Shown here: positions 1-64,000 of the stretch, piece by piece | Layout: every line of letters starts with the position of its first letter | Numbering within the stretch: the stretch's first letter is position 1 | From: Candidatus Forterrea multitransposorum CG_2015-17_Forterrea_25_41 | GTDB taxonomy: Archaea > Iainarchaeota > Iainarchaeia > Iainarchaeales > CSSED10-239 | Length of the DNA stretch: 64,000 nt | Direction of reading: 5' to 3' | Assembly (NCBI GenBank): GCA_009392915.1 | Contig: CP045477.1 | Span: 775,633-839,632, forward strand | The notes under the pieces: model-generated | What the model was told of the DNA's origin: nothing | The model's input: the letters and a program-made list of their open reading frames with translations, nothing else | Databases searched by the model: none | Position numbers and translations under genes: made by a program

Positions 1-392
1 GGTCAATTACAGATTATTTGAATAATAGAATTAAATCAAAAACTTTAGTTGCAACTCATTATCATCAATTAAATAAAATGGAAGAATTATTTGAAGGTGT
101 TAGTAATTACCATGTAACTGCAAAAGAAGAAAACAATAATTTAGTATTTTATCATAAACTAATAAAAGGTGGGATAAATAAAAGTTATGGTATTCAAGTT
201 GCAAAAATTGCTGGTCTTCCAGAAGAAATTATTGAAAAAGCATTATTAATTCAAAGAGATTTAGAAGAAGATGTTTTTTTAAAACAAAATAAATCTTCTC
301 CTAATTTACAAGAAGTTAAAAAAATAAATGAAGATGAAAAAAGAATTCTTTTTAAAAAAGAACAAAAAAGATTAGAAGATTATAAAAAATAA
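1..392 (+). CDS. mutS: DNA mismatch repair protein MutS, C-terminal fragment (gene starts before the window; reading frame begins at nt 3)
   Basis: Translation SITDYLNNRIKSKTLVATHYHQL...SYGIQVAKIAGLPEEII matches the MutS C-terminal ATPase/HTH region (THYHEL, SYGI.VA.LAGLP). Ends 10 nt before mutL. Confidence 0.75.
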   Translation, partial: SITDYLNNRIKSKTLVATHYHQLNKMEELFEGVSNYHVTAKEENNNLVFYHKLIKGGINKSYGIQVAKIAGLPEEIIEKALLIQRDLEEDVFLKQNKSSPNLQEVKKINEDEKRILFKKEQKRLEDYKK

Positions 393-402
393 GTGAAAAT
401 AT

Positions 403-2157
403 ATGTTAATTAAAAAATTATCTCAAGAAACCATTAATTTAATTAGTGCTGGAGAAGTAATTGAAGGTCCAAGTGATATTTTAAAAGAACTTTTAGAAAA
501 TTCTGTGGATGCTAAAGCAACAGAGATAACTGTTGAAATAAAATCTTCTGGTTTAGATTTAATAAAAATAAAAGATGATGGTACTGGTATTTTAAAAGAA
601 GATTTAGAAGTTTGTCTTGAAAAATACACTACAAGTAAACTTGAAAAAATAGATGATTTATACACTATTGATAGTTTTGGTTTTAGAGGTGAGGCATTAT
701 CAACTATTGCTGCAGTTTCAAAATTTAAAATTGTATCTTCTACTACAAATGATGGTAAGGGATATGTTTTAGAGAATAACAATATTTCTCAAGTATCTTC
801 AAACAAAGGAACAACTATAACAGTTCAAGATTTATTTTATAATGTGCCTGTTAGAAAAAAGTTTTTAAAATCAAAAAGCTTTGAATATTCTAAAGTATAT
901 GAAGTTTTTCTTGCAAATGCTTTATTAAATCCAAATATTACTTTTAAGTTTATTTCTGAAAAGAAAAATGTAATTTTTCCAAAAACAGATTTTGAAAATA
1001 GATTAGTTCAAATATATGGTGTTGAAATTAAAACTAAAACAATTAATTTAGATATTAATACAGAATTATTTAAAGTTAAAGGAATTTTAACTAATCCTCA
1101 AAATCCAGTTTATTTTCCTTCAAATTTTTTATTTATTAATAAAAGATTTGTATTTTCACCTCAAATCTATAAAGCTATTATTGATTCTTATAAAGATTAT
1201 TTAATGATACAACAAAAACCATTTTTTATTTTATTTATTGAGTTAGATCCTAGAACAATAGATGTGAATGTACATCCTAAAAAAAGAGTTGTTAAATTAC
1301 AAAATGAAATGTTGTTTTTATTAGAGTTTAAAAGAGAATTATCTAAAAAATTAGATGCATCTTTAGGTAAATTTGCTCCTGCTTTAGAGCATAATTCTTT
1401 AAAAGATTTTATTTCTTCTAAAAATTCAGATTATTCTTCTTTTCAAAAACCAACTCAAAGTAGTTATTCAAGTAATAACTATTCAAGTAATAAAGAAGTT
1501 CCTTTTTTCAGAAGTGATCTTCAAAAACCACTTTATGAAAATAACAATATTTCTAGTATTTCAGATAACTTAACTTTATTTGAACACAATATTACAAAAA
1601 TACTTGGTCAAATAAAAAACACCTTCATTATTTGTGAAACTGATAAAGGGATGATATTAATTGATCAACATGCTGCTGATGAAAGAATAAACTTAGAAAA
1701 AAATAGATTGAAATATGCTGATTATGTTGAAAAACAAAATTTAATATCAGAAATTTCTTTAGATTTTATTTCTGAATCACATAAAGAAATTTTAGCAAAT
1801 AATATTGAAATTTTTAAAAAAACTGGTTTTGAATATTATTTAAAAAATGATATTTATTTTTTAAAAACAATTCCTTTATTTTTAAATAAATATTTTGATA
1901 AAAACTTATTTTTAAATCTTTTAAAAGATATTGAAGAAGGCAATAATGAAGTTTTTAAACTTAAAGATAGTCTTTTAAAATTAAGATCTTGTAAAGAATC
2001 TATTAAAGCTAATGATTATTTAAGTAGTCATGAACAAATAGAAATTATTAAAAAATTAAATCTTTGTAAAGATAAAGGTATTTGTGCTCATGGAAGACCA
2101 ACAATTATATTTTTATCTTTAAAAGATCTTGAAATATTATTTAAAAGAATAGTTTAA
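403..2157 (+). CDS. mutL: DNA mismatch repair protein MutL (endonuclease-type)
   Basis: N-terminal GHKL ATPase signature (LSQETINLISAGEVIEGPSDILKELLENSVDA, DDGTGI). C-terminal DQHAADERINLE matches the DQHA(x)2E(x)4E endonuclease motif, and CAHGRPT is present near the C-terminus. Confidence 0.9.
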   Translation: MLIKKLSQETINLISAGEVIEGPSDILKELLENSVDAKATEITVEIKSSGLDLIKIKDDGTGILKEDLEVCLEKYTTSKLEKIDDLYTIDSFGFRGEALSTIAAVSKFKIVSSTTNDGKGYVLENNNISQVSSNKGTTITVQDLFYNVPVRKKFLKSKSFEYSKVYEVFLANALLNPNITFKFISEKKNVIFPKTDFENRLVQIYGVEIKTKTINLDINTELFKVKGILTNPQNPVYFPSNFLFINKRFVFSPQIYKAIIDSYKDYLMIQQKPFFILFIELDPRTIDVNVHPKKRVVKLQNEMLFLLEFKRELSKKLDASLGKFAPALEHNSLKDFISSKNSDYSSFQKPTQSSYSSNNYSSNKEVPFFRSDLQKPLYENNNISSISDNLTLFEHNITKILGQIKNTFIICETDKGMILIDQHAADERINLEKNRLKYADYVEKQNLISEISLDFISESHKEILANNIEIFKKTGFEYYLKNDIYFLKTIPLFLNKYFDKNLFLNLLKDIEEGNNEVFKLKDSLLKLRSCKESIKANDYLSSHEQIEIIKKLNLCKDKGICAHGRPTIIFLSLKDLEILFKRIV

Positions 2158-3347
2158 ATCTTTACAATCCATATAAATAAAAATACTGTAATTATTAATA
2201 AAATAGTGATTGCTGTATTTTCAGAAGAATCTGGGTTTTCTGAATTAATGCTAATTGTTTGAGTACCAATATTTTTAACATTTTCTCCTTCTAAATAATT
2301 AATAGTAAAATTTAAGGTGTGTTCTCCTTCTTTATATGTTTTAATTATAAATGGTATTTCAACAACATCTTTTGGTCTAATTAGATTTATTTTTTCTTGA
2401 GATACAATTATTTCTCCATTAAAATAAGGTTTGATATATACATCTGTAACTTCTTTTTCTGAATTGTTAATAATAATTAAATGACCAGTTTGTTCTTCTT
2501 TTGGTACAATTATTTTTTGAATATCTATATGATTTTCTAAAGCATTTTCTTTTTCTGAAATAGTTATTATTTTTTGTTTAATTTTTTTTGTAATTTCTTG
2601 GTTAAAAACATCTGTGTATTTAAGATTTGCAATAGGTGTTGCAAATGTGTTATTTGAATCTGTTTTTACAAAATAATCTATTTTTATTTCACTTTGAGCT
2701 TTAAGCAATCCTTCAAAACTTGTTTCTCCAGAAACATTTTCTAAATTAGAATTATATATGAATAAATTAGATGCATTTTTAAGTTCAATAAAAGTATCTG
2801 CATAACCACTATTTCTTACGTGAATAGTAATAGGTATTAAAGTATTAACATATGCTGTAGAAGGTGCATCTTGATAAAAATCTTCATCAGTTATTTTTGA
2901 ATTATAATAAGTTCCAATTAAACTATCTGAATCTATAATTAACCTTGGTAAAAAATTATTTTCAATACAAATTTCTAATTTGTTATCAATTGAATCAAAT
3001 TTTCCTAATTTTATAATATTTTTTTCTTTAATCTCTTTATCAATTATTTCTGTAATATTTTTATCATTTACTTTAATGTTGATTATAACTCCTTTAGAAA
3101 TAGGTATATAATTTTTAAGCATTAATTGAAAATAAGTTTCTGAAAACTCATCAGATTTTAAATTAAAAGTAAAATCTTTACAAAAACTACTTCCTTTTTC
3201 AACAACAATATCACCTTTATCTAATATATTTAAAGTGGTTTCATCAATAGTTGTTGCTAATAATGAGTTTGAAATTAAGATAATTCCAATAATTAATAAA
3301 AAATACTTATAATTCATATATACTTCACAATATATTATATCTAACAA
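2154..3347 (-). CDS. Secreted/cell-surface protein, Sec signal peptide plus C-terminal TM anchor with very short tail (possible sorting-signal substrate)
   Basis: N-terminal hydrophobic h-region MNYKYFLLIIGIILISNSLLA. The C-terminus ...SENTAITILLIITVFLFIWIVKI is a TM helix plus a 2-residue tail. Confidence 0.4.
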   Translation of the reverse strand: MLDIIYCEVYMNYKYFLLIIGIILISNSLLATTIDETTLNILDKGDIVVEKGSSFCKDFTFNLKSDEFSETYFQLMLKNYIPISKGVIINIKVNDKNITEIIDKEIKEKNIIKLGKFDSIDNKLEICIENNFLPRLIIDSDSLIGTYYNSKITDEDFYQDAPSTAYVNTLIPITIHVRNSGYADTFIELKNASNLFIYNSNLENVSGETSFEGLLKAQSEIKIDYFVKTDSNNTFATPIANLKYTDVFNQEITKKIKQKIITISEKENALENHIDIQKIIVPKEEQTGHLIIINNSEKEVTDVYIKPYFNGEIIVSQEKINLIRPKDVVEIPFIIKTYKEGEHTLNFTINYLEGENVKNIGTQTISINSENPDSSENTAITILLIITVFLFIWIVKI

Positions 3348-3366
3348 TTAATTTATATTCTTATCT

Positions 3367-6300
3367 TTAATGTCTTAATATTTTTTTCTTTTTCTCAGCT
3401 ATGGTTTTTTCTTTCTTTTTATTACCCAACCTTAAATAAGCATATAAACTAACGAATAAAACTACAATAATTGTAATTAAAATATATTGTGTTTTTGTTG
3501 AATTTTTCGAAACAGGATTTGTTTGTTTTAAAACATAAATTACATCAAGATATTTTTCATCATCATAATTTGTTTTTGCAAAATTAAGTGTTTCAACATC
3601 ATATTCTTTTTTTTGATAATCTATTATTTCTTTTTTAGCATCATCTTTTATTTCAATTAAACCAGAGGTTAAATTATCATAATCTGATTTTATTTTTTCA
3701 ATTCTATTTATTGTTTCTAAAGAAATGGCATTAAGTGCACCTTTGTAGTCTTTTTCATTATATTTTTCATCAAAGTTAGATAATTCTTTATTGAAAAGTA
3801 CACTTTCTAAAAAAGCATAATTTTTTTCTAATCTTTTTGCATCGTTTTCTGTAATTCCAGAAAAATACCCAATTGAATAAAGATCAGTTAAAGTATATGT
3901 TTCATATAACAAATATGTTTTTGTAATTATTTCATTAATTTTGTCTTCTTCTAAATTATTTGTTATTGGGTTAATGTAATAATAAAGTTCTTCAGCTTTT
4001 TCTTTTAGTTTCTGATTAATTATATCTTTAATTTCTGTAATGTTTTTATCTTTACTTAATAAATCTAAATCTATGTTTTCTAAATTATTTTCATTAATAA
4101 TTTCATTAAGTTCTTTAAATTCAGCAATTTCTAAACTTTTAGTGTCGTTTTGTAAGTCCTTTTCTCTTTTTTTAATATCTATTAATAACTGTATTAAATC
4201 TTTTTCTGCTAAAACCATATTTTGATATTTATTACTTTCTATTTTTTCTAATTTGTTTTCTTCAAAAGAAGTTAGTTCTTTTTGATAAATCTCATTTAAA
4301 GTAATTAAATAATTTTCTTCAATAATTTGATAATGTTTGTTTTTTTCTAATAGTTTTTGTAAGGTGTTATAATAACTGTAAATAGTTTCTATTTCATTAA
4401 TACTATATTCTTCAGAATATGGTTTGTCCAACAAATATTTCAATTCTTTAATTGATTCTTTTTGAATATCTAAAAATCTAGTGTTTCTAAGCTCTTCTGC
4501 TGCTAAAATTATTTCTCTAATTTCTTCATAAACTTTATTCTTTTCAATTAATGTTTTTAAAACAAATTCTAAAACTTCATCTTTTTTAATCTCTATATTA
4601 TAAATTAAGTTTCCATTTTCTTCAAATAAAGTAATTTCTTTATTATTTTTATAAAAAGTATTAATTTCGTTTTCTTTAGTTTCTTTAATAATTAATTTTT
4701 GATTAATTTTTTCAAAAAATTTATTCTTTAAAGAAATATTTGTTGTTGTAATAAATTTATCACTACTTATTTCTTCAATATTTTTAGATAGGTTATTTTC
4801 AAATACAGGTCCATAGACATAAAATTCATTTTCTTTTTTTGTATAATAATAAATATTATTTTCTTCTATAATAACATCTTCATTTTTAGATATAAATCCA
4901 TCAATAAATAAAAGTGAATCATATATTCCTTCTACTTCGTTTTCAATTGTAATTTTAATAATACTTTCTTTTAATGATAAATAAATTATTTCATAATTTA
5001 TATTTTTATTATTCTCATAATCTACTAAGAAATAATTTTTACCAGGATATATAGTGTGTATCTTTATTTGTGTTTTATTAATAAGTAACCCAGGATCTTT
5101 AGATACTAGGTTTAAATAATTATTTTCTATTTCAATATTTAAAATAATTTCAGAGAAGTTATTTATTAATTCAAAATAATATTTATCATCTATTTTTTTA
5201 ATAGTGTAGTTTTTATTTTCTTGAATGATCTTTTTAATGATTAAATCTATTTCTCTTTCAATATTATTTATTTTTTCTTGATTTTCATTAATATTTATAA
5301 TTAACTCAACATTATTTTTTTGTTTTATTTCCTTTACATCTTTTTCAATTTCACTAATTATTTCATAATTTTCTTCAAGTTTATTTTCAACATATATTTC
5401 ATTAATTTTATTTTCTATTTCTTTAATTCTTTTTTTAATTATAATTATTTTTTCATTACTTTCAAGTTTATAATTTATGTTGTTAATGTGTTCTAAACAA
5501 TCTTCTTCTGTTGAATAAATATATAATTCATAATCTTTAACTTCTTCAATTTCGCTTTCAATAACACTATAAATTAACTCTTGGCAATTTTGTATTTCAT
5601 TTGCATTTTTTATTTTTTCACAATAATTTAATTTTTCAAGAAGATTGTCACTTTCTTTATATTGACTAATTAATCTTGATATATATAGATTACTTTGTTC
5701 TTCTAGATTTTCAACTAAAATATCACAAGCAAACAGTTGAGAGTTTTCTAACTTTTCTTTTTCAACAATTTCTTGGTTTTGTAAAATTTCTAAATTAATT
5801 TCTTTTAATTCTGATAAATATTTTCCAAAAGTAATTGTTTTATTTTCAAAGTAATTTTTTTGTTTTAAATAATAATTATATTTTTCAGTAGTTAAATATT
5901 CTTTATTTTTTTCAATTTCTTTTTGATAATCTTCTATTTTATTATAAATTACATCTAAATTTTCAGTTATTCTATTATTAATAATTATAAATTCTGTAAC
6001 TAATGATTTTTCTTTTCCAACCAACTTATCCATTAAAATATAAAAATTATATCCATCTAGTTTATCTAAATTATAGTTTATGTTTCTTAAATCTTCTATG
6101 TTAGATAATTTTTTATATACAAAATTATTTATTCTTAAAATTTCAGGAAGATTAATTTCTTGTGAATTAATTTCTTTTTCATAGATTTGTAAATAATACA
6201 AAGTTAGATCAGATACATTTTCTTTTGCAAGATAGGTTTCTCTAAAACCTAATTCTTTAGAATATACATGTAATTCTTTAATTTCTTGATTTACTTTTGA

Positions 6301-6855
6301 TAAATAACTTTCATTTTCTATTTGTTTTTTCATAAAATTAATATTATCATTTAATAATATATAATCTTGAAATATTTCTTCTTCAGGAATTAGGTTAACT
6401 TCTTGCTGTTCTAAAAATAAGGTATAATCAATAATAAGATACATGCTTTTTTTAGTTGCATTATCAACATATGAAAAGGTTTTAGAAAAAAGGTCCATTA
6501 CATCATTATAATTATCTAAAATTGTTTTGATGTTCTCTTTTCTACACCCTTCATTCAATAAATCTAGTTCTTTTTTAGTAAGTGTATAATAATAATGACT
6601 GGATGCTAAGTAATTTTTATAAGTATCTATATTTTGACTTAAAGAAAGAGGTATTTTGTTATTTTTTTCAATAGATAATTTTTCAATTTCAGTAAAACAT
6701 TTATTTTGAGAAGTACAATCATCAATAGAAGTAGAGGAATAATGAGTTAAAGCAAGACAAGCTTGCTTTTCTCTAGTGGTTATAAATTCAAGGCAACCTG
6801 AAAGGCTTACTAGTAAAATCAATAAAAAATATATGTATATTTTTTTATCAATCAA
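3367..6855 (-). CDS. Large (1162 aa) coiled-coil-rich surface protein with N-terminal signal/lipobox-like LSGC and C-terminal TM anchor
   Basis: N-terminus MIDKKIYIYFLLILLVSLSGC, long E/K/N-rich heptad-like body, C-terminal TM ILITIIVVLFVSLYAYL followed by a K-rich tail. Confidence 0.4.
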   Translation of the reverse strand: MIDKKIYIYFLLILLVSLSGCLEFITTREKQACLALTHYSSTSIDDCTSQNKCFTEIEKLSIEKNNKIPLSLSQNIDTYKNYLASSHYYYTLTKKELDLLNEGCRKENIKTILDNYNDVMDLFSKTFSYVDNATKKSMYLIIDYTLFLEQQEVNLIPEEEIFQDYILLNDNINFMKKQIENESYLSKVNQEIKELHVYSKELGFRETYLAKENVSDLTLYYLQIYEKEINSQEINLPEILRINNFVYKKLSNIEDLRNINYNLDKLDGYNFYILMDKLVGKEKSLVTEFIIINNRITENLDVIYNKIEDYQKEIEKNKEYLTTEKYNYYLKQKNYFENKTITFGKYLSELKEINLEILQNQEIVEKEKLENSQLFACDILVENLEEQSNLYISRLISQYKESDNLLEKLNYCEKIKNANEIQNCQELIYSVIESEIEEVKDYELYIYSTEEDCLEHINNINYKLESNEKIIIIKKRIKEIENKINEIYVENKLEENYEIISEIEKDVKEIKQKNNVELIININENQEKINNIEREIDLIIKKIIQENKNYTIKKIDDKYYFELINNFSEIILNIEIENNYLNLVSKDPGLLINKTQIKIHTIYPGKNYFLVDYENNKNINYEIIYLSLKESIIKITIENEVEGIYDSLLFIDGFISKNEDVIIEENNIYYYTKKENEFYVYGPVFENNLSKNIEEISSDKFITTTNISLKNKFFEKINQKLIIKETKENEINTFYKNNKEITLFEENGNLIYNIEIKKDEVLEFVLKTLIEKNKVYEEIREIILAAEELRNTRFLDIQKESIKELKYLLDKPYSEEYSINEIETIYSYYNTLQKLLEKNKHYQIIEENYLITLNEIYQKELTSFEENKLEKIESNKYQNMVLAEKDLIQLLIDIKKREKDLQNDTKSLEIAEFKELNEIINENNLENIDLDLLSKDKNITEIKDIINQKLKEKAEELYYYINPITNNLEEDKINEIITKTYLLYETYTLTDLYSIGYFSGITENDAKRLEKNYAFLESVLFNKELSNFDEKYNEKDYKGALNAISLETINRIEKIKSDYDNLTSGLIEIKDDAKKEIIDYQKKEYDVETLNFAKTNYDDEKYLDVIYVLKQTNPVSKNSTKTQYILITIIVVLFVSLYAYLRLGNKKKEKTIAEKKKKILRH

Positions 6856-6867
6856 CTTTTTTATCTC

Positions 6868-7218
6868 CTAATATCTTACAATTCCTTCTGCATTTATTGT
6901 TACTATTTTAAATTTAATATTAGTTTTTAAAAGAATAGATAATATTGCACTATGTTCTTTTCCGCTTCCAGAATGTATATTAAGTTCAATATCTTTTAAA
7001 TCTTTAGGCATTTGATTTTCAATATCATCAACAATTTCTGAAAAACCTTTTCTTGGATCAATAATTATCCAGTTTACTTTTTTTGAACAAGTAAATTTAT
7101 CTTGTGCCCATTCGTTTGAGATTAAATAAACTTTATCGTAATCAGTGTTATCTATTATGTGTGCTACTTGTCCCCAAGTTCCTTTTCCTGTACTTAGTAT
7201 TCCTAAAAACATTTTCAT
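6868..7218 (-). CDS. Hypothetical small alpha/beta protein (116 aa)
   Basis: ORF with tight coupling to the flanking genes (start directly abuts the upstream wHTH gene). No family recognised. Confidence 0.3.
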   Translation of the reverse strand: MKMFLGILSTGKGTWGQVAHIIDNTDYDKVYLISNEWAQDKFTCSKKVNWIIIDPRKGFSEIVDDIENQMPKDLKDIELNIHSGSGKEHSAILSILLKTNIKFKIVTINAEGIVRY

Positions 7219-7536
7219 TTATTCACCACCGTTTAAATCAAATTTTTCTTTAGATTCTATATAGATACTAACAAAATCTTTTCCTTTATCTGTAAGATAA
7301 TAAACTTCTTCTTCATCTAGTTGGATTTTTTTGATTAATTTTGTCTGTATTAAAGTATCTAATATATTATATAGAATAGATACATTTTTAAAATATATAT
7401 TTACCTTTAATTCTTCAATTTTAGGTGGTTTTTTATTAATTTCAACTAAAACAGCCATATGTTCTTTAGATTGTATAATTTTTAGAAGTTCTGGTTCTTT
7501 TTCAACCATTTCAATTAATTTTTCTTTTTCTGTCAT
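7219..7536 (-). CDS. Small winged-helix-like DNA-binding protein (putative transcription regulator)
   Basis: About 105 aa. Helix-rich N-terminus and a wing-like segment (YYLTDKGKDFV) typical of wHTH regulators. Overlaps the elp3 3' end by 26 nt. Confidence 0.3.
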   Translation of the reverse strand: MTEKEKLIEMVEKEPELLKIIQSKEHMAVLVEINKKPPKIEELKVNIYFKNVSILYNILDTLIQTKLIKKIQLDEEEVYYLTDKGKDFVSIYIESKEKFDLNGGE

Positions 7537-9067
7537 TTTTAATCACTTTTACCATGTAAGCACCTTCAAGTTTATACCCTTGTTTTTTATAGTACTCTCT
7601 AACTCCAATTCCACTAATTATAGCTACTTTTGTTTTATTTTCTTTAAGTGAAATTGTTTCTGCTAATTTTAATAGTTTTTTACCAATACCAATATGTTGT
7701 ATATTTTTATTTTTAAACTCTGTGGCTTGTCCATATACATGTAATTCTCTAACAATTGAGGTATTTTCAGTTATTTCTTTAACAAAAGGTTGACTTGGTA
7801 TTCTAAGTCTTATAAACCCAAGCAAATAATCTTTCTTTTCTGCATATATAAAATATTCTGTTCCACCAGATGCAGCATATTTAATTTTTTTAATAGAATA
7901 GCTTTTGATACTTTCTATTTTTTGTTTAGGTTCACAACATCTAATACAGTTACATTTTGTTTTTCTTTTTTCAAGTTCTTTAAAAACAAGTTCTCTTAAG
8001 TTACTTTTTGTAATTCCTGCAAGTATTTTTGTTGCAGGTATATCTCTTTGAACTCTCATTATCCTTACCCATTTAGGAACAATTTCTTTAACATCTGCAA
8101 TTAAATTAATTACTTCTTTTTCAGTATAAGGAATGTATTTTTGAGAATAATACATTTTTTCAAGAACTGTATGCTCTGTAACTAAACAAGGATATATTTT
8201 TATCATATCAGGACAATAATCTGGATTTGAAAATATTTCTTTAAAGCTTTCAAAATCTCTTTTAATATCGCTTCCAGGAAGTCCAATCATCATGTGATAT
8301 AATACTTTAAATCCAGAATCTTTAAGTTCTTTTGTAGCCTGAATTACTTCTTTAATTCCATGTCCTCTTTTTACAAAAACATGTACATCATCATATGTAG
8401 TTTGAACTCCAAGTTCAACTCTTGTTCCTCCAAAATCTAAAAGTCTTCTAATAATTTTTTTATCACAATAATCTGGTCTAGTTTCAAAGGTAAGTCCAAC
8501 TATTCTTCTTTTTGTTTTCATTAATATTTTTTTAAGATTATTTAGGTCTTTACTTTTAGAATTTGAGATTGCTTGAAATGTTTTAATCATAAAATCTTTT
8601 TGATATTTATAATCAGTTGAAGGAAATGTTCCCCCCATCACAATAAGTTCTAATTTATTTGTAGGATGTCCAATTGCTTCAAGTTGTTTTATTCTATCTG
8701 TAATTTGTTTTGCAGGATTAAAATTATTTAATTTACCTCTCATACTTGCAGGTTCAAAACCAGTGTAGCTTTTAGGTGTATCTTTAAAGCTAGGACAAAA
8801 AATACAATTTCCAGGACAAACATGTGGTTTTGTCATTACTGAAAGTATTGTTACTCCTGAAAGTGTTCTAGAGGGTTTAGTTATAAATGTAGAAGTTGGG
8901 TTTTGAATATCAAGGGCATGTAAAATATCTGAAGTTAAGGGTAATTTTGATAAATTATATTTTTTTGCAAAACTTGCTTTCATCCCTTGAAGTTCTTTGT
9001 ATTTTATTTTTTCAAGATTTATATCTTTAAAGAAATCTTTTATTCTTTTTATTTTTTCTTTGTTCAT
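7511..9067 (-). CDS. elp3: Elp3-type radical SAM / GNAT tRNA uridine(34) acetyltransferase
   Basis: Radical-SAM cysteine motif (KPHVCPGNCIFCP), central radical-SAM core and a C-terminal GNAT acetyltransferase region. Length typical for archaeal Elp3. Confidence 0.85.
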   Translation of the reverse strand: MNKEKIKRIKDFFKDINLEKIKYKELQGMKASFAKKYNLSKLPLTSDILHALDIQNPTSTFITKPSRTLSGVTILSVMTKPHVCPGNCIFCPSFKDTPKSYTGFEPASMRGKLNNFNPAKQITDRIKQLEAIGHPTNKLELIVMGGTFPSTDYKYQKDFMIKTFQAISNSKSKDLNNLKKILMKTKRRIVGLTFETRPDYCDKKIIRRLLDFGGTRVELGVQTTYDDVHVFVKRGHGIKEVIQATKELKDSGFKVLYHMMIGLPGSDIKRDFESFKEIFSNPDYCPDMIKIYPCLVTEHTVLEKMYYSQKYIPYTEKEVINLIADVKEIVPKWVRIMRVQRDIPATKILAGITKSNLRELVFKELEKRKTKCNCIRCCEPKQKIESIKSYSIKKIKYAASGGTEYFIYAEKKDYLLGFIRLRIPSQPFVKEITENTSIVRELHVYGQATEFKNKNIQHIGIGKKLLKLAETISLKENKTKVAIISGIGVREYYKKQGYKLEGAYMVKVIKNDRKRKIN

Positions 9068-9071
9068 GTAT

Positions 9072-9866
9072 CTATATGATTTTAATTATTTTATTTAAAA
9101 AATAAATAGGTATTAAGTTTGAATTAAATAAAGGATAAAAATGTTCTTTTGAACCATATATTGATTTAAGATCTTTAATAGTTTCTATTTTTATATTGTA
9201 ATTAATACTATTTGTTAAATCCTCTTCTTTAGGATATATTTTTAAAGTAAAATTTTTCTCTCCAATTTCTTTAGGATAATATTGATATATTTGTTCTGTT
9301 ACACTATTTGGTTGAAGAATAATTTTTTTCTCTTTTGAAAGTCTTTCTTTTTTATCTAAAAACCATTTATCTGAAATATCTGAAGTAATCATTATTTTTT
9401 TAGTGGTGTTTGACTTATTAATAATACTTAAGGTTATTGTTTCTTTTTGTTCAAATTTAACATAAGGATTATAATTAATTAATTTTGAATGAATTACTTG
9501 ATCTGTAATTTCCATATTTAAAATAATTTCTCTCTTTTGGTTTTCAGAGCTTAAAATTAATTTTAATGAATATGGTCCAGATAGATTTTCAGCTAATTTA
9601 ATTTCTGTAAAAATACTTTCTCTTGTTTGTCTTGTTTTTTCTACAATGACGTCGTTTATTTGATTTGGACTAATAGAAATGTAGTTATAATTTTCATTTT
9701 CTTCTAAAAGAAAACTAATCATGAAAAATTCTCCTGGAGAGAAAAAACCTAATTCTACAGTGTCATTATAAGTTAAATCTTTAGAGATTGGTTCTAATAA
9801 TTCTAATGAAAATAAATTAGTACTAATCACTAACATAAAAATAATTATTATTAAATATTTTTTCAT
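9072..9866 (-). CDS. Secreted hypothetical protein (signal peptide)
   Basis: N-terminus MKKYLIIIIFMLVISTNLFSLEL. No further TM segments. Confidence 0.35.
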   Translation of the reverse strand: MKKYLIIIIFMLVISTNLFSLELLEPISKDLTYNDTVELGFFSPGEFFMISFLLEENENYNYISISPNQINDVIVEKTRQTRESIFTEIKLAENLSGPYSLKLILSSENQKREIILNMEITDQVIHSKLINYNPYVKFEQKETITLSIINKSNTTKKIMITSDISDKWFLDKKERLSKEKKIILQPNSVTEQIYQYYPKEIGEKNFTLKIYPKEEDLTNSINYNIKIETIKDLKSIYGSKEHFYPLFNSNLIPIYFLNKIIKII

Positions 9867-9970
9867 AAATTTTCTTTTATCCTATCCTTTATTAAATATT
9901 TTTTATCTATATATATTATAGCTAAACAAATATAAAAAGCTTTTTAAAATTAAAAAGGTTGGAAATACTT

Positions 9971-10570
9971 ATGAATCAAAATACAATTGATAATAAATAT
10001 GAAATGATAAAAAAACACCATACAGAAACTTTAATGGAAGCAATAGAAACTAAAAAAGTTGATGAAATATTAATTCCTTTTCTTTTAGAAGTTACAAAGA
10101 TTCCAGATGTTTTTACTTCTTCTTCTTGTGCTGGAAGAATAATGCTTTTATCTACAGATGAATATGAAAATAAGAAAGTCTCTTCTTTTCATAAAAAATA
10201 TCATAGAACAACAACTTTTGAAGAACTTAAACAAGATACTGATGATTTTAATGAATCTGAGCTTTGGTTTAAGATGGAACCTTTTATTTTTCATTTTGGA
10301 TGTAAAGATTATGAAAAGGCAAAAGAACTACTTTCTTTTTCTCAAGAATTTGGGCTTAAAAAAGCAGGTATAATAACTGCTCATGATGGAAAGTATATCT
10401 TAGAGGTTACAAGTACACAGTATATGGCCTTACCTTTAAAGGAAAATGGTAAAATGTTAGTTACTGATGATTATTTAAAATTTATAGTTGATAGGGCAAA
10501 TAAAAAAATAGAAAAAAACTTTGAAAGACTTGAAAAGTTTTCAAAGTTATTTTTAGAAAGGTTTTCTTGA
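9971..10570 (+). CDS. taw3: tRNA wybutosine-synthesis methyltransferase Taw3/TYW3-like
   Basis: TYW3-family motif DVFTSSSCAGRI and length of about 200 aa. The track ORF begins at a TTG at 9959; the ATG at 9971 is preferred. Confidence 0.5.
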   Translation: MNQNTIDNKYEMIKKHHTETLMEAIETKKVDEILIPFLLEVTKIPDVFTSSSCAGRIMLLSTDEYENKKVSSFHKKYHRTTTFEELKQDTDDFNESELWFKMEPFIFHFGCKDYEKAKELLSFSQEFGLKKAGIITAHDGKYILEVTSTQYMALPLKENGKMLVTDDYLKFIVDRANKKIEKNFERLEKFSKLFLERFS

Positions 10571-10576
10571 AAATAT

Positions 10577-11536
10577 TTATTTTTTATCATCTTTTAAATA
10601 CGCTTTAATAAATGGTAAATAATTTTTAAGATCATCAGGATCTACTTTATTTGCAACTTTTTTAACATCTTTAGTTTTACTAATTGTATCTGTGACTTTA
10701 TTTAATAAAGATGTAAGCTCCATTGGAAAAATAATTTTAGAAGATTGTCCTTCTGCCATTTTTTCTAAAGCTTTTAAATAATAATAGATAACTGTTTTTT
10801 CTGATAATTGATCAGTTGCATCTTTAACAGCTAAAATTTTTGCTTTTTCAGATTCTGCAAGTTCATAAACAGCTAGTTTTTTCTGAACTGCTGCTTTTTG
10901 TTCGTGCATTGCCATTAAAATATCATCTGGTATTTTAATATCAGTAAGTTCAACAGAAGTTACTTTTACACCCCATTCTTTAGAAACACTTTCTAAGGCT
11001 TTTTTAAGTTTAGTATTAATCTCTTCAATGTTTGTAATTACTTCTGTAATTTCAAATTCACCCACAACATCTCTAAGCATTGCAATAACATACATTGTTG
11101 ATGCTTTTCTATAATCTTCAACACTAACTATAGAATTAATTATGCTTTCTTTATCATTTCTAACAGATATAAATAATACACCATCTATTCTAAGTTGGAT
11201 GTTATCTTTTGTTAAAACATTTTGTGGAGGAATGTCCATGGTTTCTACTCTTAAAGTTACAAGGTTTGGTTTTTCAATCAATGGCCATACAAAAGTCCAT
11301 CCTGGTCCTCCAACTCTTCTAACTTTTCCAAATCTAAAAATTACTGCTCTTTCATAATCTTTTAAAGTAAGTATTATTTTTAATTTAAATATTAAGAATA
11401 TAAAAAACACAATTCCTAAAAACCAAAAAACACTAGTTTGTATTTTTTGACTTAAATAAAAAATAGCGATTATTAAACCTAAAACAAAAAGGGTCAATAT
11501 TGTAAAGATAAAATTTTTAAATTTAGATTCATTCAT
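10577..11536 (-). CDS. SPFH/band-7 (stomatin/prohibitin-like) membrane protein
   Basis: N-terminal TM helices followed by an SPFH core (ERAVIFRFGKVRRVGGPGWTFVWPLIEK...LTKDNIQLRIDGVLFISV) and a C-terminal coiled-coil. Confidence 0.8.
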   Translation of the reverse strand: MNESKFKNFIFTILTLFVLGLIIAIFYLSQKIQTSVFWFLGIVFFIFLIFKLKIILTLKDYERAVIFRFGKVRRVGGPGWTFVWPLIEKPNLVTLRVETMDIPPQNVLTKDNIQLRIDGVLFISVRNDKESIINSIVSVEDYRKASTMYVIAMLRDVVGEFEITEVITNIEEINTKLKKALESVSKEWGVKVTSVELTDIKIPDDILMAMHEQKAAVQKKLAVYELAESEKAKILAVKDATDQLSEKTVIYYYLKALEKMAEGQSSKIIFPMELTSLLNKVTDTISKTKDVKKVANKVDPDDLKNYLPFIKAYLKDDKK

Positions 11537-11623
11537 AGAATATTCATTTTTATAAGTTTATGTAAATAAATTAAATTACAATTGTTTTATATATTTTTCT
11601 ATATTATATATTTTGGAGTACTC

Positions 11624-12919
11624 ATGGCTAAATCTAAAAAATCAGAAACTAATAAAACTAATGAAGTGAAAATAGTTTCTCAAACAATCTCTGATGAGAT
11701 TTTAGATCAAGAAAAGATATTAGTCGTATGTGTAGATAGAGATAATGATATTGGTCAAAAAATTAATGTTACTGGTCCAATCATTGGTTTTAAAAATAAT
11801 GTAAAGGTTGTTACTAATTTTGGAATTGCAGATCCTGAAGATTCAGATGCAAATTGTATTTTTGGTGGTTTGAAAGTTTATAAAAAATTAGAAAGTAATA
11901 CTGATGTTGAAATTGTAACATTAACAGGACATTCAAAAGAAAATATTTTATTTTCTGATAAAAATATAGCTAATCAATTAAAACAAGTATTGTCTGTTTA
12001 TCCTGCAACAGGTGTTGTTTTTGTAAGTGATGGTGCAGAAGATGATCAAGTAATTCCATTAATTCAAAATTTTGTACCTATAATTTCTAAAGAAACAGTA
12101 ATTGTTAGACAATCTAAAAGTTTAGAAAGTACCTTTTATACAATAAAAAGAGCTTTAAAAGATCCTTTTTTTGCAAGAGTTGTTTATGGTGTTCCTGCAA
12201 TTGCTTTATTGTTATTTGTTTTCTTTAGGGCTTATGCTTTACAGATTGTTGCTTTTTTACTAGGAATGTATTTTTTAGTAAAAGGTTTTAGTTTAGATAA
12301 AAAAATAATTTCTTTTTTTAAAAATGTTACAAATAAATTTTCAATATACAGGATAAGTCTTCCTTTTTATCTTGCATTTATTTTCTTTTTAATCTTTGCA
12401 ATTATTAAAGGATTAAATCTTTATTATCAAAATCAATATTTTGATTATTTGTTTATTATTGTTTCTTCTATTAGATCTGTACTTTTACAAATAGTTATTG
12501 CTTTTGTACTTTTAGTTATAGGTTCAATAATTGATTTATTCTATTTGAAAAAAATGTTTAATTTAGGTAAAAATATTTTTGCTTTGTTTTTTATAATTAT
12601 ATTTTCAATAATTGTTGATTTTGCTTTACAATTTATAATTCAAGATATAAATATTTCATTCTTTTTATTAGTGGTAATCTTTGGATCAATCCTTTTAGTT
12701 TTAGTAAGTAGATTTACTGTTCTATTTGATGTGAACTTTAAAGTTAGTCCTCTTTTAGTCGGGCTTTCAGTCTATTCTAAGTATGGTTTGTTTTTAGGAG
12801 AAGTAACTGGTGTAGATGATAAGAGAAAAGTTTTAAGATATAAGGAAAAGAACACTGAAAAAGTAAAAACTATTTCTGAAAAGAACTTTGTTTTAGAAAA
12901 TGGTACTATTCTAATCTAA
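11624..12919 (+). CDS. Archaeal polytopic membrane protein with cytoplasmic DUF373-like N-domain
   Basis: Soluble N-domain (ILVVCVDRDNDIGQK...VSDGAEDDQVIPLI) followed by about 6 TM helices. The ATG at 11624 is preceded by GGAG; the track start at 11582 is a TTG. Confidence 0.35.
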   Translation: MAKSKKSETNKTNEVKIVSQTISDEILDQEKILVVCVDRDNDIGQKINVTGPIIGFKNNVKVVTNFGIADPEDSDANCIFGGLKVYKKLESNTDVEIVTLTGHSKENILFSDKNIANQLKQVLSVYPATGVVFVSDGAEDDQVIPLIQNFVPIISKETVIVRQSKSLESTFYTIKRALKDPFFARVVYGVPAIALLLFVFFRAYALQIVAFLLGMYFLVKGFSLDKKIISFFKNVTNKFSIYRISLPFYLAFIFFLIFAIIKGLNLYYQNQYFDYLFIIVSSIRSVLLQIVIAFVLLVIGSIIDLFYLKKMFNLGKNIFALFFIIIFSIIVDFALQFIIQDINISFFLLVVIFGSILLVLVSRFTVLFDVNFKVSPLLVGLSVYSKYGLFLGEVTGVDDKRKVLRYKEKNTEKVKTISEKNFVLENGTILI

Positions 12920-13135
12920 GTTAACATCAATAGTAAGTTGATTTTCACAAATATTTAATTGATCTATACAATTATTGATTTCTTTATTTAATATTTGAAT
13001 CTCATTAAAACTAGGGTTATTTTTATTTTTTGTAAACAAATTTCCAGAAAAAACAATTGCACCAAGTATAAACCCAACAATAAGGCTTACAACAATTATA
13101 ATAATAGTAGTTTTTGAGTATTTTTCACTATCCAT
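12911..13135 (-). CDS. Small single-pass membrane protein (hypothetical)
   Basis: 74 aa with TM IIIIVVSLIVGFILGAIVF. Could be spurious. Confidence 0.2.
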   Translation of the reverse strand: MDSEKYSKTTIIIIVVSLIVGFILGAIVFSGNLFTKNKNNPSFNEIQILNKEINNCIDQLNICENQLTIDVNLD

Positions 13136-13319
13136 AAATTTTTCACATTTAAATATTATCTATGAGTGTATGTTTTTAAAAACATTAGTTTATTTATTAG
13201 TTTGTATTCTAAACTATAATTTTAAAGCAATTAGTTAATCTAAACCGATGCATTTATAAATCTAATTACTAACATATTAATATAATTTTTATATTTAAAA
13301 TTAAAGTGAGGAATTAACT

Positions 13320-13580
13320 ATGTACAAATATGCTATTGCAAGACAACTTGCTACAAAAAAATTAATTACAAACAGAGGAGACAATATCGGACGTTTAATT
13401 GATTTAATGGTAAATGAACAATCAGGAGAAATAGAATCTATTTTAGTTGAAGTAGATCCTGCATCTGCATTTATACAAAAATTAAGTTTACAAGGAAACA
13501 TGCTTGAGATACCTTACAAGAGTGTTTTAGCTGTAAGTGATGTTTTTATAGTAGACGAAGGTCAAGTACAAAAAGAATAA
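13320..13580 (+). CDS. PRC-barrel domain protein
   Basis: About 86 aa with the small archaeal PRC-barrel pattern (GDNIGRLIDLMVNEQSGEIESILVEV). AGTGAGG ribosome-binding site upstream. Confidence 0.55.
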   Translation: MYKYAIARQLATKKLITNRGDNIGRLIDLMVNEQSGEIESILVEVDPASAFIQKLSLQGNMLEIPYKSVLAVSDVFIVDEGQVQKE

Positions 13581-13588
13581 ATTTTTAT

Positions 13589-14635
13589 TTATTCTTTCTT
13601 CTCTATTGTATATGTCTTTTTCTTTTGATTAATTTCAGTAATATATAGTTTAATATTTTTTTCTTCTAAATAATTATTTATTTTTAAAATAATTTCTTTA
13701 GAATCTATTTTTTTAAAAGTAGCTTTTTCAATAATTTTATTTATTTGGTCTACAAGTGTAAAATTAGAATAAATAAATTCTCCTTCTTTTTCAAGAGTCT
13801 TTATTTTTTCTTCAAACTGTTCTTTTTTATCTTCTTGTGATTTTAGTATTTCTGAAACTTTGTTTTTTTTAATAGTTTCTTTAACTTCTTCTTTTTTTTC
13901 AAAGAAATTTTTAAACTCGTTTTCAAAAGAATTAAATATATCTTCTCCATCTCTTGAAATTATAAAACTATTTTTATTATTTTTATTGATTTTTTTTACC
14001 CCTGGGTTTTCAAGCTCATAATTTTGGTAAATATTTTCAATTAATTGCTTTTTAGAATCTAATATATCATTAATTTCCATAGGAGCAATATTATATTTTC
14101 TTGAAAGCACTCTAATTTTTTCAGGATCTGTTAAATCTTTTAATTCTTCTTCTATTTCTTTTTTATTTTTAAGTTTAATATCTTCTCCAGAAGGGAAATT
14201 ATAAGTTTCTCCTTTCTGAATAGTTCTATCTTTCCATTCTTCTTTTTGTCTTGAGGTTATTATCTTAAAATTTTCATCTGTTAAAATTACATTTGATTTT
14301 GAAAAGAATTCAAATATTAAATAATATTTATCAAGTTTAAAACAAATTACTTTATTATTTTTATCTTGATAGATATCATGTATTCTTTGATTATATAATT
14401 TTTTTTTAAGATATTTTTCAAATCCTAAAATTTCTGAAACTGGAAAAGTATGTTTTGGTAAAAAACATATTTCAGGAGTTATAATTAGTTCTTTTGTTTT
14501 TTTAGAATGTATTTTTATTTTCCATATCTTGTTATCAATAGTCTGCACATTATTAATATATCCTAAATTAAATTCTTCTTTTAATTTTTTAGCGATATAA
14601 TAAAAAACAGTACTTGTGGTTTGTATATTTTCCAT
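13589..14635 (-). CDS. NFACT-N domain protein (N-terminal module of an NEMF/Rqc2/FbpA-like ribosome quality-control factor), stand-alone
   Basis: Aligns by eye to the NEMF N-terminus: YINNVQTIDNKIWKIKI versus RVNNVYDVDNKTYLIRL; SNVILTDENFKII versus GNIVLTDYEYVIL; GETYNFP versus RERYP. Confidence 0.65.
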   Translation of the reverse strand: MENIQTTSTVFYYIAKKLKEEFNLGYINNVQTIDNKIWKIKIHSKKTKELIITPEICFLPKHTFPVSEILGFEKYLKKKLYNQRIHDIYQDKNNKVICFKLDKYYLIFEFFSKSNVILTDENFKIITSRQKEEWKDRTIQKGETYNFPSGEDIKLKNKKEIEEELKDLTDPEKIRVLSRKYNIAPMEINDILDSKKQLIENIYQNYELENPGVKKINKNNKNSFIISRDGEDIFNSFENEFKNFFEKKEEVKETIKKNKVSEILKSQEDKKEQFEEKIKTLEKEGEFIYSNFTLVDQINKIIEKATFKKIDSKEIILKINNYLEEKNIKLYITEINQKKKTYTIEKKE

Positions 14636-14638
14636 AAA

Positions 14639-15703
14639 TTATTCATTACTATAATCTGTATATTCTAGGTTGTTATAAGAATATATTTTTTTAACTATTT
14701 TTTTATTGTTAAACCTATATTCTTCATAAAGTTTGTTTACATCAGTATTTTTATAAGTATCCATAGGTATATTTTGAACAATATCTAAAATATAATAAGT
14801 TTCTTTAATCTTTGTACTTACAAAAGAATGTACTTTATCATCTTCAAGTAAAACTACTTCTATGCTTGATAAGTTATCTTGCATTCCTTGCATTACAGAA
14901 CAAAGAATAACTGATATTGTTTGTTCATCGCAAATTTTTTCAGAAATAATTTTTGAAAAATCCATCCAAAAAATAACTTTTAAATCATTTTCAATAACAT
15001 CAATTTCTGTTCTTAGATAATTATATATTTTTCTAAGTGTTGTTAAATAATCTTTATTATAATCATAAGCAATTGGTGTGAATTTTGAAATTATACTTTT
15101 TATTGTTAAATCATTTGGTTTTACCATTTCTTTAAGTTGAGAAATAGTTTTTCTTTCATCTTCGTTTATTAAATCTTTATATTTATTAATAATTATTGAA
15201 TAATATTTAATTTTATTAATATCTTCTTCGCTAGCTTTTGTTTCTGTATTTTTTTTAATATTTTTAATAAAATCTTCAAGTTCTTTAATTCTTTCTTTTA
15301 AATTTAAATTTTCAACTTCAAGTTCACTAACATCTCCTTTTATTTTAAGATTTTTAAATCTTAGTTCTTCTTCAGGAGAGTCATCTTTTTGTATTTTTGT
15401 AAGGTTTGAAACTTCTAAATTAATTTTAGTTTCTATTTTTTTAAGTTCGTCATTAATTTCTTTTAATGTTTTTGAATATATTGATTCATCAATACTTTTT
15501 GCTGTATATCTATAAGAAAGTTCTTTTTTTTGTTCTAAAAGTTCTTTTTTCTTAGTATTTAAATTTTCAATAATCTGCCATGTTTTTTGTTCTTTGTTAA
15601 TAGGGTCTTTTTTCTTAACTCTTAAATTAACTATAGCTATAATTGTACCAAATGACAAAAATATAAAAATTATTATTAATATCTGTGAAAAATTAATTGA
15701 CAT
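14639..15703 (-). CDS. N-terminally membrane-anchored coiled-coil protein (hypothetical)
   Basis: TM ILIIIFIFLSFGTIIAIV followed by a long K/E-rich coiled-coil. Stop lies 4 nt before the NFACT-N gene. Confidence 0.3.
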   Translation of the reverse strand: MSINFSQILIIIFIFLSFGTIIAIVNLRVKKKDPINKEQKTWQIIENLNTKKKELLEQKKELSYRYTAKSIDESIYSKTLKEINDELKKIETKINLEVSNLTKIQKDDSPEEELRFKNLKIKGDVSELEVENLNLKERIKELEDFIKNIKKNTETKASEEDINKIKYYSIIINKYKDLINEDERKTISQLKEMVKPNDLTIKSIISKFTPIAYDYNKDYLTTLRKIYNYLRTEIDVIENDLKVIFWMDFSKIISEKICDEQTISVILCSVMQGMQDNLSSIEVVLLEDDKVHSFVSTKIKETYYILDIVQNIPMDTYKNTDVNKLYEEYRFNNKKIVKKIYSYNNLEYTDYSNE

Positions 15704-15802
15704 ATTCTTTCTTTACCTCTAATAATATATTATAGGTTTAGGTTTATATAGTTTTTCATTTTATATATTATTATTTTTTATATTTAATAGTAAAGAGGTT
15801 AG

Positions 15803-15858
15803 CTTTGGTTTCCTTAATATATCTATTTAAAAATACTTTGGTTTAACTAATATATATA
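15803..15858. promoter_or_regulatory. Two about 23-bp direct repeats (CTTTGGTTTnnnTAATATAT) upstream of tuf; additional GGTTT(A)GGTTT at 15736-15746
   Basis: ctttggtttccttaatatat (15803) and ctttggtttaactaatatat (15836), 17 of 20 identical and spaced 33 bp apart. Confidence 0.3.
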
Positions 15859-15994
15859 CTTATAAGACACTATTTATAGTAAAATGTGTTTTGTAAATTT
15901 ATCTTGTTTTTTACAAAAATTACAAGAAAAATTTATGTTTTTATTTTAAAAAAACAAAAAAATTAATTTAAATCAAAATAACGGAGGAATAAAT

Positions 15995-17272
15995 ATGGCA
16001 GGTGAAAAACCACATATTAACACAATTTTCATTGGTCACGTTGATCAAGGTAAATCAACATTAGTTGGAAGATTAATGTACGACACTGGATCTTTATCAG
16101 AACAAGATTACAGAAAACTTGAAGCTATTGCTCAAGAGAAAGGTAAAGGAACTTTCGCTTTCGCTTACATGATGGACACATTAAAAGAAGAAAGAGAAAG
16201 AGGAATTACTATCGATGTTAATTATAAAAAATTTGATACTAAGAAAAACTTTTTCACAGTTATTGACGCTCCTGGTCACCAAGACTATATTAAAAATATG
16301 ATTACAGGTACATCTCAAGCAGATGCTGCTGTTTTACTTGTTGGTGCTAAAGAAGGTATCATGGCTCAAACAAAAGAACACTCATACCTTGCAAAAGTAT
16401 TAGGAATTAATCAATTAATTGTTGCTGTTAACAAAATGGATGAAATTGAATATAAAGAAGAAAGATTCAATGAAGTTAAAGATGAAGTTAGCAAATTATT
16501 AAAAGGAATTGGTTACAAAGACGAAATGTATAAAGTAATTCCTGTATCAGCATGGATGGGAGATAACGTTGCTAAAAAATCTGAAAAATTAGCATGGTTT
16601 AAAGGTCAAACTCTTTTAGAAGCAATGGATGAATTTAAAGCTCCAGCATCAGCTGCAGATAAACCATTAAGACTTCCTGTTCAAGATGTTTACAATATCA
16701 AAGGTGTAGGAACTGTTCCAGTTGGTAAAGTTTCAACAGGTGTTATGAAACCTAATGATAAAATTATTATTAATCCTGAAGGTACATTAACAGATGTTAA
16801 ATCAATTGAACAACACCACGAACAATTACCTCAAGCAAATCCTGGTGATAATGTTGGTTTCAACTTAAGAAAAGTTGGTCCTAAAGACATTAGAAGAGGA
16901 TCTGTAATTGGACACGAGTCAAATCCACCAAAAATTGCAGAAGAATTTACAGCACAAATCATTGTTATAAACCACCCTTCAGCAATAACAGTTGGATACA
17001 CACCAGTATTCCACATACACACAGCTCAAATCTCTTGTACTTTCACAGAACTTGTAAGAACACTTGATACAAAATCTGGTGGAACAAAAGAAGAAAATCC
17101 AAAATTCTTAAAAACAGGAGATGCTGCAATTGTAAAAATTAAACCAACTCAACCTTTAGTTGCAGAAGCATTCAAAGACTATCCACAACTTGGTAGACTT
17201 GCAATAAGAGACATGGGTAAAACAGTTGCTGCTGGTGTTATTATAGAAGTTAAGGAGAAAGTAAAGAAGTAA
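15995..17272 (+). CDS. tuf: Translation elongation factor aEF-1alpha
   Basis: GHVDQGKST, DAPGH and NKMD GTPase motifs. Full-length match to EF-1alpha/EF-Tu. GGAGG lies 8 nt upstream of the ATG. Confidence 0.95.
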   Translation: MAGEKPHINTIFIGHVDQGKSTLVGRLMYDTGSLSEQDYRKLEAIAQEKGKGTFAFAYMMDTLKEERERGITIDVNYKKFDTKKNFFTVIDAPGHQDYIKNMITGTSQADAAVLLVGAKEGIMAQTKEHSYLAKVLGINQLIVAVNKMDEIEYKEERFNEVKDEVSKLLKGIGYKDEMYKVIPVSAWMGDNVAKKSEKLAWFKGQTLLEAMDEFKAPASAADKPLRLPVQDVYNIKGVGTVPVGKVSTGVMKPNDKIIINPEGTLTDVKSIEQHHEQLPQANPGDNVGFNLRKVGPKDIRRGSVIGHESNPPKIAEEFTAQIIVINHPSAITVGYTPVFHIHTAQISCTFTELVRTLDTKSGGTKEENPKFLKTGDAAIVKIKPTQPLVAEAFKDYPQLGRLAIRDMGKTVAAGVIIEVKEKVKK

Positions 17273-17333
17273 ATTTTTTAAATTTACTTTTTTCTTTTTT
17301 TATATTTTTTAAAAGAAGGGAGTTTGAGATTTT
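17273..17333 (+). terminator. T-rich tract between tuf and rps10 (possible archaeal oligo-T terminator / attenuator)
   Basis: Runs of 5-8 T (tttttttctttttttatatttttt) directly after the tuf stop codon. Confidence 0.25.
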
Positions 17334-17642
17334 ATGCAGACAGCAAGAATTGTTTTAACAAGTACTGATTATGAAAAACTCACCGACTTTTGTAATAACT
17401 TGATAGATGTTGCAAAAAGAGCAGGTGTTAAACATTCTGGAATAATACCTTTAAAGACAAAAAAATTAGTTGTTCCAACAAGAAGAGGTGTTTCTGGTGG
17501 AGGAACTGAGACTTATCAAAAATTTCAATTAAGAATTCATAAAAGAATTATTGATGTTAAGGCTGATGATAAAATCTTAAGAAAAGTTATTAGGGTTGAA
17601 GTTCCATCTGATATCCAAATGGGTATCGAGCTTAAAGAATAA
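17334..17642 (+). CDS. rps10: 30S ribosomal protein S10 (uS10)
   Basis: Follows tuf as in the conserved archaeal tuf-rps10 unit. RIVLTSTDYEKLTDF...IDVKADDKILRKV is typical of uS10. Confidence 0.9.
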   Translation: MQTARIVLTSTDYEKLTDFCNNLIDVAKRAGVKHSGIIPLKTKKLVVPTRRGVSGGGTETYQKFQLRIHKRIIDVKADDKILRKVIRVEVPSDIQMGIELKE

Positions 17643-17675
17643 TTTTTCTTTAAGTTTTTTTTCTATTTTTTTTAT

Positions 17676-20600
17676 TTAAAAAAAGTTAGATAAAGATTTC
17701 TGTTTCATTTCTTCTTTATCAACAAACAGAGAATTAATATCTTCTTCAGCTAGAATTACTTTCTGATAAAGATAAGGTTTTAATTCATATTTTTTAATTA
17801 AGTTTTTTGCAACTTCTAAATATTTTTTAATAGAACCTTCATGTATTGTCATTACAAGTTTACCTGAACAATTAAGACAAATACCAGAAAGAGGAATTCT
17901 TCTATACTTAGAATTACATTTAATACATCTTAGTCCTTGACGAGCAAAAGCTCTGGTGTTACCAATAATGTCTGGGAATAAGTGATAGTGTAATAATCTT
18001 TCAAGAGCATCTTTATTATCTACTGCTCTTATCTTTTTTTGAAGTTCTGCTTGTCTATCAACTTTATCTTGCATAGATTTAATTGTAAGGTAAGCACTCA
18101 TTTTTGGTCCTTCATCAAAAATAGAAGTATCATGTGTAAACTTCATACAAGTATATTGATCTTCAGTTCCTAGATAATCAGAAACATATTTTAAATTTTT
18201 ATCATCAGCATCTAAAAATCTTTTAGAGTTTTGATAAAATTCAAAAGGATATTCTGTAGCTGTTTCAATTTCATAACACTCATCATCAATTTCATAAGGG
18301 TTAACAACAGTTGTAAAAGCAATAGGTGCATCCATTCTTCCACCTCTACCTTTACTTAAATATTTAGGTGAAAAATTTAATAATGCATCCATTAAAAGCA
18401 TTATTGAGTCTTGATCTCCATCTACATTTCTTCTTTTAGCTGTAATAAAAAAAGGATGTCCAAAACAAAGTCTTGCTTTTGAAAAACCTAATATTCTTCC
18501 TACAATTCCAGCTGATGTGTGTGGTGCAAGACCAATTACAAGTTCACCAATTAATTCTTCTTTGTCTTTAAAATTAAAATATTTTTCTTTTTTATAAAAT
18601 TTTTCTAAAAGATCATCAATAAATCTTGTAATTTTTAAAAAATATTCAGCAGTGTGATCTGAAATAATTATGTCTTGTGGAAAAAGATCAATTATTTGAT
18701 TTTCATCTTTTATTTCTTTTCCTTGATAATCTATAACATAACCTAGTTCTTTAACTTTTTCAACAGTTAGGTTAAGTTCTTTAGGTTTAAATTGAGTGAT
18801 GGTTGCATTTAATGCTTCATATCTAATTGTTCCATCTCTAAAAACATAAAGTCCGTGTTTACTTCTTAATATTCCTTTTTCAAGAGCTTCTGTATATTTT
18901 TCTTGACTTGCAAGTTCTTTAAAACCTTTTAAAGTCTCAGGCACACCAACACCAAGATTATTAATTGCTTTTTTAATAAGGTCATCTAAATTTACTTTAT
19001 TATTTATTTTTGCTCTTCCTTCTTCATTACATACAGGACAAGTTTTATTAAAACTAATTTTTTTACAACTATAACATTCATATAGTTCTTTAGTTCTTTG
19101 ATCACACTCTAAGCAGTAAGGTGTAAACATTATTTTTTTACAACTTTCACATTGATATCCTTTGACTTTAATATCCATGCTTCCAGAATAGTTTTTCTTA
19201 GAATCAATTGTTTTTAATAGATCTCTATTGTTTCCAAAACCTTCTCCAACAGGAAAAATAGTTGCACTTTTACCTGGCAAAATTCTTTCGTGTGCAGCTT
19301 CTGGTCTTCCCATTCTTGCTCCAATAAAACTTCCTGCTTTTTCATTTATTTTTAATTTTGAAATTATTGTTAATTTTTCAACAATTGTTTTTTGTTTATC
19401 TTCTAAAACTTCTTTAAATTCTTCAAGAGGATTTGTTGCATTAAGTGCACCAAGAGTTTTTAAAAAAGGATATGCTATTTCTTTTTCAAGTAATATTTTA
19501 TTTTCTTCTAGAAGATATTTATGTTCAACACCTATTTTTTCTAAAATACTTTTTATAACATTATTTGTTTTTATTTTTGCACCAATAATTTTATCTTCTA
19601 AAAATATTTTTTCTGCAGTTCTAAATTTTTCAATAAGTATTTTTAGTTCTTCATTATCAAGAAGTGAATAATAGGCAATGTATTTTGGATATAAAGAAAC
19701 TTTATACTTTAAACTTAAACTAATTGCTTTATAAGGATCTGGGTTTTTATAAAATTCATACAGATTTTCAAAATCATCTTCTGTTATTTCTTCTTTTCTT
19801 AAAAGATATTTCATTTCAGAAAGCCATTCTTCTTCAACATATCCTGCTTTAATTAAAGGATGTCCACTTTTTTTAAAGTCTCCAATATTAATTAAAATAT
19901 CTCCTAAAAAAAGTATTTTTTCTATTGATTCTCTATGTTTTAAAGCTTCTTTAACATTATTAATTTTAATTACATCTTTATTTTTTAATCTTACAATTGG
20001 ACCTTCGATACTATCACATGGAAAATACTGTAAAGACTTTCCTGGTCTTTCAATTCTGCCGTGTGTTCCAACTGCTATAAATTCTTCTAAAATATACATG
20101 GTTGCAGGGTTTATTGCTTTTGCCATAAGCCCAGTTGTTCTTGTTTTACCATACCTAAGTCTAAATCCTCCAGGTACTAAAGGGTATGAGAAAACTGGTC
20201 TTCCTGCTGCAAGTCCTTCTAGATATTTTGTTGAAGGTTTAAGTTCAAAAGAACCTTCTGAGGTTTTTTTAACTTTAATTAATTTTTCAAGCCAAGACCA
20301 ATCAAGTCCTAATACTTTACTTGTTTTTAATATTTTCATGGCTCTAACATAAACACCATCAATCATTACAAGACACATTGCACCTCTTACTCTGTTTGTT
20401 TTAATTCTTTCAAGATCTCTGTTTACCATTAATTCAACATCACTATCAGGACCACTATTAATACACACAGGGCAATTTTCTGCAATTACTCTTATTTCAT
20501 CTTCAGTAACTCTTTGTTGTCTAACAACAACATCTGATTGATAAATCATATTTTCTTCAATTAATCTATCAACTTCTTGTTTTGAAGGTTTATATCTATC

Positions 20601-21122
20601 TAGATGTAGTTTTTTTCTTGCAAGGTCTGCAAGAAGTACAGGTAAGGTTTGTGCATTTCCTCCTGCAGCTCTAATAGGTCCTGCAAAATAAATATCAGGA
20701 TATTTTGAACCATCTGGATTTGTTGAAATTTTTATTTCTGGAAGTCCATCTAAGGGAGAAACAACAACTCCGTCTGTTTGAATAACTAAAGCAGTTCTAA
20801 TTGCTTGTTCTAATCTTTTTTCTGGATCTTCAATTCCACCTAAAGTCCCATCTAAAATTTGATTAAATATATCTAAAGTAACTTTAAATCTATCATGGTT
20901 ATGTACTTCCCATAGATCATGATATATTTTAGAAACTCCTTTTGGTCCAACTAAAATTTCTGTTTTTTCAGCAATACCTTGTGCAGGAAATGTTTCTATG
21001 TCTGTATCAATATCTCTTCCAGTCTTTCTTGCATCTTTTGCAACATCAACTTGATTATTTATCTTTTCTGTGAGTTTTTCAAAATATTGAGAAACATCTT
21101 TTCTTGCAATTATTTTTATCAT
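17676..21122 (-). CDS. polC: DNA polymerase D (PolD) large subunit DP2
   Basis: 1148 aa. Zn-finger cysteine clusters (CESCKKIMFTPYCLECD; CYSCKK...CPVCN) and the conserved DP2 catalytic regions. No intein evident. Confidence 0.9.
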   Translation of the reverse strand: MIKIIARKDVSQYFEKLTEKINNQVDVAKDARKTGRDIDTDIETFPAQGIAEKTEILVGPKGVSKIYHDLWEVHNHDRFKVTLDIFNQILDGTLGGIEDPEKRLEQAIRTALVIQTDGVVVSPLDGLPEIKISTNPDGSKYPDIYFAGPIRAAGGNAQTLPVLLADLARKKLHLDRYKPSKQEVDRLIEENMIYQSDVVVRQQRVTEDEIRVIAENCPVCINSGPDSDVELMVNRDLERIKTNRVRGAMCLVMIDGVYVRAMKILKTSKVLGLDWSWLEKLIKVKKTSEGSFELKPSTKYLEGLAAGRPVFSYPLVPGGFRLRYGKTRTTGLMAKAINPATMYILEEFIAVGTHGRIERPGKSLQYFPCDSIEGPIVRLKNKDVIKINNVKEALKHRESIEKILFLGDILINIGDFKKSGHPLIKAGYVEEEWLSEMKYLLRKEEITEDDFENLYEFYKNPDPYKAISLSLKYKVSLYPKYIAYYSLLDNEELKILIEKFRTAEKIFLEDKIIGAKIKTNNVIKSILEKIGVEHKYLLEENKILLEKEIAYPFLKTLGALNATNPLEEFKEVLEDKQKTIVEKLTIISKLKINEKAGSFIGARMGRPEAAHERILPGKSATIFPVGEGFGNNRDLLKTIDSKKNYSGSMDIKVKGYQCESCKKIMFTPYCLECDQRTKELYECYSCKKISFNKTCPVCNEEGRAKINNKVNLDDLIKKAINNLGVGVPETLKGFKELASQEKYTEALEKGILRSKHGLYVFRDGTIRYEALNATITQFKPKELNLTVEKVKELGYVIDYQGKEIKDENQIIDLFPQDIIISDHTAEYFLKITRFIDDLLEKFYKKEKYFNFKDKEELIGELVIGLAPHTSAGIVGRILGFSKARLCFGHPFFITAKRRNVDGDQDSIMLLMDALLNFSPKYLSKGRGGRMDAPIAFTTVVNPYEIDDECYEIETATEYPFEFYQNSKRFLDADDKNLKYVSDYLGTEDQYTCMKFTHDTSIFDEGPKMSAYLTIKSMQDKVDRQAELQKKIRAVDNKDALERLLHYHLFPDIIGNTRAFARQGLRCIKCNSKYRRIPLSGICLNCSGKLVMTIHEGSIKKYLEVAKNLIKKYELKPYLYQKVILAEEDINSLFVDKEEMKQKSLSNFF

Positions 21123-21137
21123 TTAATATTCTCTTTT

Positions 21138-22565
21138 TCAAATTTCTTTTTCTAAAAAATCTTTTATTAAAAGTTCTTCTGTTTTTAAATTAAATAAAAG
21201 CGCTTTTGAAACTGTTGGAATATGTCCTAACTCTTTTTGAAAATCTGTCATGTCTTGCCAACAAGATGATGCTATTAAGTGTACATGCTTATATTTAGAA
21301 TATGCATGATGATGAACATCTGCAGTTATAAAAATATCTGGTACTTCTTCAATAACCATTAGATTTTTTTCAATAGGTACAAATGTTTGTCTATGACCAT
21401 ATTGTGGCATTAAATCTCTTCTTTTCAAAACTTCTATCATTGCTGTATCTGGTTTATCCATTTTTGCATTTTTAATTTCTGTGTAAATTCCATGAAGTGA
21501 AGCTCCATGATACATTAATGTTTTAAACCCTTCAATAACAACCCAAGCAGGAGATCCTAAGATGTGAATATTTTCTTTTTCATAAAGTCTTGGAAGATAT
21601 TCTTTTGTAATTGCAGGTTGTGGGTCTGATAATCTTACTGCATCATGATTTCCAGAAATAATAAATATTTCAATATCTTCTCTAATTTTTAAAATATATT
21701 CTTCAAACAATTCATATTGTTTTTTAATATCTGTAATTGCAAGTTCATTAAACTGTGAGGGATAAACTCCGATACCATCAACTAAATCTCCAGCAATAAT
21801 TAAATATTTTATTTTTTTAGTAAGTTCTTTTTCTTCTTCAAAATTACCATTTAACCATTCTATAAATTTTAAAAATTCTTTTTCTTTAAATTTTTTAGAT
21901 CCTACATGCACATCTCCAATTATTGTAAGATAAACATCTTGAGGTAGGTTGTGTGTTTTTCTTTCAAAAGGAATATCTGGATAAATTACTTCATTTACAA
22001 TTAACATATCTTTTGAAAGTAAAGATGTTTTAAAACCTAAAACATTATCTAAAAGAATTTCTTTGTGTTTAAAGAATTCATTTTCATCTTTATTCATGAT
22101 TACAAGTTTTATTTGACCTGTAGGATCATCAATTGTTAAAATTAAATTTCCGTTTTTACTAATTCCTTTATCATAAACCATCCCAATAACATCAGCTGGT
22201 TTTCCTTTAACAAGTAATCTTGCTTGTTCAATTGTTGTGTATTCAAAATTAGGTCTTGTTTTAATCATTTTAGATATTTTTTCATATTTGTCTAAAAATA
22301 GTTTATGGAAGTCTTCAATACTTCCTTGTGAATAGTTTTTACCAGTTATATCATACTTATCTAAAATATAAAAATTTTTAAAATATTTTTTATCTTCTTT
22401 TTGATTCTTAACATCAAGAATATCTTTTTCTTTAACAATAAATAAGTTTTTTTCTTTAAGTTTATTTAAAATTTCTTTATAGTTATCACTAGACAGATGT
22501 TTTAATGTCTCAGGTGTAAGAATTAAATTATTTTCTTTTGCATATTTTATGATTTCATTATCCAT
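21138..22565 (-). CDS. polB: DNA polymerase D small subunit DP1 (calcineurin-like phosphoesterase exonuclease)
   Basis: Phosphoesterase motifs (IIAGDLVDGIGVYP, ISGNHD) with an OB-like N-domain. Immediately downstream of DP2. Confidence 0.85.
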   Translation of the reverse strand: MDNEIIKYAKENNLILTPETLKHLSSDNYKEILNKLKEKNLFIVKEKDILDVKNQKEDKKYFKNFYILDKYDITGKNYSQGSIEDFHKLFLDKYEKISKMIKTRPNFEYTTIEQARLLVKGKPADVIGMVYDKGISKNGNLILTIDDPTGQIKLVIMNKDENEFFKHKEILLDNVLGFKTSLLSKDMLIVNEVIYPDIPFERKTHNLPQDVYLTIIGDVHVGSKKFKEKEFLKFIEWLNGNFEEEKELTKKIKYLIIAGDLVDGIGVYPSQFNELAITDIKKQYELFEEYILKIREDIEIFIISGNHDAVRLSDPQPAITKEYLPRLYEKENIHILGSPAWVVIEGFKTLMYHGASLHGIYTEIKNAKMDKPDTAMIEVLKRRDLMPQYGHRQTFVPIEKNLMVIEEVPDIFITADVHHHAYSKYKHVHLIASSCWQDMTDFQKELGHIPTVSKALLFNLKTEELLIKDFLEKEI

Positions 22566-22569
22566 ATTC

Positions 22570-22851
22570 TTATTTCATATTCTCTTTTAAAGTTTCAAGT
22601 TTTGAAATTAAGCTCCAAACTACAGATCTATATTCTGTTGCATTAACAGTATTTATTGTTTCTTCAAGTTCATATAAAATATTTGAAACTTCAAGAGAAC
22701 AAAGATTATCTGTAAGTTTAGATTTTATGCTTCTTATGACACCTAATACATTTTTTGGAATTGTTTGATCTTCAAGTAAATAATCTGCTTCAGAAATAAT
22801 TTCTAAAACCATCTTATTACATAATTCTTGTTTCTTTGTAATTTTTGGCAT
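22570..22851 (-). CDS. Small conserved helical protein (93 aa), co-transcribed upstream of PolD DP1
   Basis: Helical, no TM. Four-nt spacing to DP1. Confidence 0.25.
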   Translation of the reverse strand: MPKITKKQELCNKMVLEIISEADYLLEDQTIPKNVLGVIRSIKSKLTDNLCSLEVSNILYELEETINTVNATEYRSVVWSLISKLETLKENMK

Positions 22852-22986
22852 GGGTTAATCACCTTTTTTTAAATAAGAATTAAAAATGTATTTCTCTAAT
22901 ATATATTATATATATAAATATGTTTTTATATGTTGTTTCTAATTAAAATCAAAAGGTTTTTATTCTTTTTAAATAATGTTTTATGT

Positions 22987-24123
22987 ATGATTTCTTTAAA
23001 TTATAAATCTATCTCACCTTTAATTTCTGTAATTTTATTAATTGTTGTATCTATTGCTTTTATAGGTGTAATTACCAATTGGAGTAAAAGTTTTGTTATA
23101 ACGAATTCAGAAAAAGTAGATTTAATAAAAACAAATAATTCTTTAGATCAATTTATTGTTATAGATTCTTTTTATGATTCTGAAGAAAATTCAAGTATTA
23201 TTTTAAAAAATAACGCTAATAAAAATATTGTGCTTGAAAATTATAAATTTATAAACGGGGAAGGTGAGTTTTATAATCAAGAATTTGTAATTTCTGGAGA
23301 TGATGTTTTAAATAAAGGTAATTTATTAAAAATAGATTTAATTTGCTTTCCATCAAATAATTTAGATATTCTTTTTAAAACAACAGATGGAGATTATTTT
23401 AAAGTTAATTTAAAAAAATCTATTTTAAATATAAATTATTGTCATAATGATTTTAAAAATCAAAAAGTATATTCTTTTGAAGAATTGTTAGAAAAGAATC
23501 TTTTAGATGTAAATAGTTATTATTTAGATGTAAATGGAGATTTAAATTTACCTGAAATAGATGATTTTATTATAAAAACAAAATTTAAATTAGATTCAGT
23601 CTCTGGCTATCAAACATTAATTTCATATAAATATTCTGGTGTTTCAGGTTATGGTTCAGGACAAAGAGGTGGATTTAAATTTATGGTTCTTCCAAGCGGT
23701 AATTTTGCAATTGTAGGTAGTCAAAATGGTGGTTCTTTATGGTGGGGTTATTCTGGAGGAGATCCTGGACAAACACCCCCTTTAGTTTCAAATAAGTATT
23801 ATGATTTAATTTATCATAAAAATGGTCGTTTAATTAATTTGTGTCTTAAAGATAATATAGATTATAATTCTTTTTTTTGTAACGAACCTTGGTATTATCC
23901 TTATTATGATATTACAAACATCTATTATAGTGACAATCCAACATATAATTATAAATCAATAATTGGTGCTACAAATTATGGTTTAGAAAATACTTTTTTA
24001 GATTATTTTAATGGATCTGTTGAATATATTGAATTGTATGAATATTCTGAAGATAATAATATATCTTCAGTAAACAACCTTCCTTTAAATAATTATATTT
24101 TTAAAATAGATTTAACAAAATAA
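22987..24123 (+). CDS. Class III signal peptide (archaeal pilin-like) protein with LamG/ConA-like lectin domain
   Basis: N-terminus MISLNYKSISPLISVILLIVVSIAFIGVITNW (charged/Ser then hydrophobic helix). C-terminal region (...GGFKFMVLPSGNFAIVGSQNGGSLWWGYSGG...YDLIYHKNGRLINLCL) resembles the LamG beta-sandwich. Confidence 0.45.
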   Translation: MISLNYKSISPLISVILLIVVSIAFIGVITNWSKSFVITNSEKVDLIKTNNSLDQFIVIDSFYDSEENSSIILKNNANKNIVLENYKFINGEGEFYNQEFVISGDDVLNKGNLLKIDLICFPSNNLDILFKTTDGDYFKVNLKKSILNINYCHNDFKNQKVYSFEELLEKNLLDVNSYYLDVNGDLNLPEIDDFIIKTKFKLDSVSGYQTLISYKYSGVSGYGSGQRGGFKFMVLPSGNFAIVGSQNGGSLWWGYSGGDPGQTPPLVSNKYYDLIYHKNGRLINLCLKDNIDYNSFFCNEPWYYPYYDITNIYYSDNPTYNYKSIIGATNYGLENTFLDYFNGSVEYIELYEYSEDNNISSVNNLPLNNYIFKIDLTK

Positions 24124-24130
24124 GTTTAAT

Positions 24131-24994
24131 TTAAAATTTTTTATCTAAAATTTCTTTTAAAGTGATGTTTGGGTACCCTTCCATTTTTCCACCAAAACTT
24201 GGGTAGACTAATATTTTTTTATCAGGGTTTTCATCCATTAGTTTTTCTATGATTTTTTTTTGTTCATCATAAGATTGATGTTGGTTAAATAAAAAGATGA
24301 TTACATTTGCAAGTGTTTTTATTGCAACAACAGCTTGTTTTTCAATAAAGTTCATGTCTTTAAAATCTTCATGAATAAGCCCTGGTGTATCGACTACTTG
24401 AATTATTTCTTCTCTTTTTTTATAATATCCAAAATTTAAAGTTTTAGTTGTGAAAGAATAACTATTAATTTCAGGATCTGCGGTCGTAATTTCTGCAAGC
24501 AAAGTTGTTTTTCCTGTATTTGGAGCTCCAACTAAAACAACAGTAAATAGTTTTTGAGGGTTTGGTATTGCTCTAAAATATTTTCCATATCCCATTAATA
24601 TTTCATTAGTACCATCTAACTTTTTAAGCATTGATTTTATTCTTCCTAAATATTCTTTTTTTAATTTTAGTTTATCTGTATATTTTTTTTCTCTTTTTAC
24701 AAATCTTTTATATTTTTCAGAAATGGAATTTATTAAATGAATTGTTGTAATATAGTGATTTTTATATTTATCTAAAACTTTTTCTTGAACAATATTTTTT
24801 GACATTAATAAATAGTATTCATCCATTTTTGAATAATCTGGAAGTGATGAATATATATGTGTAAGTCTATCTGCAATTTTATTATGCACAAAATTAACAT
24901 AGTAAAGCACATCTTTTTGATTATATTCTTTTTTTATTTTATTTACTATAATTTCTAAAAAAGAATCTGCTTTAATAATTTCTGGGAATTTCAT
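24131..24994 (-). CDS. Nog1-family GTP-binding protein (archaeal NOG1-like GTPase)
   Basis: G1 GAPNTGKTT, G2 TT, G3 DTPGL, helical N-terminal domain. Confidence 0.6.
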   Translation of the reverse strand: MKFPEIIKADSFLEIIVNKIKKEYNQKDVLYYVNFVHNKIADRLTHIYSSLPDYSKMDEYYLLMSKNIVQEKVLDKYKNHYITTIHLINSISEKYKRFVKREKKYTDKLKLKKEYLGRIKSMLKKLDGTNEILMGYGKYFRAIPNPQKLFTVVLVGAPNTGKTTLLAEITTADPEINSYSFTTKTLNFGYYKKREEIIQVVDTPGLIHEDFKDMNFIEKQAVVAIKTLANVIIFLFNQHQSYDEQKKIIEKLMDENPDKKILVYPSFGGKMEGYPNITLKEILDKKF

Positions 24995-25156
24995 ATTGTT
25001 TTCTTATTTTTTAAGTTGTTCTTAATAATATATTTATAGTTCATTTAATTTATAAACAGTAGTAATTTGATTTTAAAAAAATTATCATTTAAGCTTACCT
25101 TTTTATATTTTTCTTATATTATGTTATATATTTATATAATTATTTATGTGTAGGAT

Positions 25157-27490
25157 ATGTTTGCTATTTCAAAAAAAGGAATAAGTCCTTTAATTGTAAC
25201 TATTTTAATTGTTGTTGTAATAGTCATTATTGTGTCTGTTTTATTATTGTGGGGTAAATCTTTCACTTTAGATAATTTATCTCTTTCTGAAAGAGTTTTT
25301 GAAAAATCTAGTCTTTCTGATTTTGTTTGGCAAGATAATTTATTTGAAAAAAATTTATTTATTAAAAATACAAATTCTAAATTAGGTGCGTCAATTATTG
25401 GTTATAAAATAAATAGTTCCTTAGATTATCCTTTTTTAAATGAATATAGATACTTAGAAACTGAAGTTTATTTGGGAAAAAACAGTATTGCAACAATTCC
25501 TTTAGTTTGTATTCCTGAGAAAAATTTTACAATAGAATTAATTACTTCCAAAGATGAGTATATTACTGTGCCTGTTACTTCAAAGTCTTTTGATGCAAGT
25601 GATTGTACTTTTAAAGGAGAAATTACAAATCCTTCTGAAGATTTTAGTATAAGGTCTGGAGATTCTATTTTGTTTGACTCTTTGGCATTAAATACTTCTG
25701 GGAATGAAACTTATTTATGGGTATCTGATAAAGATGGAACTTTAAGTACTGATAAAAATTTTACAATAAGTTCTTTATCTGTAAACAATCATTTAATTAC
25801 TTTAACAATCACAGATTTTAATTCAACTATTGAAAAATCTTTGTCTGTTGTGATTCATCCTCCTTTAAGTTTAAGTATTTTATCTCCAATTGATGATTCT
25901 GGTTTTTTAGTAAACACCTCTATTGATTTTAATTCAATTATTGATAATAATTTAGGTGATTATTCTTGTAATTGGCAATCAAATCTTGATGGTTTGTTAA
26001 GCACCAATTGTATTTTTAATTCTTCAAGTTTATCTGTGGGTAATCACACTTTAACTTTAAATGTAATTGATGATGTAGGAACTAGTAGTGTTACTTCTGA
26101 TATTTTAGTTAAGAATAGTTTTACACCAATCATTAGTTCTCCTTTAGAAGATTCTATTTTTGTAGTAGGAAATAACATAAATTTAATTGGTACAACAATT
26201 AATTCTTTTGGAACTTATACTTGTTCTTGGGATTCAAATATTAATGGAAGTTTAGGTACTGGTTGTAATTTAAATGTTGATGATCTAAACATAGGTGCTC
26301 ATGAAATAACTTTAAATATAACAGATGATTTAGAAACAAAAACTGCAGTAACAACTATTGTAATTAAAGATCATTTACTTCCAGAAATAGTATCTCCTAT
26401 TGCAAGTTCTACTTCAACAGAAGGAAATACAGTTAATTTTTTAGGGAGTGCAACTAATACATATGGAAGTTACACTTGTTCTTGGGATTCAAATCTTGAT
26501 GGAAATTTAGGTGTTGGTTGTGATATAGATGTTTCTGATTTAACTTTAGGAACTCATGAAATAACTTTAAGTGTAACTGATGATTTAGAAACTGTTTCAA
26601 TTTCTCAAATTAATTCTGTGATTGTTATTGTGTATGTTGATGATTTAATTAATTTAGTTTTCAGTGATAGTGTTACAGGTTATTCTTTTTCTGGTAGTAC
26701 TTATAATTATAATGATTTATTAATTTTAAATAGTTCTAATACTGTAACTGTTACTCCGACTGGGGCTGGAACAATAACTGTAAATGGTTCTACTGTTTCC
26801 TCAGGTTCTCCATCAAGTCCTATTGATTTAAGTGATGGTACTGAAAAAACAATTACCATAGAAGTTAGTGATGTTGATAAGTATTCTAAAACTTATACTT
26901 TGAGATTAACTAAAATAGTAACTACTGGTGGAACCATAACTAATGGTACAGGTTATAGAATTCATAAATTTACTTCAAATGGATCATTTACCTCTAACAT
27001 CCCATTAACTGCTGAACTTTTAGTTATTGGTGGAGGTGGAGGTGGTGGTGGATATGATGGTGGTGGTGGTCGTGCCGGAGCGTTATATTATAGTGCATCT
27101 TATTCAATACCTTCAGGTTCAACAAATGTTGTAATTGGTGCTGGAGGTCTAGGTGTAAATTATACAAAAGGATCAGCAGGTACTGCTTCTTCTTTTGGAG
27201 CAATATCTAAAGCTGGAGGTGCTGGTGGGGCTTTAACAAGTCCTAAATCTGGTGGTGCAGGTTGTGGTGGTGGAGGAAGTGCCTTTAATGCAGGACTGGG
27301 TTATGGTCTTGAAGGTCCTGGTTGTACATATAGTATTACAGGAACTCCTGTTGTATATGGTCTAGGAGGAAGAGGAGGTAATGGAGGGAGAACAGATGGT
27401 GCTACAAACACAGGATCAGCAGGTTGGGCTGGCGGAACTAGAGGTGGTCATGGTGCTGATGGAGTTGTAATTGTTAGAATAAATTCTTAG
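25157..27490 (+). CDS. Large (777 aa) class III signal peptide surface protein: tandem Ig/PKD-like repeats plus C-terminal glycine-rich domain
   Basis: N-terminus MFAISKKGISPLIVTILIVVVIVIIVSV. Three to four modules with Y(S/T)C(N/S)W(Q/D)SN(L/I)DG...GC...L(S/N)(V/I)G.H(E/T)(I/L)TL. C-terminal 180 aa is more than 40% Gly (GGGGGGGGYDGGGGRAGA...). Confidence 0.5.
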   Translation: MFAISKKGISPLIVTILIVVVIVIIVSVLLLWGKSFTLDNLSLSERVFEKSSLSDFVWQDNLFEKNLFIKNTNSKLGASIIGYKINSSLDYPFLNEYRYLETEVYLGKNSIATIPLVCIPEKNFTIELITSKDEYITVPVTSKSFDASDCTFKGEITNPSEDFSIRSGDSILFDSLALNTSGNETYLWVSDKDGTLSTDKNFTISSLSVNNHLITLTITDFNSTIEKSLSVVIHPPLSLSILSPIDDSGFLVNTSIDFNSIIDNNLGDYSCNWQSNLDGLLSTNCIFNSSSLSVGNHTLTLNVIDDVGTSSVTSDILVKNSFTPIISSPLEDSIFVVGNNINLIGTTINSFGTYTCSWDSNINGSLGTGCNLNVDDLNIGAHEITLNITDDLETKTAVTTIVIKDHLLPEIVSPIASSTSTEGNTVNFLGSATNTYGSYTCSWDSNLDGNLGVGCDIDVSDLTLGTHEITLSVTDDLETVSISQINSVIVIVYVDDLINLVFSDSVTGYSFSGSTYNYNDLLILNSSNTVTVTPTGAGTITVNGSTVSSGSPSSPIDLSDGTEKTITIEVSDVDKYSKTYTLRLTKIVTTGGTITNGTGYRIHKFTSNGSFTSNIPLTAELLVIGGGGGGGGYDGGGGRAGALYYSASYSIPSGSTNVVIGAGGLGVNYTKGSAGTASSFGAISKAGGAGGALTSPKSGGAGCGGGGSAFNAGLGYGLEGPGCTYSITGTPVVYGLGGRGGNGGRTDGATNTGSAGWAGGTRGGHGADGVVIVRINS
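25955..26640 (+). repeat. Intragenic tandem repeat, period about 250 bp, about 2.7 copies (encodes the repeated Ig/PKD-like modules)
   Basis: Near-identical nucleotide blocks beginning tattcttgtaattggcaatcaaatcttgatgg (about 25960), tatacttgttcttgggattcaaatattaatgg (about 26215) and tacacttgttcttgggattcaaatcttgatgg (about 26468). Confidence 0.6.
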
Positions 27491-27653
27491 TGAATTTTTT
27501 CTCTTTTAAATATTTTTAACTTAACTTGCGCTTTATCTACTTAACTTAATCTTTATATACTTTTCTAAATATATAATATATATTAATACTAATTATAGTA
27601 TTTTATTTCTTAAAACAAAATTATAAATTTATAAAATAAGAGAATGATTTAAT

Positions 27654-28724
27654 ATGAAATTTTTTACAAATAAAAACTATTCTAAAATGATAATTATACC
27701 TTTAGTTATTTTAATAATATTTATTTTAATTGCATTTATTTTTCCAGGTATTGAAAGAGGTATTGATCTTAAAGGAGGAAATCAAATAATCGTACACTAT
27801 CCTCAAGAAAAAGATTACACTTCTTTAGAAACTGCTCTTGTCGAAAAATATAATATTTCTCAAATACAAGTAAATGAAGTTAAAAGTATAAATGAATATG
27901 GACTTTTAATTGAATTCTCTCTACAACAAGATCTTGAAACTGCTAAAGCAGAAAGATCAAAATTAGATTTTACAAAAGATTTAGAAATTTTAAAACAAGA
28001 TTCTATTGTTCTATTAACTCCTTTAAAGGAAAGAGGTTTTTTAACAGAAAATGATTTAACTTCTATTCAACAAATAAATAACAAAGATGAATTAAGTTCA
28101 AAAGTTTCAGAAAACATAAGTCTTGCAAATAATAGTTTTTATAATCAAGTTACAAATCTTGTTAAATCAGAATTAGATTTAGCAGAAGATGCAAAAATAC
28201 AAACTAGAGAAATCGCACCTACTTTAGGAAAAGATTTTGTAAATAGTTCTGTAAAGGTAGGAATTGTTGCATTTTCATTATTATTAATTGTTATTCTTTT
28301 ATTCTTCAGAGAGATTGTTCCATCAGGATTAATTATTTTTGCTGTTATTTTTGATGTGTTTGCAGCTCTTGCAGGTATGGCTTTATTTAATATACCTTTA
28401 AGTTTAACCACAATTCCTGCTCTCTTAATGCTTATTGGATACTCTGTTGATACAGATATTCTTTTAACAACAAGAATTTTAAAAGATGGTAATAGAAATC
28501 CAATTGATTCAGCAAATTCTTCAATTGCAACTGGGCTTACCATGACTTTTACAACAATGGCAACTATTCTTGTAATGCTTATAATTTCTTATTTTGCACA
28601 GATGTTTATTATCTTAGAAATTTCTGTAATATTATTATGTGGTCTTGTTGGTGATGTAATTTCTACATGGCTTTTCAATGCACCTGCATTAATTAAATAT
28701 GCAAAAAGGAAACATAAAAATTAA
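27654..28724 (+). CDS. secF: Protein-export membrane protein SecF
   Basis: TM1, then GIDLKGGNQI (SecF GIDF.GG motif), a small periplasmic domain and a C-terminal 5-TM bundle. Confidence 0.7.
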   Translation: MKFFTNKNYSKMIIIPLVILIIFILIAFIFPGIERGIDLKGGNQIIVHYPQEKDYTSLETALVEKYNISQIQVNEVKSINEYGLLIEFSLQQDLETAKAERSKLDFTKDLEILKQDSIVLLTPLKERGFLTENDLTSIQQINNKDELSSKVSENISLANNSFYNQVTNLVKSELDLAEDAKIQTREIAPTLGKDFVNSSVKVGIVAFSLLLIVILLFFREIVPSGLIIFAVIFDVFAALAGMALFNIPLSLTTIPALLMLIGYSVDTDILLTTRILKDGNRNPIDSANSSIATGLTMTFTTMATILVMLIISYFAQMFIILEISVILLCGLVGDVISTWLFNAPALIKYAKRKHKN

Positions 28725-28744
28725 TTTAAAAATGTGAATTAACC

Positions 28745-30376
28745 ATGAGAACATTAATAAAAAAACCAATAATTATTTTTTGGATTATTTTAATAATCAT
28801 ATCTTTAGTTTTACTTTTAACTAATGGTTTAAAATTTGGAGTTGACTTTAGTGGTGGAACTGCTTTTCAAGTAGTTTTAGAAGAATCAGTATCTTCTGAA
28901 GAACTAGCACAAGCTGCATCTATTTTAGGTAGAAGACTTGATTGGTCTGGTTCAAAAGATGCAAGAGTAACTCCTTCTGGAAGTCAATATATAACTATAC
29001 AGATTGCTGAATCTGATCCTGATGAAATTGCAAGTTTAAGAAGCGCAATTTTAAAACAAGGAAATTTTGAAGCAGTTTTAAATGGGGATGTTTTATTTTC
29101 AGGTGAAGATATAAAATCAATCTATAAAGATCCTTCTAGAGGTTATGGAATTTCAGAAGTTTCAAAAGGTGTTGACTATCAATGGTCTCTTCCGTTTTTA
29201 TTATCTCCTGATTCTGCAAAAAGATTTGCAGAAATGACTTTCCATAAATGTACTCCTACTGGAATTTCTTCTGGTTCTTTAGATGAAAGATATGAATGTG
29301 ATAAAACATATTTCTTTGTTGACAGACCAGTAGATAGTATAATATTAATAGATAACTTAACTTTTACAGAAGAAAAAGAAGTTCCTGTAATACCTGGACT
29401 TTATTCTTCTTTCTTTCCAATTGAAGATCTTTTAGATCAAGTAACTTCTCCGTATTATGTTATTGATGGAAATTTATCTGCAGAAGATGTTTCAAGTTTA
29501 ACAAAAGACTTAGAAAATTATTCTAAAGTAATTGTTTCTCCAGGAATAACTAATAACGATGTAAATTCTTTAAAAGAACTTGGTTTTAAAGTAATCTCTA
29601 TTGAAAAACAAGAAAACCTTCCATGGATTTGGAGTGTTACAGGTTTAAAATCTGTAATTTCTATAACTCCTGGAATTGCAAACATGGATGTTTCAAGTAT
29701 GGAATCTTCAAGATTTCAAACTTTTTCTCAACTTAATATTACAGGACATGCAGAATCATTAGAAGCTTCTCAAGCAAGACTTGATGATTTATTATTAATT
29801 TTAGAATCAGGTTCTCTTCCTATTGCAATTGACAGTATAAGTACAGAATCAATATCTCCATTTTTAGGAAAGCAATTTTTAAATACATCTTTGCTTATTG
29901 GTTTGTTTGCTATTCTTACTGTTGCAGTTGTTTTATTTATAAGATATAAAAGATTTAGTTTAGCTGCACCAATTATCTTAACAGCCTCAAGTGAAATTTT
30001 AATTCTTTTAGGAATACTTTCTCTTATGAGTTTTAGACTTGACTTAGCTGCTGTTGCTGGTATTTTAGCAACTATTGGAACTGGTGTTGATGATAATATT
30101 ATTATCATTGATGAACTTTTAAGAGGCAAGAAAAAAGATGAGCATGAACATCATGAAAGTCTTTTAAAGAAAATTAAGAAAGCTTTCTTTATTATGTTTG
30201 CTGCTGCTGCAACTGCTGCTGCAACAATGTTCCCAATCATTTTCTTTAGTTTAGGTCTTGGAAAATTAGTTGGTTTTGCTGTAACTATTTTAATTGGTAC
30301 TGCAATAGGTGTATTTTTAGTAAGACCAGTTTATGCACAGATTGCAAGAAAAATAGTTGCTGAAGAAGGAAAATAA
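28745..30376 (+). CDS. secD: Protein-export membrane protein SecD
   Basis: TM1, then GVDFSGGTAFQV, a large periplasmic P1 domain and a C-terminal 5-TM bundle with GVDDNIIIIDEL. Gene order secF-secD. Confidence 0.75.
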   Translation: MRTLIKKPIIIFWIILIIISLVLLLTNGLKFGVDFSGGTAFQVVLEESVSSEELAQAASILGRRLDWSGSKDARVTPSGSQYITIQIAESDPDEIASLRSAILKQGNFEAVLNGDVLFSGEDIKSIYKDPSRGYGISEVSKGVDYQWSLPFLLSPDSAKRFAEMTFHKCTPTGISSGSLDERYECDKTYFFVDRPVDSIILIDNLTFTEEKEVPVIPGLYSSFFPIEDLLDQVTSPYYVIDGNLSAEDVSSLTKDLENYSKVIVSPGITNNDVNSLKELGFKVISIEKQENLPWIWSVTGLKSVISITPGIANMDVSSMESSRFQTFSQLNITGHAESLEASQARLDDLLLILESGSLPIAIDSISTESISPFLGKQFLNTSLLIGLFAILTVAVVLFIRYKRFSLAAPIILTASSEILILLGILSLMSFRLDLAAVAGILATIGTGVDDNIIIIDELLRGKKKDEHEHHESLLKKIKKAFFIMFAAAATAAATMFPIIFFSLGLGKLVGFAVTILIGTAIGVFLVRPVYAQIARKIVAEEGK

Positions 30377-30390
30377 TTTTTCCTTTTTTC

Positions 30391-30822
30391 TTATTTTTTA
30401 AGTGTTTTAAGTATTAGATAAAGTATAACTAACCCCATTGCAAACCAAAAGAGTATGTGTGCTATTTTTGAAACACTTAAGCTTATCTTTTCTGCAAGTA
30501 AAACTAAAACTATTCTTAAAAAGTTAGCTATCCATAGCAAAAGAACACTCAAAAGTATCCACTTAATTTTACTATTTTTATTTAATGTTATTTTTGATGA
30601 GATTATTATTCCTAGATAAACAGAAATGCTAATTACTCCGCTGCATATTGGTACAAAAATAAAAGGTTCATAATTTAAGAAGTCTCCAAAAATACTTCTT
30701 ATTAAATATTCCCATAGATTAATCAATGGAGTTGCAATTGTTTTAAGAAATATAAAACTTAATAAAGTGTATATTATTGTAAAATAAATAATGAAATTAA
30801 TTGTTTTTTTATCTAGGTGCAT
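30391..30822 (-). CDS. Mini exosortase/archaeosortase-family membrane protein (143 aa)
   Basis: Four TM helices. Candidate active-site Cys in FIFVPICSGV and Arg in WIANFLRIVLVLL about 42 residues apart, matching the Cys...aNxlRv spacing of the exosortase/archaeosortase core. Confidence 0.4.
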   Translation of the reverse strand: MHLDKKTINFIIYFTIIYTLLSFIFLKTIATPLINLWEYLIRSIFGDFLNYEPFIFVPICSGVISISVYLGIIISSKITLNKNSKIKWILLSVLLLWIANFLRIVLVLLAEKISLSVSKIAHILFWFAMGLVILYLILKTLKK

Positions 30823-30884
30823 ATAGTTAATTTACTATCAAAGAGATTATAAATATTTATCTTTATAAAATATTATAATTGAAA

Positions 30885-31574
30885 TTAAACAATTAGAATA
30901 TATATTAAAATAGATAAAGCACCAGCTATAAAAGTTGCAAGAAAATTAGTTTGATTATTATTAAAGATTCCTCTTCTCTCAATTGTTGCACCTATATAAC
31001 TATCAACAATAGATCCTAATATTCCACCAATAAATAAAACTATTAAAAATGTAAAAGTATAACCTACAATATAAAAATAAACTACAGAAATAAAAGATGC
31101 AATCATTGCACCTGTGATCCCAAGAAAAGTAATTCCACCATCTTCTCCTTTTTTAACTTTTTTAAAATTAGTAATAAGTCTTGGAGTTATGTTTGAAAGT
31201 TTTCCAATCTCTGAAGAAAAAGTGTCTGAAAAAGCAGCATTTATTGAAACTATACTTGCAAGAATAAATAATGAATAATCTAAAAAGTTTAATTTATCAA
31301 AAATAAAACCAATTATTACAAATATTACTGCTGCTGAACAATTTCCAATAATGTTTAAGTAATTTCTTTTTTCATGTTTTTTATTAAGTATTAAAGTTAT
31401 ACCTTCTGCTATTGCGAAAAATACAATTACATATGCAACTGCATAGATATTAATAAAGTAAAGAATTATACTTAAGAGTGCATAAATTAAAGAAATAGTA
31501 AAAAGATCGTATCCTCTTAATAGATGTAAGAAGATACCAATCAAAATAAATACTAGAAAATATAAAAAAAGCAT
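30885..31574 (-). CDS. DUF92/TMEM19-like polytopic membrane protein (CTP-transferase-like superfamily)
   Basis: About 7 TM helices. Motifs FSDTFSSEIG and GGITFLGITGAMIASF resemble the DUF92 family. Confidence 0.35.
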   Translation of the reverse strand: MLFLYFLVFILIGIFLHLLRGYDLFTISLIYALLSIILYFINIYAVAYVIVFFAIAEGITLILNKKHEKRNYLNIIGNCSAAVIFVIIGFIFDKLNFLDYSLFILASIVSINAAFSDTFSSEIGKLSNITPRLITNFKKVKKGEDGGITFLGITGAMIASFISVVYFYIVGYTFTFLIVLFIGGILGSIVDSYIGATIERRGIFNNNQTNFLATFIAGALSILIYILIV

Positions 31575-31583
31575 AGTAGTTCA

Positions 31584-32156
31584 TTAAATTATTTTTGCCT
31601 TAAGAACTAAAACTTTATTTATATAACCTAATTTTACTAATTTTTTCTTAAGTTTTTCAGAAAATTTTTGATAAACTATGTTTGTCCAAACTTCTCTAGA
31701 TGTTTTTTCTTTAATATCTTCTGTTAAAGAATCTACAATTAGGTTTCTTGTTTCAGTTCTAGTTGCAGTTGTAAATTTAGTTCCTGAAAGACACATTACT
31801 TTTAATTTTATTTTTTGATTATCTTTAGTTTCTACAAAAAATATAATTTCAATTTTTGATTTTCCACGTCTTATCATTCTTTTTAAATTTGCAACTTTAG
31901 TGTTTAGTTCTTCAAGCTTTGTTTCAGCGTTTGTACCTGTAACTTTATTAATTTTAAATGTTACAGTGTAACCTGAATCTTTAATATTTGAGGTTAAATC
32001 ATTTAATGATTTTTTAATAGTTCTACCAATTAATTTAGAACTATCTAAAGCAACTGTTTTTGCAATTTCTTTTGAATCAAATACAGGATCTGCTGTTACA
32101 TTGTACCATTTTTTCTTTTTCCAATTATCTACTGTTTTCTTTTTTACTTTAGCCAT
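31584..32156 (-). CDS. rps3ae: 30S ribosomal protein S3Ae (eS1)
   Basis: MAKVKKKTVDNWKKKKWYNVTAD...FKINKVTG is the typical eS1 N-terminus. Length 190 aa. Confidence 0.8.
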   Translation of the reverse strand: MAKVKKKTVDNWKKKKWYNVTADPVFDSKEIAKTVALDSSKLIGRTIKKSLNDLTSNIKDSGYTVTFKINKVTGTNAETKLEELNTKVANLKRMIRRGKSKIEIIFFVETKDNQKIKLKVMCLSGTKFTTATRTETRNLIVDSLTEDIKEKTSREVWTNIVYQKFSEKLKKKLVKLGYINKVLVLKAKII

Positions 32157-32187
32157 GTTAATTACACCATTTTATAATCGTTAAAAA

Positions 32188-32586
32188 TTACCTTACAAGT
32201 AATTTTGCTTTTTGATCAGAATATCTCCAATCTTTTGGTAAAATTCCTTCTTTAATATAATATTTTTTTAATCTGTTAATTTTAGAAACAGTTAATTGAT
32301 ACCCGTGTTTTCCTCTGGTATCTTTTTTATTTTTTTCATTATGTTTTAATAATGTAACAGCTCTTTTAATTAATGCCATTAAATCATCAGGTATTTCTTT
32401 ATTAAGGTTTAATTCTTTTTGAATTTTTCCAATTCTTTTACCTGTTTCTTTTTTTGTTTTTAAAACATTTTCTTTTTTAAGTTCAAGTCCAATCTTTGCA
32501 TTAGACTCTCCTTTTTTTGTTAATTCTTCTATTTTTTTATAGATTTGATCTTTATCCATTTTTTTAATTTCTTTTTTTTCAACCAT
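32188..32586 (-). CDS. rps15: 30S ribosomal protein S15 (uS15/S13e)
   Basis: IPDDLMALIKRAVTLLKHNEKNKKDTRGKHGYQLTVSKINRLKKYY...WRYSDQKAKLLV matches the archaeal S15 C-terminal domain. Confidence 0.8.
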   Translation of the reverse strand: MVEKKEIKKMDKDQIYKKIEELTKKGESNAKIGLELKKENVLKTKKETGKRIGKIQKELNLNKEIPDDLMALIKRAVTLLKHNEKNKKDTRGKHGYQLTVSKINRLKKYYIKEGILPKDWRYSDQKAKLLVR

Positions 32587-32707
32587 ACTTAATCATGTTT
32601 TTTTAATTTATAATTTTCTTTATGTTGTTATAAAAATTGTGGCGATATTTTTATAAAAAGTATTAATATATATATTATTATTGCGATGTATTTATATATA
32701 TTATTGT

Positions 32708-33277
32708 TTAAAGATATCTTCCTCTTTTTTCAATATTTTCTATATGTTTTATAATATTTTTGTTATTAGTTCCTTTTAGATATCCTTCTTTAATACCAAC
32801 CCATAGTTTTTCTGTTCTTTTAAGGGCTAAAAGGGTTTTTTTAAAAACTAAAAGATCAGTTGCCTTATCTTCTATCTTTAAAGAAACATATCCAAGTCCA
32901 AAATCAATAAAATATACTTTATTGTTATTAGTTAGTATATTTATTAAGTTTAAATCACCATGGATAATGTTATTATTATGTAATTTTGCAATTTCAATTC
33001 CAATTTCTTCAAGTTTATCTTTATGTTTTTTACTGTTTTTAATATATTCCATAATTATTTTATTATTTGATACAGAATATATGTAAGGGCTAAAAAGTCC
33101 TATTTCTTTTATTTTTTTAAGCAAAAAAGCTTCTTCTTTATTTCTAGTTTTTAAAATTTTAGTATCTAAAACAGGATGTCTGTATTTTTTAGAATTTCTC
33201 TCTTTAATACAAACTTCTTTATTAAATAGTTTTGTTTTGTAAATAGTTGCTTCTGCACCTTTTGCAATAATTTCCAT
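32708..33277 (-). CDS. bud32: KEOPS complex kinase Bud32 (PRPK)
   Basis: IAKGAEATIY...K.R..K.YRHP.LD..L...R...EA, catalytic IIHGDLNLINIL, DFGLG. Size 189 aa. Confidence 0.8.
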   Translation of the reverse strand: MEIIAKGAEATIYKTKLFNKEVCIKERNSKKYRHPVLDTKILKTRNKEEAFLLKKIKEIGLFSPYIYSVSNNKIIMEYIKNSKKHKDKLEEIGIEIAKLHNNNIIHGDLNLINILTNNNKVYFIDFGLGYVSLKIEDKATDLLVFKKTLLALKRTEKLWVGIKEGYLKGTNNKNIIKHIENIEKRGRYL

Positions 33278-33289
33278 TAAATTTCACTT

Positions 33290-33787
33290 TTAACAAACTT
33301 TAACATCTTGAAGTTCAAACTTATAAGTAGTATATTTATTTTTAAGAACGCTTAAGTTTTCTAAATATTTATCAATGTTTAATTTTTTATATTCTTTTGT
33401 ATTTATTTTTTCAAAATCATTTTCTAATTTATCTATTTTTAGTAAAATTCCATTTATTTTAAGACTTAAATCTCTTGATATGCATTCTTCTCTTACAACT
33501 GAAGCTCTATATATTTGTCTTTCTATTTCAGAGACTTGTTTTGAAACTTCTATAAATTCAATTAATGGTGTTGTAATTTCTTTTTGAGAAATAAAAGAAA
33601 TTTCTGAAATATACCCTGTTGAATCTTCTGGAACTAATATGTTATTTGTAACATTATATTTTTGATTTATTTTTTCTATTTTTAAAACATTATTTTGATT
33701 ATATTGATTTAAGAATAAGAATACAAAAAACACAATTATAATGATAATTATTAAATCTCCAAGAAAACTAATTTTTCGTCTTTCCAT
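33290..33787 (-). CDS. N-terminally anchored hypothetical protein
   Basis: TM LGDLIIIIIIVFFVFLFL followed by a soluble domain. Confidence 0.25.
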   Translation of the reverse strand: MERRKISFLGDLIIIIIIVFFVFLFLNQYNQNNVLKIEKINQKYNVTNNILVPEDSTGYISEISFISQKEITTPLIEFIEVSKQVSEIERQIYRASVVREECISRDLSLKINGILLKIDKLENDFEKINTKEYKKLNIDKYLENLSVLKNKYTTYKFELQDVKVC

Positions 33788-33875
33788 TTTTTCTCATTTT
33801 TTAGACATTATATATGTATATAATATATACAATATAACCTTTATATATATTTTTAATAAGCTTATATTTAATATT

Positions 33876-34508
33876 TTATGAATATTTTTTTAAAATTTCA
33901 ATAATTTTATCATACATTTCTTTTTTAAACTGACTTTCTTTAAGTTGTTTTCTTAATTGATCAATTTTCATTTCAGAAGTTTTAATTTTAAATTCTTTTT
34001 TCTTTTCACTATATCCACCAATACTGTTGTTTTTATAGACAATTGAAGTATTAATAGTTTCTTTAAGTTTTTTTCTATAATCTGGATTTACAAGGAAAGT
34101 TTCAAATAAATTACTATATTCAGGATCAAGTAATACTTTATCTGTAAGTCTTGAATCAAGAACATCTTGTTTATATTCTTTATTTGTAATTTCTTTAATT
34201 TTATGTCTCCAATAGTTTTTTTTAAGAAACATAGTAATTGGAGCTAGTTTTTTATTCCTTTCAACTTTATTTTTATTATTTTTCCAATAATTAAGTTCTT
34301 TTTCTAATTTTGAAAGGTTTTTTTCAATTTCAATTTGTTTTTTTCTAGTTTCACTAACCCCTGGATAAATTATTTTTTTATTAGCTATATGTATTATTTT
34401 CTTTTTCAAAAAATATCTTAATAATTTAATTTCTTTTTCAGTAAGATTTAAGTCTAATGTTTCACTAAGCTCTTCAATTGTAGTGATTCTTTTTGTATTT
34501 AGTTTCAT
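33876..34508 (-). CDS. Lys-rich hypothetical protein (210 aa)
   Basis: ORF only; basic, no TM. Confidence 0.25.
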   Translation of the reverse strand: MKLNTKRITTIEELSETLDLNLTEKEIKLLRYFLKKKIIHIANKKIIYPGVSETRKKQIEIEKNLSKLEKELNYWKNNKNKVERNKKLAPITMFLKKNYWRHKIKEITNKEYKQDVLDSRLTDKVLLDPEYSNLFETFLVNPDYRKKLKETINTSIVYKNNSIGGYSEKKKEFKIKTSEMKIDQLRKQLKESQFKKEMYDKIIEILKKYS

Positions 34509-34661
34509 AAGTTATCAATTTTTTAATATTTAATATATATAATGGTTATATTTGTTTTAAGAACTTTTGTTTTTTACTCTACTAAATAAAATAAATACCT
34601 TTATTAATTTTTAGAACAATATATTATATTATAACAAAATTAATTAAAGAGGTTTTAATAA

Positions 34662-35003
34662 ATGATTCCTGGAATGAATGGTATGGACCCAAGAAAAATG
34701 AATGCTTTAATGAAGCAAATGGGTATTGAAAATAATGATATTGATGCTGCAAAAGTAATAATTGAACTTAAAGATGGTTCTGTTATTGAAGTAATTGATC
34801 CTTCAGTTACAGAAATTGTAATGCAAGGAAACAGAAGTTTTCAAGTAGCTGGAACTGTAACTACTAAAGAAGTTTTAACAATCCCTCAAGAAGACATAGA
34901 CATGGTGTCAGAATCTGCTAATGTTTCTAAAGAAAAAGCAAAAGAAACTTTAGAAGAAACAAAAGGAGATATTGCAGAAGCAATATCTAAATTGTCAGAA
35001 TAA
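34662..35003 (+). CDS. nac: Nascent polypeptide-associated complex protein (NAC-alpha)
   Basis: NAC domain (PRKMNALMKQMGIE...VIEV...EIVMQGNRSFQVAG) plus a C-terminal UBA-like region (KEKAKETLEETKGDIAEAI). Confidence 0.85.
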   Translation: MIPGMNGMDPRKMNALMKQMGIENNDIDAAKVIIELKDGSVIEVIDPSVTEIVMQGNRSFQVAGTVTTKEVLTIPQEDIDMVSESANVSKEKAKETLEETKGDIAEAISKLSE

Positions 35004-35015
35004 TTTTTAAAAAAA

Positions 35016-36284
35016 TTATTCTTCTATTTTTTTATCTAACATCAAAAACATAATGTCTTTTCTAGTAACATATGCTTGGACATTAAAATTAATTATTTCT
35101 TTATTTATATCTTCTGGATATTCAAGCCATACAGGGTATGTTTTTTCAGAATAAGTATATTCTTCTTCTTGTAAAGTTATTTTTTCAACATCCAAGATAG
35201 CTTCTTTTTCAATTTCTTCAAGTTCTAAATCTAATGGTGTTATTTTTTCAATAATATTTTCAATTTCTACAGAACTTTCAAGAAGATATTTTTTTTCAAA
35301 ATCTTTTACTTTATTTTCTTCTAAAAATCCATTTTCAATTAATTTTTCTTTTATTTCTGTATAGTTACTAAGGTTATAGTCAGCTATAAAACTAATTTTT
35401 ATTTCTTCTATGTTTTTATCAATACTTTCAATTTCACTAATGTTTAAATCTTCTTTAGAAACATTAATGTCAAGTCCTTGATACACTAAACTATAATCTG
35501 GAACAATTGTAACTTTTTCAATTTCGTTAATTTTTTCTTTAATTGAGTTTTCATCATTATCATTAAGATAATTTGTTTTTGTAGAATATCTATATTTTTC
35601 ATTCCATTCTAAAATATTAATTTCTTGTTCATCAAAAACAAGAGAAGGTGAGCTTGTAAGGTTAGTTGTTTCATAAAGTATAACATACTCTAAAACTTCT
35701 CCTTTAAAACTTGCTTGTAATTGTCCTTGGATATTATCTTTTTTAAGAGTATTAACATTTACAACTGCATCAACTATATAATCTACAAAATCATAATCCA
35801 TTGTTTTGTTTTCATCACTTGTTGCTCTAAAATTAACACTATTGTTAATTTCAACTCTTGCTTGTTTATATATTTCAATAGGCTCTGAAGTTAAATATTC
35901 TAAATTATTTATTTCTGTAATTATTTCTTCTTGAAGTAAAGGGTCAATTACAATTTTTGCAATCAATATTATTTTTTCTTCAGAATCTTTATTAAATTGT
36001 ATACTTGATCTTTTAACTCCTTCAATTGCAATTAAATCATTTTCTATTTTTGTTTGTTCAAAAACATCTGTATTACTTGCAATTATTAATTCTGAAAACA
36101 TTTCTGAAACTATTGCTTCAGTTTCCCCAACATACATTTCTGAAGGTATGTTTAAATCTTCTTCAAAATCTTGATATGTTGTATCTACATCTGGTCTTGC
36201 CCCAATTGACATACCTACAATAGATCCTAAAATTAATACTACTAATAAAATTGAAAGTCCTGCTTGTTTATTCATATTTTTCAC
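35016..36284 (-). CDS. Secreted acidic hypothetical protein (signal peptide)
   Basis: N-terminus MKNMNKQAGLSILLVVLILGSIVGMSIGA. Highly acidic body (E/D/I-rich). Confidence 0.35.
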   Translation of the reverse strand: MKNMNKQAGLSILLVVLILGSIVGMSIGARPDVDTTYQDFEEDLNIPSEMYVGETEAIVSEMFSELIIASNTDVFEQTKIENDLIAIEGVKRSSIQFNKDSEEKIILIAKIVIDPLLQEEIITEINNLEYLTSEPIEIYKQARVEINNSVNFRATSDENKTMDYDFVDYIVDAVVNVNTLKKDNIQGQLQASFKGEVLEYVILYETTNLTSSPSLVFDEQEINILEWNEKYRYSTKTNYLNDNDENSIKEKINEIEKVTIVPDYSLVYQGLDINVSKEDLNISEIESIDKNIEEIKISFIADYNLSNYTEIKEKLIENGFLEENKVKDFEKKYLLESSVEIENIIEKITPLDLELEEIEKEAILDVEKITLQEEEYTYSEKTYPVWLEYPEDINKEIINFNVQAYVTRKDIMFLMLDKKIEE

Positions 36285-36377
36285 ATTTTTATAATAAAAT
36301 AAGTTATAATATATATTTATTACTTAAAAGAATTTATAAGGTTTTCTTTTTATTTTTATCTAAGCATTATATACTTT

Positions 36378-37307
36378 ATGATCAATTTTAAAATAAAAAA
36401 TATACCTATAAGAAAAAAAGGAGTTTTAGCTCCTATGCAAGAGTATACTCATCTTCCATTTAGACTTCTTTGCAAAGATTATGATGTAGGTTTATGTTAT
36501 ACAGAGATGGTGAATATAAATCACATTATTCAATATAAAGAAGATTTATCTAAATTAGATCTTTTAGCATCTACTGAAAAAGAATCTCCTGTATCTTTAC
36601 AGTTGTTTGGAGATTTAAGTTTAAAAAAAACAATTACTGCTGCTCATTTAATTGATAATTATAAATATTTTGATATTATTGATTTTAATTTAGGTTGTCC
36701 TTCTTTAAAAATAATTAATAGTAAGTCAGGTTCTTATAATTTAAAGCAATTAGATAAAGTTTATCCAATAATTAAAGAAATTGTTTCTACTTCTAAAAAA
36801 CCAATTACTGTAAAGGTAAGACTTGGTTTTAAAGAAGATATTTTAGAGGATATGATTAATAATTTTGAAAAGATTGGTGTTTCTGCAATTGCTGTTCATG
36901 GTAGACTTGCAAAAGAAAATTATAGTGTTCCATCAAAAATTTCAAGAGTTGAGGAAATTAAAAAAATTACTTCACTTCCAATAATTTATAATGGAGATGT
37001 TAATGAAACAAATCTTGGACATGTGAATAAGTTTTCTGGAATTATGGTTGGCAGAGAAGCTTTAGGCAATCCTTTTATCTTTAAGCAAATAGATTATTTT
37101 TCAAAAAATAATGTTCTTTTAGAAAAAGATTATTCTGATGAAGCTTTATTATCTTTTTTAGAATATGTTAAAGAATATCCAATTTCTTTTTCTAAACTAA
37201 AAGTATCTTTAATTCCTTTTTTTAAAGGTAAACAAGGTTCTGCAAGAATAAGAGAATTATTATCCAAATCTAAAAATCTTAAAGAAATATTAAATATATT
37301 AAAATAG
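36378..37307 (+). CDS. dus: tRNA-dihydrouridine synthase
   Basis: LAPMQEYTHLPFRLLCKDYDVGLCYTEMV, FDIIDFNLGCPSLKI, GVSAIAVHGR are Dus-family TIM-barrel motifs. Confidence 0.8.
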   Translation: MINFKIKNIPIRKKGVLAPMQEYTHLPFRLLCKDYDVGLCYTEMVNINHIIQYKEDLSKLDLLASTEKESPVSLQLFGDLSLKKTITAAHLIDNYKYFDIIDFNLGCPSLKIINSKSGSYNLKQLDKVYPIIKEIVSTSKKPITVKVRLGFKEDILEDMINNFEKIGVSAIAVHGRLAKENYSVPSKISRVEEIKKITSLPIIYNGDVNETNLGHVNKFSGIMVGREALGNPFIFKQIDYFSKNNVLLEKDYSDEALLSFLEYVKEYPISFSKLKVSLIPFFKGKQGSARIRELLSKSKNLKEILNILK

Positions 37308-38013
37308 CTATAAGTATTATCCATAAAATTATTTTGTAATTTTTAATAATTTCTTTAAAAATAAAAAGTATTCCGTCAATAATTCCCATAAAAAAATCTT
37401 TTAAATAACTACCTAATTTTTTATCTTCTTTAACTTCTGAAAAAACTTCTTTAATAAGTTCTATTTTAGTTTTTTCTTTTTTTGGAATTATTTCAAAATT
37501 ATTAACGTCTCCAGTAATTGCATCTATCTTAAGTTTAAACTTATCTAGTTTAACTTTCCAATTAGGAACATATATTTGTTCAATACCGCTTAAGGAGATT
37601 TGATCTTTTAAAACATTGTGCTTATAAACCAAATATTTCATAATTGTTTCTTCAGCTTCTTCTTTTGTAACAATTTTTTTTTTAAGATTAATCTGAATTT
37701 GCTCTGTTTTAGGAGCTTCTAAATTTTCTTTAATGATTGGTTTTGATATTTTAAAAATATCAATAACTTTTTCATTAATTTGATTATTTATAGAATTAAG
37801 TGCAATTTGGTTTGAGATTCTATTAAACTTCTCATTTTTATTAATTAAAATATCGTAGAAACAGACCCAATAAGGTGTAATAGTAAGATAAAGATTTTCT
37901 TTCTTTATCTCATATTTATGACCTTTTTTTTTAAGAGCCGCTTGAAATATATCTAATGCTTGTCTTGGCTCTAATTTTATTGGAAACCTTTTTTCAGTAA
38001 CTGTTATTGGCAT
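37279..38013 (-). CDS. C-terminally tail-anchored protein, co-transcribed immediately upstream of sepF
   Basis: Soluble 220 aa followed by a single C-terminal TM (IILWIILIAILIYLIFL). Stop is adjacent to the sepF start (38013/38014). Confidence 0.3.
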   Translation of the reverse strand: MPITVTEKRFPIKLEPRQALDIFQAALKKKGHKYEIKKENLYLTITPYWVCFYDILINKNEKFNRISNQIALNSINNQINEKVIDIFKISKPIIKENLEAPKTEQIQINLKKKIVTKEEAEETIMKYLVYKHNVLKDQISLSGIEQIYVPNWKVKLDKFKLKIDAITGDVNNFEIIPKKEKTKIELIKEVFSEVKEDKKLGSYLKDFFMGIIDGILFIFKEIIKNYKIILWIILIAILIYLIFL

Positions 38014-38364
38014 TTATTTCATTTTTTTAATAATTTTTACTTTTTCTGGTACCAATAATAATTTTGTTTTAGAAATCATTGCAAGATCTCCACCTTTGTC
38101 AGTAACATACATTTTTAATTGTCCAACAAATTGTTTTGCTCTTTGTGGATTTCTTTTAGAAATTCCTTCTATGTCTAAAATAACAAAGTTTCTTTCTTTT
38201 AATTCTTTTATTACAATTTCAACTTCATTATTTGATTGTAAACTAATTGGTTTTACATAGAAATCTACATCTTCTGGTACATCTTCTACATCCATGTTGT
38301 TTAAGAAATCGTCAATATCTATTTCTTCTTTTTTACCTGTAAACATTTTATCTAAAAAGGCCAT
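38014..38364 (-). CDS. sepF: Cell division protein SepF-like (FtsZ membrane anchor)
   Basis: SepF core pattern: EVEIVIKELKERNFVILDIEGISKRNPQRAKQFVGQLKMYVTDKGGDLAMISKTKLLLVP, plus an N-terminal amphipathic segment. Confidence 0.6.
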   Translation of the reverse strand: MAFLDKMFTGKKEEIDIDDFLNNMDVEDVPEDVDFYVKPISLQSNNEVEIVIKELKERNFVILDIEGISKRNPQRAKQFVGQLKMYVTDKGGDLAMISKTKLLLVPEKVKIIKKMK

Positions 38365-38519
38365 TTTTTCCCCACCTCGAAATTATATAAATGCAATTTA
38401 TATTATAATTATAAACCAAAATATTTAAATACAAAATGTATTTTTTGTGCTTTTTTACTATCTTTTTATAAATATTACAAGTTATTATTAGTTTATTAAT
38501 CAATTTTATAAAAAAAGAG

Positions 38520-38972
38520 GTGGTTGTTATTTTTGGTTTTTTTAAAGGTAAAATTAATGTGATTCTAAATAAACATGATTTTACACCTGGCGATATAATT
38601 GAAGGAAAAATGATTTTAACTGTAAAAAGAGATTTTGAATCAAAAGGGGCTTATGTTTATTTGTCTGCAATTCAGCAAACAAGAGTTAATAATTCTGGAC
38701 AATCAACAACAAGATCTTCAATAATTTATGATTTTAAACTAGATCTTGAAAATGAAAGAGCTTATACTAAAGGAGAAGTTGTAGAGTTTCCTTTTCAATT
38801 AAAAATACCTCTAGATGTATTTACTCCTACAAAGACTCAACAAAACATAATTAAAGCAGTTAGTTTTTTAACAGGTGATAGATATAGTATCTATTGGAGT
38901 GTTTTAGGAAAGGTTAGAGTTAGAAGATGTTTAACAAACATAACTAAAAAAGTAAGAATTACTGTTCAATAG
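38520..38972 (+). CDS. Hypothetical beta-rich protein (possible arrestin/Spo0M-like fold)
   Basis: Track start is GTG embedded in AGAGGTGG. An alternative ATG at 38610 with a GAAGGA ribosome-binding site would give 120 aa. Confidence 0.3.
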   Translation: MVVIFGFFKGKINVILNKHDFTPGDIIEGKMILTVKRDFESKGAYVYLSAIQQTRVNNSGQSTTRSSIIYDFKLDLENERAYTKGEVVEFPFQLKIPLDVFTPTKTQQNIIKAVSFLTGDRYSIYWSVLGKVRVRRCLTNITKKVRITVQ

Positions 38973-39056
38973 TTTTATTTTTTTAACAAAAAATGTAGTT
39001 TTTTAAAATTTAAATAAACTACTCTCTTTTTATTTTTTTAACTTCTTAATATATAT

Positions 39057-40214
39057 ATGTACAATTCAATAATTATTCATTACAATGAAATTGCAATTAA
39101 AGGGAAAAATCGAATTTTCTTTGAAAAAAAATTAATTTCAAATATTCATGCGTCTCTTAATAAAAAACATAAGATAACAAGGCATTATGGTTTTATCTTA
39201 ATTGATATAAATAAACCTTCTTTAGAAGAAATAAAAATTTTAGAAAATAAATTAACTAAAATACCTGGTATTGCAAATTTTTCATTTGCTTTTAAATCAT
39301 CTTTAGACTTTGAAAATTTAAAAAAGCAAACAATTCTTTTTTTAAAAAATCAAGATTTTAATACTTTTAAAGTGGATGCTAGAAGAAGTAATAAACAATT
39401 CCCTTTAACTTCTCCACAAATTAATGTTTCCTTAGGAGAAGTAATTTATAATTCTTTAAATAAAAAAGTAGATATTAAAAATCCAGATTTAACTTTATTT
39501 GTTGAAGTTTCTTTAAAAGAAATATTTATTTTTACAAGTAGAACTCCTGGTCTTGGAGGACTTCCTGTAGGTGTTAGTGCAAATGTAATTTGTTCTCTTT
39601 CAGGTGGTATTGACAGTCCAGTAGCAGCTTTTCTTTTTATGAAGAGAGGTGCAAAAGTTATATTTGTTCACATCTATAATAATACTTTAGTTAAAAAAGA
39701 AATTTTAGATAAAATAAAAACACTTGTAACTACTTTAAATCAATTTCAAGGTAATTCTAAATTATATGTAGTTCCTTTTTCTGAAATTCAAAAACACATA
39801 ATTGCAAATATTGATTCTGATTATAGAATGATTATCTATAGAAGATTTATGTTCAAAATAATTGATGAAATTTCAAAAAAAGAAAATGCAAAGGCTGTAA
39901 TAACAGGAGATAATATAGGTCAAGTAGCTTCTCAAACTATTGAAAATATGACTACTATTTATTCAGCAACAAAATTACCAATTTTTTCTCCATTAATAGC
40001 TTTTGATAAAAATGAAATAATTTCTATTGCAAAAAAAATAGATACTTACAAAACTTCAATAATTCCTTATCCTGATTGTTGTTCTTATATGCTTTCAAAG
40101 CATCCAAGAACTAGATCTACAGTAGATGAAATTTTAGATTTTGAAAAAAAAATTGAAAATGAAGAAGATTTAATTAATAATGCAATTTCTTCTTCAGATA
40201 TTATTTTAGTTTAG
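39057..40214 (+). CDS. thiI: tRNA 4-thiouridine synthase ThiI
   Basis: THUMP-like N-terminus and PP-loop SGGIDSPVAAFLFMKRGAKVIFVH. Confidence 0.85.
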   Translation: MYNSIIIHYNEIAIKGKNRIFFEKKLISNIHASLNKKHKITRHYGFILIDINKPSLEEIKILENKLTKIPGIANFSFAFKSSLDFENLKKQTILFLKNQDFNTFKVDARRSNKQFPLTSPQINVSLGEVIYNSLNKKVDIKNPDLTLFVEVSLKEIFIFTSRTPGLGGLPVGVSANVICSLSGGIDSPVAAFLFMKRGAKVIFVHIYNNTLVKKEILDKIKTLVTTLNQFQGNSKLYVVPFSEIQKHIIANIDSDYRMIIYRRFMFKIIDEISKKENAKAVITGDNIGQVASQTIENMTTIYSATKLPIFSPLIAFDKNEIISIAKKIDTYKTSIIPYPDCCSYMLSKHPRTRSTVDEILDFEKKIENEEDLINNAISSSDIILV

Positions 40215-40994
40215 AGTTGTACAAGTAACATTTCCATAAATATTAATACTTGTACTTACATCATCTTTATAACTCATGCTACTTTCGTTTGGAAAAACAC
40301 TATTTGTCATTTTTTTAGATAAAAAGTCATCAATTCCTTCTAAACTTTCAAAGACACAAACTTCTGTGCTTCCAATAAACATTTCAGCAGTTTCTTTTTC
40401 AGCACCATTTACTGGAGTATATCCTGGTTTTTCTTTTTCTTCATTTATAAGTGCTATAACTTCTTGTTTTGCTTGATTTTTTTCTTCTAAAGTAATTTCT
40501 CCTTCAAGTTTACTATTATCGAAGTCAGGATCAAAAGATTTTAAAAGCATATATTGAAAATAAACTGCGTCTAAGTTTTCTTCTTTATTTACATATTCTA
40601 AAACATCGTCATAATCAAAAGATACATTTGCATCGATTGTTTTTATTTCAACTTCACATTTATCATCTTCATTTAGACCTTTAATATTGTAATTTAGATC
40701 TTGACTTAAATACATCATAAACAAAGATGTAGTTTCTTGTCTATTCTCAAAATTACTTGGGATACAATCTTTAGAATTATCTAAAAAATCAGTTTCTTGA
40801 TTGTTACTATAGTGCCCAGAAATATAATTTTTATAAACATAAATTAGCCCATATGTGCAAAATCCAATAACTATTAAAAAAATAACAGTAATTACTATTG
40901 CTTTATAGTTTTTATTATTTGGTTCTTTTATATCTTTTAAAGTGTTTTCTTCTCTTTTTGGTATTAAATTTTCTAAATCAGTACTCATAATCAT
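40206..40994 (-). CDS. N-terminally anchored acidic extracytoplasmic protein (hypothetical)
   Basis: TM AIVITVIFLIVIGFCTYGLIYVY followed by an acidic domain containing several Cys. Confidence 0.3.
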   Translation of the reverse strand: MIMSTDLENLIPKREENTLKDIKEPNNKNYKAIVITVIFLIVIGFCTYGLIYVYKNYISGHYSNNQETDFLDNSKDCIPSNFENRQETTSLFMMYLSQDLNYNIKGLNEDDKCEVEIKTIDANVSFDYDDVLEYVNKEENLDAVYFQYMLLKSFDPDFDNSKLEGEITLEEKNQAKQEVIALINEEKEKPGYTPVNGAEKETAEMFIGSTEVCVFESLEGIDDFLSKKMTNSVFPNESSMSYKDDVSTSINIYGNVTCTTLN

Positions 40995-41101
40995 CTTTCC
41001 TTTTTTAATGGTTATTTATTTTTAATACAATTATTCTTTTAAATAGATCTTTGAAAAATAAAACAATAAGCTATAAAAAACCAATTTATCTTAAATATAA
41101 T

Positions 41102-42316
41102 ATGAGTGATAACATTTTTTATGAATATTTAAACAAAGGTTCTCTATTTGTAAATAAAAATAAAATATCACCTCATTATGTTCCAGAAAAATTACCTTTT
41201 AGAGATGAACAAATAAAAGAATTGTCCTTATGGCTTTCTCCTGCACTTAAAAAAGAAAAACCACATAATATATTTATTTATGGAAAGGTAGGCACAGGTA
41301 AAACTTCTGCTGTAAGGCATGTTGTAAATCAATTAGATAGTATTTCAAAAGAAAATAATCTTTGTCTTTATACACTTTATCTTAATTGTAGAAATTATCA
41401 AACAAAACATGCTATTCTTTTTTACTGTGTTCAATCGTTTTATCCTGATAAAAATTTTGTAGGTTATTCAAAATCTTTTATTTATGATAAATTTATAACT
41501 TTTTTAAAAGAAAATGAATTGAATTTTGTTGTAATTTTAGATGAAATTGATAAAATTAAAGATAGAGAGATAGATGACTTAATATATACTTTATCTAGAA
41601 GTAATGATGAATTAGGTGTTGGATCTAGTGTTTCAATGATTGGTATTTCAAATAATTTATTTTTTATGTCAAGACTTGATCCTAGAACAAAAAGTTCTTT
41701 ATGTGAGCAAGAGGCTGTATATCCTCCGTATAATGCTGAAGAACTAAAAGAAATTTTAAAACAAAGAGTATCTTTAACTTTTAAAGAAAATGTTGTTCTA
41801 GATTCTGCAATAAATTCAGCTGCTGCAATGGCTGCAAAAGAATCTGGTGATGCAAGGACTGCTTTAATGCTTTTACTTAAAGCTGGTGAAATTGCAGATA
41901 TGAATAAAAAAGATTTTGTAACTGATAAAGAAGTACATTTAGCAAAAGATAAAGTTGAACATGAGATTATTAGAAGTATGGTTTTAACATTGCCTGTTCA
42001 ATTACAATTAGTTTTACTTGCTATAACAGAAAGATCAGAATCTCCAAAAGGAATTTTAAAGATTGATGGATCTTATGAAGAAAATGTGCTTTATTCTGGT
42101 GAGATATACGATACATATATAGTTGTTTCAAATAAATATGGTGAAAAACCAGTGTCTATGAGATGGTTTAGAGAGTATATCAATGAATTAGAAGCTTATG
42201 GTTTCATTTCTACTACTCAATCAGGTAAAGGTGTTAAAGGAAACACCACTTTAATAAAATTAGGTGTTGATTCTAAAAGCATAAAAGATCTTTTAGAAAA
42301 AGAATTTAATGTTTAG
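41102..42316 (+). CDS. cdc6: Orc1/Cdc6 replication initiator
   Basis: Walker A GKVGTGKTS, Walker B VVILDEIDKI, and a C-terminal winged helix. The track start at 41051 is a TTG; the ATG at 41102 (MSDNIFYEYL) is preferred. Confidence 0.85.
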   Translation: MSDNIFYEYLNKGSLFVNKNKISPHYVPEKLPFRDEQIKELSLWLSPALKKEKPHNIFIYGKVGTGKTSAVRHVVNQLDSISKENNLCLYTLYLNCRNYQTKHAILFYCVQSFYPDKNFVGYSKSFIYDKFITFLKENELNFVVILDEIDKIKDREIDDLIYTLSRSNDELGVGSSVSMIGISNNLFFMSRLDPRTKSSLCEQEAVYPPYNAEELKEILKQRVSLTFKENVVLDSAINSAAAMAAKESGDARTALMLLLKAGEIADMNKKDFVTDKEVHLAKDKVEHEIIRSMVLTLPVQLQLVLLAITERSESPKGILKIDGSYEENVLYSGEIYDTYIVVSNKYGEKPVSMRWFREYINELEAYGFISTTQSGKGVKGNTTLIKLGVDSKSIKDLLEKEFNV

Positions 42317-43127
42317 TTTTTCTAATTTTTTTCCAAATTGGCTCTTTTTTAGTTTTTAGAGGTTTTATTTTTTGTTTTTTTTCTTTTAAATCAATATAAT
42401 TTTTAAATTTATTTATAAATGTAGATTTTACATTTTCAAAGTTTATTTTTTCTGATTTTATTCCACCTTCAATATATGCATCAAGATAACTTATAATAAT
42501 TCTTTCATATTCTTTATCTGTAACTGTTGAATATTTTCTTGGAAGAACTCCAGAAGTTGGAATTTTCATTTTTTTTGAAATATCAACTAAATTTGAAATA
42601 ACTTTTTGTTTCCAATTTCCTAATATTTTATTTGCTTCTTTTGTTTTTAGACTATATTTTTTTCCTTGAATTAAATTTATTTGTAATTCTTTTTTACCAT
42701 TTTTAAATAAAAATATAAAATTAAAAGATCCAAAGTTTTCTCCTTGAAAATAAGCATTTATCTGAAATGGAGCTTCAACATGTTTATTTGAATAACCAAT
42801 TTCAGGAATTATTTCAGAAGATGCATATTTAAGAGTTATTTTTTTATCTAAATTAAAATTTTCAATTTTTTTTTCAAAAACTTTTTTAAATTTTAAATTA
42901 TAATCAACTATTTTAAAAAATTCAGCATCAGGATAAAAAGAATTTCTAGGAAGATTTGACAGTACCATTAAAGCGGTTTCTATTTTTTCAGGAGTTTTAT
43001 ATTTGTCAATTAAATTTTGAATAAATGTAGGTTCATGTCCAATAGTGTATTGTGTTTGAAGTTTAATTGCTCCTTTATAATTAGTAATTATTTTATCTAT
43101 TAAAGGATTTTTAGGCATTATTTTCAC
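42306..43127 (-). CDS. Hypothetical protein (273 aa)
   Basis: ORF only; basic C-terminus. Confidence 0.25.
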   Translation of the reverse strand: MKIMPKNPLIDKIITNYKGAIKLQTQYTIGHEPTFIQNLIDKYKTPEKIETALMVLSNLPRNSFYPDAEFFKIVDYNLKFKKVFEKKIENFNLDKKITLKYASSEIIPEIGYSNKHVEAPFQINAYFQGENFGSFNFIFLFKNGKKELQINLIQGKKYSLKTKEANKILGNWKQKVISNLVDISKKMKIPTSGVLPRKYSTVTDKEYERIIISYLDAYIEGGIKSEKINFENVKSTFINKFKNYIDLKEKKQKIKPLKTKKEPIWKKIRKTKH

Positions 43128-43829
43128 TTATCCTCTGAATAAAAATAATTTTAGATACCCAATATATGGTATTCTTAATATTTTTTTACCCATTAAGTTT
43201 TCAACATTAATTGGATAAACATTTAAACAACCATTCACAATATAGTTTCCTGAAATTGCACAATCTTGATCAATAATATAATTTGTTTCTCCATTATCTC
43301 CTTTGGTTAAAACATATTTTCCATCATTTGCATTAATAATTAAAACAACTCTATGAATAATATCTCTGCCAGTAAGATTTGATTTATAGACTACTACTGA
43401 ATTATTTTTTTCAATAGCGTCTTTAATTTCAATAATTTGATTATTAATTTCTATTGTTTTAACTTCATTGTTTCCATAACTATTTAATTTATATTCCATT
43501 TTTGCAAATTCACTTAAATTTTTAGTTGAAATATTTTCATCAATAGTAATTATTTCTGATTTTAAATTTTTAGCAGAAGATATAACCATAATATCTCCTC
43601 TATAAAAACTAGGCTCCATTGATCCAGAAACAACTGTTGCAAGAGGAAGTGAAGTTCCTAAAATTAATCCTAATAATTTAAAAATAATAAATGCTAAAAT
43701 AAGAGAATAGACTAAATAAAAAATCCAATACATTATTTTTGTATCTAAACTTTTAGGTTTTCCAAAAAGTCTTAAAAGAAGTGTATCTATGTAATAGTAT
43801 GGATCTAAATATTTTAATCTATCTTTCAT
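43128..43829 (-). CDS. Signal peptidase I (archaeal Sec11/S26 type)
   Basis: N-terminal TM, then VVSGSMEPSFYRGDIMV (S26 catalytic Ser box). Confidence 0.65.
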   Translation of the reverse strand: MKDRLKYLDPYYYIDTLLLRLFGKPKSLDTKIMYWIFYLVYSLILAFIIFKLLGLILGTSLPLATVVSGSMEPSFYRGDIMVISSAKNLKSEIITIDENISTKNLSEFAKMEYKLNSYGNNEVKTIEINNQIIEIKDAIEKNNSVVVYKSNLTGRDIIHRVVLIINANDGKYVLTKGDNGETNYIIDQDCAISGNYIVNGCLNVYPINVENLMGKKILRIPYIGYLKLFLFRG

Positions 43830-43840
43830 TATTTAAAACC

Positions 43841-44119
43841 TTAATCTTGTGTAAGTTTTTGAAGGTTGTTAATTGTTGATAAAACATTTTCTTCAGCTTC
43901 TGAAATACATTCTAAGAAAACATCTTTTGCTGCTTGTTCTTTTGTTCTTAAATAAAAAATAAATTCGTTTGTTAAGTGATCAGATTTTTTAAGAGCTACA
44001 AATTCTACATCTCTTTTAGAACTTGCAATATTTTCAATTAAATAGAAAAAAGAAACATCTTCTTCTATAATTTTAATTTCAATTTCATTTTTTTCTTTTT
44101 TTATAAATTCAAAATCCAT
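43841..44119 (-). CDS. rpo11: DNA-directed RNA polymerase subunit Rpo11 (L)
   Basis: About 92 aa. KRDVEFVALKKSDHLTNEFIFYLRT parallels the Rpo11 EDVEFAAY..PHPL...I motif. Sits beside csl4, as in the conserved archaeal neighbourhood. Confidence 0.45.
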   Translation of the reverse strand: MDFEFIKKEKNEIEIKIIEEDVSFFYLIENIASSKRDVEFVALKKSDHLTNEFIFYLRTKEQAAKDVFLECISEAEENVLSTINNLQKLTQD

Positions 44120-44125
44120 GGTTAT

Positions 44126-44548
44126 TCACATTTTCCCTATTTTTTTAGTATTTATTGTTTTACAATTTAAACATTTAATACTAGCGTCTGTTAAATTTAA
44201 TTCAGCTTTACAATTTTTACAGTATGATTTTATAACTCCAAGATCAGGTTCACTAATCTTAATTTTAAAACCAAATTTATCTTGTTCTGTAATTTTCGCT
44301 TTAACAATATCCCCAATCCTTACAACATCTCCCATTTTTTCAACATAATCTTCAGATGCATTATTAATAAATAAGATTCCTGTTGCTGAAGGGCTTAAAA
44401 CATGTTCACTTTTATTATTTATGTTTACAATGGCTATTTTATCAGTTGTTTGTACAACTTCACCAATAACTATATCTCCTTCTCTAAGAGTTCTTTGTTG
44501 AGGTATATTTTTAAGTATTTTTTGTATATTATCTTCTTTAGAATTCAA
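44126..44548 (-). CDS. csl4: Exosome complex RNA-binding subunit Csl4
   Basis: S1-like domain (GDIVIGEVVQTTDKIAIVNI) and a C-terminal Zn-ribbon (CKNCKAELN...CLNCK). Confidence 0.55.
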   Translation of the reverse strand: MNSKEDNIQKILKNIPQQRTLREGDIVIGEVVQTTDKIAIVNINNKSEHVLSPSATGILFINNASEDYVEKMGDVVRIGDIVKAKITEQDKFGFKIKISEPDLGVIKSYCKNCKAELNLTDASIKCLNCKTINTKKIGKM

Positions 44549-44648
44549 TTTTAATCACATTTTTTTAAGTATAATTATAAAATAAGTTATAATAATATAT
44601 ATTATATAATTAGAAATATTTTTATATTGTTTCCTTATCTATTTTTGT

Positions 44649-45503
44649 ATGGTTCTAGAATTAATTACAAATACTTTTAAGTTAAGAAGTAGACCTTACT
44701 TAATGTTTTTTGAAGCTATTTTACTTACAGTTTTTGCAATATTTTTTTCAAATAGTATTTTTCCAGGTAAATATTTAAGTGTTGCAATTTTATCTTTTAT
44801 AATCATAGGTGCAGTTCCTTTATTAAACCGTGTTTATTCTTATGATTCATATATTACAAATTATTCTAAACCTTTTTTTCTAAGACACAAACAAATTTTT
44901 ATTTTATTATTTTTTTTCTTTTTAGGGATTGTTTTTACATTAATAACTTCTTATTTTGTATTAAGTGATAATGTTTCTGAAAACCTTTTTAACGCACAAT
45001 TTGAAGAACTTGAAAGAGTAAGTGAAGTTAGAAATTCAATAACTGGTGATTTATCTTCAAGTGGTTATAATACAAATAAATTTTGGGAAGTTTTCTATTT
45101 AATTTTTAACAATAATTTAATAGTTGTAATTTCTGCAATAATTCTATCTTTTTTTTATGGTGCTGGTGGTTTATTTTTAATTGCTTGGAATGCATCTCTT
45201 TTAGCGGTTGTAATTATTAATTATATTTCCTCTGCAGTTTATCATACAGGAATTAATGCTGCAATCATGGGTTCAAAACATGGACTTATAGCTTTTTTAG
45301 GTTTTATTCCTCATGGTTTTTTTGAAGTTTTAGCATATTTTGTAGCTTCTGTTGCAGGAGCTATTTTTGCAAGAGATCTTTTTAAAGGTGTTTTTAATAC
45401 TCCTTTTAAGTGGCATGCTGCAAGAGATTTTTTATATTTATTTTTACTTGCTATATTTTGTTTAATTATTGGTGGATTAATAGAAGCAAGTTATTTTGTT
45501 TAG
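44649..45503 (+). CDS. SpoIIM-like (stage II sporulation protein M family) polytopic membrane protein
   Basis: Six TM helices. GFIPHGFFEVLAYFVASVAGAIFA resembles the SpoIIM-family conserved segment. Confidence 0.4.
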   Translation: MVLELITNTFKLRSRPYLMFFEAILLTVFAIFFSNSIFPGKYLSVAILSFIIIGAVPLLNRVYSYDSYITNYSKPFFLRHKQIFILLFFFFLGIVFTLITSYFVLSDNVSENLFNAQFEELERVSEVRNSITGDLSSSGYNTNKFWEVFYLIFNNNLIVVISAIILSFFYGAGGLFLIAWNASLLAVVIINYISSAVYHTGINAAIMGSKHGLIAFLGFIPHGFFEVLAYFVASVAGAIFARDLFKGVFNTPFKWHAARDFLYLFLLAIFCLIIGGLIEASYFV

Positions 45504-45548
45504 TAAATCTAACACATTTTTATTTCTTTTCATATACTAAATATATTT

Positions 45549-46544
45549 ATGTCTTATAACTACATTATCAAATATCCTTTTTCAAACAAAGCAAAAGAAT
45601 ATTTAGAATCAAAAGAAATTGATCTTTTTTCAATTAATGAAGAAACTATTAAAAAAGCAACTTTGTTTATTTTAAAAACTGTTTTTCAAGACATACAAGA
45701 AAATGAAAAACAATGGAAAGAATATCTTAGAATTGATGATGAAAGAATCGCAAAAATGTTTGCAACCTTATATCCTTTATCAAGAATTCTTTTAAATGTA
45801 GTAGACTATAATCCTCTTTATCAAAGATTTGGTGAATACTATCAAAAACAATTGCATTATTATTTAAAACAACTTTTAGATAAAGAAGAATTTAAAGAAA
45901 TACAAGATGATTTATGTAAAGAAATTAAATTTGATGAGGATAAAAACAAATATTATCTAAATTTAGTTGAATATTTATCCTTAAACTTAACAGATGATTA
46001 TAAATTACAATATTCTAATCTTGATGATGGTAAAATTTATTTTACAAAATTAGAAGTTATTGATTTATTATCTGTAATTTTAAAGAAGAGAATTTTAAAA
46101 AATATAGATCTTGAAAAAAAAGATCTTCCTAAATTATTTTTAGAATATGGGGATTATATTAGAAAAAAAGTAATTTCTGAAAATACTTTTGACATTAAAA
46201 CAATTAATAAACCTGAAGTTAATACTTTTCCACCATGCTTTTTAAAAATATATAACAAACTTATAGGTGGAGAAAAACTATCTCATATTGAAAATTTTTA
46301 TATTGCTGTTTTTTTATCTAACATAGGTTATAATTTTGATGAAATATTACATCTTTTTAAAAACTTACCAAACTATGATGAAAAAATTGCAAGTTATCAA
46401 ATCCAAAAAATAATTGAAAAAAAATATGCAGTTCCAAATTGTGATACTCTAAAAAGCAATGGTTTATGTGTTAATGATTGTAAAACAAAACATCCTTTTC
46501 AATTGTTTAAAAATATAAAAAAAGGTGAAAAAACAAATGAATGA
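45549..46544 (+). CDS. priL: DNA primase large subunit PriL (Fe-S)
   Basis: FPPCFLKIYNKLIGGEKLSHIENFYIAVFLSNIGYNFDEILHLFK aligns with p58C FPPCMRQLHKAL...[20 protein letters not shown]. Downstream Cys triad NCDTLKSNGLCVNDC. Confidence 0.75.
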   Translation: MSYNYIIKYPFSNKAKEYLESKEIDLFSINEETIKKATLFILKTVFQDIQENEKQWKEYLRIDDERIAKMFATLYPLSRILLNVVDYNPLYQRFGEYYQKQLHYYLKQLLDKEEFKEIQDDLCKEIKFDEDKNKYYLNLVEYLSLNLTDDYKLQYSNLDDGKIYFTKLEVIDLLSVILKKRILKNIDLEKKDLPKLFLEYGDYIRKKVISENTFDIKTINKPEVNTFPPCFLKIYNKLIGGEKLSHIENFYIAVFLSNIGYNFDEILHLFKNLPNYDEKIASYQIQKIIEKKYAVPNCDTLKSNGLCVNDCKTKHPFQLFKNIKKGEKTNE

Positions 46545-48057
46545 TCAAAAAGTACTTTTACTTATATTAGATGGTGTGGGAGTTAATAAAGAATATCCAG
46601 GCAATGCTCCATTTTTAGCAAATACAAAAACATTAGATTCTTTAATTAAAAAATATCCTTATCTAGAATTAGGTGCAAGTGAAGAATATGTTGGACTTTC
46701 AAAAGGACAGATTGGAGGTTCTGAGATTGGTCATTTAACAATTGGTGCTGGTAGAATAGTCCTTTCAGATATTGAAAGAATTAATAGATCAATAAAAGAT
46801 AAATCTTTTTTTAAAAATAAAATATTAAACCAAGCTTTTAAGGATGTTAAAAAAGATAATTCTCTTCATATAATGGGTCTTTTAAGTGATGGTGGAGTTC
46901 ATTCTCATATTAACCATTTATTTGCTTTAATTGATATGGTTAAATTAAAAAAATTAAAAAAAGTATATTTACATCTTTTTGGAGATGGTAGAGATGTTCC
47001 TCCTAAATCTATTCTTGAATATATTTCAAAATTAAAAGCATACATCTATAAAAGAAAATTAGAACATGTAATTGAGATTGCAAGTCTTGCAGGTAGATAT
47101 TATGCAATGGATAGAGATCATAAATGGGATAGAATTGAAAAAGCTTACAAAGTAATTGTTACCGGAGAAGGAAATATTGATGATAGTAAAGCTGTATTTA
47201 TAAAAAAAAGCTATAAAAAAGGAATTACAGATGAATTTTTAGTTCCAACTTTATTTGATAAAGATGCTTTAATTAAAAACAAAGATACAGTTATTTTTTT
47301 TAATTTTAGAAGTGATAGAGCAAGAGCAATATCAAGTGCTTTTATTGATAAATCTTTTAAAAATTTTAAAACTAAAAAATTAAATCTGAATTTTTATTCT
47401 TTTACTCAATATGATAAAAACTTTAAAAATCTAAATGTTATTTTTCCTCCATTAAAACCAGCTACAGGTTTAGGACAAATAATTTCAAAGCTTGGTTATA
47501 AACAATTAAGAGCTGCAGAAACAGAAAAATATGCACATGTAACTTATTTTTTTAATCAAGGTCAAGAAAAAGCAAACAAAAATGAAGATAGAATATTAGT
47601 TCCATCTCCAAAGATTTCAACTTATGATCTTATGCCAGAGATGTCTCTTTTAAAGTTAATTAAAAAAGTAATTCCTGCAATTAAGAAAAACTATAAATTA
47701 ATGGTTATTAATTTTGCAAATGGTGATATGGTTGGACATACTGGAAATTTACATTCTACAATTTCTTCTTTAGAGTATATGGATGATTCTATTAATAAAA
47801 TATTAAAAACAATTGATAAAAAAACAACTTTGATAATTACTGCAGATCATGGTAATTGTGATGAAATGATTTATCCTGACAAATCAATGAGTACAGCTCA
47901 TAGTTTAAATAAAGTTCCATTTATTTTAGTGTCTGATAAGTTTTCTTTGAAAAAAAATATTAAAAAACCAACTCTTGCAAATATTGCTCCAACAATTTTA
48001 GATATTTTAGATGAAAAGATACCAAAAGATATGGATAAATCTCTTTTAAAAAAATGA
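46525..48057 (+). CDS. gpmI: 2,3-bisphosphoglycerate-independent phosphoglycerate mutase (bacterial-type iPGM)
   Basis: LLLILDGVG, SDGGVHSH, ITADHGN motifs and length of about 510 aa. Overlaps priL by 20 nt. Confidence 0.85.
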   Translation: MKKQMNDQKVLLLILDGVGVNKEYPGNAPFLANTKTLDSLIKKYPYLELGASEEYVGLSKGQIGGSEIGHLTIGAGRIVLSDIERINRSIKDKSFFKNKILNQAFKDVKKDNSLHIMGLLSDGGVHSHINHLFALIDMVKLKKLKKVYLHLFGDGRDVPPKSILEYISKLKAYIYKRKLEHVIEIASLAGRYYAMDRDHKWDRIEKAYKVIVTGEGNIDDSKAVFIKKSYKKGITDEFLVPTLFDKDALIKNKDTVIFFNFRSDRARAISSAFIDKSFKNFKTKKLNLNFYSFTQYDKNFKNLNVIFPPLKPATGLGQIISKLGYKQLRAAETEKYAHVTYFFNQGQEKANKNEDRILVPSPKISTYDLMPEMSLLKLIKKVIPAIKKNYKLMVINFANGDMVGHTGNLHSTISSLEYMDDSINKILKTIDKKTTLIITADHGNCDEMIYPDKSMSTAHSLNKVPFILVSDKFSLKKNIKKPTLANIAPTILDILDEKIPKDMDKSLLKK

Positions 48058-48063
48058 TTTTTT

Positions 48064-49092
48064 ATGAATATTATAAAAATAGATTATAAAACAAAAGAAA
48101 TTGTTTTCATTCCTCAAACAATAGAAGATTTATGGGTTATAAAAACTATTGCTCAAGAAGGAGATGTTATAAGTGGTAGTTCATATAGAAGACTTAAAAA
48201 TGAACAAACAGGAGATAGTGATAGAAAACCTGTTTTTGTGAAAATTGATATTGAAAAAAAAGATTATTCTTCAACTCTTAACTCTTTAAGATTTACTGGA
48301 AAAATATTTTTTTCAAAACCAGAAGACTTTGCACCCTTAGGAGAATATCATACCTTAGAAGTTTCTCTTCAAAATAAATTTTCAATTACTAAAAAAGAAC
48401 TTTTTGATTTTCAAATTGATCTTTTAAAAAATGCATCTTCTTTAAAAAATAAAATTAATGTTGTTATTTTAGATGATGAAATTTCTGAAATTTATATGTT
48501 ATCTGGAATTTCAAATGAAAATATTGCAGTTATAAAATCAGGTAAACATGGAAAAAGATATAATCAATCATTTGATTTTACTAACTTTTTTGAATCTATT
48601 TATTCTGTTGTTTCAAACAATAAAGAACAATTGATTATTGCAGGCCCAGGAGGTACTAAAAATTTATTTTCAAAATATTTAATTGAAAAGTATAGTCTTT
48701 CATCTTTAGTTGTAAATCTTTCAAGTACTTCTAAATCTGCAATTAATGAACTTTTAGGTAAAAAAGAAATTTTAAAATTTTTTGAAAATTCAATTATTGT
48801 AAAAGAAAAAAACATGATTGATTCTTTTAAAGAAAATCTTGGAAAAGATAATTCTCTTGCAATCTATGGTTATACTGAGATTTTAAATATTTTAAGTACA
48901 GGTGCCTGTGATTTTATTTTAATATCTTATTCTTTTTGGCAAAAAGATATTGATAAAGTACAAAACTTAATTAAAGAAGCTGAGAAATATAAAACAAAAG
49001 TTCATGTGGTTGATGAAAGACATGAAGAAGTAATTAAAACATTAAATTCTTTTGGTGGAATTATTTCTGTTTTAAGATATAAGTTATTTTAA
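48064..49092 (+). CDS. pelA: Pelota (Dom34) ribosome rescue factor
   Basis: N-terminal IEDLWVIKTIAQEGDVISGSSYRR and central/eRF1-like domains. 342 aa. Confidence 0.75.
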   Translation: MNIIKIDYKTKEIVFIPQTIEDLWVIKTIAQEGDVISGSSYRRLKNEQTGDSDRKPVFVKIDIEKKDYSSTLNSLRFTGKIFFSKPEDFAPLGEYHTLEVSLQNKFSITKKELFDFQIDLLKNASSLKNKINVVILDDEISEIYMLSGISNENIAVIKSGKHGKRYNQSFDFTNFFESIYSVVSNNKEQLIIAGPGGTKNLFSKYLIEKYSLSSLVVNLSSTSKSAINELLGKKEILKFFENSIIVKEKNMIDSFKENLGKDNSLAIYGYTEILNILSTGACDFILISYSFWQKDIDKVQNLIKEAEKYKTKVHVVDERHEEVIKTLNSFGGIISVLRYKLF

Positions 49093-49122
49093 AAAAATAA
49101 AAGTAGATGGTTAAAAATAAAA

Positions 49123-49392
49123 TTAACCATGTATTTTAGTATCTTTTGCTTGTTTGATTGGAGTCTTTGCAACATCCATTTTCTTTTCAAGCATTTCTTT
49201 TTCTTCTTGTGCTTTTCTAAGAGTTCTTGTCATGTAACCTGCCATTAAGTTAATAGTTAACTTAGATAAAGGAAGTTTCATGCCTTTTAAAAAATTTTTA
49301 TTAGTTTCAAATTCAATACCTACTTTGTCACTAAATTCTGTCATTATTATTTTTGCCTTTGCTTTTATGCTATTTGATACTGCTTTTCCCAT
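49123..49392 (-). CDS. rps17e: 30S ribosomal protein S17e (eS17)
   Basis: IKAKAKIIMTEFSDKVGIEFETNKNFLKGMKLPLSKLTINLMAGYMTRTLRK parallels eS17 [52 protein letters not shown]. Confidence 0.75.
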   Translation of the reverse strand: MGKAVSNSIKAKAKIIMTEFSDKVGIEFETNKNFLKGMKLPLSKLTINLMAGYMTRTLRKAQEEKEMLEKKMDVAKTPIKQAKDTKIHG

Positions 49393-49394
49393 AA

Positions 49395-49598
49395 TTAATT
49401 CACACTTATAATTTGTCTTTCTCCATTAACATCTCTAATTACTGCTAATGGTATTGTTTTTTTTAAATATTCTTTTTCTGCTAGAATGTATGCTGTATCT
49501 TCCTTTGTACTTCTTACTAAAGGAGGTGCACCATATGCTATTTGCTCTGCACGAGCAGATAATATTCTAGTTATTTCATATTTTGTTAATTTTTCCAT
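49395..49598 (-). CDS. rpo6: DNA-directed RNA polymerase subunit Rpo6 (K/omega)
   Basis: LTKYEITRILSARAEQIAYGAPPLV is the Rpb6/RpoK signature. Confidence 0.8.
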   Translation of the reverse strand: MEKLTKYEITRILSARAEQIAYGAPPLVRSTKEDTAYILAEKEYLKKTIPLAVIRDVNGERQIISVN

Positions 49599-49773
49599 AG
49601 ATTTTCATTTTTTAAAGTTTTTAAAAAATTAGATGTTTATAATATAATATATATCATAAATGCTTATAAATGTATTTTTTTTAAAGACTTTATGTTATTT
49701 TTATTTAAATGTTATTTTTTGTACAACCATAATGTTTTTATTATGTTTTAATATATAATTATATTGATTATAT

Positions 49774-50313
49774 ATGGCTGTTATAAAGAAAATAAATGAT
49801 TCAATAAGAGTAAAAATTTTATCTGCTATGACAAGAAAAGGAGCTGTTGTTCCAAATATTAGGCAGATTAAAAAAATTACTGGTTTTCATAGAGCTACAA
49901 TTAAATCTTCAATTGATTTTCTTGAAAATGAAAAATTTGTTTTAGGGTATCGTCCCTTATTAGATCCTTTAGTTGCTGGTTATAATTTAAAATCATCTTC
50001 TTATTTTCAAGTTGATCTTTCTTTAAAAGAAAAACAAAAAGAACTTCTTGATATTTTAAAAAAAGATAAAAATGTTTTATCAGCTTCACAAGTAATTTCT
50101 GATGGAGATTTTAATATTGCAATTTCTTTTCTTTCAAAAAATATTGAATCTTTTCATAATAGTTTAAGAGAAAAATATGTTTACAAAATACCGAACTATT
50201 ATGATTTTATAAAAAAATCTTCAAGTTATTATTTATCTTCTCCAATCTATAAAGATAAAAATGAAATTGATGTGTTAATTGATTTATTAAATGAAGAACA
50301 AGGAACTGAATAG
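49774..50313 (+). CDS. Winged-helix transcription regulator-like protein with C-terminal effector-like domain
   Basis: N-terminal HTH (IRVKILSAMTRKGAVVPNIRQIKKITGFHRATIKSSIDFLENEKFV). 179 aa. Confidence 0.35.
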   Translation: MAVIKKINDSIRVKILSAMTRKGAVVPNIRQIKKITGFHRATIKSSIDFLENEKFVLGYRPLLDPLVAGYNLKSSSYFQVDLSLKEKQKELLDILKKDKNVLSASQVISDGDFNIAISFLSKNIESFHNSLREKYVYKIPNYYDFIKKSSSYYLSSPIYKDKNEIDVLIDLLNEEQGTE

Positions 50314-50315
50314 AA

Positions 50316-51125
50316 ATGTCTGTTGAAATCAATTATACTTTATCTGCTGGAAGAAATGCAGAAAATAAGTATTTAGAACGAAATAAGTTTAAATCTAAAC
50401 TAGATGGTGCAAATAAAGCTATATTAATAACTAAACAAAAGATTGATTCTCAAGATAAAAAAATTATTGAAAAACAAAAAAATAAAATCAATGTTTTAAA
50501 AAAGACTGAGAAGAAAAAAGAATGGTATCATAAATTTAGATTTTTCTTTACAACTAATGGTTTCTTAGTATTAGGTGGAAAAGACACTAAAAATAATGAT
50601 TTCTTAATAAAAAAACATTTAAAAGAAAATGATCTTTATTTTCATGCTGATGTTCATGGAGCACCACATGTTATTTTAAAAAATGATTTAAAAAAAGAAA
50701 TTCTTGAAGAAGATAAAATAGAAGCCGCATGTTTTGCTTTAATTTTTTCTTCAGCTTGGAAAACAAAATCTTTTTCAGCAGAAGTTTATTCTGTTTCTCC
50801 TGATCAAGTTTCAAAAACTGCAAATACAGGTGAATCTTTAGGTTCAGGGGCTTTTGTTATAAGAGGAAAAAGAATATATTATAAAAAATTAAACTTAAAA
50901 TTAAAGTTAATTTATGATTCAAAGCTTGGTCTTTATCCTTTCCCAGTACTTTTAACTTATAATGATAATTTAAATAAAGATGAATTTTATTTAATTCCAG
51001 GTAGTTTAAAGAAATCAGATGTTTCAAAAGAAATTAAAAATTTATATTTTAAAAAAGGAATATCTTTATCTCAAGAAGAAATAGACTCTTCACTTCCTCC
51101 TGGATCTTTTGAATTAATTAAATAA
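50316..51125 (+). CDS. NFACT-R (DUF814) domain protein: stand-alone C-terminal module of an NEMF/Rqc2/FbpA-like factor
   Basis: WYHKFRFFFTTNGFLVLGGKDTKNNDFLIKKHLKENDLYFHADVHGAPHVIL matches the DUF814/NFACT-R consensus (W..fr.f.ssdG..i.vGrna.qNe.l........D.wfHa...GSHvil). Confidence 0.6.
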   Translation: MSVEINYTLSAGRNAENKYLERNKFKSKLDGANKAILITKQKIDSQDKKIIEKQKNKINVLKKTEKKKEWYHKFRFFFTTNGFLVLGGKDTKNNDFLIKKHLKENDLYFHADVHGAPHVILKNDLKKEILEEDKIEAACFALIFSSAWKTKSFSAEVYSVSPDQVSKTANTGESLGSGAFVIRGKRIYYKKLNLKLKLIYDSKLGLYPFPVLLTYNDNLNKDEFYLIPGSLKKSDVSKEIKNLYFKKGISLSQEEIDSSLPPGSFELIK

Positions 51126-51208
51126 CTATTAAAACACTTTGGTTCATAAATATATATATTATTTTATTAAACTTATTTTTTAAAAAAAATTTAACTTTGT
51201 GATAATTA

Positions 51209-53344
51209 ATGGTTGAAAAAAAACAAGACTCAATTAAACTAAAAGTACAAGAAGCTTCTGAAGATTTTGTAGGTAAAAACATAGTTAAGCTTGACATTAT
51301 GGTTAAGCAAAAGCTAAATATAATTTCAGGAGATATTATTTTAATTAAAGGTGATGATTTTACCGCTGCACAGGTTTGGCCTGAAAAAAATAAAGCTGGT
51401 GAAGAAAACATTATTAGAATGGATCAATACACTAGAAAAAATGCTAATGTATCTATTGGTGATTTTGTAACTATTAAAAAAATAGAACCTGTTGTTGCAA
51501 AAGAAATTGTTTTAGCACCTTTAAAAGAAGTTAATTTATTTTCTGAAAATCAAGATCTTATTATTAAAAAGAATTTTTTAGGTAGACCTTTTGTTAATGG
51601 TAACCATGTAATGATTAATATTTTTGGTTCAAATTATCTTTATGAAGTTACAAACACATCTCCTTCAAAAATAGTAATTCTTTCAGAAGAAACAAATCTT
51701 ATTATAAATAAAAAACCAGCTTCTAAAAAAGAAATTAAACAAATTATTGGTTATGAGGATGTTGGAGGGTTAAAACCTGAAATTGAAAAAATAAGAGAAA
51801 TGGTTGAGCTTCCTTTTAAATATCCTGAATTTTTTGAAAAATTAAATGTAACTCCTCCAAAAGGAATTTTACTTTATGGACCTCCAGGAACAGGAAAAAC
51901 TTTACTTGCAAAAGCTTTATCAAATGAACTTAAAGCAAACTTTATAGGTATTGATGCTCCACAAATAATGGCAAAGTTTGTAGGCGAAGCTGAAGAAAAA
52001 TTAAGAAATATTTTTAAAAAAGCACAAGCAAAAACACCTGCAATTATTTTCATAGATGAAATTGATGCAATTGCTCCTAAAAGAGATGGGTTTATTTCTG
52101 AAGTTGAAAAACGTGTTGTTGCACAACTTTTAGCACTTATGGATGGTACTTCTTCAAGAGGGGATGTAATTGTAATTGGTGCAACTAATAGACAAGATGA
52201 TATTGATCCAGCACTTAGAAGACCTGGAAGATTTGATAGAGAAATTGATGTTAATGTTCCAAATGAAGAAGGTAGACTTGATATTTTAAAAATACACACT
52301 AGAAATGTACCTTTAGTAAAAGATGTAAACTTAAAAAAAATAGCCCAAGTAACTCATGGTTTTGTAGGAGCTGATCTTTCTGCTTTAGTTAAAGAAGCTG
52401 CAATTATTGCAATTAAAAGTAAAATTTCTGATATTTCTTCTCCTAAAAAAGAAATTTCTTCAAAAATTTTAGAAAACTTAGCAATCTCTAAAGAAGATTT
52501 TGAAAAAGGTTTAAAAGTAGTTCAACCTTCTGCTTTAAGAGAAGTTTTTGTTGATCTTCCAAATATAAATTACTCTGATTTAGGAGCTTTAAAAGAACAA
52601 AAAGAAACTCTTTCTGAAATAATTAATCTTTCTCTTGAAAGAAAAAGTCTTTTACAAAAATATAATGTTAAAACCATTAAAAATATTTTAATTTATGGTC
52701 CTCCAGGAACTGGAAAAACTTCTTTTGTAAAAGCAACTGCAAAAGAACATGGTATTAATTTTTTATATGTTAAAGGTCCTGAAATCTTTAATAAATGGGT
52801 TGGAGAATCAGAAAAAACAATTAGACATATTTTTAAAAAAGCTAAATCTGTCGCTCCTTCAATTTTGTTTTTTGATGAAATAGATTCTCTTACTCAAAGA
52901 CATGATGATTCTATTGGAAACATAAAAGTTCTAGATCAACTTTTATCTGAACTTGATAATTTAGCTGGAAAAGATGTGTTGTTTATATGTGCTACAAATA
53001 GACCTGAAATTATAGATAAATCTTTTTTAAGAAGTGGAAGAATAGATAAATTTATGGAATTTAAACTTCCTACAAACAAAGAAAGAAAAGAAATATTATC
53101 CCTTCTTTTATCAAAAACTCCACATGAAAAAATAGATTTAGATGAGATTGTAAATCTTACAAATAATTTTTCTCCTGCAGATTTAAATCTTTTAATTACT
53201 GAATCTGTATTTTTAACTTTAAAAGAAAATAAGTATAAAGAATCTAAATTAACAAAAGAAGCTATCTTAAAAACTTATTCTAAATTAAAAAATAAAGTCT
53301 CACAAGGTCAAGTTCTTTCAGGAATATCTAAATATGTTAATTAA
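51209..53344 (+). CDS. cdc48: Cdc48/VCP-like AAA+ ATPase (two AAA domains)
   Basis: N-domain, D1 [13 protein letters not shown] with DEIDAI, D2 [13 protein letters not shown] with DEIDSL. Confidence 0.9.
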
Positions 53345-54000
53345 ATTATTCCTGAAAATAACAAATATCCACCAATTGAGATTGCCATTAAGATTACCCA
53401 TAAAAAAGGGCTCCATAAAAATATAGCTTTTCCATCAAGTGGTCCGAATGGTAGTAAATTAAAAAAAGAAATCCATAAATTAATTAATATTCCTAAAGAT
53501 AAAATCATTCCAACAATTGTACTTTGAGTTGTAATTATACTTGCAAGTAAAACAAAGATTCCTGCTAAAATAATATTTGTGATTGGTCCTACAGCAGAAG
53601 TAATTCCATTTTCTTTAACAGAAAGTCTTTTTCCAAAAATATATACTGCTCCAGGAGCTACAAAAACAAAACCAAAAATAAATGCAAAAAAAACTGCAAA
53701 ATATAAAGGTCCATTCCATTTTACAAATTTTGCTTTTGCACCATAATATATTCCTGCATATTTGTGTGCAAGTTCATGTAAAATAAAAGCAGTTCCAGTT
53801 ACAACTAAGCTAACAACTAAAAATAATATGAAAGTAATTATTGAAAAATCATTAAAGTTTGAAAGATTAAATAAATTGTATCCTCCTAACACTAATGCAA
53901 AACATAAGGAAATTCCAAGCCAAGCTATAACTATATCTTTAATTTCACTTGTGTTTTTAGGTTTCATTTCAATTTTATCTTCAAAAAAATCTTCACTCAT
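53341..54000 (-). CDS. Site-2 protease (M50) family intramembrane metalloprotease
   Basis: HELAHKY (HExxH) in a TM helix and LLPFGPLDGKAIF (LDG motif). Polytopic. Confidence 0.6.
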   Translation of the reverse strand: MSEDFFEDKIEMKPKNTSEIKDIVIAWLGISLCFALVLGGYNLFNLSNFNDFSIITFILFLVVSLVVTGTAFILHELAHKYAGIYYGAKAKFVKWNGPLYFAVFFAFIFGFVFVAPGAVYIFGKRLSVKENGITSAVGPITNIILAGIFVLLASIITTQSTIVGMILSLGILINLWISFFNLLPFGPLDGKAIFLWSPFLWVILMAISIGGYLLFSGII

Positions 54001-54018
54001 ATTTATTTCACGTCTATT

Positions 54019-54768
54019 TTAGATATCTATTGTAGGAAACAGTTTTAAAAAGTTATTAATGATTTTTTCTTTTACTTTTTCTAAAGGCATATTATATTTC
54101 TTTGAAAAAACTTCATATGATTCTTTAATACTTTCAATAGTTGTTTCTTTTCCATTTTGCCATACAGGAAGATCTGTTTCAATAAATATTTGATCTAAAT
54201 GTTTTTCAATATTTTCAATCTTTGGTTTTGCAAATCTTTCGGTTAAAAAATATCCTCTAGATAAGGCTTCTTCAATTTCTTCTTTTTCAGCTGTAAACCA
54301 ATGAAGTATAGTTTTAACTTCTGGATATGATTTTAAAATTTCTAAACTTTCTTTAACAGCTCCTCTAGTATGTACTACTATTGGTTTTTTTAAAGTTGCT
54401 GCAATTTCAATTTGTTTTCTAAATAATTTTTCTTGTAATGAAATATTAAAAGGATTTTCTGTAATTTTTTTATCCATTCCAATTTCACCAATAACAAGTG
54501 CTTCACTAAAATCTATTTCTTCAAGATCTCGTTCTATTTTTTCAAAATCTTTTTTTAAAACATTATCAGGATATAATCCATATCCAAAATAAAGATTAGG
54601 TATATTTTCAGCTTTAATTTCAAGATATTTTCTATAATCTTCTATGTTTGTTGACTGTGCAATAGCTATTAACGGTTCATTTGTAAATTTTTGTTTGATA
54701 TCTTGAATAGTTATTTGATCATAATGACAATGCATGTCAAGATAATGCTTATATTTGTTTGTTTGCAT
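54019..54768 (-). CDS. tatD: TatD-family metal-dependent hydrolase
   Basis: N-terminal LDMHCHYD metal-binding motif, TIM-barrel length, GEIGMD. Confidence 0.55.
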   Translation of the reverse strand: MQTNKYKHYLDMHCHYDQITIQDIKQKFTNEPLIAIAQSTNIEDYRKYLEIKAENIPNLYFGYGLYPDNVLKKDFEKIERDLEEIDFSEALVIGEIGMDKKITENPFNISLQEKLFRKQIEIAATLKKPIVVHTRGAVKESLEILKSYPEVKTILHWFTAEKEEIEEALSRGYFLTERFAKPKIENIEKHLDQIFIETDLPVWQNGKETTIESIKESYEVFSKKYNMPLEKVKEKIINNFLKLFPTIDI

Positions 54769-54777
54769 ATATTATAT

Positions 54778-55368
54778 ATGGTTCAATTTAATTATAAAGA
54801 TTTTCTTTTAAATCTTTCAAAAGAGGTTTATCCTCCCTTAGAAGACACTTTTTTAATGTTAGATTCTTTAGAAAAAGAATTTGTTAAAAATGATAAATCT
54901 TTTTTAGAGATAGGTTCAGGTTCTGGAATAATTTCTTTAAAGGCAGCATCTTTTTTTAAAAAGATTACATCTATAGATATTGATGAAAATGTAATTAATC
55001 ATTTAAATTTACTTAAAGAAAAATATTCTTTAGACAACCAAATAATTATTCAATCAGATTTATTTTCTGCAATTGAAGATGAAAAATTTGATTGTATTGT
55101 TTTCAATCCTCCTTATGTACCTTCAGAACAAATTGAAGTTCTTTCAACTGATGGTGGAGAGGAAGGTAGTGAAATAATTTTAAGATTTATTTCTCAATTA
55201 CCTAATTTTTTAAAAAAGAATGGTGTCTGTTATCTTTTAGTTTCTTCTCATAATAATCTTGATGAAATTTATTTTGAATTGAAATTTAACAAATTGAAAT
55301 TTGAACCAGTTTCTGAAAAAAACATATTTTTTGAAAAATTAATTGTTTTAAAAATAAGTGATCAGTAA
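54778..55368 (+). CDS. HemK/Mtq2-like N5-glutamine (release factor) methyltransferase
   Basis: SAM-MTase fold: EIGSGSGIISL...IVFNPPYVPSE. The track ORF extends upstream to 54691, overlapping tatD; the ATG at 54778 is preferred. Confidence 0.55.
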   Translation: MVQFNYKDFLLNLSKEVYPPLEDTFLMLDSLEKEFVKNDKSFLEIGSGSGIISLKAASFFKKITSIDIDENVINHLNLLKEKYSLDNQIIIQSDLFSAIEDEKFDCIVFNPPYVPSEQIEVLSTDGGEEGSEIILRFISQLPNFLKKNGVCYLLVSSHNNLDEIYFELKFNKLKFEPVSEKNIFFEKLIVLKISDQ

Positions 55369-56477
55369 TGCCTGCAAACGTATCTTTTGAGTTTGCTTTA
55401 GCTCAAAAAAAATTTGATGAAGCTAGAAATGATGAAGAAAAGATAATTGCTCTACAAGAAATGATTTCTCGTGCTCCAGCTCATAAAGGGGGTGAAAACT
55501 TAAGAAAAGATCTTTCTAGAAAACTTGCTGCTCTAAAATCAAAAATGGAAAAGCAAGCTATAACTGCAGGAAAAAGAACTGGAAATACAATTAATATTAA
55601 AAAAGAGGGTGCTGGACAAATACTTATTTTTGGAGCTGCTAATTCAGGTAAAAGTACTTTTTTAACAGAATACACAAATTCTAAACCTTTGATTGCAGCA
55701 TACCCTTATACTACTAAAAAACCAGATGTTGGTATTTTAAATTACGGTGGTGCTTTAATACAATTAATAGAACTTCCTTCTTTTCTTGAAAGACATGAAC
55801 TTACTCCTCAAATTTTTTCTATGATTAGAGTTTGTGATGCATTAGTTTTATTAATAAAAGATGGATCTATTGATGAGTTAAAATATTTAATTTCTATTCT
55901 TGAAAAACAAGATGTTTTTGTTACAAAGAAAAAACCAAATATTCAAATTTCTAAAAGTGAATTTTCTGGAATTTCGTTTGTAAATGATCATTTTCTAAAA
56001 GTTCCAAAAGATCAAGCAATTGAAATTTTAAAATCTTCTGGTTTTAGAGCACATAATATAATTTTAAATCAAACCACTCATTTAGATGATTTAATGCTTT
56101 TAATTAATCCAAGAGCATCTTATAAATCAGTTATTGTTGTGTCTATGCCATTTACTAAATCTTTTAAAGATGTTTTTTATTATAAACAAATACCTATTTA
56201 TGATTTTTCTTTAAAACAAGAGGTTACATTAAAAATATTTGAAATTTTAGAAAGTGTAATTGTTTTTACGAAAAAACCTGGACAAAAAGTAGACAAAACA
56301 GAACCATTAGTAATAGATAAAGGTAATACTGTTTTAGATGCTGCAAAATTAATTCATAAAAACTTTTATAAACAATTAAAATCTGCAAAAGTATGGGGTT
56401 CTACAAAATACCCTGGACAAACAGTTTCTAAAAATTATGTTTTACAAAATAGAGATGTTGTAGAGTTTAATATTTAA
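55368..56477 (+). CDS. OBG/DRG-family GTPase with C-terminal TGS domain
   Basis: G1 GAANSGKST, G2 YPYTTKKP, and a C-terminal TGS-like segment (KVWGSTKYPGQTVSKNYVLQNRDVVEF). Start overlaps the upstream stop (TAATG). Confidence 0.55.
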   Translation: MPANVSFEFALAQKKFDEARNDEEKIIALQEMISRAPAHKGGENLRKDLSRKLAALKSKMEKQAITAGKRTGNTINIKKEGAGQILIFGAANSGKSTFLTEYTNSKPLIAAYPYTTKKPDVGILNYGGALIQLIELPSFLERHELTPQIFSMIRVCDALVLLIKDGSIDELKYLISILEKQDVFVTKKKPNIQISKSEFSGISFVNDHFLKVPKDQAIEILKSSGFRAHNIILNQTTHLDDLMLLINPRASYKSVIVVSMPFTKSFKDVFYYKQIPIYDFSLKQEVTLKIFEILESVIVFTKKPGQKVDKTEPLVIDKGNTVLDAAKLIHKNFYKQLKSAKVWGSTKYPGQTVSKNYVLQNRDVVEFNI

Positions 56478-57212
56478 TTATTTTTTCTTTTTAATTATTG
56501 TTTTTTTCTTTTCTTTTTTAAAGGAAATTGGTTTTTTATTTTTAAAATAAGTTTCTTTAATTTTTTCATAAAGTTCTTTTTTAAAAGCATATGCGTATTG
56601 TTTTACTTCTTGACTAATTTTTATATTTCCTTTTTCAAAATCTATTCTTTTAAAAATATTTGTAATTTTTCCATTCTGGTCTGATTTAAATGAATATACA
56701 TTAAGGTTTTGAGGATTTATAAATAACCAATTTCTTCCTTCAAGTCCTCCATATTCTCCAATTCTATCTTTTATAAAAACTCTTGTAAGTTTGCCATCAA
56801 TTTTTACTTTTGTAGTCTGTAAGGTATCTGATTTTAAGGCTCTTAAAAAACCTTTATATGTCTGGTTACAAGTTTGTTCAAATTGTAATGATTGAATATT
56901 ATTTTTAAGGAAAAATCCTTTGTCTAGATTTCTTAATTGAGAAATTGTACTTCTGTTTACATCTTTATTTCGGTATACTTTTACATAATTTGAAAGTAAA
57001 AGATCTCTTATAACTTCTCTTTTATTTTCAACATTATTGCCTTTTAAAACTCTAGAGGTTATTTCAATAATTTCTTTTTTTTGTTCTTTTGTAAAATTAT
57101 TTATAAAATCTTTAAAAATTTTACTTCTAGGCATTCCAATGTTAATTGTCATGGAATCATTTTTTTTTAAAAATATTAATTCTAAGATTTTATTAAATTC
57201 TGCATCTATCAT
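56478..57212 (-). CDS. Hypothetical protein with K-rich C-terminus
   Basis: ORF only. Confidence 0.25.
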   Translation of the reverse strand: MIDAEFNKILELIFLKKNDSMTINIGMPRSKIFKDFINNFTKEQKKEIIEITSRVLKGNNVENKREVIRDLLLSNYVKVYRNKDVNRSTISQLRNLDKGFFLKNNIQSLQFEQTCNQTYKGFLRALKSDTLQTTKVKIDGKLTRVFIKDRIGEYGGLEGRNWLFINPQNLNVYSFKSDQNGKITNIFKRIDFEKGNIKISQEVKQYAYAFKKELYEKIKETYFKNKKPISFKKEKKKTIIKKKK

Positions 57213-57315
57213 TGTTTTTCAAATTTTTGTAAGTCTATTATTAATATCTATTAAAAAGAAAGATATAAAAATAAAATGGTCTTATAAATTATTAAAAATT
57301 ATAAATATATTTTAT

Positions 57316-58191
57316 ATGGCTCCAAAAAAGAAAGAAAAAATAAGTTTTGAAGAAGAACTATATAGATTATTCTTGCCTTTTACAAAAAATATTCAGTCAG
57401 ATGATTTTGAAGAGGCATTAAGTCAAGCAGACATAACTGTAGATATAGATGTTTATTTTTCTAAAAATTTATTTTTTGCATTATTTATACTTTTTATGAT
57501 ATTAATTTTTGGAACTGTTGCAAGTAATTTAGTTCCAGATATTATAAGCTTAAAGTTAGTCGTAATTTTAGCATTATCTATTTTCATTGTATTTGTGGGA
57601 TATGCAGTTTTTAATCCTTATTTAATTATTGGAAATAAAGTTACAAGTATTAGGAATGCATTACCTTTAGCAATTATTGGAATGTCAAGTGTAGCTGAAT
57701 CAGGTGCACCTCCAATTGCAATTTTTTCAACAAAGACAATAAAAGATAAAAGTCAATATTTAGATAAAGAGTTTACAAAAATTACTTATTATGTTAATAA
57801 TTTAGGAATTTCACTTCTTGAAGCAATTGATATTTCTGCAAGAAAAACTCCTTCTTATGATCTTAAAAAGTTTTTACTAGATTTAAAATCAAATATTGAA
57901 GCTGGTGGATCTTTACCTGAATTTATGAAAAAAAAAGCAGAGCATGCAAGATTTCAATATAATCTTTTATTAAATAACCAAAATCAAAAAGCAGAAACTT
58001 TTGGTGATATTTATTCTGCAATTGTTGTTGCAGGTCCATTATTTTTATTTTCTGGTATTATGCTTTTAGGTATGGTTGGTGGTGGTGTTGCAGGTTTAAG
58101 TATAAACACTGTATTACAGATTGGAATATTTTTAATGGTTCCAATAATTAATATTTCATTTATAGCTGTTTTAAATTTAGTTAGTGGTTAG
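57316..58191 (+). CDS. Type II secretion system F-domain membrane protein (TadB/TadC/FlaJ-like pilus platform), copy 1
   Basis: One T2SSF-like cytoplasmic domain flanked by TM helices. Preferred start is the ATG at 57316 (MAPKKKEK), which avoids overlapping the opposite-strand gene. Confidence 0.5.
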   Translation: MAPKKKEKISFEEELYRLFLPFTKNIQSDDFEEALSQADITVDIDVYFSKNLFFALFILFMILIFGTVASNLVPDIISLKLVVILALSIFIVFVGYAVFNPYLIIGNKVTSIRNALPLAIIGMSSVAESGAPPIAIFSTKTIKDKSQYLDKEFTKITYYVNNLGISLLEAIDISARKTPSYDLKKFLLDLKSNIEAGGSLPEFMKKKAEHARFQYNLLLNNQNQKAETFGDIYSAIVVAGPLFLFSGIMLLGMVGGGVAGLSINTVLQIGIFLMVPIINISFIAVLNLVSG

Positions 58192-58198
58192 ATAAAAT

Positions 58199-59050
58199 AT
58201 GGATTTGAAAAAAGAATTTGGAATAACTCTTTCAGAAAAACAAAAGTTTTTCGTAGATTATGTTATTTATGGTTCTGTAGGTTCAATTGTTTTCTTTGTT
58301 TTATTAATGAATACTAAATTTTTAGTTTTTTCAATTTTTCCTTTACTTGCAGCTGTAGGTATTGCTGCAAGAATATACACTGCAAGAATTAAATCTTATG
58401 AAAGAAATCTATATGTGTTTTTAGATGATCTAAAAGATCTTCTTCAAGGTGGTATGAATATTGTAACTGCTATTGAAGTTGCATCTAGACACGATTATGG
58501 TCATTTAAATGCACCTATTAAAAGAATTGCAGCACAAATAAAGATTGGTGTTCCTTTTGATGTTGCTTTAAATGATGTTTTTGGAAATATTGATAGTGCA
58601 GTATTTGCACAAATTACACAAATCATTTCTGAAACTACAAAAGTTGGTGGAAATATAATTAAAATTTTCGCATCAATTTCAGATTATGTTAAAACAATTA
58701 ATGATATGGTAGAAGAAAGAAAATCTAAAACTTTTTCTACAGTTTTTTCAAGTTACTTTATGTTTTTTGTTTTTATTGCTATTATTTTAATTATACAAAT
58801 AGTTTTTTTGCCAATGCTTAGTGGTAGTACAGTTTCATTAACTGGAGAAGGAGCAACAAATGCATCTTCAATGTCTGATGTTAATTTTAATAAATACTTT
58901 TTATATTTAATTGTTATTCAAGGTTTATTTGCAGGTCCAACAATTGGTTTAATTTCCGAAAATAATTTTGTTGCAGGGATACGGCATTCAATTATTCTTG
59001 TAGGGGTTTCTGTTCCTATATATGTAATTGTTTCAGCAATTTTCTTATAA
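58199..59050 (+). CDS. Type II secretion system F-domain membrane protein (TadB/TadC/FlaJ-like pilus platform), copy 2
   Basis: T2SSF-like domain (NIVTAIEVASRHDYGHLNAPIKRIAAQIKIGVPFDVALNDVFG) and 3 TM helices. Lies 7 nt downstream of copy 1, in a different frame. Confidence 0.55.
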   Translation: MDLKKEFGITLSEKQKFFVDYVIYGSVGSIVFFVLLMNTKFLVFSIFPLLAAVGIAARIYTARIKSYERNLYVFLDDLKDLLQGGMNIVTAIEVASRHDYGHLNAPIKRIAAQIKIGVPFDVALNDVFGNIDSAVFAQITQIISETTKVGGNIIKIFASISDYVKTINDMVEERKSKTFSTVFSSYFMFFVFIAIILIIQIVFLPMLSGSTVSLTGEGATNASSMSDVNFNKYFLYLIVIQGLFAGPTIGLISENNFVAGIRHSIILVGVSVPIYVIVSAIFL

Positions 59051-59147
59051 TCTTAATTTGTATTTTAAAGAAGATAGGTTTATATATGTTATAGTTTATA
59101 TATTATTATAATTTAAGAAAAATATATATATATTAAAATGAAAAAAA

Positions 59148-59609
59148 ATGAAAAATAAAAAAGCATTATCTCCATTGATTGCAACCATTCTTTTAGTTGC
59201 TGTTGCTTTATCTTTAGCAGGGATATTATATTCTTGGTCTTCTCAAAATTTTAGAGATACCACAACAAGTGTTTCAGATACTTCTGCAGAATGGATTGAT
59301 TGTAGTAATGTTAATATATATATAGATTCTGGCTGTTCTTATACATCTTTAGATGGATTTGGAACTTTAATATTATTTGATAGATCTACAGTTGAAATTG
59401 ATCAAAATATTGTTTTAACAATTATTGATGCAGATGATGAGATTGCAAGTGTTGAAATTGAACCAAATTTTACTGGTAATGCAATGTCATTAGCTTCAAC
59501 TTTAAATGCTATTGATGGTATTAAAGGTCTTGCAACTCCTCTTAAGAGAGTACAAGCACATGTTAAAAATTGTCCTGATAGAGTATCATATATCTCTAGA
59601 TGTAGTTAA
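59148..59609 (+). CDS. Archaeal type IV pilin-like protein (class III signal peptide), paralogue 1
   Basis: MKNKKALSPLIATILLVAVALSLAGILYSW, four Cys (two predicted disulfides), ends RCS. Confidence 0.65.
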   Translation: MKNKKALSPLIATILLVAVALSLAGILYSWSSQNFRDTTTSVSDTSAEWIDCSNVNIYIDSGCSYTSLDGFGTLILFDRSTVEIDQNIVLTIIDADDEIASVEIEPNFTGNAMSLASTLNAIDGIKGLATPLKRVQAHVKNCPDRVSYISRCS

Positions 59610-59652
59610 TTTTTAAAAAAATTATAAATATGAAAATATAAGGTGATATAAA

Positions 59653-60132
59653 ATGAAAATAAAAAAAGCAATATCTCCATTAATCGCAACTATTTTATTG
59701 ATTGTTGTTGCTGTAGCATTAATTGCAATCGTTGTTGCTTGGGGAAAATCTTTCACAACAGACAGTCTTTCTGATGCAACAGGTGTAGTTGACACAAGTT
59801 GTATGGGTGCTGCAATCCAATTATCAAATTGTATGATTAACGATTCAAATAATTTAGTATTTTACGTTAAAAACACTGGTACAGTAGATATTTCTGCTGG
59901 AGATGATTTAATATTAAATATTAGAAACACATCAGATGGTAATTCAACATTAAATTTACCTTTATCTGAAACTGCAACAACAGAATGGGCAGGTTTAACT
60001 CCTGGACAAACTGCATTAATTACAGTTGATGATGCAAACTTCCCTGGAGCTGCAACAGGAAGATACGATGTAGAAGTAATATCTAACTATTGTGCTTCAG
60101 ATGCAGTTGCACAAATCAAAAACTGTCAATAG
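59653..60132 (+). CDS. Archaeal type IV pilin-like protein, paralogue 2
   Basis: MKIKKAISPLIATILLIVVAVALIAIVVAW, four Cys, ends NCQ. AGGTGA ribosome-binding site upstream. Confidence 0.65.
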   Translation: MKIKKAISPLIATILLIVVAVALIAIVVAWGKSFTTDSLSDATGVVDTSCMGAAIQLSNCMINDSNNLVFYVKNTGTVDISAGDDLILNIRNTSDGNSTLNLPLSETATTEWAGLTPGQTALITVDDANFPGAATGRYDVEVISNYCASDAVAQIKNCQ

Positions 60133-60222
60133 ATGTATATAATAAAAAGAGACTTTCTTTATAATTATAAAGAAAGTTTTTCTTTTTTTATTTTTTTTTA
60201 AATTATAAATTTTGAAATTTTT

Positions 60223-60666
60223 ATGAAAAAAGCAATAAGCCCTATAATCGCAACTATTTTATTAATTGTAGTATCTTTAGCATTAGTTGCTATACTTTTA
60301 TCTTGGGGTTCTGATTTTGTTACAAAAAATACAAGTGAAGCTGATAACGCTGTAAATAAAGAATGTGTTGGAGCATACATTGATTTTGTTTCTTGTATTT
60401 ATAATGTTTCAGAAGAAACAATTACTGCAAGTTTTATTAATTCAGGTAATATTGATTTTGATAGTGATTATAATTTTAATGTAACAATTATTGATAATGC
60501 AAAACAAGTAGATTTCTCTAACAATGATGTTTTAGATTCAAATGGTCTTTCAAAAGGTGAATCAAACTATTTTATTATTGAAGATTATAATGGTGTACGT
60601 CCAATAAAAGTTCAATTAAGAAGCACTCAATGTCCTTTAAGTTATTGGGAAACTAAATGTTCTTAA
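60223..60666 (+). CDS. Archaeal type IV pilin-like protein, paralogue 3
   Basis: MKKAISPIIATILLIVVSLALVAILLSW, four Cys, ends KCS. Confidence 0.65.
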   Translation: MKKAISPIIATILLIVVSLALVAILLSWGSDFVTKNTSEADNAVNKECVGAYIDFVSCIYNVSEETITASFINSGNIDFDSDYNFNVTIIDNAKQVDFSNNDVLDSNGLSKGESNYFIIEDYNGVRPIKVQLRSTQCPLSYWETKCS

Positions 60667-61160
60667 ATTCTTTCTAATTTAATTTTTGTAATTTTATCTT
60701 CTTGATCAATTATTGCAATTACATATTTAGTTTTTATGCTATTTGCAAGCCTTTCAGATTTTATGACTTTTGTCATTTCGTCTTTATGTGTTTTTTTAAC
60801 ATCTACCACATATTTTGTATGTTGATGTGTTTTACTATTTCCTTCATAAACTCTAAAATCAAATCCAAAAATTGCACCATCTTTAACAATAAATCCTTTT
60901 TCTCTAAAGTCTTTATAAACTAAATATTTATCTGTAAATTCTTTGATATATTTTTTAATATGTTCTTTTAATTGAGTTATTGTTATTTCTTTTTCATCTT
61001 TTGTTATTTTTATTTTTTTAGTTTCTAAAAGAAAATAACTTTCAAATAAATCTAAAATTAATAAATCTTCTTTTTTAGTTCCAAATCCTTTTTCAATAAG
61101 TCTTGATTTAAGATTATTTGATGTAACTATACATCTTTTTCCATCAATATAAGCATTCAT
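60663..61160 (-). CDS. endA: tRNA-splicing endonuclease (short, homotetramer-type EndA)
   Basis: Catalytic C-domain KGFIVKDGAIFGFDFRVYEGNSKTHQHTKYVV (EndA Y...H...K pattern). 165 aa. Confidence 0.7.
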   Translation of the reverse strand: MNAYIDGKRCIVTSNNLKSRLIEKGFGTKKEDLLILDLFESYFLLETKKIKITKDEKEITITQLKEHIKKYIKEFTDKYLVYKDFREKGFIVKDGAIFGFDFRVYEGNSKTHQHTKYVVDVKKTHKDEMTKVIKSERLANSIKTKYVIAIIDQEDKITKIKLERI

Positions 61161-61177
61161 AATTTAAAATTCCTTTT

Positions 61178-61471
61178 TTATTTATAAAGTGTAAACATGT
61201 TTCTGTCTATGCCATAAAATAAACCTATTCTAACCCCAGCATCTATCCATCCATAAGCATAAGAAAAAGATGCTAGTGCTCTTTTAAAATCTTTATTCTT
61301 TTGAAAAACTTTTCCATCTTCAAGATAGTTAGTTGCCATTTGGAAATAATCTTCTGCCATGTCTTTTAAGAAAGATTCGTTTTCTATGTTTATTTTTATT
61401 GTCTTTATTGCTTTTTCTAAAAGTTCTCTATATTTTTCAGAATATTCTTCAATCTCTGTATTCATCAACAC
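61178..61471 (-). CDS. DUF357-like small archaeal protein
   Basis: C-terminal SFSYAYGWIDAGVRIGL resembles the conserved GW(L/I)DAG segment of the family. Overlaps the dph5 3' end. Confidence 0.35.
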   Translation of the reverse strand: MLMNTEIEEYSEKYRELLEKAIKTIKINIENESFLKDMAEDYFQMATNYLEDGKVFQKNKDFKRALASFSYAYGWIDAGVRIGLFYGIDRNMFTLYK

Positions 61472-62180
61472 TCACTTTTTCAAATTCATTTAAATCTGCA
61501 CAAATAACTAAACTTTGAGGTTTAGGGTATTCTTTTAATTTTTTATAATCCTTAAAATTAAAAGTAATTATTTTTTCATTAACAGAACCCATACCAGAAA
61601 GCATAGCACATGTTTTATTTTCTAATTTTTTATCAGTATCAATTTCTTCTAATAATTCACAAGCTTCTTTTGCTGACATAAATCTATTTTCTATAACTTT
61701 AATATCAAGAAGGCATAATGTGTGTGCATTTATTTTTAAGTTATCTAAAATTAGATCATAGAAGCTTTTAGGAAAATAATTTTTTTCAGGATATACAATA
61801 GATACTGTTTTTCCAAATTTATATTCATAAAGTCCAAATGACCCTCTATAGTTAAAAATTGAAATACCTGCAATAATTTTGTATTCTATATCTCTTTTTT
61901 TTAGTTCCTCTAAAAGAGAGTAATGTGTGGTTGCAGATAATGGGTTTCCAATAACTAAAAGACAAGAATCATTCTTTAAATATTCTTGTTTTTGTTCAAG
62001 TTCAGTTCTGTTTAATTGAATAATATCTTTTCCAAGAGTTTCTTTTAGTTCTTTTATTTCTCCAAAAGATAAAATATTTGTATAATTATCAATATATACT
62101 TCTTTAGATTCTAAAATTGCATTTTTTGCTTCAAGACTTAATTGTTTTGTTGTAAGTCCAATTCCAATAATATAAAACAT
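61449..62180 (-). CDS. dph5: Diphthine synthase (Dph5)
   Basis: MFYIIGIGL...VYIDNYTN...LLVIGNPLSATTHYSLLEEL...IIAGISIF matches the tetrapyrrole-methylase-fold diphthine synthase. Confidence 0.8.
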   Translation of the reverse strand: MFYIIGIGLTTKQLSLEAKNAILESKEVYIDNYTNILSFGEIKELKETLGKDIIQLNRTELEQKQEYLKNDSCLLVIGNPLSATTHYSLLEELKKRDIEYKIIAGISIFNYRGSFGLYEYKFGKTVSIVYPEKNYFPKSFYDLILDNLKINAHTLCLLDIKVIENRFMSAKEACELLEEIDTDKKLENKTCAMLSGMGSVNEKIITFNFKDYKKLKEYPKPQSLVICADLNEFEKVSVDEYRD

Positions 62181-62181
62181 A

Positions 62182-62541
62182 TTAATACTTAACTCCTATT
62201 TCTATATATATTTCTTTATTAGAACTATTAATATATTTAATGTTTTGAGAAATTATTCTGTATTTATTATTTTTTTTATTAATTTCTTTTTTTTTACTAT
62301 TAATTATTATATATCCTTCTGTTGTTGGGAATAATAATTTATAATTTTCTTCTAATTGTTCAATAGAATCTATTTCTAGTTTTTGAGAAGTTATTAAAAG
62401 ATCAGATATTCTGTTATTAATTAATATTTTTTCTGCACTTTCAATATTTGGTACTTGTAAAATAAACCCCATTATTCCAACAAATAATAACGCAATGATT
62501 GCATCTATTGTAAACATTATTCCTTTATTCACAAAAACCAA
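62182..62541 (-). CDS. Small pilin-like protein (class III-like signal peptide), 4th of an overlapping set
   Basis: MVFVNKGIMFTIDAIIALLFVGIMGFIL: charged N-region, Gly, then a hydrophobic helix. Confidence 0.35.
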   Translation of the reverse strand: MVFVNKGIMFTIDAIIALLFVGIMGFILQVPNIESAEKILINNRISDLLITSQKLEIDSIEQLEENYKLLFPTTEGYIIINSKKKEINKKNNKYRIISQNIKYINSSNKEIYIEIGVKY

Positions 62542-62929
62542 CCTCTAAAATCGAAAATTTATTTTTATAAATTATTCCTCTATTATGTTTATTTTTTATT
62601 TCACCATTTTTTTTATATATCTGGTCATTATTTATTTTAATTTCACAAAAGTAAGGCTTAATTTTTTCTAAATTTTTTATTTCTATTTCATTAGCAAGAC
62701 ATTTTTTTGTTTGTTGATTAATTTTTCCTAGATAATTACAATCTAATAAATATATATCAATTAAAAAATCATTTTTTATAATTTCTATTTCTGTTTCTTT
62801 AAAAGAAATATTTTCTTTATAGCTGATGATAATTTTTGTTTCAATAGATAATATAATTATTATAAGAATTATAAATATTAAAACATCAAGTATCATTACT
62901 TGTGCTTTTTTTTGCTCTACAAGCATCAT
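62525..62929 (-). CDS. Small pilin-like protein, 3rd of the set
   Basis: MMLVEQKKAQVMILDVLIFIILIIIILSI. Confidence 0.35.
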   Translation of the reverse strand: MMLVEQKKAQVMILDVLIFIILIIIILSIETKIIISYKENISFKETEIEIIKNDFLIDIYLLDCNYLGKINQQTKKCLANEIEIKNLEKIKPYFCEIKINNDQIYKKNGEIKNKHNRGIIYKNKFSILEVGFCE

Positions 62930-63122
62930 AGACTAATACTCCATTATTTTTAGTTAACATTTTTTCTTTAATAAAACAGATTTCCTGATTAATATTTTTA
63001 AAATTAATTTTTTCTTTTAAAGTTTCTTTAAAATAAATATTTGTGTTTATAAATAAATAAAGAGTTATAAGTATTATTAAAAAAGCAAATATAAATTCAA
63101 GAGAAACTTGTCCTTTTAACAA
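62886..63122 (-). CDS. Small pilin-like protein with G|QVSLE(+5) motif, 2nd of the set
   Basis: MLKGQVSLEFIFAFLIILITLYLF: Gly at -1 and Glu at +5, as in bacterial type IV pilins and pseudopilins. Confidence 0.4.
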   Translation of the reverse strand: MLKGQVSLEFIFAFLIILITLYLFINTNIYFKETLKEKINFKNINQEICFIKEKMLTKNNGVLVYDACRAKKSTSNDT

Positions 63123-63610
63123 AAGACCACCTCTCTTATAAAATAATTTTTAGGAAAATTAAATGTTTCTTGATAGTTTCTGTTTTTTACAATAAATAAT
63201 AATTGTTTATTATAAAAAATCCCTCTTGTAATATATGCTTCTTTAATTAATATTCTTTCAGATGGTCTGTAAATTATCACTCTTATTATTTCTGTTGTAT
63301 CTAATAAAGTAATTTTGTTTTTTTCTTTAGAAATAGTGTTTTGAATATAGAAATTATTTTTATTTCCATATTCAAAAATATTGGAGCTTATTTTTTCTTT
63401 AACAACTAAAGGATTGCTTTCACAATCATTAAGTGTATTTTTAATGGTTTTTTCAAAGTTGTAATAAATATTTTCTTTTCTAGTTTCAATCTGTTTAATG
63501 ATTATAAGATCAGTGGTTTCATTTAGGTTATTTTCGAGAGTTATAAATAAAAAAAAGAGCATAAATAGAAGAATAGTTATAGAGGCAAAGGCTTTTTTAG
63601 ACACTGCCAT
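63116..63610 (-). CDS. Small pilin-like / N-terminally anchored protein, 1st of the set
   Basis: MAVSKKAFASITILLFMLFFLFITL. The start codon directly abuts the 24-bp palindrome. Confidence 0.35.
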   Translation of the reverse strand: MAVSKKAFASITILLFMLFFLFITLENNLNETTDLIIIKQIETRKENIYYNFEKTIKNTLNDCESNPLVVKEKISSNIFEYGNKNNFYIQNTISKEKNKITLLDTTEIIRVIIYRPSERILIKEAYITRGIFYNKQLLFIVKNRNYQETFNFPKNYFIREVVFC

Positions 63611-63634
63611 ATATTATGTATTAATACATAATAT
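63611..63634. promoter_or_regulatory. Perfect 24-bp palindrome ATATTATGTATTAATACATAATAT immediately upstream of the minus-strand pilin-like operon start
   Basis: Exact reverse-complement symmetry, verified base by base. Lies between a TATA-like box (gaattataaa on the minus strand) and the start codon. Confidence 0.45.
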
Positions 63635-64000
63635 TTATAATTCTTCTTAATTTTTTTAATTTTTATTTAATTATTATAACTTCTTCTAAAATCAATTTCA
63701 CTTAAAACATCTATTAGCATATGACTGTGACTTTTCTTCATTTGTCCAATTTCCATTCTTTTAAGTAATGTGTTTTTAATATTGTTTAAAAACTTTGTTT
63801 CAAAATTTGAAAGTTCTCTTCTATATATTATTTGCATCTTTTAATCACCTTTTTTTATTTATTTAAAAATTTACTTTACAAAATAACAAGGGATTTATAG
63901 AATATATCTATTTTCAAGCAGAGGGTAGCTGGCCGAGAAAAGACTATTTTTTAAAATTCGAAGAATAATCTTTTTAAACTAAACCCTACATTATACTTTT

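What the first reader, a model, noticed from the sequence alone, without database searches (positions are those of the whole stretch)
25157..27490. 777-aa pilin-signal surface protein with about 250-bp tandem repeats (CxW-DS-N-DG...GC modules) and a Gly-rich C-terminal domain forming a GC island
The N-terminus is a class III (prepilin-like) signal peptide, yet the protein is far larger than a pilin. This suggests a pilus-tip or cell-surface adhesin anchored by a pilin-like helix. The middle carries three to four Ig/PKD-like modules, each with two Cys, that are also repeated at nucleotide level, allowing slippage or recombination-prone repeat-number variation. The last 180 residues are mostly Gly (GGGGGGGGYDGGGG..., GAGG, GGAG motifs), creating a sharp local GC spike in an otherwise AT-rich genome. 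That resembles Gly-rich beta-helical fibre or tail-fibre-like domains. For a host-attached DPANN-like cell this is a candidate host-attachment protein.
Basis: partly seen in the sequence, partly recalled or inferred. Interest (0 to 1): 0.6.

Follow-up and report, generated by a model that had tools for sequence, protein, structure and literature searches.

The report
Archaeal pilin carrying phage-fibre-like head
This gene from a small, AT-rich DPANN-type archaeon most likely encodes a pilin-anchored surface adhesin: a pilin-type anchor, a stalk of five Ig-like domains, and a folded glycine-rich tip of the kind phages carry on their tail fibres, which makes it a plausible cell- or surface-recognition protein.

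Summary
ORF 25157..27490 (+) encodes 777 aa. The identical protein is in NCBI as an uncharacterised [quoted passage not shown] and is listed in 82 blocks of the assembly collection, so assembly artefact is unlikely.

Architecture:
- **Anchor:** a class III-type leader (MFAISKKG|ISPLIV...) followed by a 32-residue helix and a beta-sandwich. This N-module is homologous to the three small pilins next to two T2SSF platform genes in the same window.
- **Stalk:** four 85-aa PKD/Ig-like modules, three of them with a Cys pair, then a cadherin-like beta-sandwich.
- **Head:** a Gly_rich_2 (PF21722) domain.

The repeats are old: 49-68% nt identity, and TRF does not call them. The "GC island" comes from Gly codons alone (GC3 6.8%).

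The N-module defines at least 180 protein clusters whose C-terminal heads differ (lectin-like, GLUG, RCC1, Kelch, Lcl_C and others). The head is also the most divergent part among orthologues.

Best reading: an archaeal modular type IV pilin that acts as an adhesin. Filament display, binding and ligand are inferred, not shown.

The parts
25157..25180 (+). Leader peptide, residues 1-8 (MFAISKKG). The proposed prepilin-peptidase cut lies between G8 and I9.
   Evidence: Sequence. The same K-[G/S/A] | [I/V/L]-S-P-L-I motif occurs in about 150 family members and in the window's small pilins. Cleavage itself is inferred.
25181..25282 (+). Hydrophobic alpha-1 helix, residues 9-42: the pilin-type anchor or polymerisation helix.
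   Evidence: AF2 predicts a helix at residues 11-42 with pLDDT 84-95. hhalign against the small-pilin profile gives probability 99.4%, E 9e-22, over leader, helix and first beta hairpin.
25289..25597 (+). N-terminal beta-sandwich, residues 45-147. Together with the helix it forms the 'carrier' pilin module. C118 is invariant and C150 nearly so.
   Evidence: AF2 strands span residues 57-141 with pLDDT 93-96. phmmer of residues 1-147 finds 180 cluster representatives, always matched at their N-terminus.
25598..25852 (+). PKD/Ig-like module 1, residues 148-232, without a Cys pair in this allele.
25853..26107 (+). PKD-like module 2, residues 233-317, with C271 and C285.
   Evidence: Pfam PKD PF00801 matches residues 252-318 at 28.6 bits against a cut-off of 23.5.
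26108..26362 (+). PKD-like module 3, residues 318-402, with C356 and C370.
   Evidence: Direct repeat 26101-26337 versus 26356-26592 at 73% nt identity. It shares 47% aa identity with module 4.
26363..26617 (+). PKD-like module 4, residues 403-487, with C441 and C455.
   Evidence: Same repeat family. Weak PKD_4 hit at residues 414-485.
26651..26911 (+). Cadherin-like beta-sandwich, residues 499-585.
   Evidence: Pfam PF12733 at E 2.9e-8, 34.5 bits against a cut-off of 24.2.
26924..27487 (+). Head, residues 590-777: a beta-sandwich plus glycine-rich lattice domain (Gly_rich_2). It is the most variable part among orthologues.
22987..24123 (+). Neighbouring paralogue, 378 aa: the same leader, helix and N beta-sandwich, with a different and unassigned C-terminal domain.
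   Evidence: BLASTP gives 27% identity over 161 aa, E 3e-11. The family N-module HMM gives E 3.4e-30 over positions 1-144. No Pfam family is found for the C-terminal part.
57037..59050 (+). Two adjacent T2SSF-type (PilC/TadC-like) pilus platform genes, 57037..58191 and 58199..59050.
   Evidence: Pfam T2SSF at E 2.1e-9 and 6.6e-16. The same gene order occurs in an Iainarchaeum MAG, locus L010.
59148..60666 (+). Three small pilin genes (59148..59609, 59653..60132, 60223..60666; 153, 159 and 147 aa) with the same class III-type N-terminus.
   Evidence: Regex scan. The N-module HMM gives E 4e-13 to 5e-22. One has a weak Arch_flagellin hit. The trio is conserved in relatives L009-L012 and L015.

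Best explanation
The gene encodes an archaeal modular type IV pilin that serves as an adhesin.

**Shown by sequence and structure prediction**
- The protein has a pilin-type N-terminus: a short basic leader ending in Gly, a long hydrophobic alpha-1 helix, and a small beta-sandwich. This acts as a 'carrier' module.
- A rigid-looking stalk follows, made of four PKD/Ig-like modules and one cadherin-like beta-sandwich.
- A compact C-terminal head follows. It combines a beta-sandwich with a glycine-rich lattice and has the same fold as the distal, presumed receptor-recognising domains of phage tail fibres.

**Inferred mechanism**
1. The precursor is inserted into the membrane by its helix.
2. A prepilin peptidase cuts after Gly8.
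3. The pilus machinery (the two platform proteins encoded 30 kb downstream, plus an ATPase encoded elsewhere) then handles the mature protein in one of two ways. It may build it into a filament made of the three small pilins, most likely at the tip because the cargo is bulky. Or it may leave it helix-anchored at the cell surface.
4. The stalk holds the head away from the cell, and the head binds a surface ligand (glycan or protein) on another cell or on a substrate.

The head evolves much faster than the stalk. Across the family the carrier module is combined with many different binding heads, so specificity appears to change through head divergence and head exchange.
For: **Pilin carrier**
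- The leader and helix match archaeal class III signals and match the three small pilins beside the T2SSF genes in this window.
- Profile-profile alignment of the N-module against small pilins gives probability 99.4%, E 9e-22, over 77 columns.
- AF2 predicts a helix at 11-42 followed by a beta-sandwich at 57-141, mean pLDDT 88.9.
- Two of 94 scanned family members hit Pfam Pilin_N (E 2.9e-5, whether above the cut-off is not reported). The neighbouring paralogue has weak Pilin_N and UpsA hits.

**Modularity**
- The N-module (residues 1-147) finds 180 cluster representatives at E<=1e-3, always matched at their N-terminus.
- Their C-terminal domains include Laminin_G_3 (23 members), GLUG (11), RCC1 (8), DUF5122 propeller (6), Lcl_C (5), DUF285 (4) and Gly_rich_2 (2). 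Close paralogues carry Kelch and FGE-sulfatase-like heads.
- Tandem arrays of two or three such genes occur in Iainarchaeum-like MAGs.

**Head**
- PF21722 matches above its cut-off, and AF2 gives pLDDT 89 and pTM 0.87.
- There are 207 viral structure matches in BFVD, and the family profile hits only the Pam3 fibre in PDB.
- Pam3 gp24 is described as a TNF-like plus glycine-rich domain likened to the S16 gp38 adhesin (PMC9942802).

**Same head on bacterial pilins.** P0219, P0240, P0245 and P0258 combine a G|FT(I/L)(V/L)E prepilin N-terminus (PF07963 precomputed for three; the fourth named prepilin-type by its source) with Gly_rich_2.

**Head hypervariability.** Against P0002, every other domain is 85-98% identical and the Gly-rich part 51%. 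Against P0003 the Gly-rich part is 42%, the lowest of all domains.

**Native chromosomal gene.** Codon usage is native. Synteny with core genes is conserved in a 61%-identical orthologue.
Against: - No curated pilin model (Pfam Pilin_N, NCBIfam) hits this protein itself.
- No prepilin peptidase or T2SSE-type ATPase was found among the window ORFs scanned. The gene lies 30 kb from the pilus locus rather than inside it.
- Cleavage, filament incorporation, oligomeric state, binding and ligand are all untested.
- The polyglycine-II lattice was not checked on model coordinates. It is inferred from the fold matches and from high-confidence segments with no helix or strand assignment.
- Iainarchaeota are not established as host-attached.
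Confidence: 0.6

Rival explanations
1. A helix-anchored cell-surface protein that is never polymerised. The class III-type N-terminus, cleaved or not, simply tethers the PKD stalk and head to the membrane, like the class III-signal substrate-binding proteins of Sulfolobus. No pilus is involved.
For: - The gene is not in the pilus locus; it sits between a GTPase gene and secF/secD.
- The cargo of about 630 residues is very large for a filament subunit.
- Archaeal proteins with class III signals and binding domains that are not classical pilins are documented (bioRxiv 10.64898/2026.04.22.720090).
- The beta-sandwich part of the N-module has no detectable sequence similarity to the small pilins beyond the first hairpin.
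Against: - The N-module is conserved well beyond a membrane anchor. A roughly 100-aa beta-sandwich with invariant residues is kept in 180 clusters, which suggests a specific docking or assembly role.
- Bacterial modular pilins with bulky cargo are accommodated at pilus tips (PMC8179133, PMC9934059).
Confidence: 0.25
2. An S-layer-like or generic envelope structural protein. The PKD and cadherin-like domains and the head form part of the cell wall lattice, with no specific recognition role.
- The protein has 17 N-x-S/T sequons, a higher density than the other window proteins compared (2.2 against 0-1.3 per 100 aa).
- The 2026 preprint on archaeal type 4 filament systems notes a resemblance of some adhesin-like proteins to S-layer proteins.
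Against: - The head is the fastest-evolving part and is exchanged for lectin-like and propeller domains in paralogues. That pattern fits ligand recognition rather than a lattice.
- The head fold is that of phage fibre tips.
- Several paralogues per genome carry different heads.
Confidence: 0.08
3. A virus-derived tail-fibre gene: a prophage or provirus remnant, or a recent transfer, rather than a cellular surface protein.
For: - The head matches phage tail-fibre structures and PHROG families (phrog_2295 at E 5.7e-21; phrog_863, 'tail fiber assembly', at E 6.2e-7).
- There is a local GC rise.
Against: - GC3 of the head is 6.8%, the same extreme bias as host genes, so the GC rise is due to Gly codons.
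- The flanking genes are core archaeal genes: PolD, EF1A, secDF, ribosomal proteins.
- Synteny is kept in a 61%-identical orthologue.
- The N-terminus is a cellular pilin module shared with 180 clusters.
- No viral genes were found nearby.
Confidence: 0.03

Closest known systems
Bacterial modular type IV pilins (Streptococcus sanguinis PilB with a vWA module; PilC with an Ig-like plus ConA-lectin module; ETEC CofB). Raynaud et al. 2021 PMC8179133; Shahin et al. 2023 PMC9934059.
   Same: - A class III signal and small pilin 'carrier' module, followed by grafted Ig-like and binding modules.
- The family-wide variety of grafted heads mirrors the 264 architectures reported for bacteria. Lectin-like (ConA/LamG) heads are the commonest in this archaeal family too.
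- Bacterial prepilins with the same Gly_rich_2 head exist.
   Different: - The leader and helix are of the archaeal type (K-G|I-S-P-L-I, with no Glu5 and no bacterial N-methyl motif).
- The carrier beta-sandwich is a family of its own.
- The stalk is much longer (five Ig-like domains).
- The published survey used the bacterial IPR012902 signature, so it did not cover archaea.
- Tip location and adhesion are demonstrated for PilB and PilC but not here.
Cyanophage Pam3 tail fibre gp24 (PDB 7ypx, 7yfw), the related mycobacteriophage Bxb1 gp33 'tail wing brush' and gp29 spike (9d93), and Salmonella phage S16 gp38 adhesin.
- The family profile hits the Pam3 fibre by sequence, E 8e-4, including the terminal G-x-G-[IV]-[IV]-I-[IV]-x-Y strand.
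- A distal position at the end of an elongated structure.
- Conserved Gly motifs with variable segments between them (PMC9942802).
   Different: - Here the domain is attached to a cellular pilin through Ig-like domains, not to a virion baseplate through an alpha-helical trimerisation domain.
- Trimerisation is unknown here.
[quoted passage not shown]
   Same: - An archaeal class III signal fused to a large binding domain.
- The window's pilus locus has two platform genes, as described there for 'system 1' and subsystems 4A and 4B, which also occur in DPANN.
   Different: - Those proteins carry solute-binding domains and sit with ABC transporters.
- This one has adhesin-type domains (PKD, cadherin-like, phage-fibre head) and no transporter context.
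ALK/LTK receptor glycine-rich domain (PDB 7lir, 7lrz, 7nx3).
   Different: The similarity is much weaker (17% identity). ALK is a metazoan cytokine-binding receptor domain. There is no evidence of common descent beyond the fold.

Membership tests
Type IV pilin / archaeal class III signal-peptide protein | A short, positively charged leader ending in G/A/S, followed directly by a hydrophobic stretch of about 20 or more residues. | tested here: met
   MFAISKKG|ISPLIVTILIVVVIVIIVSVLLLW. The same motif is found in the window's three small pilins, in the neighbouring paralogue and across the family. The comparison with the published archaeal consensus is from memory (Szabo et al. 2007).
Type IV pilin / archaeal class III signal-peptide protein | A 'lollipop' fold: a long N-terminal alpha-1 helix followed by a globular beta domain. 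| tested here: met
   AF2 predicts a helix at 11-42, then a beta-sandwich at 57-141, with pLDDT about 90-96.
Type IV pilin / archaeal class III signal-peptide protein | Sequence homology to recognised pilins or to curated pilin models. | tested here: inconclusive
   - No Pfam Pilin_N or NCBIfam hit for this protein.
- The family N-module profile aligns to the small pilins beside the T2SSF genes with hhalign probability 99.4%, E 9e-22, over 77 columns.
- Two of 94 family members hit Pilin_N.
Type IV pilin / archaeal class III signal-peptide protein | Presence of the assembly machinery: platform protein, ATPase and prepilin peptidase. | tested here: inconclusive
   Two T2SSF platform genes and three pilins lie at 57037-60666. 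No T2SSE ATPase or A24 peptidase was found among the window ORFs scanned. The rest of the genome was not available.
Type IV pilin / archaeal class III signal-peptide protein | Cleavage by a prepilin peptidase and incorporation into a filament. | not testable with these tools
   This needs N-terminal proteomics and imaging.
PKD domain (PF00801) / Ig-like repeats | A match to the family model above the curated cut-off, and a beta-sandwich fold. | tested here: met
   - Module 2 scores 28.6 bits against a cut-off of 23.5. Module 4 is weak (PKD_4, 12.9 bits).
- The four modules are mutually homologous at 29-47% aa identity.
Cadherin-like beta sandwich (PF12733) | A match above the curated cut-off. 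| tested here: met
   34.5 bits against a cut-off of 24.2, residues 499-585. This domain was not modelled.
Gly_rich_2 (PF21722), the phage-fibre TNF-like plus glycine-rich domain | A match to the family model above the curated cut-off. | tested here: met
   38 bits against a cut-off of 24.3, residues 606-775 covering model positions 1-225 of 226. A profile search returned at least 6892 PF21722 proteins.
Gly_rich_2 (PF21722), the phage-fibre TNF-like plus glycine-rich domain | The same fold as the solved members (Pam3 gp24, Bxb1 gp33). | tested here: met
Gly_rich_2 (PF21722), the phage-fibre TNF-like plus glycine-rich domain | Glycine-rich motifs that form a lattice of polyglycine-II helices. 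| tested here: inconclusive
The support is indirect. The G8 run and other Gly segments have pLDDT 90-98 with no helix or strand assignment. The matched structures are described as PGII/PPII lattices (PMC9942802, PMC13243192).
Phage tail fibre (virion component) | Encoded in a viral or proviral gene context, with an N-terminal virion-attachment domain. | tested here: not met
   The flanks are core archaeal genes and synteny is conserved. Codon usage is native. The N-terminus is a pilin module.

The most novel reading that the evidence does not exclude
Small-genome archaea of the DPANN group, and in parallel small-genome bacteria, display on type IV pili the same hypervariable glycine-rich receptor-binding module that tailed viruses use on their fibres. 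In these archaea a conserved pilin carrier is recombined with a repertoire of exchangeable heads: Gly-rich, lectin-like, propellers. Which cells or surfaces the organism can attach to would then be set by head divergence and head swapping, as host range is in phages.
Probability: 0.3. Interest if true: 0.75.

Novelty: new variant of a known kind. Interest (0 to 1): 0.55.

Why it matters
How DPANN archaea, and small-celled episymbionts generally, recognise and hold on to partners is largely unknown. This locus gives a concrete, testable candidate.

- The family has one conserved pilin carrier and many exchangeable binding heads, often in tandem arrays.
- One head type shares its fold with phage receptor-binding tips and is the fastest-diverging part of the protein.
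- The 'modular pilin' principle was catalogued for bacteria using a bacterial signature. This finding extends it to archaea.
- It also places the very abundant but functionally unannotated Gly_rich_2 domain (at least 6,892 proteins in one search) on both archaeal and bacterial pilins, which points to a general role in surface recognition.

In practical terms, the public annotation 'cadherin-like beta sandwich domain-containing protein' can be improved.

Tried and rejected
- Tandem Repeats Finder on 24500-28000 found no 255-nt array, only short Gly-codon and AT repeats. The repeats are too diverged for it.
- NCBIfam gave no family for the protein. Single-sequence PDB search gave nothing. The first shallow profile (A1) hit only artificial GGGGS linkers in PDB. 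The deeper profile A3 was needed to reach the Pam3 fibre.
I repeated it with the closer set A5. The organism's own species is not among the representative genomes; the best match is 56% identical.
- A search for the assembly ATPase and prepilin peptidase in the window found none. I used Pfam on about 45 ORFs, a Walker-A regex and a hydrophobicity screen.
- The neighbour's C-terminal domain has no Pfam hit and no phmmer hit among the collected proteins. Its LamG-like look is an impression only.
- Literature searches for PF21722 and for 'polyglycine' plus 'pilin' found nothing relevant. The Bxb1 structure paper (PMC12124961) is not held.
- Horizontal transfer or provirus origin of the GC-rich part is rejected on GC3 and synteny.
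- ORF 12911..13135, a weak N-module hit, is a small membrane protein without the class III motif.
Full report
**1. What is there**

ORF 25157..27490 (+) encodes 777 aa. The window is 24% GC and the gene 31%. The flanking genes are archaeal core genes: PolD DP1 and DP2, EF1A, S10, a NOG1-like GTPase, secF, secD, S3Ae, S15 and RIO1.

The protein is identical to P0019. NCBI lists it as NCP72538.1 and three further accessions, named 'cadherin-like beta sandwich domain-containing protein [archaeon]'. It occurs on 35 contigs up to 839,632 bp and is listed in 82 blocks of the assembly collection. The repeat structure is therefore unlikely to be an assembly artefact.

**2. Repeats and composition**

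Four 85-aa modules lie in exact register at residues 148-232, 233-317, 318-402 and 403-487. Modules 2 to 4 each carry a C-x-W...C pair, at 271/285, 356/370 and 441/455.

- At nucleotide level the best pair (modules 3 and 4) is 68% identical, or 73% over 237 nt.
- The other pairs are 49-58% identical, against 30 +/- 2.6% for shuffled sequence.
- TRF does not call the array.

These are old duplications. Copy number is constant in the orthologues Q, P0001, P0002 and P0003. In a paralogous lineage, however, two otherwise about 97-100% identical proteins differ by exactly one module: P0005 (641 aa) and P0007 (556 aa).

The GC rise to 0.40-0.44 over the last 530 nt is caused by 55 Gly codons, nearly all GGT or GGA. 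GC3 there is 6.8%, against 8.8% in the rest of the gene and 9.0% in secD.

**3. N-terminal module**

The N-terminus, MFAISKKG|ISPLIVTILIVVV..., has the form of an archaeal class III (prepilin) signal. The same motif heads four other ORFs in the window:
- the neighbouring ORF 22987..24123;
- three small ORFs at 59148..60666 (153, 159 and 147 aa), which follow two T2SSF platform genes.

AF2 on residues 1-232, with an 85-sequence alignment, gives mean pLDDT 88.9. It predicts a helix at 11-42, a beta-sandwich at 57-141 and a second beta-sandwich at 153-231.

I built an HMM of the N-module from 83 family members, excluding the window's own sequences. Its scores against window ORFs are:

| ORF | E-value | Region matched |
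|---|---|---|
| Query protein | 1.4e-52 | whole module |
| Neighbouring paralogue | 3.4e-30 | whole module |
| Three small pilins | 4e-13 to 5e-22 | leader/helix end of the module (model positions up to 50-73) |

Profile-profile alignment against a small-pilin profile gives probability 99.4%, E 9e-22, over 77 columns. That span covers leader, helix and first beta hairpin.

**4. A modular family**

phmmer with residues 1-147 against 1.84 billion cluster representatives finds 180 proteins at E<=1e-3 and 100 at E<=1e-10. Lengths run from about 80 to 1271 aa (one outlier of 4998), and in nearly all the match is at the N-terminus. All those inspected have the K/R-[S/A/G]-[I/V/L]SPLIATILL motif.

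Pfam on 94 of them shows diverse C-terminal domains:

| C-terminal domain | Members |
|---|---|
| Laminin_G_3 / ConA-like | 23 |
| GLUG | 11 |
| RCC1 | 8 |
| DUF5122 propeller | 6 |
| Lcl_C | 5 |
| DUF285 | 4 |
| CHB_HEX_C | 3 |
| Gly_rich_2 | 2 |
| Pilin_N | 2 |

Close paralogues keep the same carrier and PKD modules but end in FGE-sulfatase-like, Lcl_C or Kelch domains. One Kelch paralogue lies on a contig of the same length (839,632 bp) under nearby NCBI accession numbers, so probably in the same genome.

Relatives with the full N-module are in MAGs named Ca. Iainarchaeum or Diapherotrites, where two or three such genes can stand in tandem. Helix-only matches occur in Woesearchaeota, Nanoarchaeia and Aenigmatarchaeota. 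The pilus locus, with two platform genes and three small pilins, is syntenic in an Iainarchaeum MAG.

**5. The head**

Residues 606-775 match Pfam Gly_rich_2 (PF21722) above its cut-off. A profile search returned at least 6,892 such proteins.

AF2 on residues 590-777, with 51 sequences, gives mean pLDDT 89.0 and pTM 0.87. Strands lie at the two ends and in the first half. The Gly runs are confidently placed (pLDDT 90-98) but are neither helix nor strand. Only residues about 690-719 fall to pLDDT 61-76.

| Search | Match | Score |
|---|---|---|
| Foldseek vs BFVD | 207 viral models, E<=1e-3 | TM-score (query) about 0.8 for the best |
| Family profile vs PDB sequences | Pam3 fibre only | E 8e-4 |

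The best BFVD matches are mostly named 'glycine-rich domain-containing protein'.

The literature describes Pam3 gp24 as a helical domain plus a TNF-like domain plus a glycine-rich domain with 12 Gly motifs in a four-layer lattice, and compares it with the S16 gp38 adhesin (PMC9942802). A 2026 paper groups the Pam3 fibre, Bxb1 gp33 and gp29, S16 gp38 and ALK as polyproline-II/polyglycine-II bundles (PMC13243192). I could not inspect coordinates, so the lattice itself is inferred.

**6. Two further observations bear on function**

- **The head is the fastest-diverging part.** Against P0002 every domain is 85-98% identical except the Gly-rich part, at 51%. Against P0003 the Gly-rich part is lowest at 42%, while the cadherin-like domain is 87%. 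The low-confidence segment of the model coincides with an indel-rich segment.
- **The same head sits on bacterial prepilins.** P0219, P0240, P0245 and P0258 have G|FT(I/L)(V/L)E N-termini (PF07963 precomputed for three; P0240 is named prepilin-type by its source) and a Gly_rich_2 domain. P0258 lies on a bacterial contig with dnaA, dnaN, yidC and rnpA.

**7. Interpretation**

The protein fits the 'modular pilin' design established for bacteria. There, a small pilin carrier presents grafted Ig-like and binding modules, probably at the pilus tip (PMC8179133, PMC9934059). It also fits what is known of archaeal class III-signal proteins with binding domains (bioRxiv 10.64898/2026.04.22.720090).

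I consider it most likely (0.6) that this is an archaeal modular pilin and adhesin. Its head would recognise a surface ligand, with specificity changing through head divergence and exchange.

The architecture and homologies are shown. Cleavage, filament display, binding and any role in host attachment are inferred.

The main rival (0.25) is a helix-anchored surface protein that is never polymerised. An S-layer-type structural role (0.08) and a viral origin (0.03) fit the data poorly.

**8. Novelty**

The sequence is public but uncharacterised. Modular pilins, PKD stalks and the phage Gly-rich fold are each known. Their combination appears undescribed in the literature I could search. That combination is an archaeal pilin carrier family with exchangeable heads, one of which is the phage-fibre glycine-rich module that is also present on bacterial pilins. 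I rate it a new variant of a known kind, of moderate interest.

Noticed in passing
window 22987..24123 (+): A second modular-pilin paralogue lies 1 kb upstream, with a divergently oriented GTPase gene between. It has the same leader, helix and N beta-sandwich (27% identity over 161 aa; HMM E 3.4e-30). Its roughly 215-aa C-terminal domain matches no Pfam family. By eye it resembles a LamG/ConA-like jelly roll, which I did not test.
   Followed up: partly
window 57037..60666 (+): A compact pilus locus: two adjacent T2SSF platform genes followed by three small pilin genes of 153, 159 and 147 aa. It has no adjacent ATPase or prepilin peptidase. The gene order and pilin lengths are the same in Iainarchaeum-like MAGs (L009-L012, L015; L010 ORF map).
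   Followed up: partly
proteins P0005 and P0007 (relatives, Lcl_C head): Two otherwise about 97-100% identical proteins differ by exactly one 85-aa PKD-like module (641 versus 556 aa). This shows recent repeat-number change in a sister lineage, whose adjacent modules are much more alike than those in the window gene.
   Followed up: yes
proteins P0219, P0240, P0245, P0258; locus L046 8001..9185: Bacterial prepilins with a G|FT(I/L)(V/L)E N-terminus (three also with a precomputed PF07963 hit) carry a Gly_rich_2 head. P0258 sits on a compact bacterial contig near dnaA, dnaN, yidC and rnpA, with a T4SS_pilin gene. That context resembles CPR/Patescibacteria genomes (from memory); the organism was not identified.
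   Followed up: partly
loci L004 791..4452, L005 1070..4497, L006 223..2777, L007 5971..8027: Tandem arrays of two or three genes that each start with the full N-module, in MAGs labelled Ca. Iainarchaeum or 'uncultured archaeon'. The heads in these arrays were not annotated.
   Followed up: no
window 3367..6855 (-): A 1162-aa ORF with an N-terminal hydrophobic segment ending in a lipobox-like LSGC and no Pfam match. The adjacent ORF 2154..3347 (-) has a signal-like N-terminus and a weak CARDB hit. Both may be further uncharacterised surface proteins.
   Followed up: no
protein P0016 (1111 aa, metagenomic): A protein with the Gly_rich_2 domain at its N-terminus, behind a signal-like segment. 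A long Asn/Ser/Thr-rich region follows, and C-terminal transmembrane segments end the protein. This is the opposite topology to the window protein.
   Followed up: no
window, whole: Third-position GC is extremely low (about 7-9% in the genes examined), so amino-acid composition alone produces sharp local GC features. Other 'GC islands' in this genome may have the same trivial cause.
   Followed up: partly
window 25100..25156 and 27491..27530: A TTTATATA element lies about 20 nt upstream of the ATG, with AGGA 4 nt before it. T-runs follow the stop codon directly. These are compatible with a separate archaeal transcription unit; the available promoter scan does not cover archaeal promoters.
   Followed up: no

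Follow-up and report, generated by a model that had tools for sequence, protein, structure and literature searches.

Among the membrane enzymes gathered by the exosortase/archaeosortase signature domain (TIGR04178, IPR026392), a catalytic triad of Cys, Arg and His has been suspected from near-perfect conservation (Haft 2023, bioRxiv 10.1101/2023.06.07.544157). For the Haloferax volcanii archaeosortase ArtA, experiments have shown Cys173, Arg214 and Arg253 to be critical (PMC9263693); its active site faces the outside of the cell, and substrates lose their C-terminal helix and have a lipid attached (PMC6098224, PMC9263693). ArtA is described by a profile of 271 positions and reads a signal made of PGF, a transmembrane (TM) helix and a basic cluster. 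Several curated families are much smaller, with profiles of 150 positions for ArtD (TIGR04175), 153 for ArtE (TIGR04124), 167 for pacearchaeosortase (NF033505), 168 for both XrtX (NF046081) and XrtY, and 187 for XrtG. Taxonomically, archaeosortases have been described as found in a subset of the Euryarchaeota (2018 review, PMC6098224).

The locus described here lies in a 64,000-nucleotide stretch of Candidatus Forterrea multitransposorum DNA (hereafter the window; very AT-rich, with a GC content of 0.21–0.28), where positions 30391–30822 (- strand) hold an ATG-to-stop open reading frame of 143 codons. Its product (NCP79712.1, GW835_04055, on an 839,632-bp contig) was deposited in GenBank as a “hypothetical protein”, and its close homologs are named “exosortase/archaeosortase family protein” in IMG. 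The TIGR04178 profile matches this product with 32.5 bits (E-value 7.8e-8, curated cutoff 23 bits) over residues 58–138 of 143 and profile positions 5–92 of 97. An earlier note, written from the letters of this DNA, had proposed an exosortase/archaeosortase core here and named this same profile as the check, and the result supports the enzyme assignment. Together with the homologs and the structural model presented below, it identifies the 143-aa protein as a genuine member of the exosortase/archaeosortase superfamily, unusually small and from a clade outside the curated subfamily models.

A search of 5.8 billion proteins returned 18 clusters of homologs (136–146 aa, 52–96% identity to the 143-aa protein), and the nearest genome records, MAGs of Candidatus Iainarchaeum or Diapherotrites, belong to the DPANN phylum Iainarchaeota. 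Across 19 aligned close homologs of the same length range, 30 columns are invariant, including Cys60, Asn100, Arg103 and His122. Further away, 72 relatives, nearly all 140–237 aa long, emerged when 1.84 billion cluster representatives were searched with a profile, and an alignment of 68 distant small relatives (down to ~20% identity) keeps Cys60, Gly62, Asn100 and Arg103 invariant and His122 in at least 90% of sequences. TIGR04178 is matched by 65 of these 68 relatives, many of which also match the ArtD (54/68), ArtE (36/68), pacearchaeosortase, XrtX or ArtA models, although weakly: the relatives inspected individually fall far below the ArtD and ArtE cutoffs (e.g., 49–50 bits vs. 125).

The 143-aa protein thus carries, within its TIGR04178 domain, the near-invariant Cys, Arg and His of the family, a mapping onto the profile that rests on the matched span having no conserved Cys, Arg or His other than Cys60, Arg103 and His122. 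The putative nucleophile Cys60 (codon 30643–30645, - strand) is invariant and sits in the motif VPICSG(V) at the predicted outer start of helix 58–80, and the putative catalytic Arg103 (30514–30516, - strand), likewise invariant, sits in ANFLRIV, three residues after the invariant Asn100. The putative third triad residue, His122 (30457–30459, - strand), is found seven residues into helix 115–142. The Cys of PICSG and the Arg of ANFLRIV had been singled out in the earlier note as a catalytic pair about 42 residues apart; they are 43 apart, and the pairing is borne out by their invariance within the matched domain in both close and distant alignments. This spacing compares with 41 residues in H. 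volcanii ArtA (Cys173 to Arg214; PMC9263693), a protein about twice as long, whose Arg253 has no equivalent identified in the 143-aa protein. His122 was absent from the earlier description of the protein.

Two readings of the reading frame itself were ruled out: a spurious or chance ORF, by the 18 homolog clusters with their narrow length range, 52–96% identity and 30 invariant columns, and a truncated pseudogene, by the uniform length of the homologs and the invariant triad. Because the family is tight and uniform in length, and because its neighbors are fully conserved, the 143-aa protein is not a truncation of a longer enzyme.

The AlphaFold2 model of the protein (built on the 68-sequence alignment) is compact, helical and very confident (pLDDT 96.6, pTM 0.88), with helices at residues 5–28, 30–48, 58–80, 86–110 and 115–142. 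Since it carries E38, R42 and D47, helix 30–48 is read as amphipathic rather than membrane-spanning, which leaves the four TM helices counted previously and, on the outer side, the amphipathic one. Lysines cluster at the N-terminus, at residues 77–87 and at the C-terminus; these clusters fit cytoplasmic segments, and therefore a four-TM topology with both termini inside. Based on the AlphaFold2 helix boundaries and the positive-inside rule applied to these lysines, Cys60 would lie at the outer start of TM2, and Arg103 (in TM3) and His122 (in TM4) would each be ~7 residues away from the outer end of their helix. The protein is hence predicted to be, as expected for the family, polytopic with its conserved residues at the extracytoplasmic face of the membrane. 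Structure comparison found no solved structure resembling the model, and no solved structure of the exosortase/archaeosortase family was found for comparison.

Broadly speaking, the 143-aa protein resembles other TIGR04178 proteins in nearly the whole of the 97-position domain, in the near-invariant Cys, Arg and His and in being a polytopic membrane protein, but differs in that the domain makes up almost the entire protein, with just one TM helix and the amphipathic helix ahead of it. A Pfam search (E-value up to 10), exosortase family included, returned no match. The ArtA and EpsH models did not match either, and at 143 aa and four TM helices the protein falls outside the 8-TM EpsH/XrtA or ArtA class. 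The named subfamilies that score highest are themselves small, namely heimdallarchaeosortase (NF045528, 199 positions; 21.2 bits vs. a cutoff of 130) and XrtX (19.2 bits vs. 170), yet both scores are far below cutoff and the catalytic core alone aligns. Pacearchaeosortase, likewise small and from a DPANN lineage, aligns weakly over residues 16–137 (14.7 bits vs. 80) and has its host in a phylum other than the Iainarchaeota. ArtD and ArtE are comparable in size class and architecture, but neither model matches the 143-aa protein at E-values up to 10, and no ArtD- or ArtE-type sorting signal was identified. Overall, the protein reaches the curated cutoff of none of ArtD, ArtE, ArtH, pacearchaeosortase, heimdallarchaeosortase, XrtX and XrtY, and we therefore place it in an unclassified clade.

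The small size as such is not new. The “half the usual size” of the earlier description holds relative to the 8-TM EpsH and ArtA enzymes, but not as something unprecedented, since the curated small families are comparable and the window protein stands at the small end of their range. Literature searches on small archaeosortase subfamilies returned nothing relevant, and no biochemical data were found there on any small archaeosortase.

The genomic surroundings of the gene are highly stable. A gene for a DUF92/TIGR00297 integral membrane protein (30885–31574, - strand; Pfam PF01940, E-value 1.3e-35) lies upstream in the same orientation, 62 bp away; the gap is 38–62 bp in the homologous contigs where it was measured, and this adjacency is kept in all homologous contigs with gene tables or ORFs read (52–96% identity). 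On the other side, SecF (27654–28724, + strand) and SecD (28745–30376, + strand), both recognized by NCBIfam models, converge on the sortase gene, with 14 bp between the stops of SecD and the sortase. The order S15, S3Ae, DUF92, sortase and convergent SecF-SecD recurs in all homologous contigs examined at 52–96% identity, with one exception in which a single gene is inserted between sortase and SecD (L007). As the entire block is syntenic across a narrow clade, we draw no functional conclusion from the proximity of DUF92 or SecDF; a literature search for a link between DUF92 and sortases returned nothing relevant, and no client gene stands next to the sortase gene in these contigs, which all represent one syntenic block.

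By analogy with described members of the family, the 143-aa protein is probably a minimal archaeosortase, i.e., an intramembrane cysteine endopeptidase/transpeptidase. A client would be exported in a Sec-dependent manner and then held in the membrane by its C-terminal helix, after which the small archaeosortase would bind, inside the membrane, the C-terminal signature and TM helix of one or more such surface proteins. Cys60, helped by Arg103 and His122, would attack the peptide chain at the outer boundary of the membrane, and either water or a lipid amine, the latter having been proposed for ArtA, would then resolve the acyl-enzyme. The C-terminal helix would thereby be removed and probably exchanged for a lipid anchor, giving a lipid-anchored surface protein. 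What the data show for the 143-aa protein is its place in the family, the conserved triad and the compact four-TM model; the position of the triad at the outer face, catalysis, lipid transfer and the identity of the client are inferred.

The search for clients pointed to a single protein of the window. In a census of all window ORFs of at least 80 aa, one protein combines a signal peptide, a C-terminal helix and a two-residue tail: a 387-aa protein (NCP79735.1) encoded at 2154–3317 (- strand), in which a signal peptide is followed by about three CARDB-like beta-sandwich domains, then by a variable linker and, at the C-terminus, by a TM helix that ends in ...LFIWIVKI. The earlier note had quoted this tail correctly but had written of surface proteins of this kind in the plural, and had extended the coding span to 3347; homologs place the start at the ATG at 3317 (MNYKYF...) and not at the TTG at 3347. 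When the census was taken over the window and related loci, two type-I proteins were found, encoded at 2154–3317 and 3367–6855, and all remaining matches were polytopic membrane proteins. The 387-aa protein is the only candidate substrate of the sortase in the window; that it is in fact the substrate is a tentative proposal, to which we give clearly less than even weight, and the true clients may be encoded beyond the window.

The second type-I protein is the immediate neighbor of the first. This 1162-aa surface protein (3367–6855, - strand) carries a lipobox signal (LSGC) that is conserved, and its C-terminal TM helix is followed by a basic cytoplasmic tail of 21–22 residues (...KKKKILRH), likewise conserved; no Pfam or NCBIfam domain was detected in it, and the double anchoring by lipobox and TM helix is unusual. 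A gene of ~1160 aa stands directly upstream of the 387-aa gene in every homologous contig examined, and in all homologous contigs the pair is preceded by two small genes (6868–7536, - strand, in the window), which encode a 116-aa protein with no detected domain and a 105-aa protein with weak matches to PadR/HxlR-like winged-helix proteins. This suggests a conserved four-gene unit, flanked by ELP3-like radical SAM and MutL/MutS genes. As the two larger genes are always adjacent, the 1162-aa and 387-aa proteins may form a two-component surface complex.

It follows that the C-terminal helix of the 387-aa protein could simply be a permanent TM anchor, its sequence constrained by helix packing against the 1162-aa partner and not by the sortase, with the clients of the sortase encoded elsewhere in the ~0.84-Mb genome, a reading that we consider almost as likely as not. 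It accounts for the constant pairing of the two genes behind the 105-aa and 116-aa genes and for the conserved TM helix and cytoplasmic tail of the partner (...ILRH), the tail being apparently retained, and it sits well with the window covering less than 8% of the contig, so that most candidate clients are out of sight. When the two tails were compared with hhalign, no shared signal emerged (probability 15%, 5 columns), and tails that are unrelated are neutral as to packing. Against this reading, the sortase needs some client, and the 387-aa protein alone in the window has a fitting architecture and a short tail.

The C-terminal tail of the 387-aa protein is strongly conserved. The last 22 residues (ENTAITILLIITVFLFIWIVKI; 2157–2222, - strand) form a putative sorting signal or specific TM anchor, with a family consensus of NTAITILIIITIxLFIWIVKI. 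Mean pairwise identity within the 387-aa family is 0.72 in the tail, against 0.51 in the body, 0.31 in the linker and 0.32 in the N-terminal signal peptide, and of the 309 equally long windows in the body only 5 attain the value of the tail. Given that the signal peptide drifts to this extent, the C-terminal helix is under sequence-specific constraint, beyond mere hydrophobicity. It has been argued that such constraint on a helix is to be expected when an intramembrane enzyme reads it (Haft 2023, bioRxiv 10.1101/2023.06.07.544157).

One could accordingly imagine a one-to-one system, in which the 387-aa protein is the single client of the sortase and its tail a new, proline-free signal cleaved near the ENTA junction; we consider this rather unlikely as a whole. 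In its favor, the tail ranks among the most conserved 22-residue windows of a protein whose signal peptide varies freely, a variable linker precedes it, and the type-I topology places the junction at the membrane face where Cys60 is predicted to be. The two families are alike in their narrow distribution (18 homolog clusters for the sortase, 15 for the 387-aa family), both are represented on the 839,632-bp contig and in sample SRR7299214, and homologs of both occur on 331,976-bp records that probably represent one contig. Conserved TM residues and once-per-genome targets are, moreover, known from real sorting systems (Haft 2023, bioRxiv 10.1101/2023.06.07.544157).

Against such a dedicated pair, co-occurrence is uninformative within a narrow clade, where both may be core genes, and 27 kb separate the sortase gene from the 387-aa gene, as opposed to the single-target JDVT-CTERM system, in which enzyme and target genes are adjacent (Haft 2023, bioRxiv 10.1101/2023.06.07.544157). 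JBBISB010000001.1 (L005), a 671-kb Iainarchaeum contig from SRR11582162, carries a sortase homolog (P0005), and no 387-aa-family member from this contig or from its 59-kb Logan version was among the database matches, nor did look-ups for one from the same sample turn any up, which makes it a possible counter-example to an obligate pair. The tail also departs from known signals: compared with the PGF, TM helix and basic cluster of ArtA substrates, it has no PGF, Pro or Gly and a single Lys in place of the Arg/Lys cluster. Two tails of the 387-aa family (C-terminal 35–45 residues) searched against NCBIfam at E-values up to 10 had no match, and hence none to a CTERM model (PGF-, PEF-, PIP-, VPXXXP- and others), and the tail of the 1162-aa protein had two weak matches, neither of them to a sorting-signal model. 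At the level of full-length candidate proteins (E-value up to 0.01), CTERM models did not match either, so that no established cognate signal was found in the window.

The tail is in addition confined to one protein family, as no second family bearing it was found in the window, in related loci or in a metagenome-wide pattern scan. That scan, for back-translated FIWIVKI followed by a stop, gave 58 DNA matches, one of which ends a real ORF (in L025, an 89% homolog); the remaining matches were short frames attributable to chance, and coverage was limited, as the collection missed known JGI members. When the 40-residue tail alignment was used as a profile query, a 50-aa fragment was the sole match; the search is uninformative on other families, because the known 387-aa family itself was not recovered. 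The boldest version of the idea is that of the smallest functional type of archaeosortase (~143 aa), dedicated to the 387-aa client through a previously undescribed signal without basic cluster or proline, made up of an ENTA junction, a TM helix read by its sequence and a ...LFIWIVKI-COOH end; we regard it as distinctly unlikely. Finally, a degenerate or repurposed archaeosortase relic, or a non-coding or spurious ORF, in either case without peptidase function, is highly improbable: the very small size, the scores below all subfamily cutoffs and the “hypothetical protein” label would fit, but the Cys, Arg, His and Asn100 are invariant at 52–96% identity and nearly so in the 68 distant relatives, the homologs are uniform in length and their contigs in gene order, and the AlphaFold2 fold is very confident.

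Several other membrane or surface proteins of the window were recorded along the way. A 244-aa protein encoded within 37279–38364 (- strand) lacks a signal peptide and has a C-terminal TM helix (...IILWIILIAILIYLIFL), i.e., a tail-anchored architecture; its gene is directly downstream of SepF (38014–38364, - strand), a pair conserved in two related loci (L001 and L002), and the protein may be a SepF-associated membrane anchor. In a type IV pilus-like cluster (57037–60666, + strand), three small pilin-like genes, which encode class III signal peptides (KKAISPLIATILL...), come after those for two membrane proteins of the T2SSF/PilC type. Pilin-type N-terminal signals are also present on two large proteins, one of 777 aa (25157–27490, + strand) with PKD, cadherin-like and Gly_rich_2 domains and one of 397 aa (22930–24123, + strand) with a weakly UpsA-like N-terminus; as neither has a C-terminal TM helix, they are not sortase-type clients.

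For the family, the enzyme is one more member, as yet uncurated, of a known group; its identification corrects a “hypothetical protein” label in GenBank and leaves the knowledge of the family unchanged. A well-conserved 143-aa archaeosortase in the Iainarchaeota adds a DPANN lineage, DPANN already having curated small archaeosortases, and with a length near that of the shortest curated models the protein would offer a convenient minimal scaffold for structural and mechanistic work on the family. The 387-aa substrate is a plausible and reasonable lead: if this protein were indeed the client, its tail would define a new sorting signal, and the protein itself would probably be a major one on the surface of these uncultivated archaea.

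Follow-up and report, generated by a model that had tools for sequence, protein, structure and literature searches.

To our knowledge, RqcH/NEMF is one protein in every organism studied. Ala/Thr-tailing has been demonstrated for human NEMF, yeast Rqc2 and Bacillus subtilis RqcH, and the activity is assigned to the archaeal proteins by homology. The archaeal pathway of ribosome-associated quality control (RQC) has itself only been inferred (PMC9540759). The NFACT core architecture is described as common to the three domains of life and as resistant to domain accretion, and the founding paper on the family mentions no fission (PMC4075521). Archaeal RqcH (aRqcH; NCBIfam NF041120, Pyrococcus furiosus Q8U137) is built in the order NFACT-N, HhH, CC1, M, CC2, NFACT-R and C-terminal domain, where CC1 and CC2 form a coiled coil. 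The human, yeast and B. subtilis proteins have been solved as single chains on the 60S or 50S subunit (9gy4, 8aaf, 7aqc, 7as8); in the eukaryotic homologues M is separated from CC2 by large insertions, and bacteria have a vestigial hairpin as their M domain (10.1101/2020.09.03.281279). The contacts of B. subtilis RqcH with the 50S subunit are confined to NFACT-R (at the A-site finger) and the distal CC-M (at uL11/H44); NFACT-N/HhH bind tRNA only, at the anticodon stem-loop, and are dispensable for 50S binding (10.1101/2020.09.03.281279). A conserved D-R motif of NFACT-N (B. subtilis D97/R98) approaches the tRNA anticodon. Partial relatives also exist, such as CCDC25, a partial duplicate that coexists with full-length NEMF (PMC4075521).

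Gene fission has been described for other proteins of DPANN archaea. The main text of one review (PMC6349945) lists split genes for reverse gyrase, AlaRS, DNA polymerase and topoisomerase I in Nanoarchaeum and for Dph1/2 in several phyla. Neither that review, in its main text and where it treats split genes, nor the main text of a survey of archaeal fusions and fissions (PMC11237513) mentions RqcH or NFACT, and in the literature searched we found no description of a split RqcH, no paper pairing RqcH with DPANN archaea and none using the name aRqcH. A split RqcH is apparently new, although gene fission in DPANN archaea is already a known theme, and we regard the case as of moderate interest.

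Here, we describe two genes, termed the N-half and the C-half (Table 1), in a 64-kb window (the whole stretch of DNA analysed). We consider it likely that they encode the subunits of a functional heterodimeric archaeal RqcH, homologous to NEMF/Rqc2; association of the halves into a heterodimer is predicted from structural models.

Two unlinked genes encode complementary parts of an RqcH homologue

The C-half was first noticed, in a preliminary description of the window, as a free-standing 269-aa ORF with a DUF814 core, and this was confirmed. The ORF has an ATG start and contains the motifs WYHKFRFFFTTNGFLVLGGKDTKNN and LYFHADVHGAPHVILKN, and its residues 73–184 match the whole of the Pfam profile NFACT-R_1 (PF05670; positions 1–112 of 112, E value 4.5e-34), with a score of 117.8 bits where the cutoff is 29.8, well above anything expected by chance. 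Within this domain, H110, G115 and P117 are invariant in the C-half family alignment. The remainder of the protein after NFACT-R forms a folded strand/helix domain in the AF2 model; a Pfam scan of the C-half returned no NFACT-C (DUF3441) match, and the match to the NCBIfam model RqcH_arch (NF041120) runs from position 381 to 643 of 645 (E value 1.7e-76, 258.4 bits). A sequence search aligned the C-half with residues 461–644 of human NEMF (E value 8e-29).

The relatives of the C-half fall into 70 clusters with 32–93 % identity, nearly all of them 247–275 aa in length (one of 368, one of 151) and sharing the start residue in the family alignment. An exhaustive phmmer search over 1.84 billion representatives returned 2,892 relatives. 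About one-third of the best 150 of these are stand-alone C-halves aligned from residue 1, interleaved with proteins of ~600–700 aa that align from residue ~370–390; the closest full-length relative among the best 150 is P. furiosus aRqcH (Q8U137, 649 aa), with 44 % identity across its residues 384–644. Eukaryotic CCDC25/Jlp2 is likewise a free-standing NFACT-R protein and is matched by a model of the joined halves (Foldseek: E value ~1e-5 over ~127 residues). We rejected a solo NFACT-R identity of this type, since the C-half is closest to NEMF/aRqcH, extends beyond CCDC25/Jlp2 by an M strand, CC2 and a C-terminal domain, and pairs with a complementary N-half.

That partner lies 35.7 kb from the C-half on the opposite strand, bearing out the earlier suggestion of an NFACT-N gene ~36 kb away. 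Pfam returned nothing for it at E≤0.01, and it is recognised by NCBIfam, our custom HMM and the structure model only. It matches RqcH_arch over positions 6–375 (E value 2e-31, 109.5 bits) and aligns with the N-terminus of NEMF (3j92_u; NEMF 25–269 and 290–382, E value 1.5e-3), and the joined model matched the FbpA N-terminal structures 5h3x, 3doa and 6pon (Foldseek: target-normalised TM 0.62–0.64). By these three lines of evidence, the N-half contains the NFACT-N and HhH modules. A search with the N-half returned 64 clusters, nearly all of 341–383 aa, within a stand-alone family of 341–396 aa; a profile search gave 146 matches, and the 120 listed are of 207–396 aa. The names of the source organisms include Iainarchaeum ('ainarchaeum'), Diapherotrites and Micrarchaeota.

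Since the N-half covers positions 6–375 and the C-half positions 381–643 of the 645-position model, the two ORFs tile one protein end to end without overlap, and their domain content and order are those of archaeal RqcH. The initial proposal of an RQC factor split between two unlinked genes holds because the halves are unlinked, complementary, conserved and under purifying selection (see below). The pair differs from aRqcH, and from NEMF, Rqc2 and B. subtilis RqcH, in being two polypeptides from two ORFs on opposite strands. Each half is also under the 400-bit equivalog cutoff of RqcH_arch, as is their sum (368 bits), which explains why annotation pipelines label them 'NFACT family protein' or 'hypothetical'.

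Table 1. Features of the two rqcH half-gene loci, with positions in the window
Feature	Position	Strand	Description
PRC-barrel gene, 86 aa	13320..13580	+	Pfam PRC, E value 1.5e-7; convergent, with 8 nt between it and the end of the N-half
RqcH N-half gene, 348 aa	13589..14635	-	NFACT-N, HhH, CC1, M-domain helix, strands b1-b2
N-half aa 233-346	13598..13939	-	CC1 helices 233-307, M helix 312-325, strands b1-b2 331-345 (AF2 secondary structure)
N94-K95	14351..14356	-	Site of the tRNA-contacting DR motif (human NEMF D96-R97; NEMF alignment)
354-aa ORF	14639..15703	-	Directly upstream of the N-half; hydrophobic N-terminus (by eye)
pelota	48064..49092	+	eRF1_1/2/3 domains
Winged-HTH-like gene, 179 aa	49774..50313	+	Directly 5′ of the C-half; weak GntR HTH match
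RqcH C-half gene, 269 aa	50316..51125	+	M-domain strand b3, CC2, NFACT-R, NFACT-C-like end
C-half aa 2-56	50319..50483	+	Strand b3 (aa 2-6), CC2 helix (aa ~10-56) (AF2; alignment to full-length aRqcH)
NFACT-R domain with HADVHGAP motif	50532..50867	+	C-half aa 73-184; full-length Pfam match
CDC48/VCP-type double-AAA+ ATPase	51209..53344	+	CDC48_N, CDC48_2, 2x AAA

The cut lies in a turn at the tip of the coiled coil

The joined halves were aligned with 35 full-length archaeal RqcH proteins, 21 N-halves and 29 C-halves. Every aligned N-half ends just past a strand (…KTYTIEKKE), directly after strand b2 and at one shared end column, and every aligned C-half begins at the following strand (M-x-VEINY…), after which a helix starts with the conserved NA-x-x-Y. 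Full-length aRqcH has only a short turn at this site, and no residues are lost or added in the halves. The absence of extra sequence at either boundary relative to full-length proteins indicates that there is no intein or linker remnant, and we rejected trans-splicing on the same grounds. The cut corresponds to the beta-turn between the M-domain strands b2 and b3, at the tip of the coiled coil.

An AF2 model of the N- and C-halves joined in native order, from an alignment that included full-length homologues, had a pLDDT of 94.2 and a pTM of 0.76. The junction (348/349) falls in the turn between E341–345 and E349–353, and the coiled coil (H233–307 with H358–404) is capped by the M domain (helix 312–325 plus three strands), where E349–353 and H358–404 correspond to C-half residues 2–6 and 11–57. 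The coiled-coil/M module is therefore present in the model, but it is divided between two polypeptides, one with CC1 and most of M, the other with CC2 and the final strand. Foldseek matched the joined model to the folds of human NEMF (E value 3.7e-32), yeast Rqc2 (1.3e-26) and B. subtilis RqcH (~1e-19 to 1e-20), with which it also shares the HADxHGAP core of NFACT-R.

We then modelled a circular permutation in which the C-half precedes the N-half, joined by a 38-aa Gly-rich linker (a peptide translated from the window near 27 kb), from an alignment of half-proteins only. This model had a pLDDT of 91.5 and a pTM of 0.73, with a disordered linker (below 50). Strand b3 (E2–6) was still modelled as a strand (pLDDT 96) and CC2 as a helix (H11–55; 96–98), and both coiled-coil helices were above pLDDT 95. 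Docking of the halves was judged from pTM, pLDDT and DSSP alone, and by these measures the permuted model is consistent with halves that dock without their native covalent continuity.

The position of the cut does not suit the notion, put forward in the preliminary description, of a tRNA module and a 60S module functioning in trans: the cut runs inside the M domain rather than between modules, and the prediction is that the halves, rather than acting independently, join again by way of the coiled coil and a common beta-sheet.

The split is present in independent assemblies and under selection

A six-frame scan of the window with our custom HMM found exactly one N-part and one C-part, and no second NFACT gene. 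In the indexed assembly collection, the exact C-half was found in 96 blocks and the exact N-half in 88. The ENA contig NODE_60_length_122069 carries both, about 36 kb apart; independent JGI assemblies show the same gene order, and the two-gene arrangement is repeated in dozens of independent assemblies. Compared with relatives that are 92–93 % identical in protein, the C-half has a dN/dS of 0.09 and the N-half one of 0.13; the neighbouring genes have similar values in this comparison, with 0.08 for pelota, 0.04 for CDC48 and 0.10 for the HTH gene. Purifying selection thus acts on both halves.

As alternatives we considered mis-assembly, a frameshift in one gene, or a pseudogene on its way to loss; the sequence is metagenome-derived, and one split-looking locus, from Altiarchaeales, does end at a contig edge 175 nt upstream. 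However, the arrangement is identical in the independent ENA and JGI assemblies, dN/dS is about 0.1, and halves that lie 36 kb apart on opposite strands cannot be explained by a frameshift. The split is also kept down to ~33 % identity over many species-level genomes, a closed genome included. We therefore regard artefact or decay as extremely unlikely.

The halves could instead be accessory fragments, that is, partial duplicates beside a canonical full-length rqcH elsewhere in the genome. A divergent paralogue could escape a view that comprises 64 kb of the genome and the best 80 of 576 relatives in GTDB. Against this, no assembly appears twice in the best 80 of 576, and thus no second locus was obtained from any of the 37 split-type genomes among them (see below), even though unrelated archaeal full-length RqcH proteins (33–37 % identity) were recovered; nor is there any full-length protein among the listed matches of the cluster searches with either half or among the 120 listed of the 146 N-half profile matches. 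The window holds no other NFACT ORF, dN/dS is low for both halves, and the halves are exactly complementary, whereas partial duplicates would tend to overlap. Genomes of the clade also appear small, with 1.24 Mb for the complete genome of GW2011_AR10 and 0.95–0.99 Mb for other contigs bearing a half. On this indirect evidence, we consider accessory fragments beside a full-length copy very unlikely.

The metagenome-assembled genome (MAG) ADurb.Bin336 also contains the two halves, each on a contig of its own. Their co-occurrence is established in this MAG and in the source organism, and elsewhere is deduced from the parallel families. The two genes thus have the properties of a fissioned pair, namely tiling without overlap, conservation of both halves, co-occurrence and selection.

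Distribution and origin of the split

Scanning GTDB with one genome per species confirmed 576 relatives, of which the best 80 were retained and typed by sizing the ORFs on the DNA and searching for an N-part in the same ORF. Among these 80 loci, 37 were split, 42 fused and 1 ambiguous. The split loci have ORFs of 255–296 aa with an upstream stop and without an N-part, and their titles include Candidatus Iainarchaeum, GW2011_AR10 (CP010424, closed), Micrarchaeia/Micrarchaeota, and a single locus each from Woesearchaeota and Altiarchaeales. Among the fused loci are Thermoplasmata, Thermococci, Hadarchaeota, Bathyarchaeia and Thorarchaeota, together with two DPANN-labelled MAGs (one Parvarchaeota, one Aenigmatarchaeota). 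No N-part was found ≤10 kb from any of the 37 split C-half loci, and hence no intermediate with adjacent halves. The split is evidently not peculiar to the source genome.

The comparison with single-chain archaeal homologues that the preliminary description had called for was made with a neighbour-joining (NJ) tree of the HMM-aligned C regions of the GTDB loci (best 80 of 576) and the window. In this tree, 37 of the 38 split sequences form one clade, with 2 state changes overall (1–4 in 30 bootstraps). The lone split sequence outside the clade is the Altiarchaeales locus described above, which may represent a frameshift, two adjacent genes or a second fission event. A much noisier NJ tree, built from a MAFFT alignment of 147 representatives of database clusters, gave 13 changes and one clade of 44; as split and full-length proteins were told apart there by protein length, and truncated metagenomic ORFs blur that classification, we did not rely on it. 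Both trees are distance-based, and their deep branches are weak.

Judged from these sequences, the split extends throughout a clade of Iainarchaeota/Micrarchaeota-type DPANN archaea and arose essentially once. It is similar to the split genes of the DPANN review's main text in that an informational/translation gene occurs as two unlinked ORFs in a reduced-genome archaeon (PMC6349945). Unlike the Nanoarchaeum-type cases, it involves no intein and is an old, clade-wide fission, not one confined to one extremely reduced genome. A translation quality-control factor thus joins the split genes that mark DPANN genome evolution.

Each half has its own conserved neighbourhood

The C-half follows the HTH gene so closely (junction TAG-AA-ATG) that the HTH stop is 2 nt from the C-half ATG. 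The GntR HTH match of this gene (E value 8.5e-4) is under the Pfam cutoff, but in most split loci, down to ~30 % identity, a homologue is the gene immediately 5′ of the C-half. Downstream, cdc48 starts 83 nt 3′ of the C-half across an AT-rich gap. A CDC48-type ATPase in the same orientation begins no more than 3 kb downstream in 30/37 split loci compared with 0/42 full-length loci, and neither cdc48 nor the HTH gene is near any of the 42 fused rqcH loci from GTDB. The cdc48 neighbour thus offers a gene-context lead for the archaeal RQC pathway.

At the other locus, a convergent PRC-barrel gene (86–91 aa) accompanies every N-half that was fetched, including those on a 985-kb contig and in a Micrarchaeota MAG, and is 58–83 % identical where the N-half is only ~25–50 % identical. 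It is absent from the fused loci and from the C-half loci examined. The 354-aa ORF that precedes the N-half, ending 3 nt before its start (junction TAA-TTT-ATG), has no Pfam family above noise; it is kept in close relatives and missing from two distant loci.

Each half is therefore the second gene of a tight pair, and the two are probably transcribed separately, from two different promoters. Because the pairs are different and probably transcribed apart, stoichiometric co-expression of the halves is not guaranteed. Conservation of micro-synteny around both halves gives support for a single fission event that is independent of the tree.

The tRNA-contacting motif and the case for independent roles

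At the site of the DR motif, the N-half of the window has N94-K95 and so lacks the canonical D-R pair, a further difference from aRqcH. We surveyed this site in three groups. Full-length archaeal proteins have DR in 62 cases and ER in 17; distant split N-halves have DR in 58/58; and in the close family of the window N-half (65 clusters), the acidic residue is replaced in all, giving NR in 43 and NK in 22. Since the distant split N-halves all retain DR, fission itself did not relax the tRNA-binding motif, and on sequence evidence the change is later and lineage-specific, not an effect of the split. Precomputed Pfam annotation also misses NFACT_N in almost all members of the window-type N-half subfamily. 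The N-K/N-R substitution and the invisibility of these N-halves to Pfam NFACT-N suggest that the tRNA-selecting function may have changed, and the choice of tRNA in this subfamily may differ from the canonical one.

These observations bear on whether the halves have become sub-functionalised, independent proteins that form no complex. On such an account, the C-half would be a ribosome-bound NFACT-R protein on its own, possibly working with CDC48, and the N-half would have drifted to another role with tRNA or RNA. The genes are indeed unlinked, on opposite strands and coupled to different upstream genes, with distinct conserved neighbourhoods; the C-half bears the domain that anchors to the ribosome, NFACT-R, and NFACT-N/HhH is dispensable for 50S binding in B. 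subtilis (10.1101/2020.09.03.281279). Solo NFACT-R proteins exist in eukaryotes as CCDC25/Jlp2 (PMC4075521), and the loss of DR and divergence of the window-type N-halves past Pfam detection point in the same direction. However, both halves retain a coiled-coil helix and their share of the M sheet with boundaries fixed across the clade, and one would expect an unused lone amphipathic helix of 45–75 residues, together with its orphan strand, to have been trimmed. The canonical DR of the distant N-halves, the docking predicted by AF2 without covalent continuity, and the best C-half matches, which are NEMF/Rqc2 over CC2 plus NFACT-R and not CCDC25, likewise argue against this account. We consider independent roles unlikely.

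A model for a two-chain RqcH

In the heterodimer that we favour, an ancestral single rqcH would have been broken once, in the ancestor of Iainarchaeota/Micrarchaeota-type DPANN archaea, in the M-domain loop that joins b2 to b3, where the coiled-coil hairpin has its distal tip. Of the two fragments, the 5′ one now adjoins the PRC-barrel gene, and the 3′ one lies between the HTH gene and cdc48, where it would have gained a start codon 2 nt past the HTH stop. The products are predicted to re-associate non-covalently, CC1 and CC2 zipping into an antiparallel coiled coil and the C-half strand completing the three-stranded M-domain sheet of the N-half.

By analogy with its homologues in B. subtilis (RqcH), yeast (Rqc2) and human (NEMF), the reassembled protein would bind large subunits with peptidyl-tRNA left after splitting by pelota/ABCE1. 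NFACT-R would contact the A-site finger, the composite M domain the uL11 stalk base, and NFACT-N/HhH would hold the anticodon stem-loop of the tRNA; by the same analogy, the complex would drive template-free C-terminal tailing, marking the nascent chain for degradation. The surface that contacts the stalk base would exist only in the heterodimer. As only NFACT-R and the distal CC-M touch the B. subtilis 50S, the N-half would be expected to reach the ribosome only through the shared coiled coil and M domain.

It is also conceivable that assembly is conditional, with the C-half anchored on the obstructed 50S and the N-half recruited separately, such that tailing is regulated by subunit assembly and perhaps coupled to Cdc48. 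The C-half might then couple the obstructed 50S to the Cdc48 unfoldase, as a ubiquitin-free archaeal counterpart of the eukaryotic RQC–Cdc48 link, and the PRC-barrel neighbour and altered tRNA-contact motif would go with the separately recruited N-half. We hold this elaboration to be quite unlikely.

A conserved natural split at this site implies that the covalent link at the coiled-coil tip of RqcH is dispensable and that the tRNA-handling and ribosome-anchoring parts of the protein can be made separately; if the predicted association is correct, two chains can together build the M domain that contacts the stalk base. The split site also offers structural work a natural template for cutting or labelling RqcH/NEMF.

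The window beyond the two loci

The pelota gene lies 1.2 kb upstream of the C-half, as initially reported. Its synteny is kept only in loci with at least ~50 % C-half identity, and we rejected this neighbourhood as a functional link for the split clade, since it is conserved among close relatives only. No tRNA genes were found in the 64-kb window. The window has about 24 % G+C, and its genes are those of a typical archaeal chromosome, such as EF-1alpha, PolD DP1/DP2, Orc1/Cdc6, primase, SecDF, pelota, S17e and Rpo6.

Neighbourhood of the RqcH C-half

Among the best 80 of 576 GTDB relatives, 30 of the 37 split-type genomes keep the gene order of the window (HTH gene, RqcH C-half, CDC48/VCP ATPase; loci L003-L082), and the order persists in such genomes down to approximately 33 % C-half identity. 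The same locus comparison returned the HTH/CDC48 arrangement at none of the 42 full-length rqcH loci. In eukaryotes, Cdc48 belongs to the core of the RQC complex; hence, the adjacency of the C-half and CDC48 could reflect a functional link in archaea, or it could be no more than synteny inherited within one clade.

Pelota lies immediately 3′ of full-length rqcH in five Thermoplasmata-type genomes (L046, L070, L076, L079 and L080; in L070, for instance, the end of rqcH at 10810 is followed by the pelota match from 10827), a linkage that differs from the pelota arrangement in the window.

Outside the main split clade, one MAG labelled Altiarchaeales (L053, QMZG01000016.1) carries an apparently stand-alone C-half. 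Since the contig ends 175 nt upstream, this locus could have arisen by a second fission, independent of the first, but could equally be a pair of neighbouring genes or a frameshifted gene.

The N-half: tRNA-contact motif and flanking genes

N-R or N-K replaces the tRNA-contacting D-R motif of NFACT-N in all clusters of the close subfamily (65/65), the window protein carrying N-K; D-R or E-R is retained in the other split N-halves and in full-length archaeal RqcH proteins. On account of this replacement, tRNA recognition by the close subfamily may be altered.

The convergent PRC-barrel gene adjoins the end of the N-half gene at all N-half loci examined (the window, L083, L088, L089 and L090), and its product shows 58–83 % identity across these loci, the N-half itself being far less conserved. 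On the other side, the stop codon of a 354-aa ORF is separated from the N-half start by 3 nt; the ORF keeps its place upstream of the N-half in close relatives only. A Pfam search assigned no family to this ORF. By eye, its C-terminal part appears to show a Cys...His...Asp arrangement that recalls transglutaminase-like proteases.

Features of the window discussed in this section
Feature	Position	Strand	Remarks
MutL homologue	403-2157	+	HATPase_c_3, DNA_mis_repair, MutL_C
1162-aa ORF	3367-6855	-	
86-aa PRC-barrel protein gene	13320-13580	+	Convergent, directly after N-half
D-R motif position	14351-14356	-	N-K, N-half residues 94-95
354-aa ORF	14639-15703	-	Directly upstream of N-half; hydrophobic N-terminus (by eye)
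777-aa protein	25157-27490	+	PKD, cadherin-like and Gly_rich_2 domains; long poly-Gly runs
HTH gene, RqcH C-half, CDC48/VCP ATPase	49774-53344		Conserved order

Other genes of the window

The flexible linker joining the two halves in the AF2 structure test was a piece of the 777-aa PKD/Gly_rich_2 protein (window about 27023-27424). No Pfam family was found in the 1162-aa ORF at E ≤ 0.001. Mismatch-repair genes are uncommon in archaea; the MutL homologue may therefore be a transferred gene.

Follow-up and report, generated by a model that had tools for sequence, protein, structure and literature searches.

Within the window, by which we mean the whole 64-kb stretch of DNA that was analysed, five plus-strand genes form a platform-pilin cluster that sits amid housekeeping genes, and all five open reading frames (ORFs) that the initial annotation had placed there were found at the coordinates it gave. 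First, platform gene 1 (ORF1, 57316-58191) and platform gene 2 (ORF2, 58199-59050) encode proteins of 291 and 283 amino acids, respectively, each with one T2SSF domain. ORF1 ends in a TAG stop codon at 58189-58191 and, after a spacer of 7 nt (58192-58198), the ATG of ORF2 opens a different frame. The start of ORF1 at 57316 is supported by its orthologs from related genomes (289-296 amino acids), since these align from the first methionine. Second, three pilin genes follow, namely, pilin 1 (59148-59609, 153 amino acids), pilin 2 (59653-60132, 159 amino acids) and pilin 3 (60223-60666, 147 amino acids), with the stop codon of the latter overlapping the 3' end of a convergent tRNA-splicing endonuclease gene. 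An ORFan at 56478-57212 was considered as an additional pilus component and discarded, because it is missing from that position in relatives.

The identity of the two platform proteins was established with profile searches. Against the Pfam T2SSF model (PF00482), whose gathering cut-off is 25.2 bits, ORF1 scored 38.7 bits (E 1.1e-9, residues 123-245) and ORF2 scored 58.9 bits (E 6.6e-16, residues 74-199), in agreement with the single T2SSF-like domain previously attributed to each. In both translations, long hydrophobic stretches can be seen by eye on either side of this domain. When compared with the NCBIfam models for ArlJ/FlaJ and UpsF, ORF1 covers only their N-terminal halves (positions 6-240 of 555, 14-163 of 465, 38-194 of 525 and 29-222 of 484), and ORF2 their C-terminal halves (188-411 of 465, 236-426 of 525, 300-540 of 555 and, for UpsF, 263-412 of 484). 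Therefore, the two together correspond to one colinear FlaJ-type platform, and the resemblance to the bacterial TadB/TadC split noticed earlier is borne out, in that two adjacent single-T2SSF genes cover the two platform halves. ORF1 and ORF2 are remote paralogs of each other (hhalign probability 88.6%, E 2.7e-6), a relationship for which profile-profile comparison was required, as BLASTP was barely significant (E 0.034). Sequence searches of the platform proteins against PDB chains returned nothing useful, the best match being the N-terminal domain of PilC with an E value of 0.16.

The three small ORFs begin with MKNKKALSPLIATILL (pilin 1), MKIKKAISPLIATILL (pilin 2) and MKKAISPIIATILL (pilin 3), that is, with the class III signals MKNKKA/LSP, MKIKKA/ISP and MKKA/ISP, where the slash marks the predicted cleavage site. 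In all three, the N-terminus fits a FlaFind-like pattern and then runs into a hydrophobic stretch, and all three pass TIGR02537, which has a cut-off of 20 bits (24.1 bits for pilin 2 and 23.9 bits for pilin 3). Moreover, the profile of the pilin family matches a solved Pyrobaculum pilin (E 3.7e-9), and the AlphaFold model, an N-terminal helix plus a β-sandwich head, has an archaeal-pilin-like fold. Judged by sequence profiles and predicted structure, the three paralogs are genuine archaeal type IV pilins, as the initial annotation had it. Matches to other models fell under their cut-offs, namely, UpsA and Pfam Arch_flagellin for pilin 2 (E 9.6e-8 over residues 4-154, and E 2.2e-5, respectively) and Pfam Pilin_N for the pilins (E 0.13-0.35). 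With respect to Sulfolobus UpsA, the pilins score 29-34 bits, far under the equivalog cut-off of 130. Pilins 2 and 3 each carry three N-X-S/T sequons; the pilin 2 type is present in two or three copies in some relatives, and pilin 3 orthologs stand last in the pilin row of relatives.

Each pilin contains exactly four cysteines (52, 63, 142 and 152 in pilin 1; 50, 60, 147 and 158 in pilin 2; 48, 58, 137 and 146 in pilin 3), the last of them being the penultimate residue, which confirms the C-terminal C-x-COOH arrangement first noted at this locus. The four positions are kept in 120 of the 123 members of the family. Since the remaining three members each miss a different cysteine, a co-loss signal that could indicate their pairing is absent. 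A local loop between C142 and C152 (pilin 1 numbering) is doubtful, because the model predicts an unbroken strand at 142-149. Paired in two disulfides, the four conserved cysteines would probably lend rigidity to the exposed head. The organism is likely to live where oxygen is low, a setting in which disulfides outside the cell are less certain.

Neither a FlaI/TadA-type ATPase nor a prepilin peptidase lies in the locus, as originally reported. An HMM built from related ATPases and run with filters off gave a best E value of 0.52 across the 64-kb window, and no T2SSE ATPase was present in the approximately 7.7 kb of the source contig past the window end. An ATPase of this family, 675 amino acids long, was found at a second locus, which very probably belongs to the same population. 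This locus was seen in sister samples, and its G+C content matches that of the window's own population; the samples, the pattern of abundance and the G+C together suggest that both contigs belong to a single genome. A matching ATPase locus is probably also present in the genome of the nearest relative, and ATPase P0113 probably belongs with the platform gene of the 89% relative. Thus, of the earlier proposal that the motor is encoded elsewhere or is unusual, the first part stands, whereas the second does not, as this is a conventional T2SSE protein. It scores 314 and 224 bits against the archaeal ATPases (A. fulgidus GspE and FlaI), versus 137 bits against CpaF. As for the peptidase, no A24-type enzyme was seen among the membrane proteins of the window, and a crude motif scan of hydrophobic ORFs (G-x-G-D-x-[KR]) found none in the window or in 40 loci. 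Archaeal pilus loci are normally without a prepilin peptidase gene, and pibD and flaK usually stand alone.

Based on these results, the locus is a genuine but ordinary part of the type IV pilus system of a tiny-genome, Iainarchaeum-like DPANN archaeon, and it very likely provides the platform and filament-subunit module of this pilus, with the motor ATPase at a separate locus. The two platform proteins represent a FlaJ/TadC-type protein whose N- and C-terminal halves are produced as separate chains, and these presumably form a heterodimer in the membrane, by analogy with TadB/TadC and EpdJ/EpdK. The pilins would be inserted in the membrane and cleaved behind K-A by a prepilin peptidase whose gene lies elsewhere, and the platform would then lift them into the filament, powered by the T2SSE/FlaI-family ATPase from the separate locus, where its gene is accompanied by two minor-pilin-like genes and one for a coiled-coil protein. 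The three conserved pilin types probably represent one major and two accessory subunits. The most likely role of such a filament would be adhesion to surfaces or to partner cells; pili are the most plausible means for ultrasmall DPANN archaea to hold on to either.

A different use of the same parts, namely, a (minimal) archaellum, or a filament for a non-adhesive purpose such as DNA uptake or a secretion pseudopilus, seems unlikely to us. The platform scores only 74 and 57 bits against ArlJ models whose cut-offs are 550 and 400 (range 400-570), and the ATPase 323 bits against a FlaI cut-off of 550, so neither is an archaellum equivalog. In addition, none of FlaH, FlaF/G, FlaX or FlaC/D/E was seen at the platform locus or at the ATPase locus. 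The pilins are also about 50 residues shorter than typical archaellins, which counts against an archaellum. All of these observations concern the archaellum, and none of them weighs on DNA uptake in particular.

The split platform itself, regarded in the initial annotation as unusual for archaea, belongs to a class already known in this domain, of which the locus is a new instance. In Methanococcus maripaludis, EpdJ and EpdK are two single-domain platform genes, both required for piliation (PMC4371748); the two-gene platforms of Epd-like and Tad systems have been read as arising when a two-domain gene underwent an ancient fission (PMC6668835); and many 'clade 2' euryarchaeal systems carry two tadC-like genes (PMC4858521). 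In our own searches, the order ATPase, T2SSF, T2SSF was seen at both of the further DPANN-type loci examined, one of which is named Woesearchaeota. Furthermore, about 130 of the 150 nearest ORF2 cluster representatives (50% clusters) are shorter than 500 amino acids, and 19 of the 20 long ones match in their C-terminal half. Because other DPANN loci, most of these representatives and many clade 2 euryarchaea share the two-gene arrangement, the split is old and widespread. These same observations make it quite improbable that a lineage-specific fission took place independently in Iainarchaeia, as a new event unrelated to that of Epd and Tad. What speaks for such an event is that the word 'DPANN' is absent from the paper describing the fission (PMC6668835), whose data set did not include this group; that the pilins, at about 150 amino acids, are PilA/UpsA-like rather than short and Flp/Epd-like; and that the ATPase resembles GspE of A. 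fulgidus and FlaI more than it does CpaF. If, on the contrary, DPANN two-gene platforms share the Epd/Tad fission, this event would predate the Epd-like clade from which it was reported and extend beyond it.

Compared with individual systems, the locus shares some features and differs in others. First, the Epd system of M. maripaludis, with its ATPase EpdL, also has two adjacent single-T2SSF platform genes, and one neighboring small ORF in the window has an Epd-type KGQ signal. However, Epd pilins combine the K-G-Q signal with a dedicated peptidase, EppA, whereas the main pilins described here have K-A/[IL]-S-P signals of the PibD/UpsA type and four conserved cysteines, and the ATPase is unlinked from the platform genes. 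Second, bacterial TadB/TadC is likewise a platform of two single-T2SSF proteins served by one ATPase, of the heterodimer type that is presumed here, and the Tad platform reportedly has the same archaeal origin (PMC6668835); unlike Tad/Flp, the present system is archaeal and is without TadZ, secretin and short pilins of the Flp type. Third, the clade 2 systems, exemplified by PilA/PilB/PilC of Haloferax volcanii, have the same PilA-type N-terminus, [KR]-[AG]-[IV]-S-P-[LV]-I-A. Their pilins belong to the PilA family (DUF1628/Pilin_N); the pilin loci are often apart from the ATPase/tadC locus, and minor pilins as well as large adhesin-like proteins accompany these systems (Makarova et al., 2016, PMC4858521). 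In clade 2, tadC adjoins the ATPase and the pilins are apart, whereas here the pilins are joined by the platform genes and it is the ATPase that is apart.

That the locus is a decaying remnant, in which a platform and pilins are left without a motor and a filament is no longer built, might be suspected from its position amid housekeeping genes and from the lack of an ATPase or peptidase gene in the window or in the sequence sampled past its end. Such decay is very hard to reconcile with dN/dS values of 0.08-0.22 relative to the closest relative (0.12 for platform gene 1 and 0.08 for platform gene 2, both against L007), which indicate purifying selection; with the gene order and all three pilin ortholog groups being kept across many species; and with a matching ATPase locus being present, very probably, in this population as well as in the genome of the nearest relative. 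The platform split is likewise conserved. It recurs in assemblies of this sequence made independently, with different pipelines and from different samples, two of them viewed in full, and in all 25 species-level loci from GTDB genomes that span the junction. Among these loci, identity falls as low as 37%, the gap varies from 0 to 24 nt, and the start codons are intact. An ORF1 ortholog lies directly upstream of platform gene 2 in every junction-spanning locus that was fetched, and 61 of the 63 ORF2 homologs are 246-293 amino acids long with one T2SSF domain, the other two being a 164-amino-acid fragment and a protein without a Pfam hit on record. Despite the mere 7 nt between two ORFs in different frames that are colinear with the halves of FlaJ, we therefore dismiss as next to impossible that one canonical two-domain FlaJ was disrupted, either through an error in sequencing or assembly or through a recent frameshift leading to a pseudogene; by these sequence comparisons, the split of the platform into two genes is not a frameshift.

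What is derived in this lineage is the dispersal of a single pilus operon and the four-cysteine pilin family. In more distant Iainarchaeal relatives, pilins, ATPase and both platform genes are found in one operon, and of the accessory genes searched with HMMs from this distant clade, mpA and mpB alone were recovered, beside the remote ATPase. An ancestral operon of pilins, accessory genes, ATPase, platform gene 1 and platform gene 2 would thus have been broken up in the present subclade. It is tempting, if still speculative, to propose that one Iainarchaeal subclade took its operon apart, leaving platform and pilins amid housekeeping genes and the ATPase with minor-pilin-like genes, and at the same time has a lineage-specific pilin family with a head locked by two conserved disulfides. 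If so, this head would be a solution resembling the D-region of bacteria and not shared with the nearest solved archaeal pilin; indeed, the cysteine positions are not those of the flagellar-like pilus subunit of Pyrobaculum calidifontis (PDB: 8fk7).

Current views are not overturned by this locus. A literature search turned up no dedicated study of the pili of Diapherotrites/Iainarchaeia, and the present analysis provides a parts list for Iainarchaeia, namely, a platform pair, three conserved pilin types, candidate minor pilins and a remote ATPase locus, for genes that annotation pipelines mislabel as 'flagellar protein FlaJ' or as hypothetical. It also adds two-gene platforms from DPANN archaea, and these are relevant to the proposal that the bacterial Tad pilus arose from archaea.

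The candidate minor pilins near the locus are four small ORFs of the minus strand (62182-62541, 62525-62929, 62886-63122 and 63116-63610) with N-termini that look like class III signals. HMMs for accessory genes of the distant clade (small TM, large 675-1093-amino-acid, mpC and coiled-coil proteins) found no convincing counterpart in the 64-kb window, and so homology does not tie these ORFs to those accessories; they resemble the minor-pilin-like genes in the operon of the distant clade only weakly (best E 0.036). All four fit a FlaFind-like pattern that leads into a hydrophobic stretch, and one of them, starting with MLKGQVSLEF, passes Pfam Class_IIIsignal with 24.5 bits versus a cut-off of 23.7. 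In relatives, at 56-68% identity, this block is syntenic with the platform-pilin block, and we infer that the four ORFs are candidate minor pilin-like components of the system.

The window has a G+C content of about 24%, and its genes have close homologues under the names Candidatus Iainarchaeum or Diapherotrites, which are DPANN archaea. All five ORFs of the pilus-like locus described in the initial annotation were found on the plus strand at exactly matching coordinates, namely, platform gene 1 (ORF1; 57316-58191, 291 aa), platform gene 2 (ORF2; 58199-59050, 283 aa), pilin 1 (59148-59609, 153 aa), pilin 2 (59653-60132, 159 aa) and pilin 3 (60223-60666, 147 aa). The observation was thus confirmed, and its interpretation is supported in part. 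A longer ORF1 with a TTG start at 57037, which would overlap the minus-strand gene upstream, is not supported, since orthologues are 289-296 aa long and align from the first Met.

Each platform ORF carries one T2SSF domain, as had been proposed, with Pfam scores of 38.7 bits (ORF1) and 58.9 bits (ORF2) over a gathering score of 25.2, and the two are remote paralogues in this domain (hhalign E 2.7e-6). Neither protein contains Cys. On the NCBIfam ArlJ/FlaJ and UpsF models, where all scores fall far under the equivalog cut-offs, ORF1 matches N-terminal halves only (6-240 of 555; 29-222 of 484), and ORF2 C-terminal halves only (300-540 of 555; 188-411 of 465; UpsF, 263-412 of 484). Read from these matches, the two genes together equal, colinearly, one FlaJ-type protein.

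The TAG stop of ORF1 lies at 58189-58191 and ORF2 starts 7 nt further in a different frame, an arrangement for which a frameshift had been offered as the alternative. This alternative is ruled out by the following results. First, the exact ORF2 protein is present in 96 index blocks of the assembly collection, and the platform genes are called separately in two independent assemblies (ENA and JGI), the only two of the 24 contigs read that are shown in full. Second, when a single genome was scanned for each GTDB species, 28 loci of 37-99% identity were returned, and in all 25 that span the junction the ORF1 orthologue is directly followed by that of ORF2, with a gap of 0-24 nt and a start codon for each gene. 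Third, 61 of 63 ORF2 homologues are 246-293 aa long with a single T2SSF domain, the other two being a 164-aa fragment and a protein with no Pfam hit on record. Fourth, dN/dS values (Nei-Gojobori, against the relative of 89% identity) are 0.12 for ORF1 and 0.08 for ORF2; those of the pilins are 0.15-0.22.

The two-gene platform, which prompted the initial annotation as a departure from the archaeal norm, is in fact common. Methanococcus maripaludis, with which the locus shares paired single-T2SSF platform genes, requires both EpdJ and EpdK, co-regulated paralogues of PilC that are 'reminiscent of' TadB/TadC (PMC4371748); Denise et al. found one T2SSF domain per Epd-like or Tad platform gene, read as ancient gene fission (PMC6668835); and Makarova et al. 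described pilin loci apart from ATPase/tadC loci, a TadC of 'short form', and pairs of tadC-like genes in clade 1 as well as in many of the clade 2 euryarchaeal systems (PMC4858521). Moreover, about 130 of the best 150 50%-cluster representatives in an exhaustive profile search are shorter than 500 aa, and 19 of the 20 long ones match in their C-terminal half. At a further two loci of DPANN type, of which one is named Woesearchaeota, an ATPase gene, a small ORF and two T2SSF genes follow one another. What is modestly unusual here is the linkage of the platform genes to pilins, not to the ATPase, and, to a similarly modest degree, a lineage-specific pilin family with four conserved Cys.

The reported lack of an ATPase at the locus holds: no T2SSE ATPase was detected in the window (HMM, filters off, best E 0.52) or in about 7.7 kb of the source contig past its end. 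In a more distant Iainarchaeal clade (37-41% identity) the system is a single operon that encodes, in this order, up to three KGISP-type pilins (at least one), a small membrane protein, a secreted protein of 675-1093 aa, three small class-III-like proteins, a 110-aa coiled-coil protein, a ~750-aa ATPase (Walker A, GPTASGKT) and, at its end, platforms 1 and 2. Complete versions are seen in L025, L027, L029, L030, L031 and L034, and very large convergent surface-protein genes (768-1390 aa) lie downstream of the platform genes. Searching with the distant-clade ATPases returned two proteins. P0113 (671 aa) and P0003, the platform gene of the 89% relative, both report a longest contig of 671,531 bp, which suggests that they share one contig. 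P0111 (675 aa) is on contigs from sister samples of the window contig (JGI 3300007985 versus 3300007988; ENA ERZ17986944 versus ERZ17986945), with 92 index blocks against the 96 of ORF2 and a locus G+C of 0.245 against 0.240, and its locus apparently belongs to the same population. That locus (L037, 5738-10028) encodes a 325-aa membrane protein, two minor-pilin-like genes, a 112-116-aa coiled-coil ORF and the 675-aa T2SSE ATPase; the genes upstream of the latter include homologues of two small class-III-like genes of the distant operon (E 1.3e-7 each) and the coiled-coil ORF. Among solved proteins this ATPase is closest to A. fulgidus GspE (314 bits), followed by FlaI (224 bits) and CpaF (137 bits). 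Its first ~190 residues form a Lys/Glu-rich extension that FlaI and afGspE lack and that is longer still in the ~750-aa distant-clade proteins. Hence, of the earlier suggestion that the motor is encoded elsewhere or is unusual, the first part probably holds and the second is not supported, as the motor looks conventional. Taken with the distant-clade operon and the other linked DPANN loci, this remote ATPase locus indicates that linkage is ancestral and dispersal derived in the window's subclade.

Archaeal prepilin peptidases are commonly encoded by stand-alone genes, and none was found in the window or other fetched DNA. The gene of a small membrane protease of M50 type (site-2 protease-like; 53341-54000, minus strand) precedes the locus by a few kb, in conserved synteny with it, and a type I signal peptidase-like gene (43128-43829, minus strand) lies farther upstream; neither encodes a prepilin peptidase of the A24 type.

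The three small ORFs are pilins with class III signals, as initially described: their N-termini (MKNKKALSPLIATILL, MKIKKAISPLIATILL, MKKAISPIIATILL) match the archaeal pattern, and all score above the cut-off of TIGR02537 ('archaellin/type IV pilin N-terminal domain'), while their matches to Pfam Pilin_N, Pfam Arch_flagellin and NCBIfam UpsA stay below threshold. The family search gave 204 relatives, nearly all of them unannotated and of 147-178 aa; a profile from 123 of them matches the solved subunit (8fk7) of a flagellar-like type IV pilus of Pyrobaculum calidifontis, nearly full length (E 3.7e-9), and AlphaFold2 with this alignment predicts a helix (9-54) followed by a β-sandwich (pLDDT 81.6). 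Each paralogue has its own orthologue group in relatives, in conserved order, and thus the paralogues are old; in some relatives the pilin-2 type has expanded. The count of exactly four Cys per pilin was also correct. All four positions are filled in 120 of 123 family members (total exactly four in 111), with spacings of 10-12 and 9-11 residues, and in 122 members the distance of the last Cys to the C-terminus is 0-3 residues. The nearest solved pilin, 8fk7, does not have Cys at these positions. Conserved cysteines of archaeal pilus components were noted earlier in Thermoproteales (PMC4858521). Two disulfides per pilin may reasonably be inferred from this conservation, and the unbroken strand predicted at 142-149 makes a simple local loop between C142 and C152 less likely.

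To the gene identities and conservation observed we would add a mechanism drawn, at every step, by analogy with the superfamily. Prepilins would be inserted into the membrane and their short basic leader cut off after K-A by an A24 peptidase; a platform 1/platform 2 heterodimer would couple conformational changes of a hexameric ATPase to pilin extraction and addition at the filament base. A single paralogue may build the shaft, perhaps pilin 1 as the most conserved, the others priming or tipping a filament that would serve in attachment.

Other genes of the window were also noted. Four small overlapping minus-strand ORFs at 62182-63610 (119, 134, 78 and 164 aa) have class-III-signal-like N-termini and are probably minor pilin-like components; one of them, MLKGQVSLEF..., carries a KGQ motif of the Epd type and scores above the threshold of Pfam Class_IIIsignal. 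In relatives this block keeps its synteny with the platform-pilin block; between the two lie the genes for tRNA-splicing endonuclease, DUF357 and diphthine synthase. Two plus-strand proteins, of 378 aa (22987-24123) and 777 aa (25157-27490; PKD, cadherin-like and glycine-rich domains), share a pilin-type N-terminus (KSISPLISVILLIVV and KKGISPLIVTILIVV) and are candidates for adhesins with a pilin-type anchor or for surface proteins cut by the same peptidase. Finally, a 244-aa lysine-rich ORFan without family match (56478-57212, minus strand) separates platform gene 1 from an Obg/Drg-type GTPase gene. Relatives of 56-68% identity lack a gene here, so that the ORFan appears to have been inserted recently.
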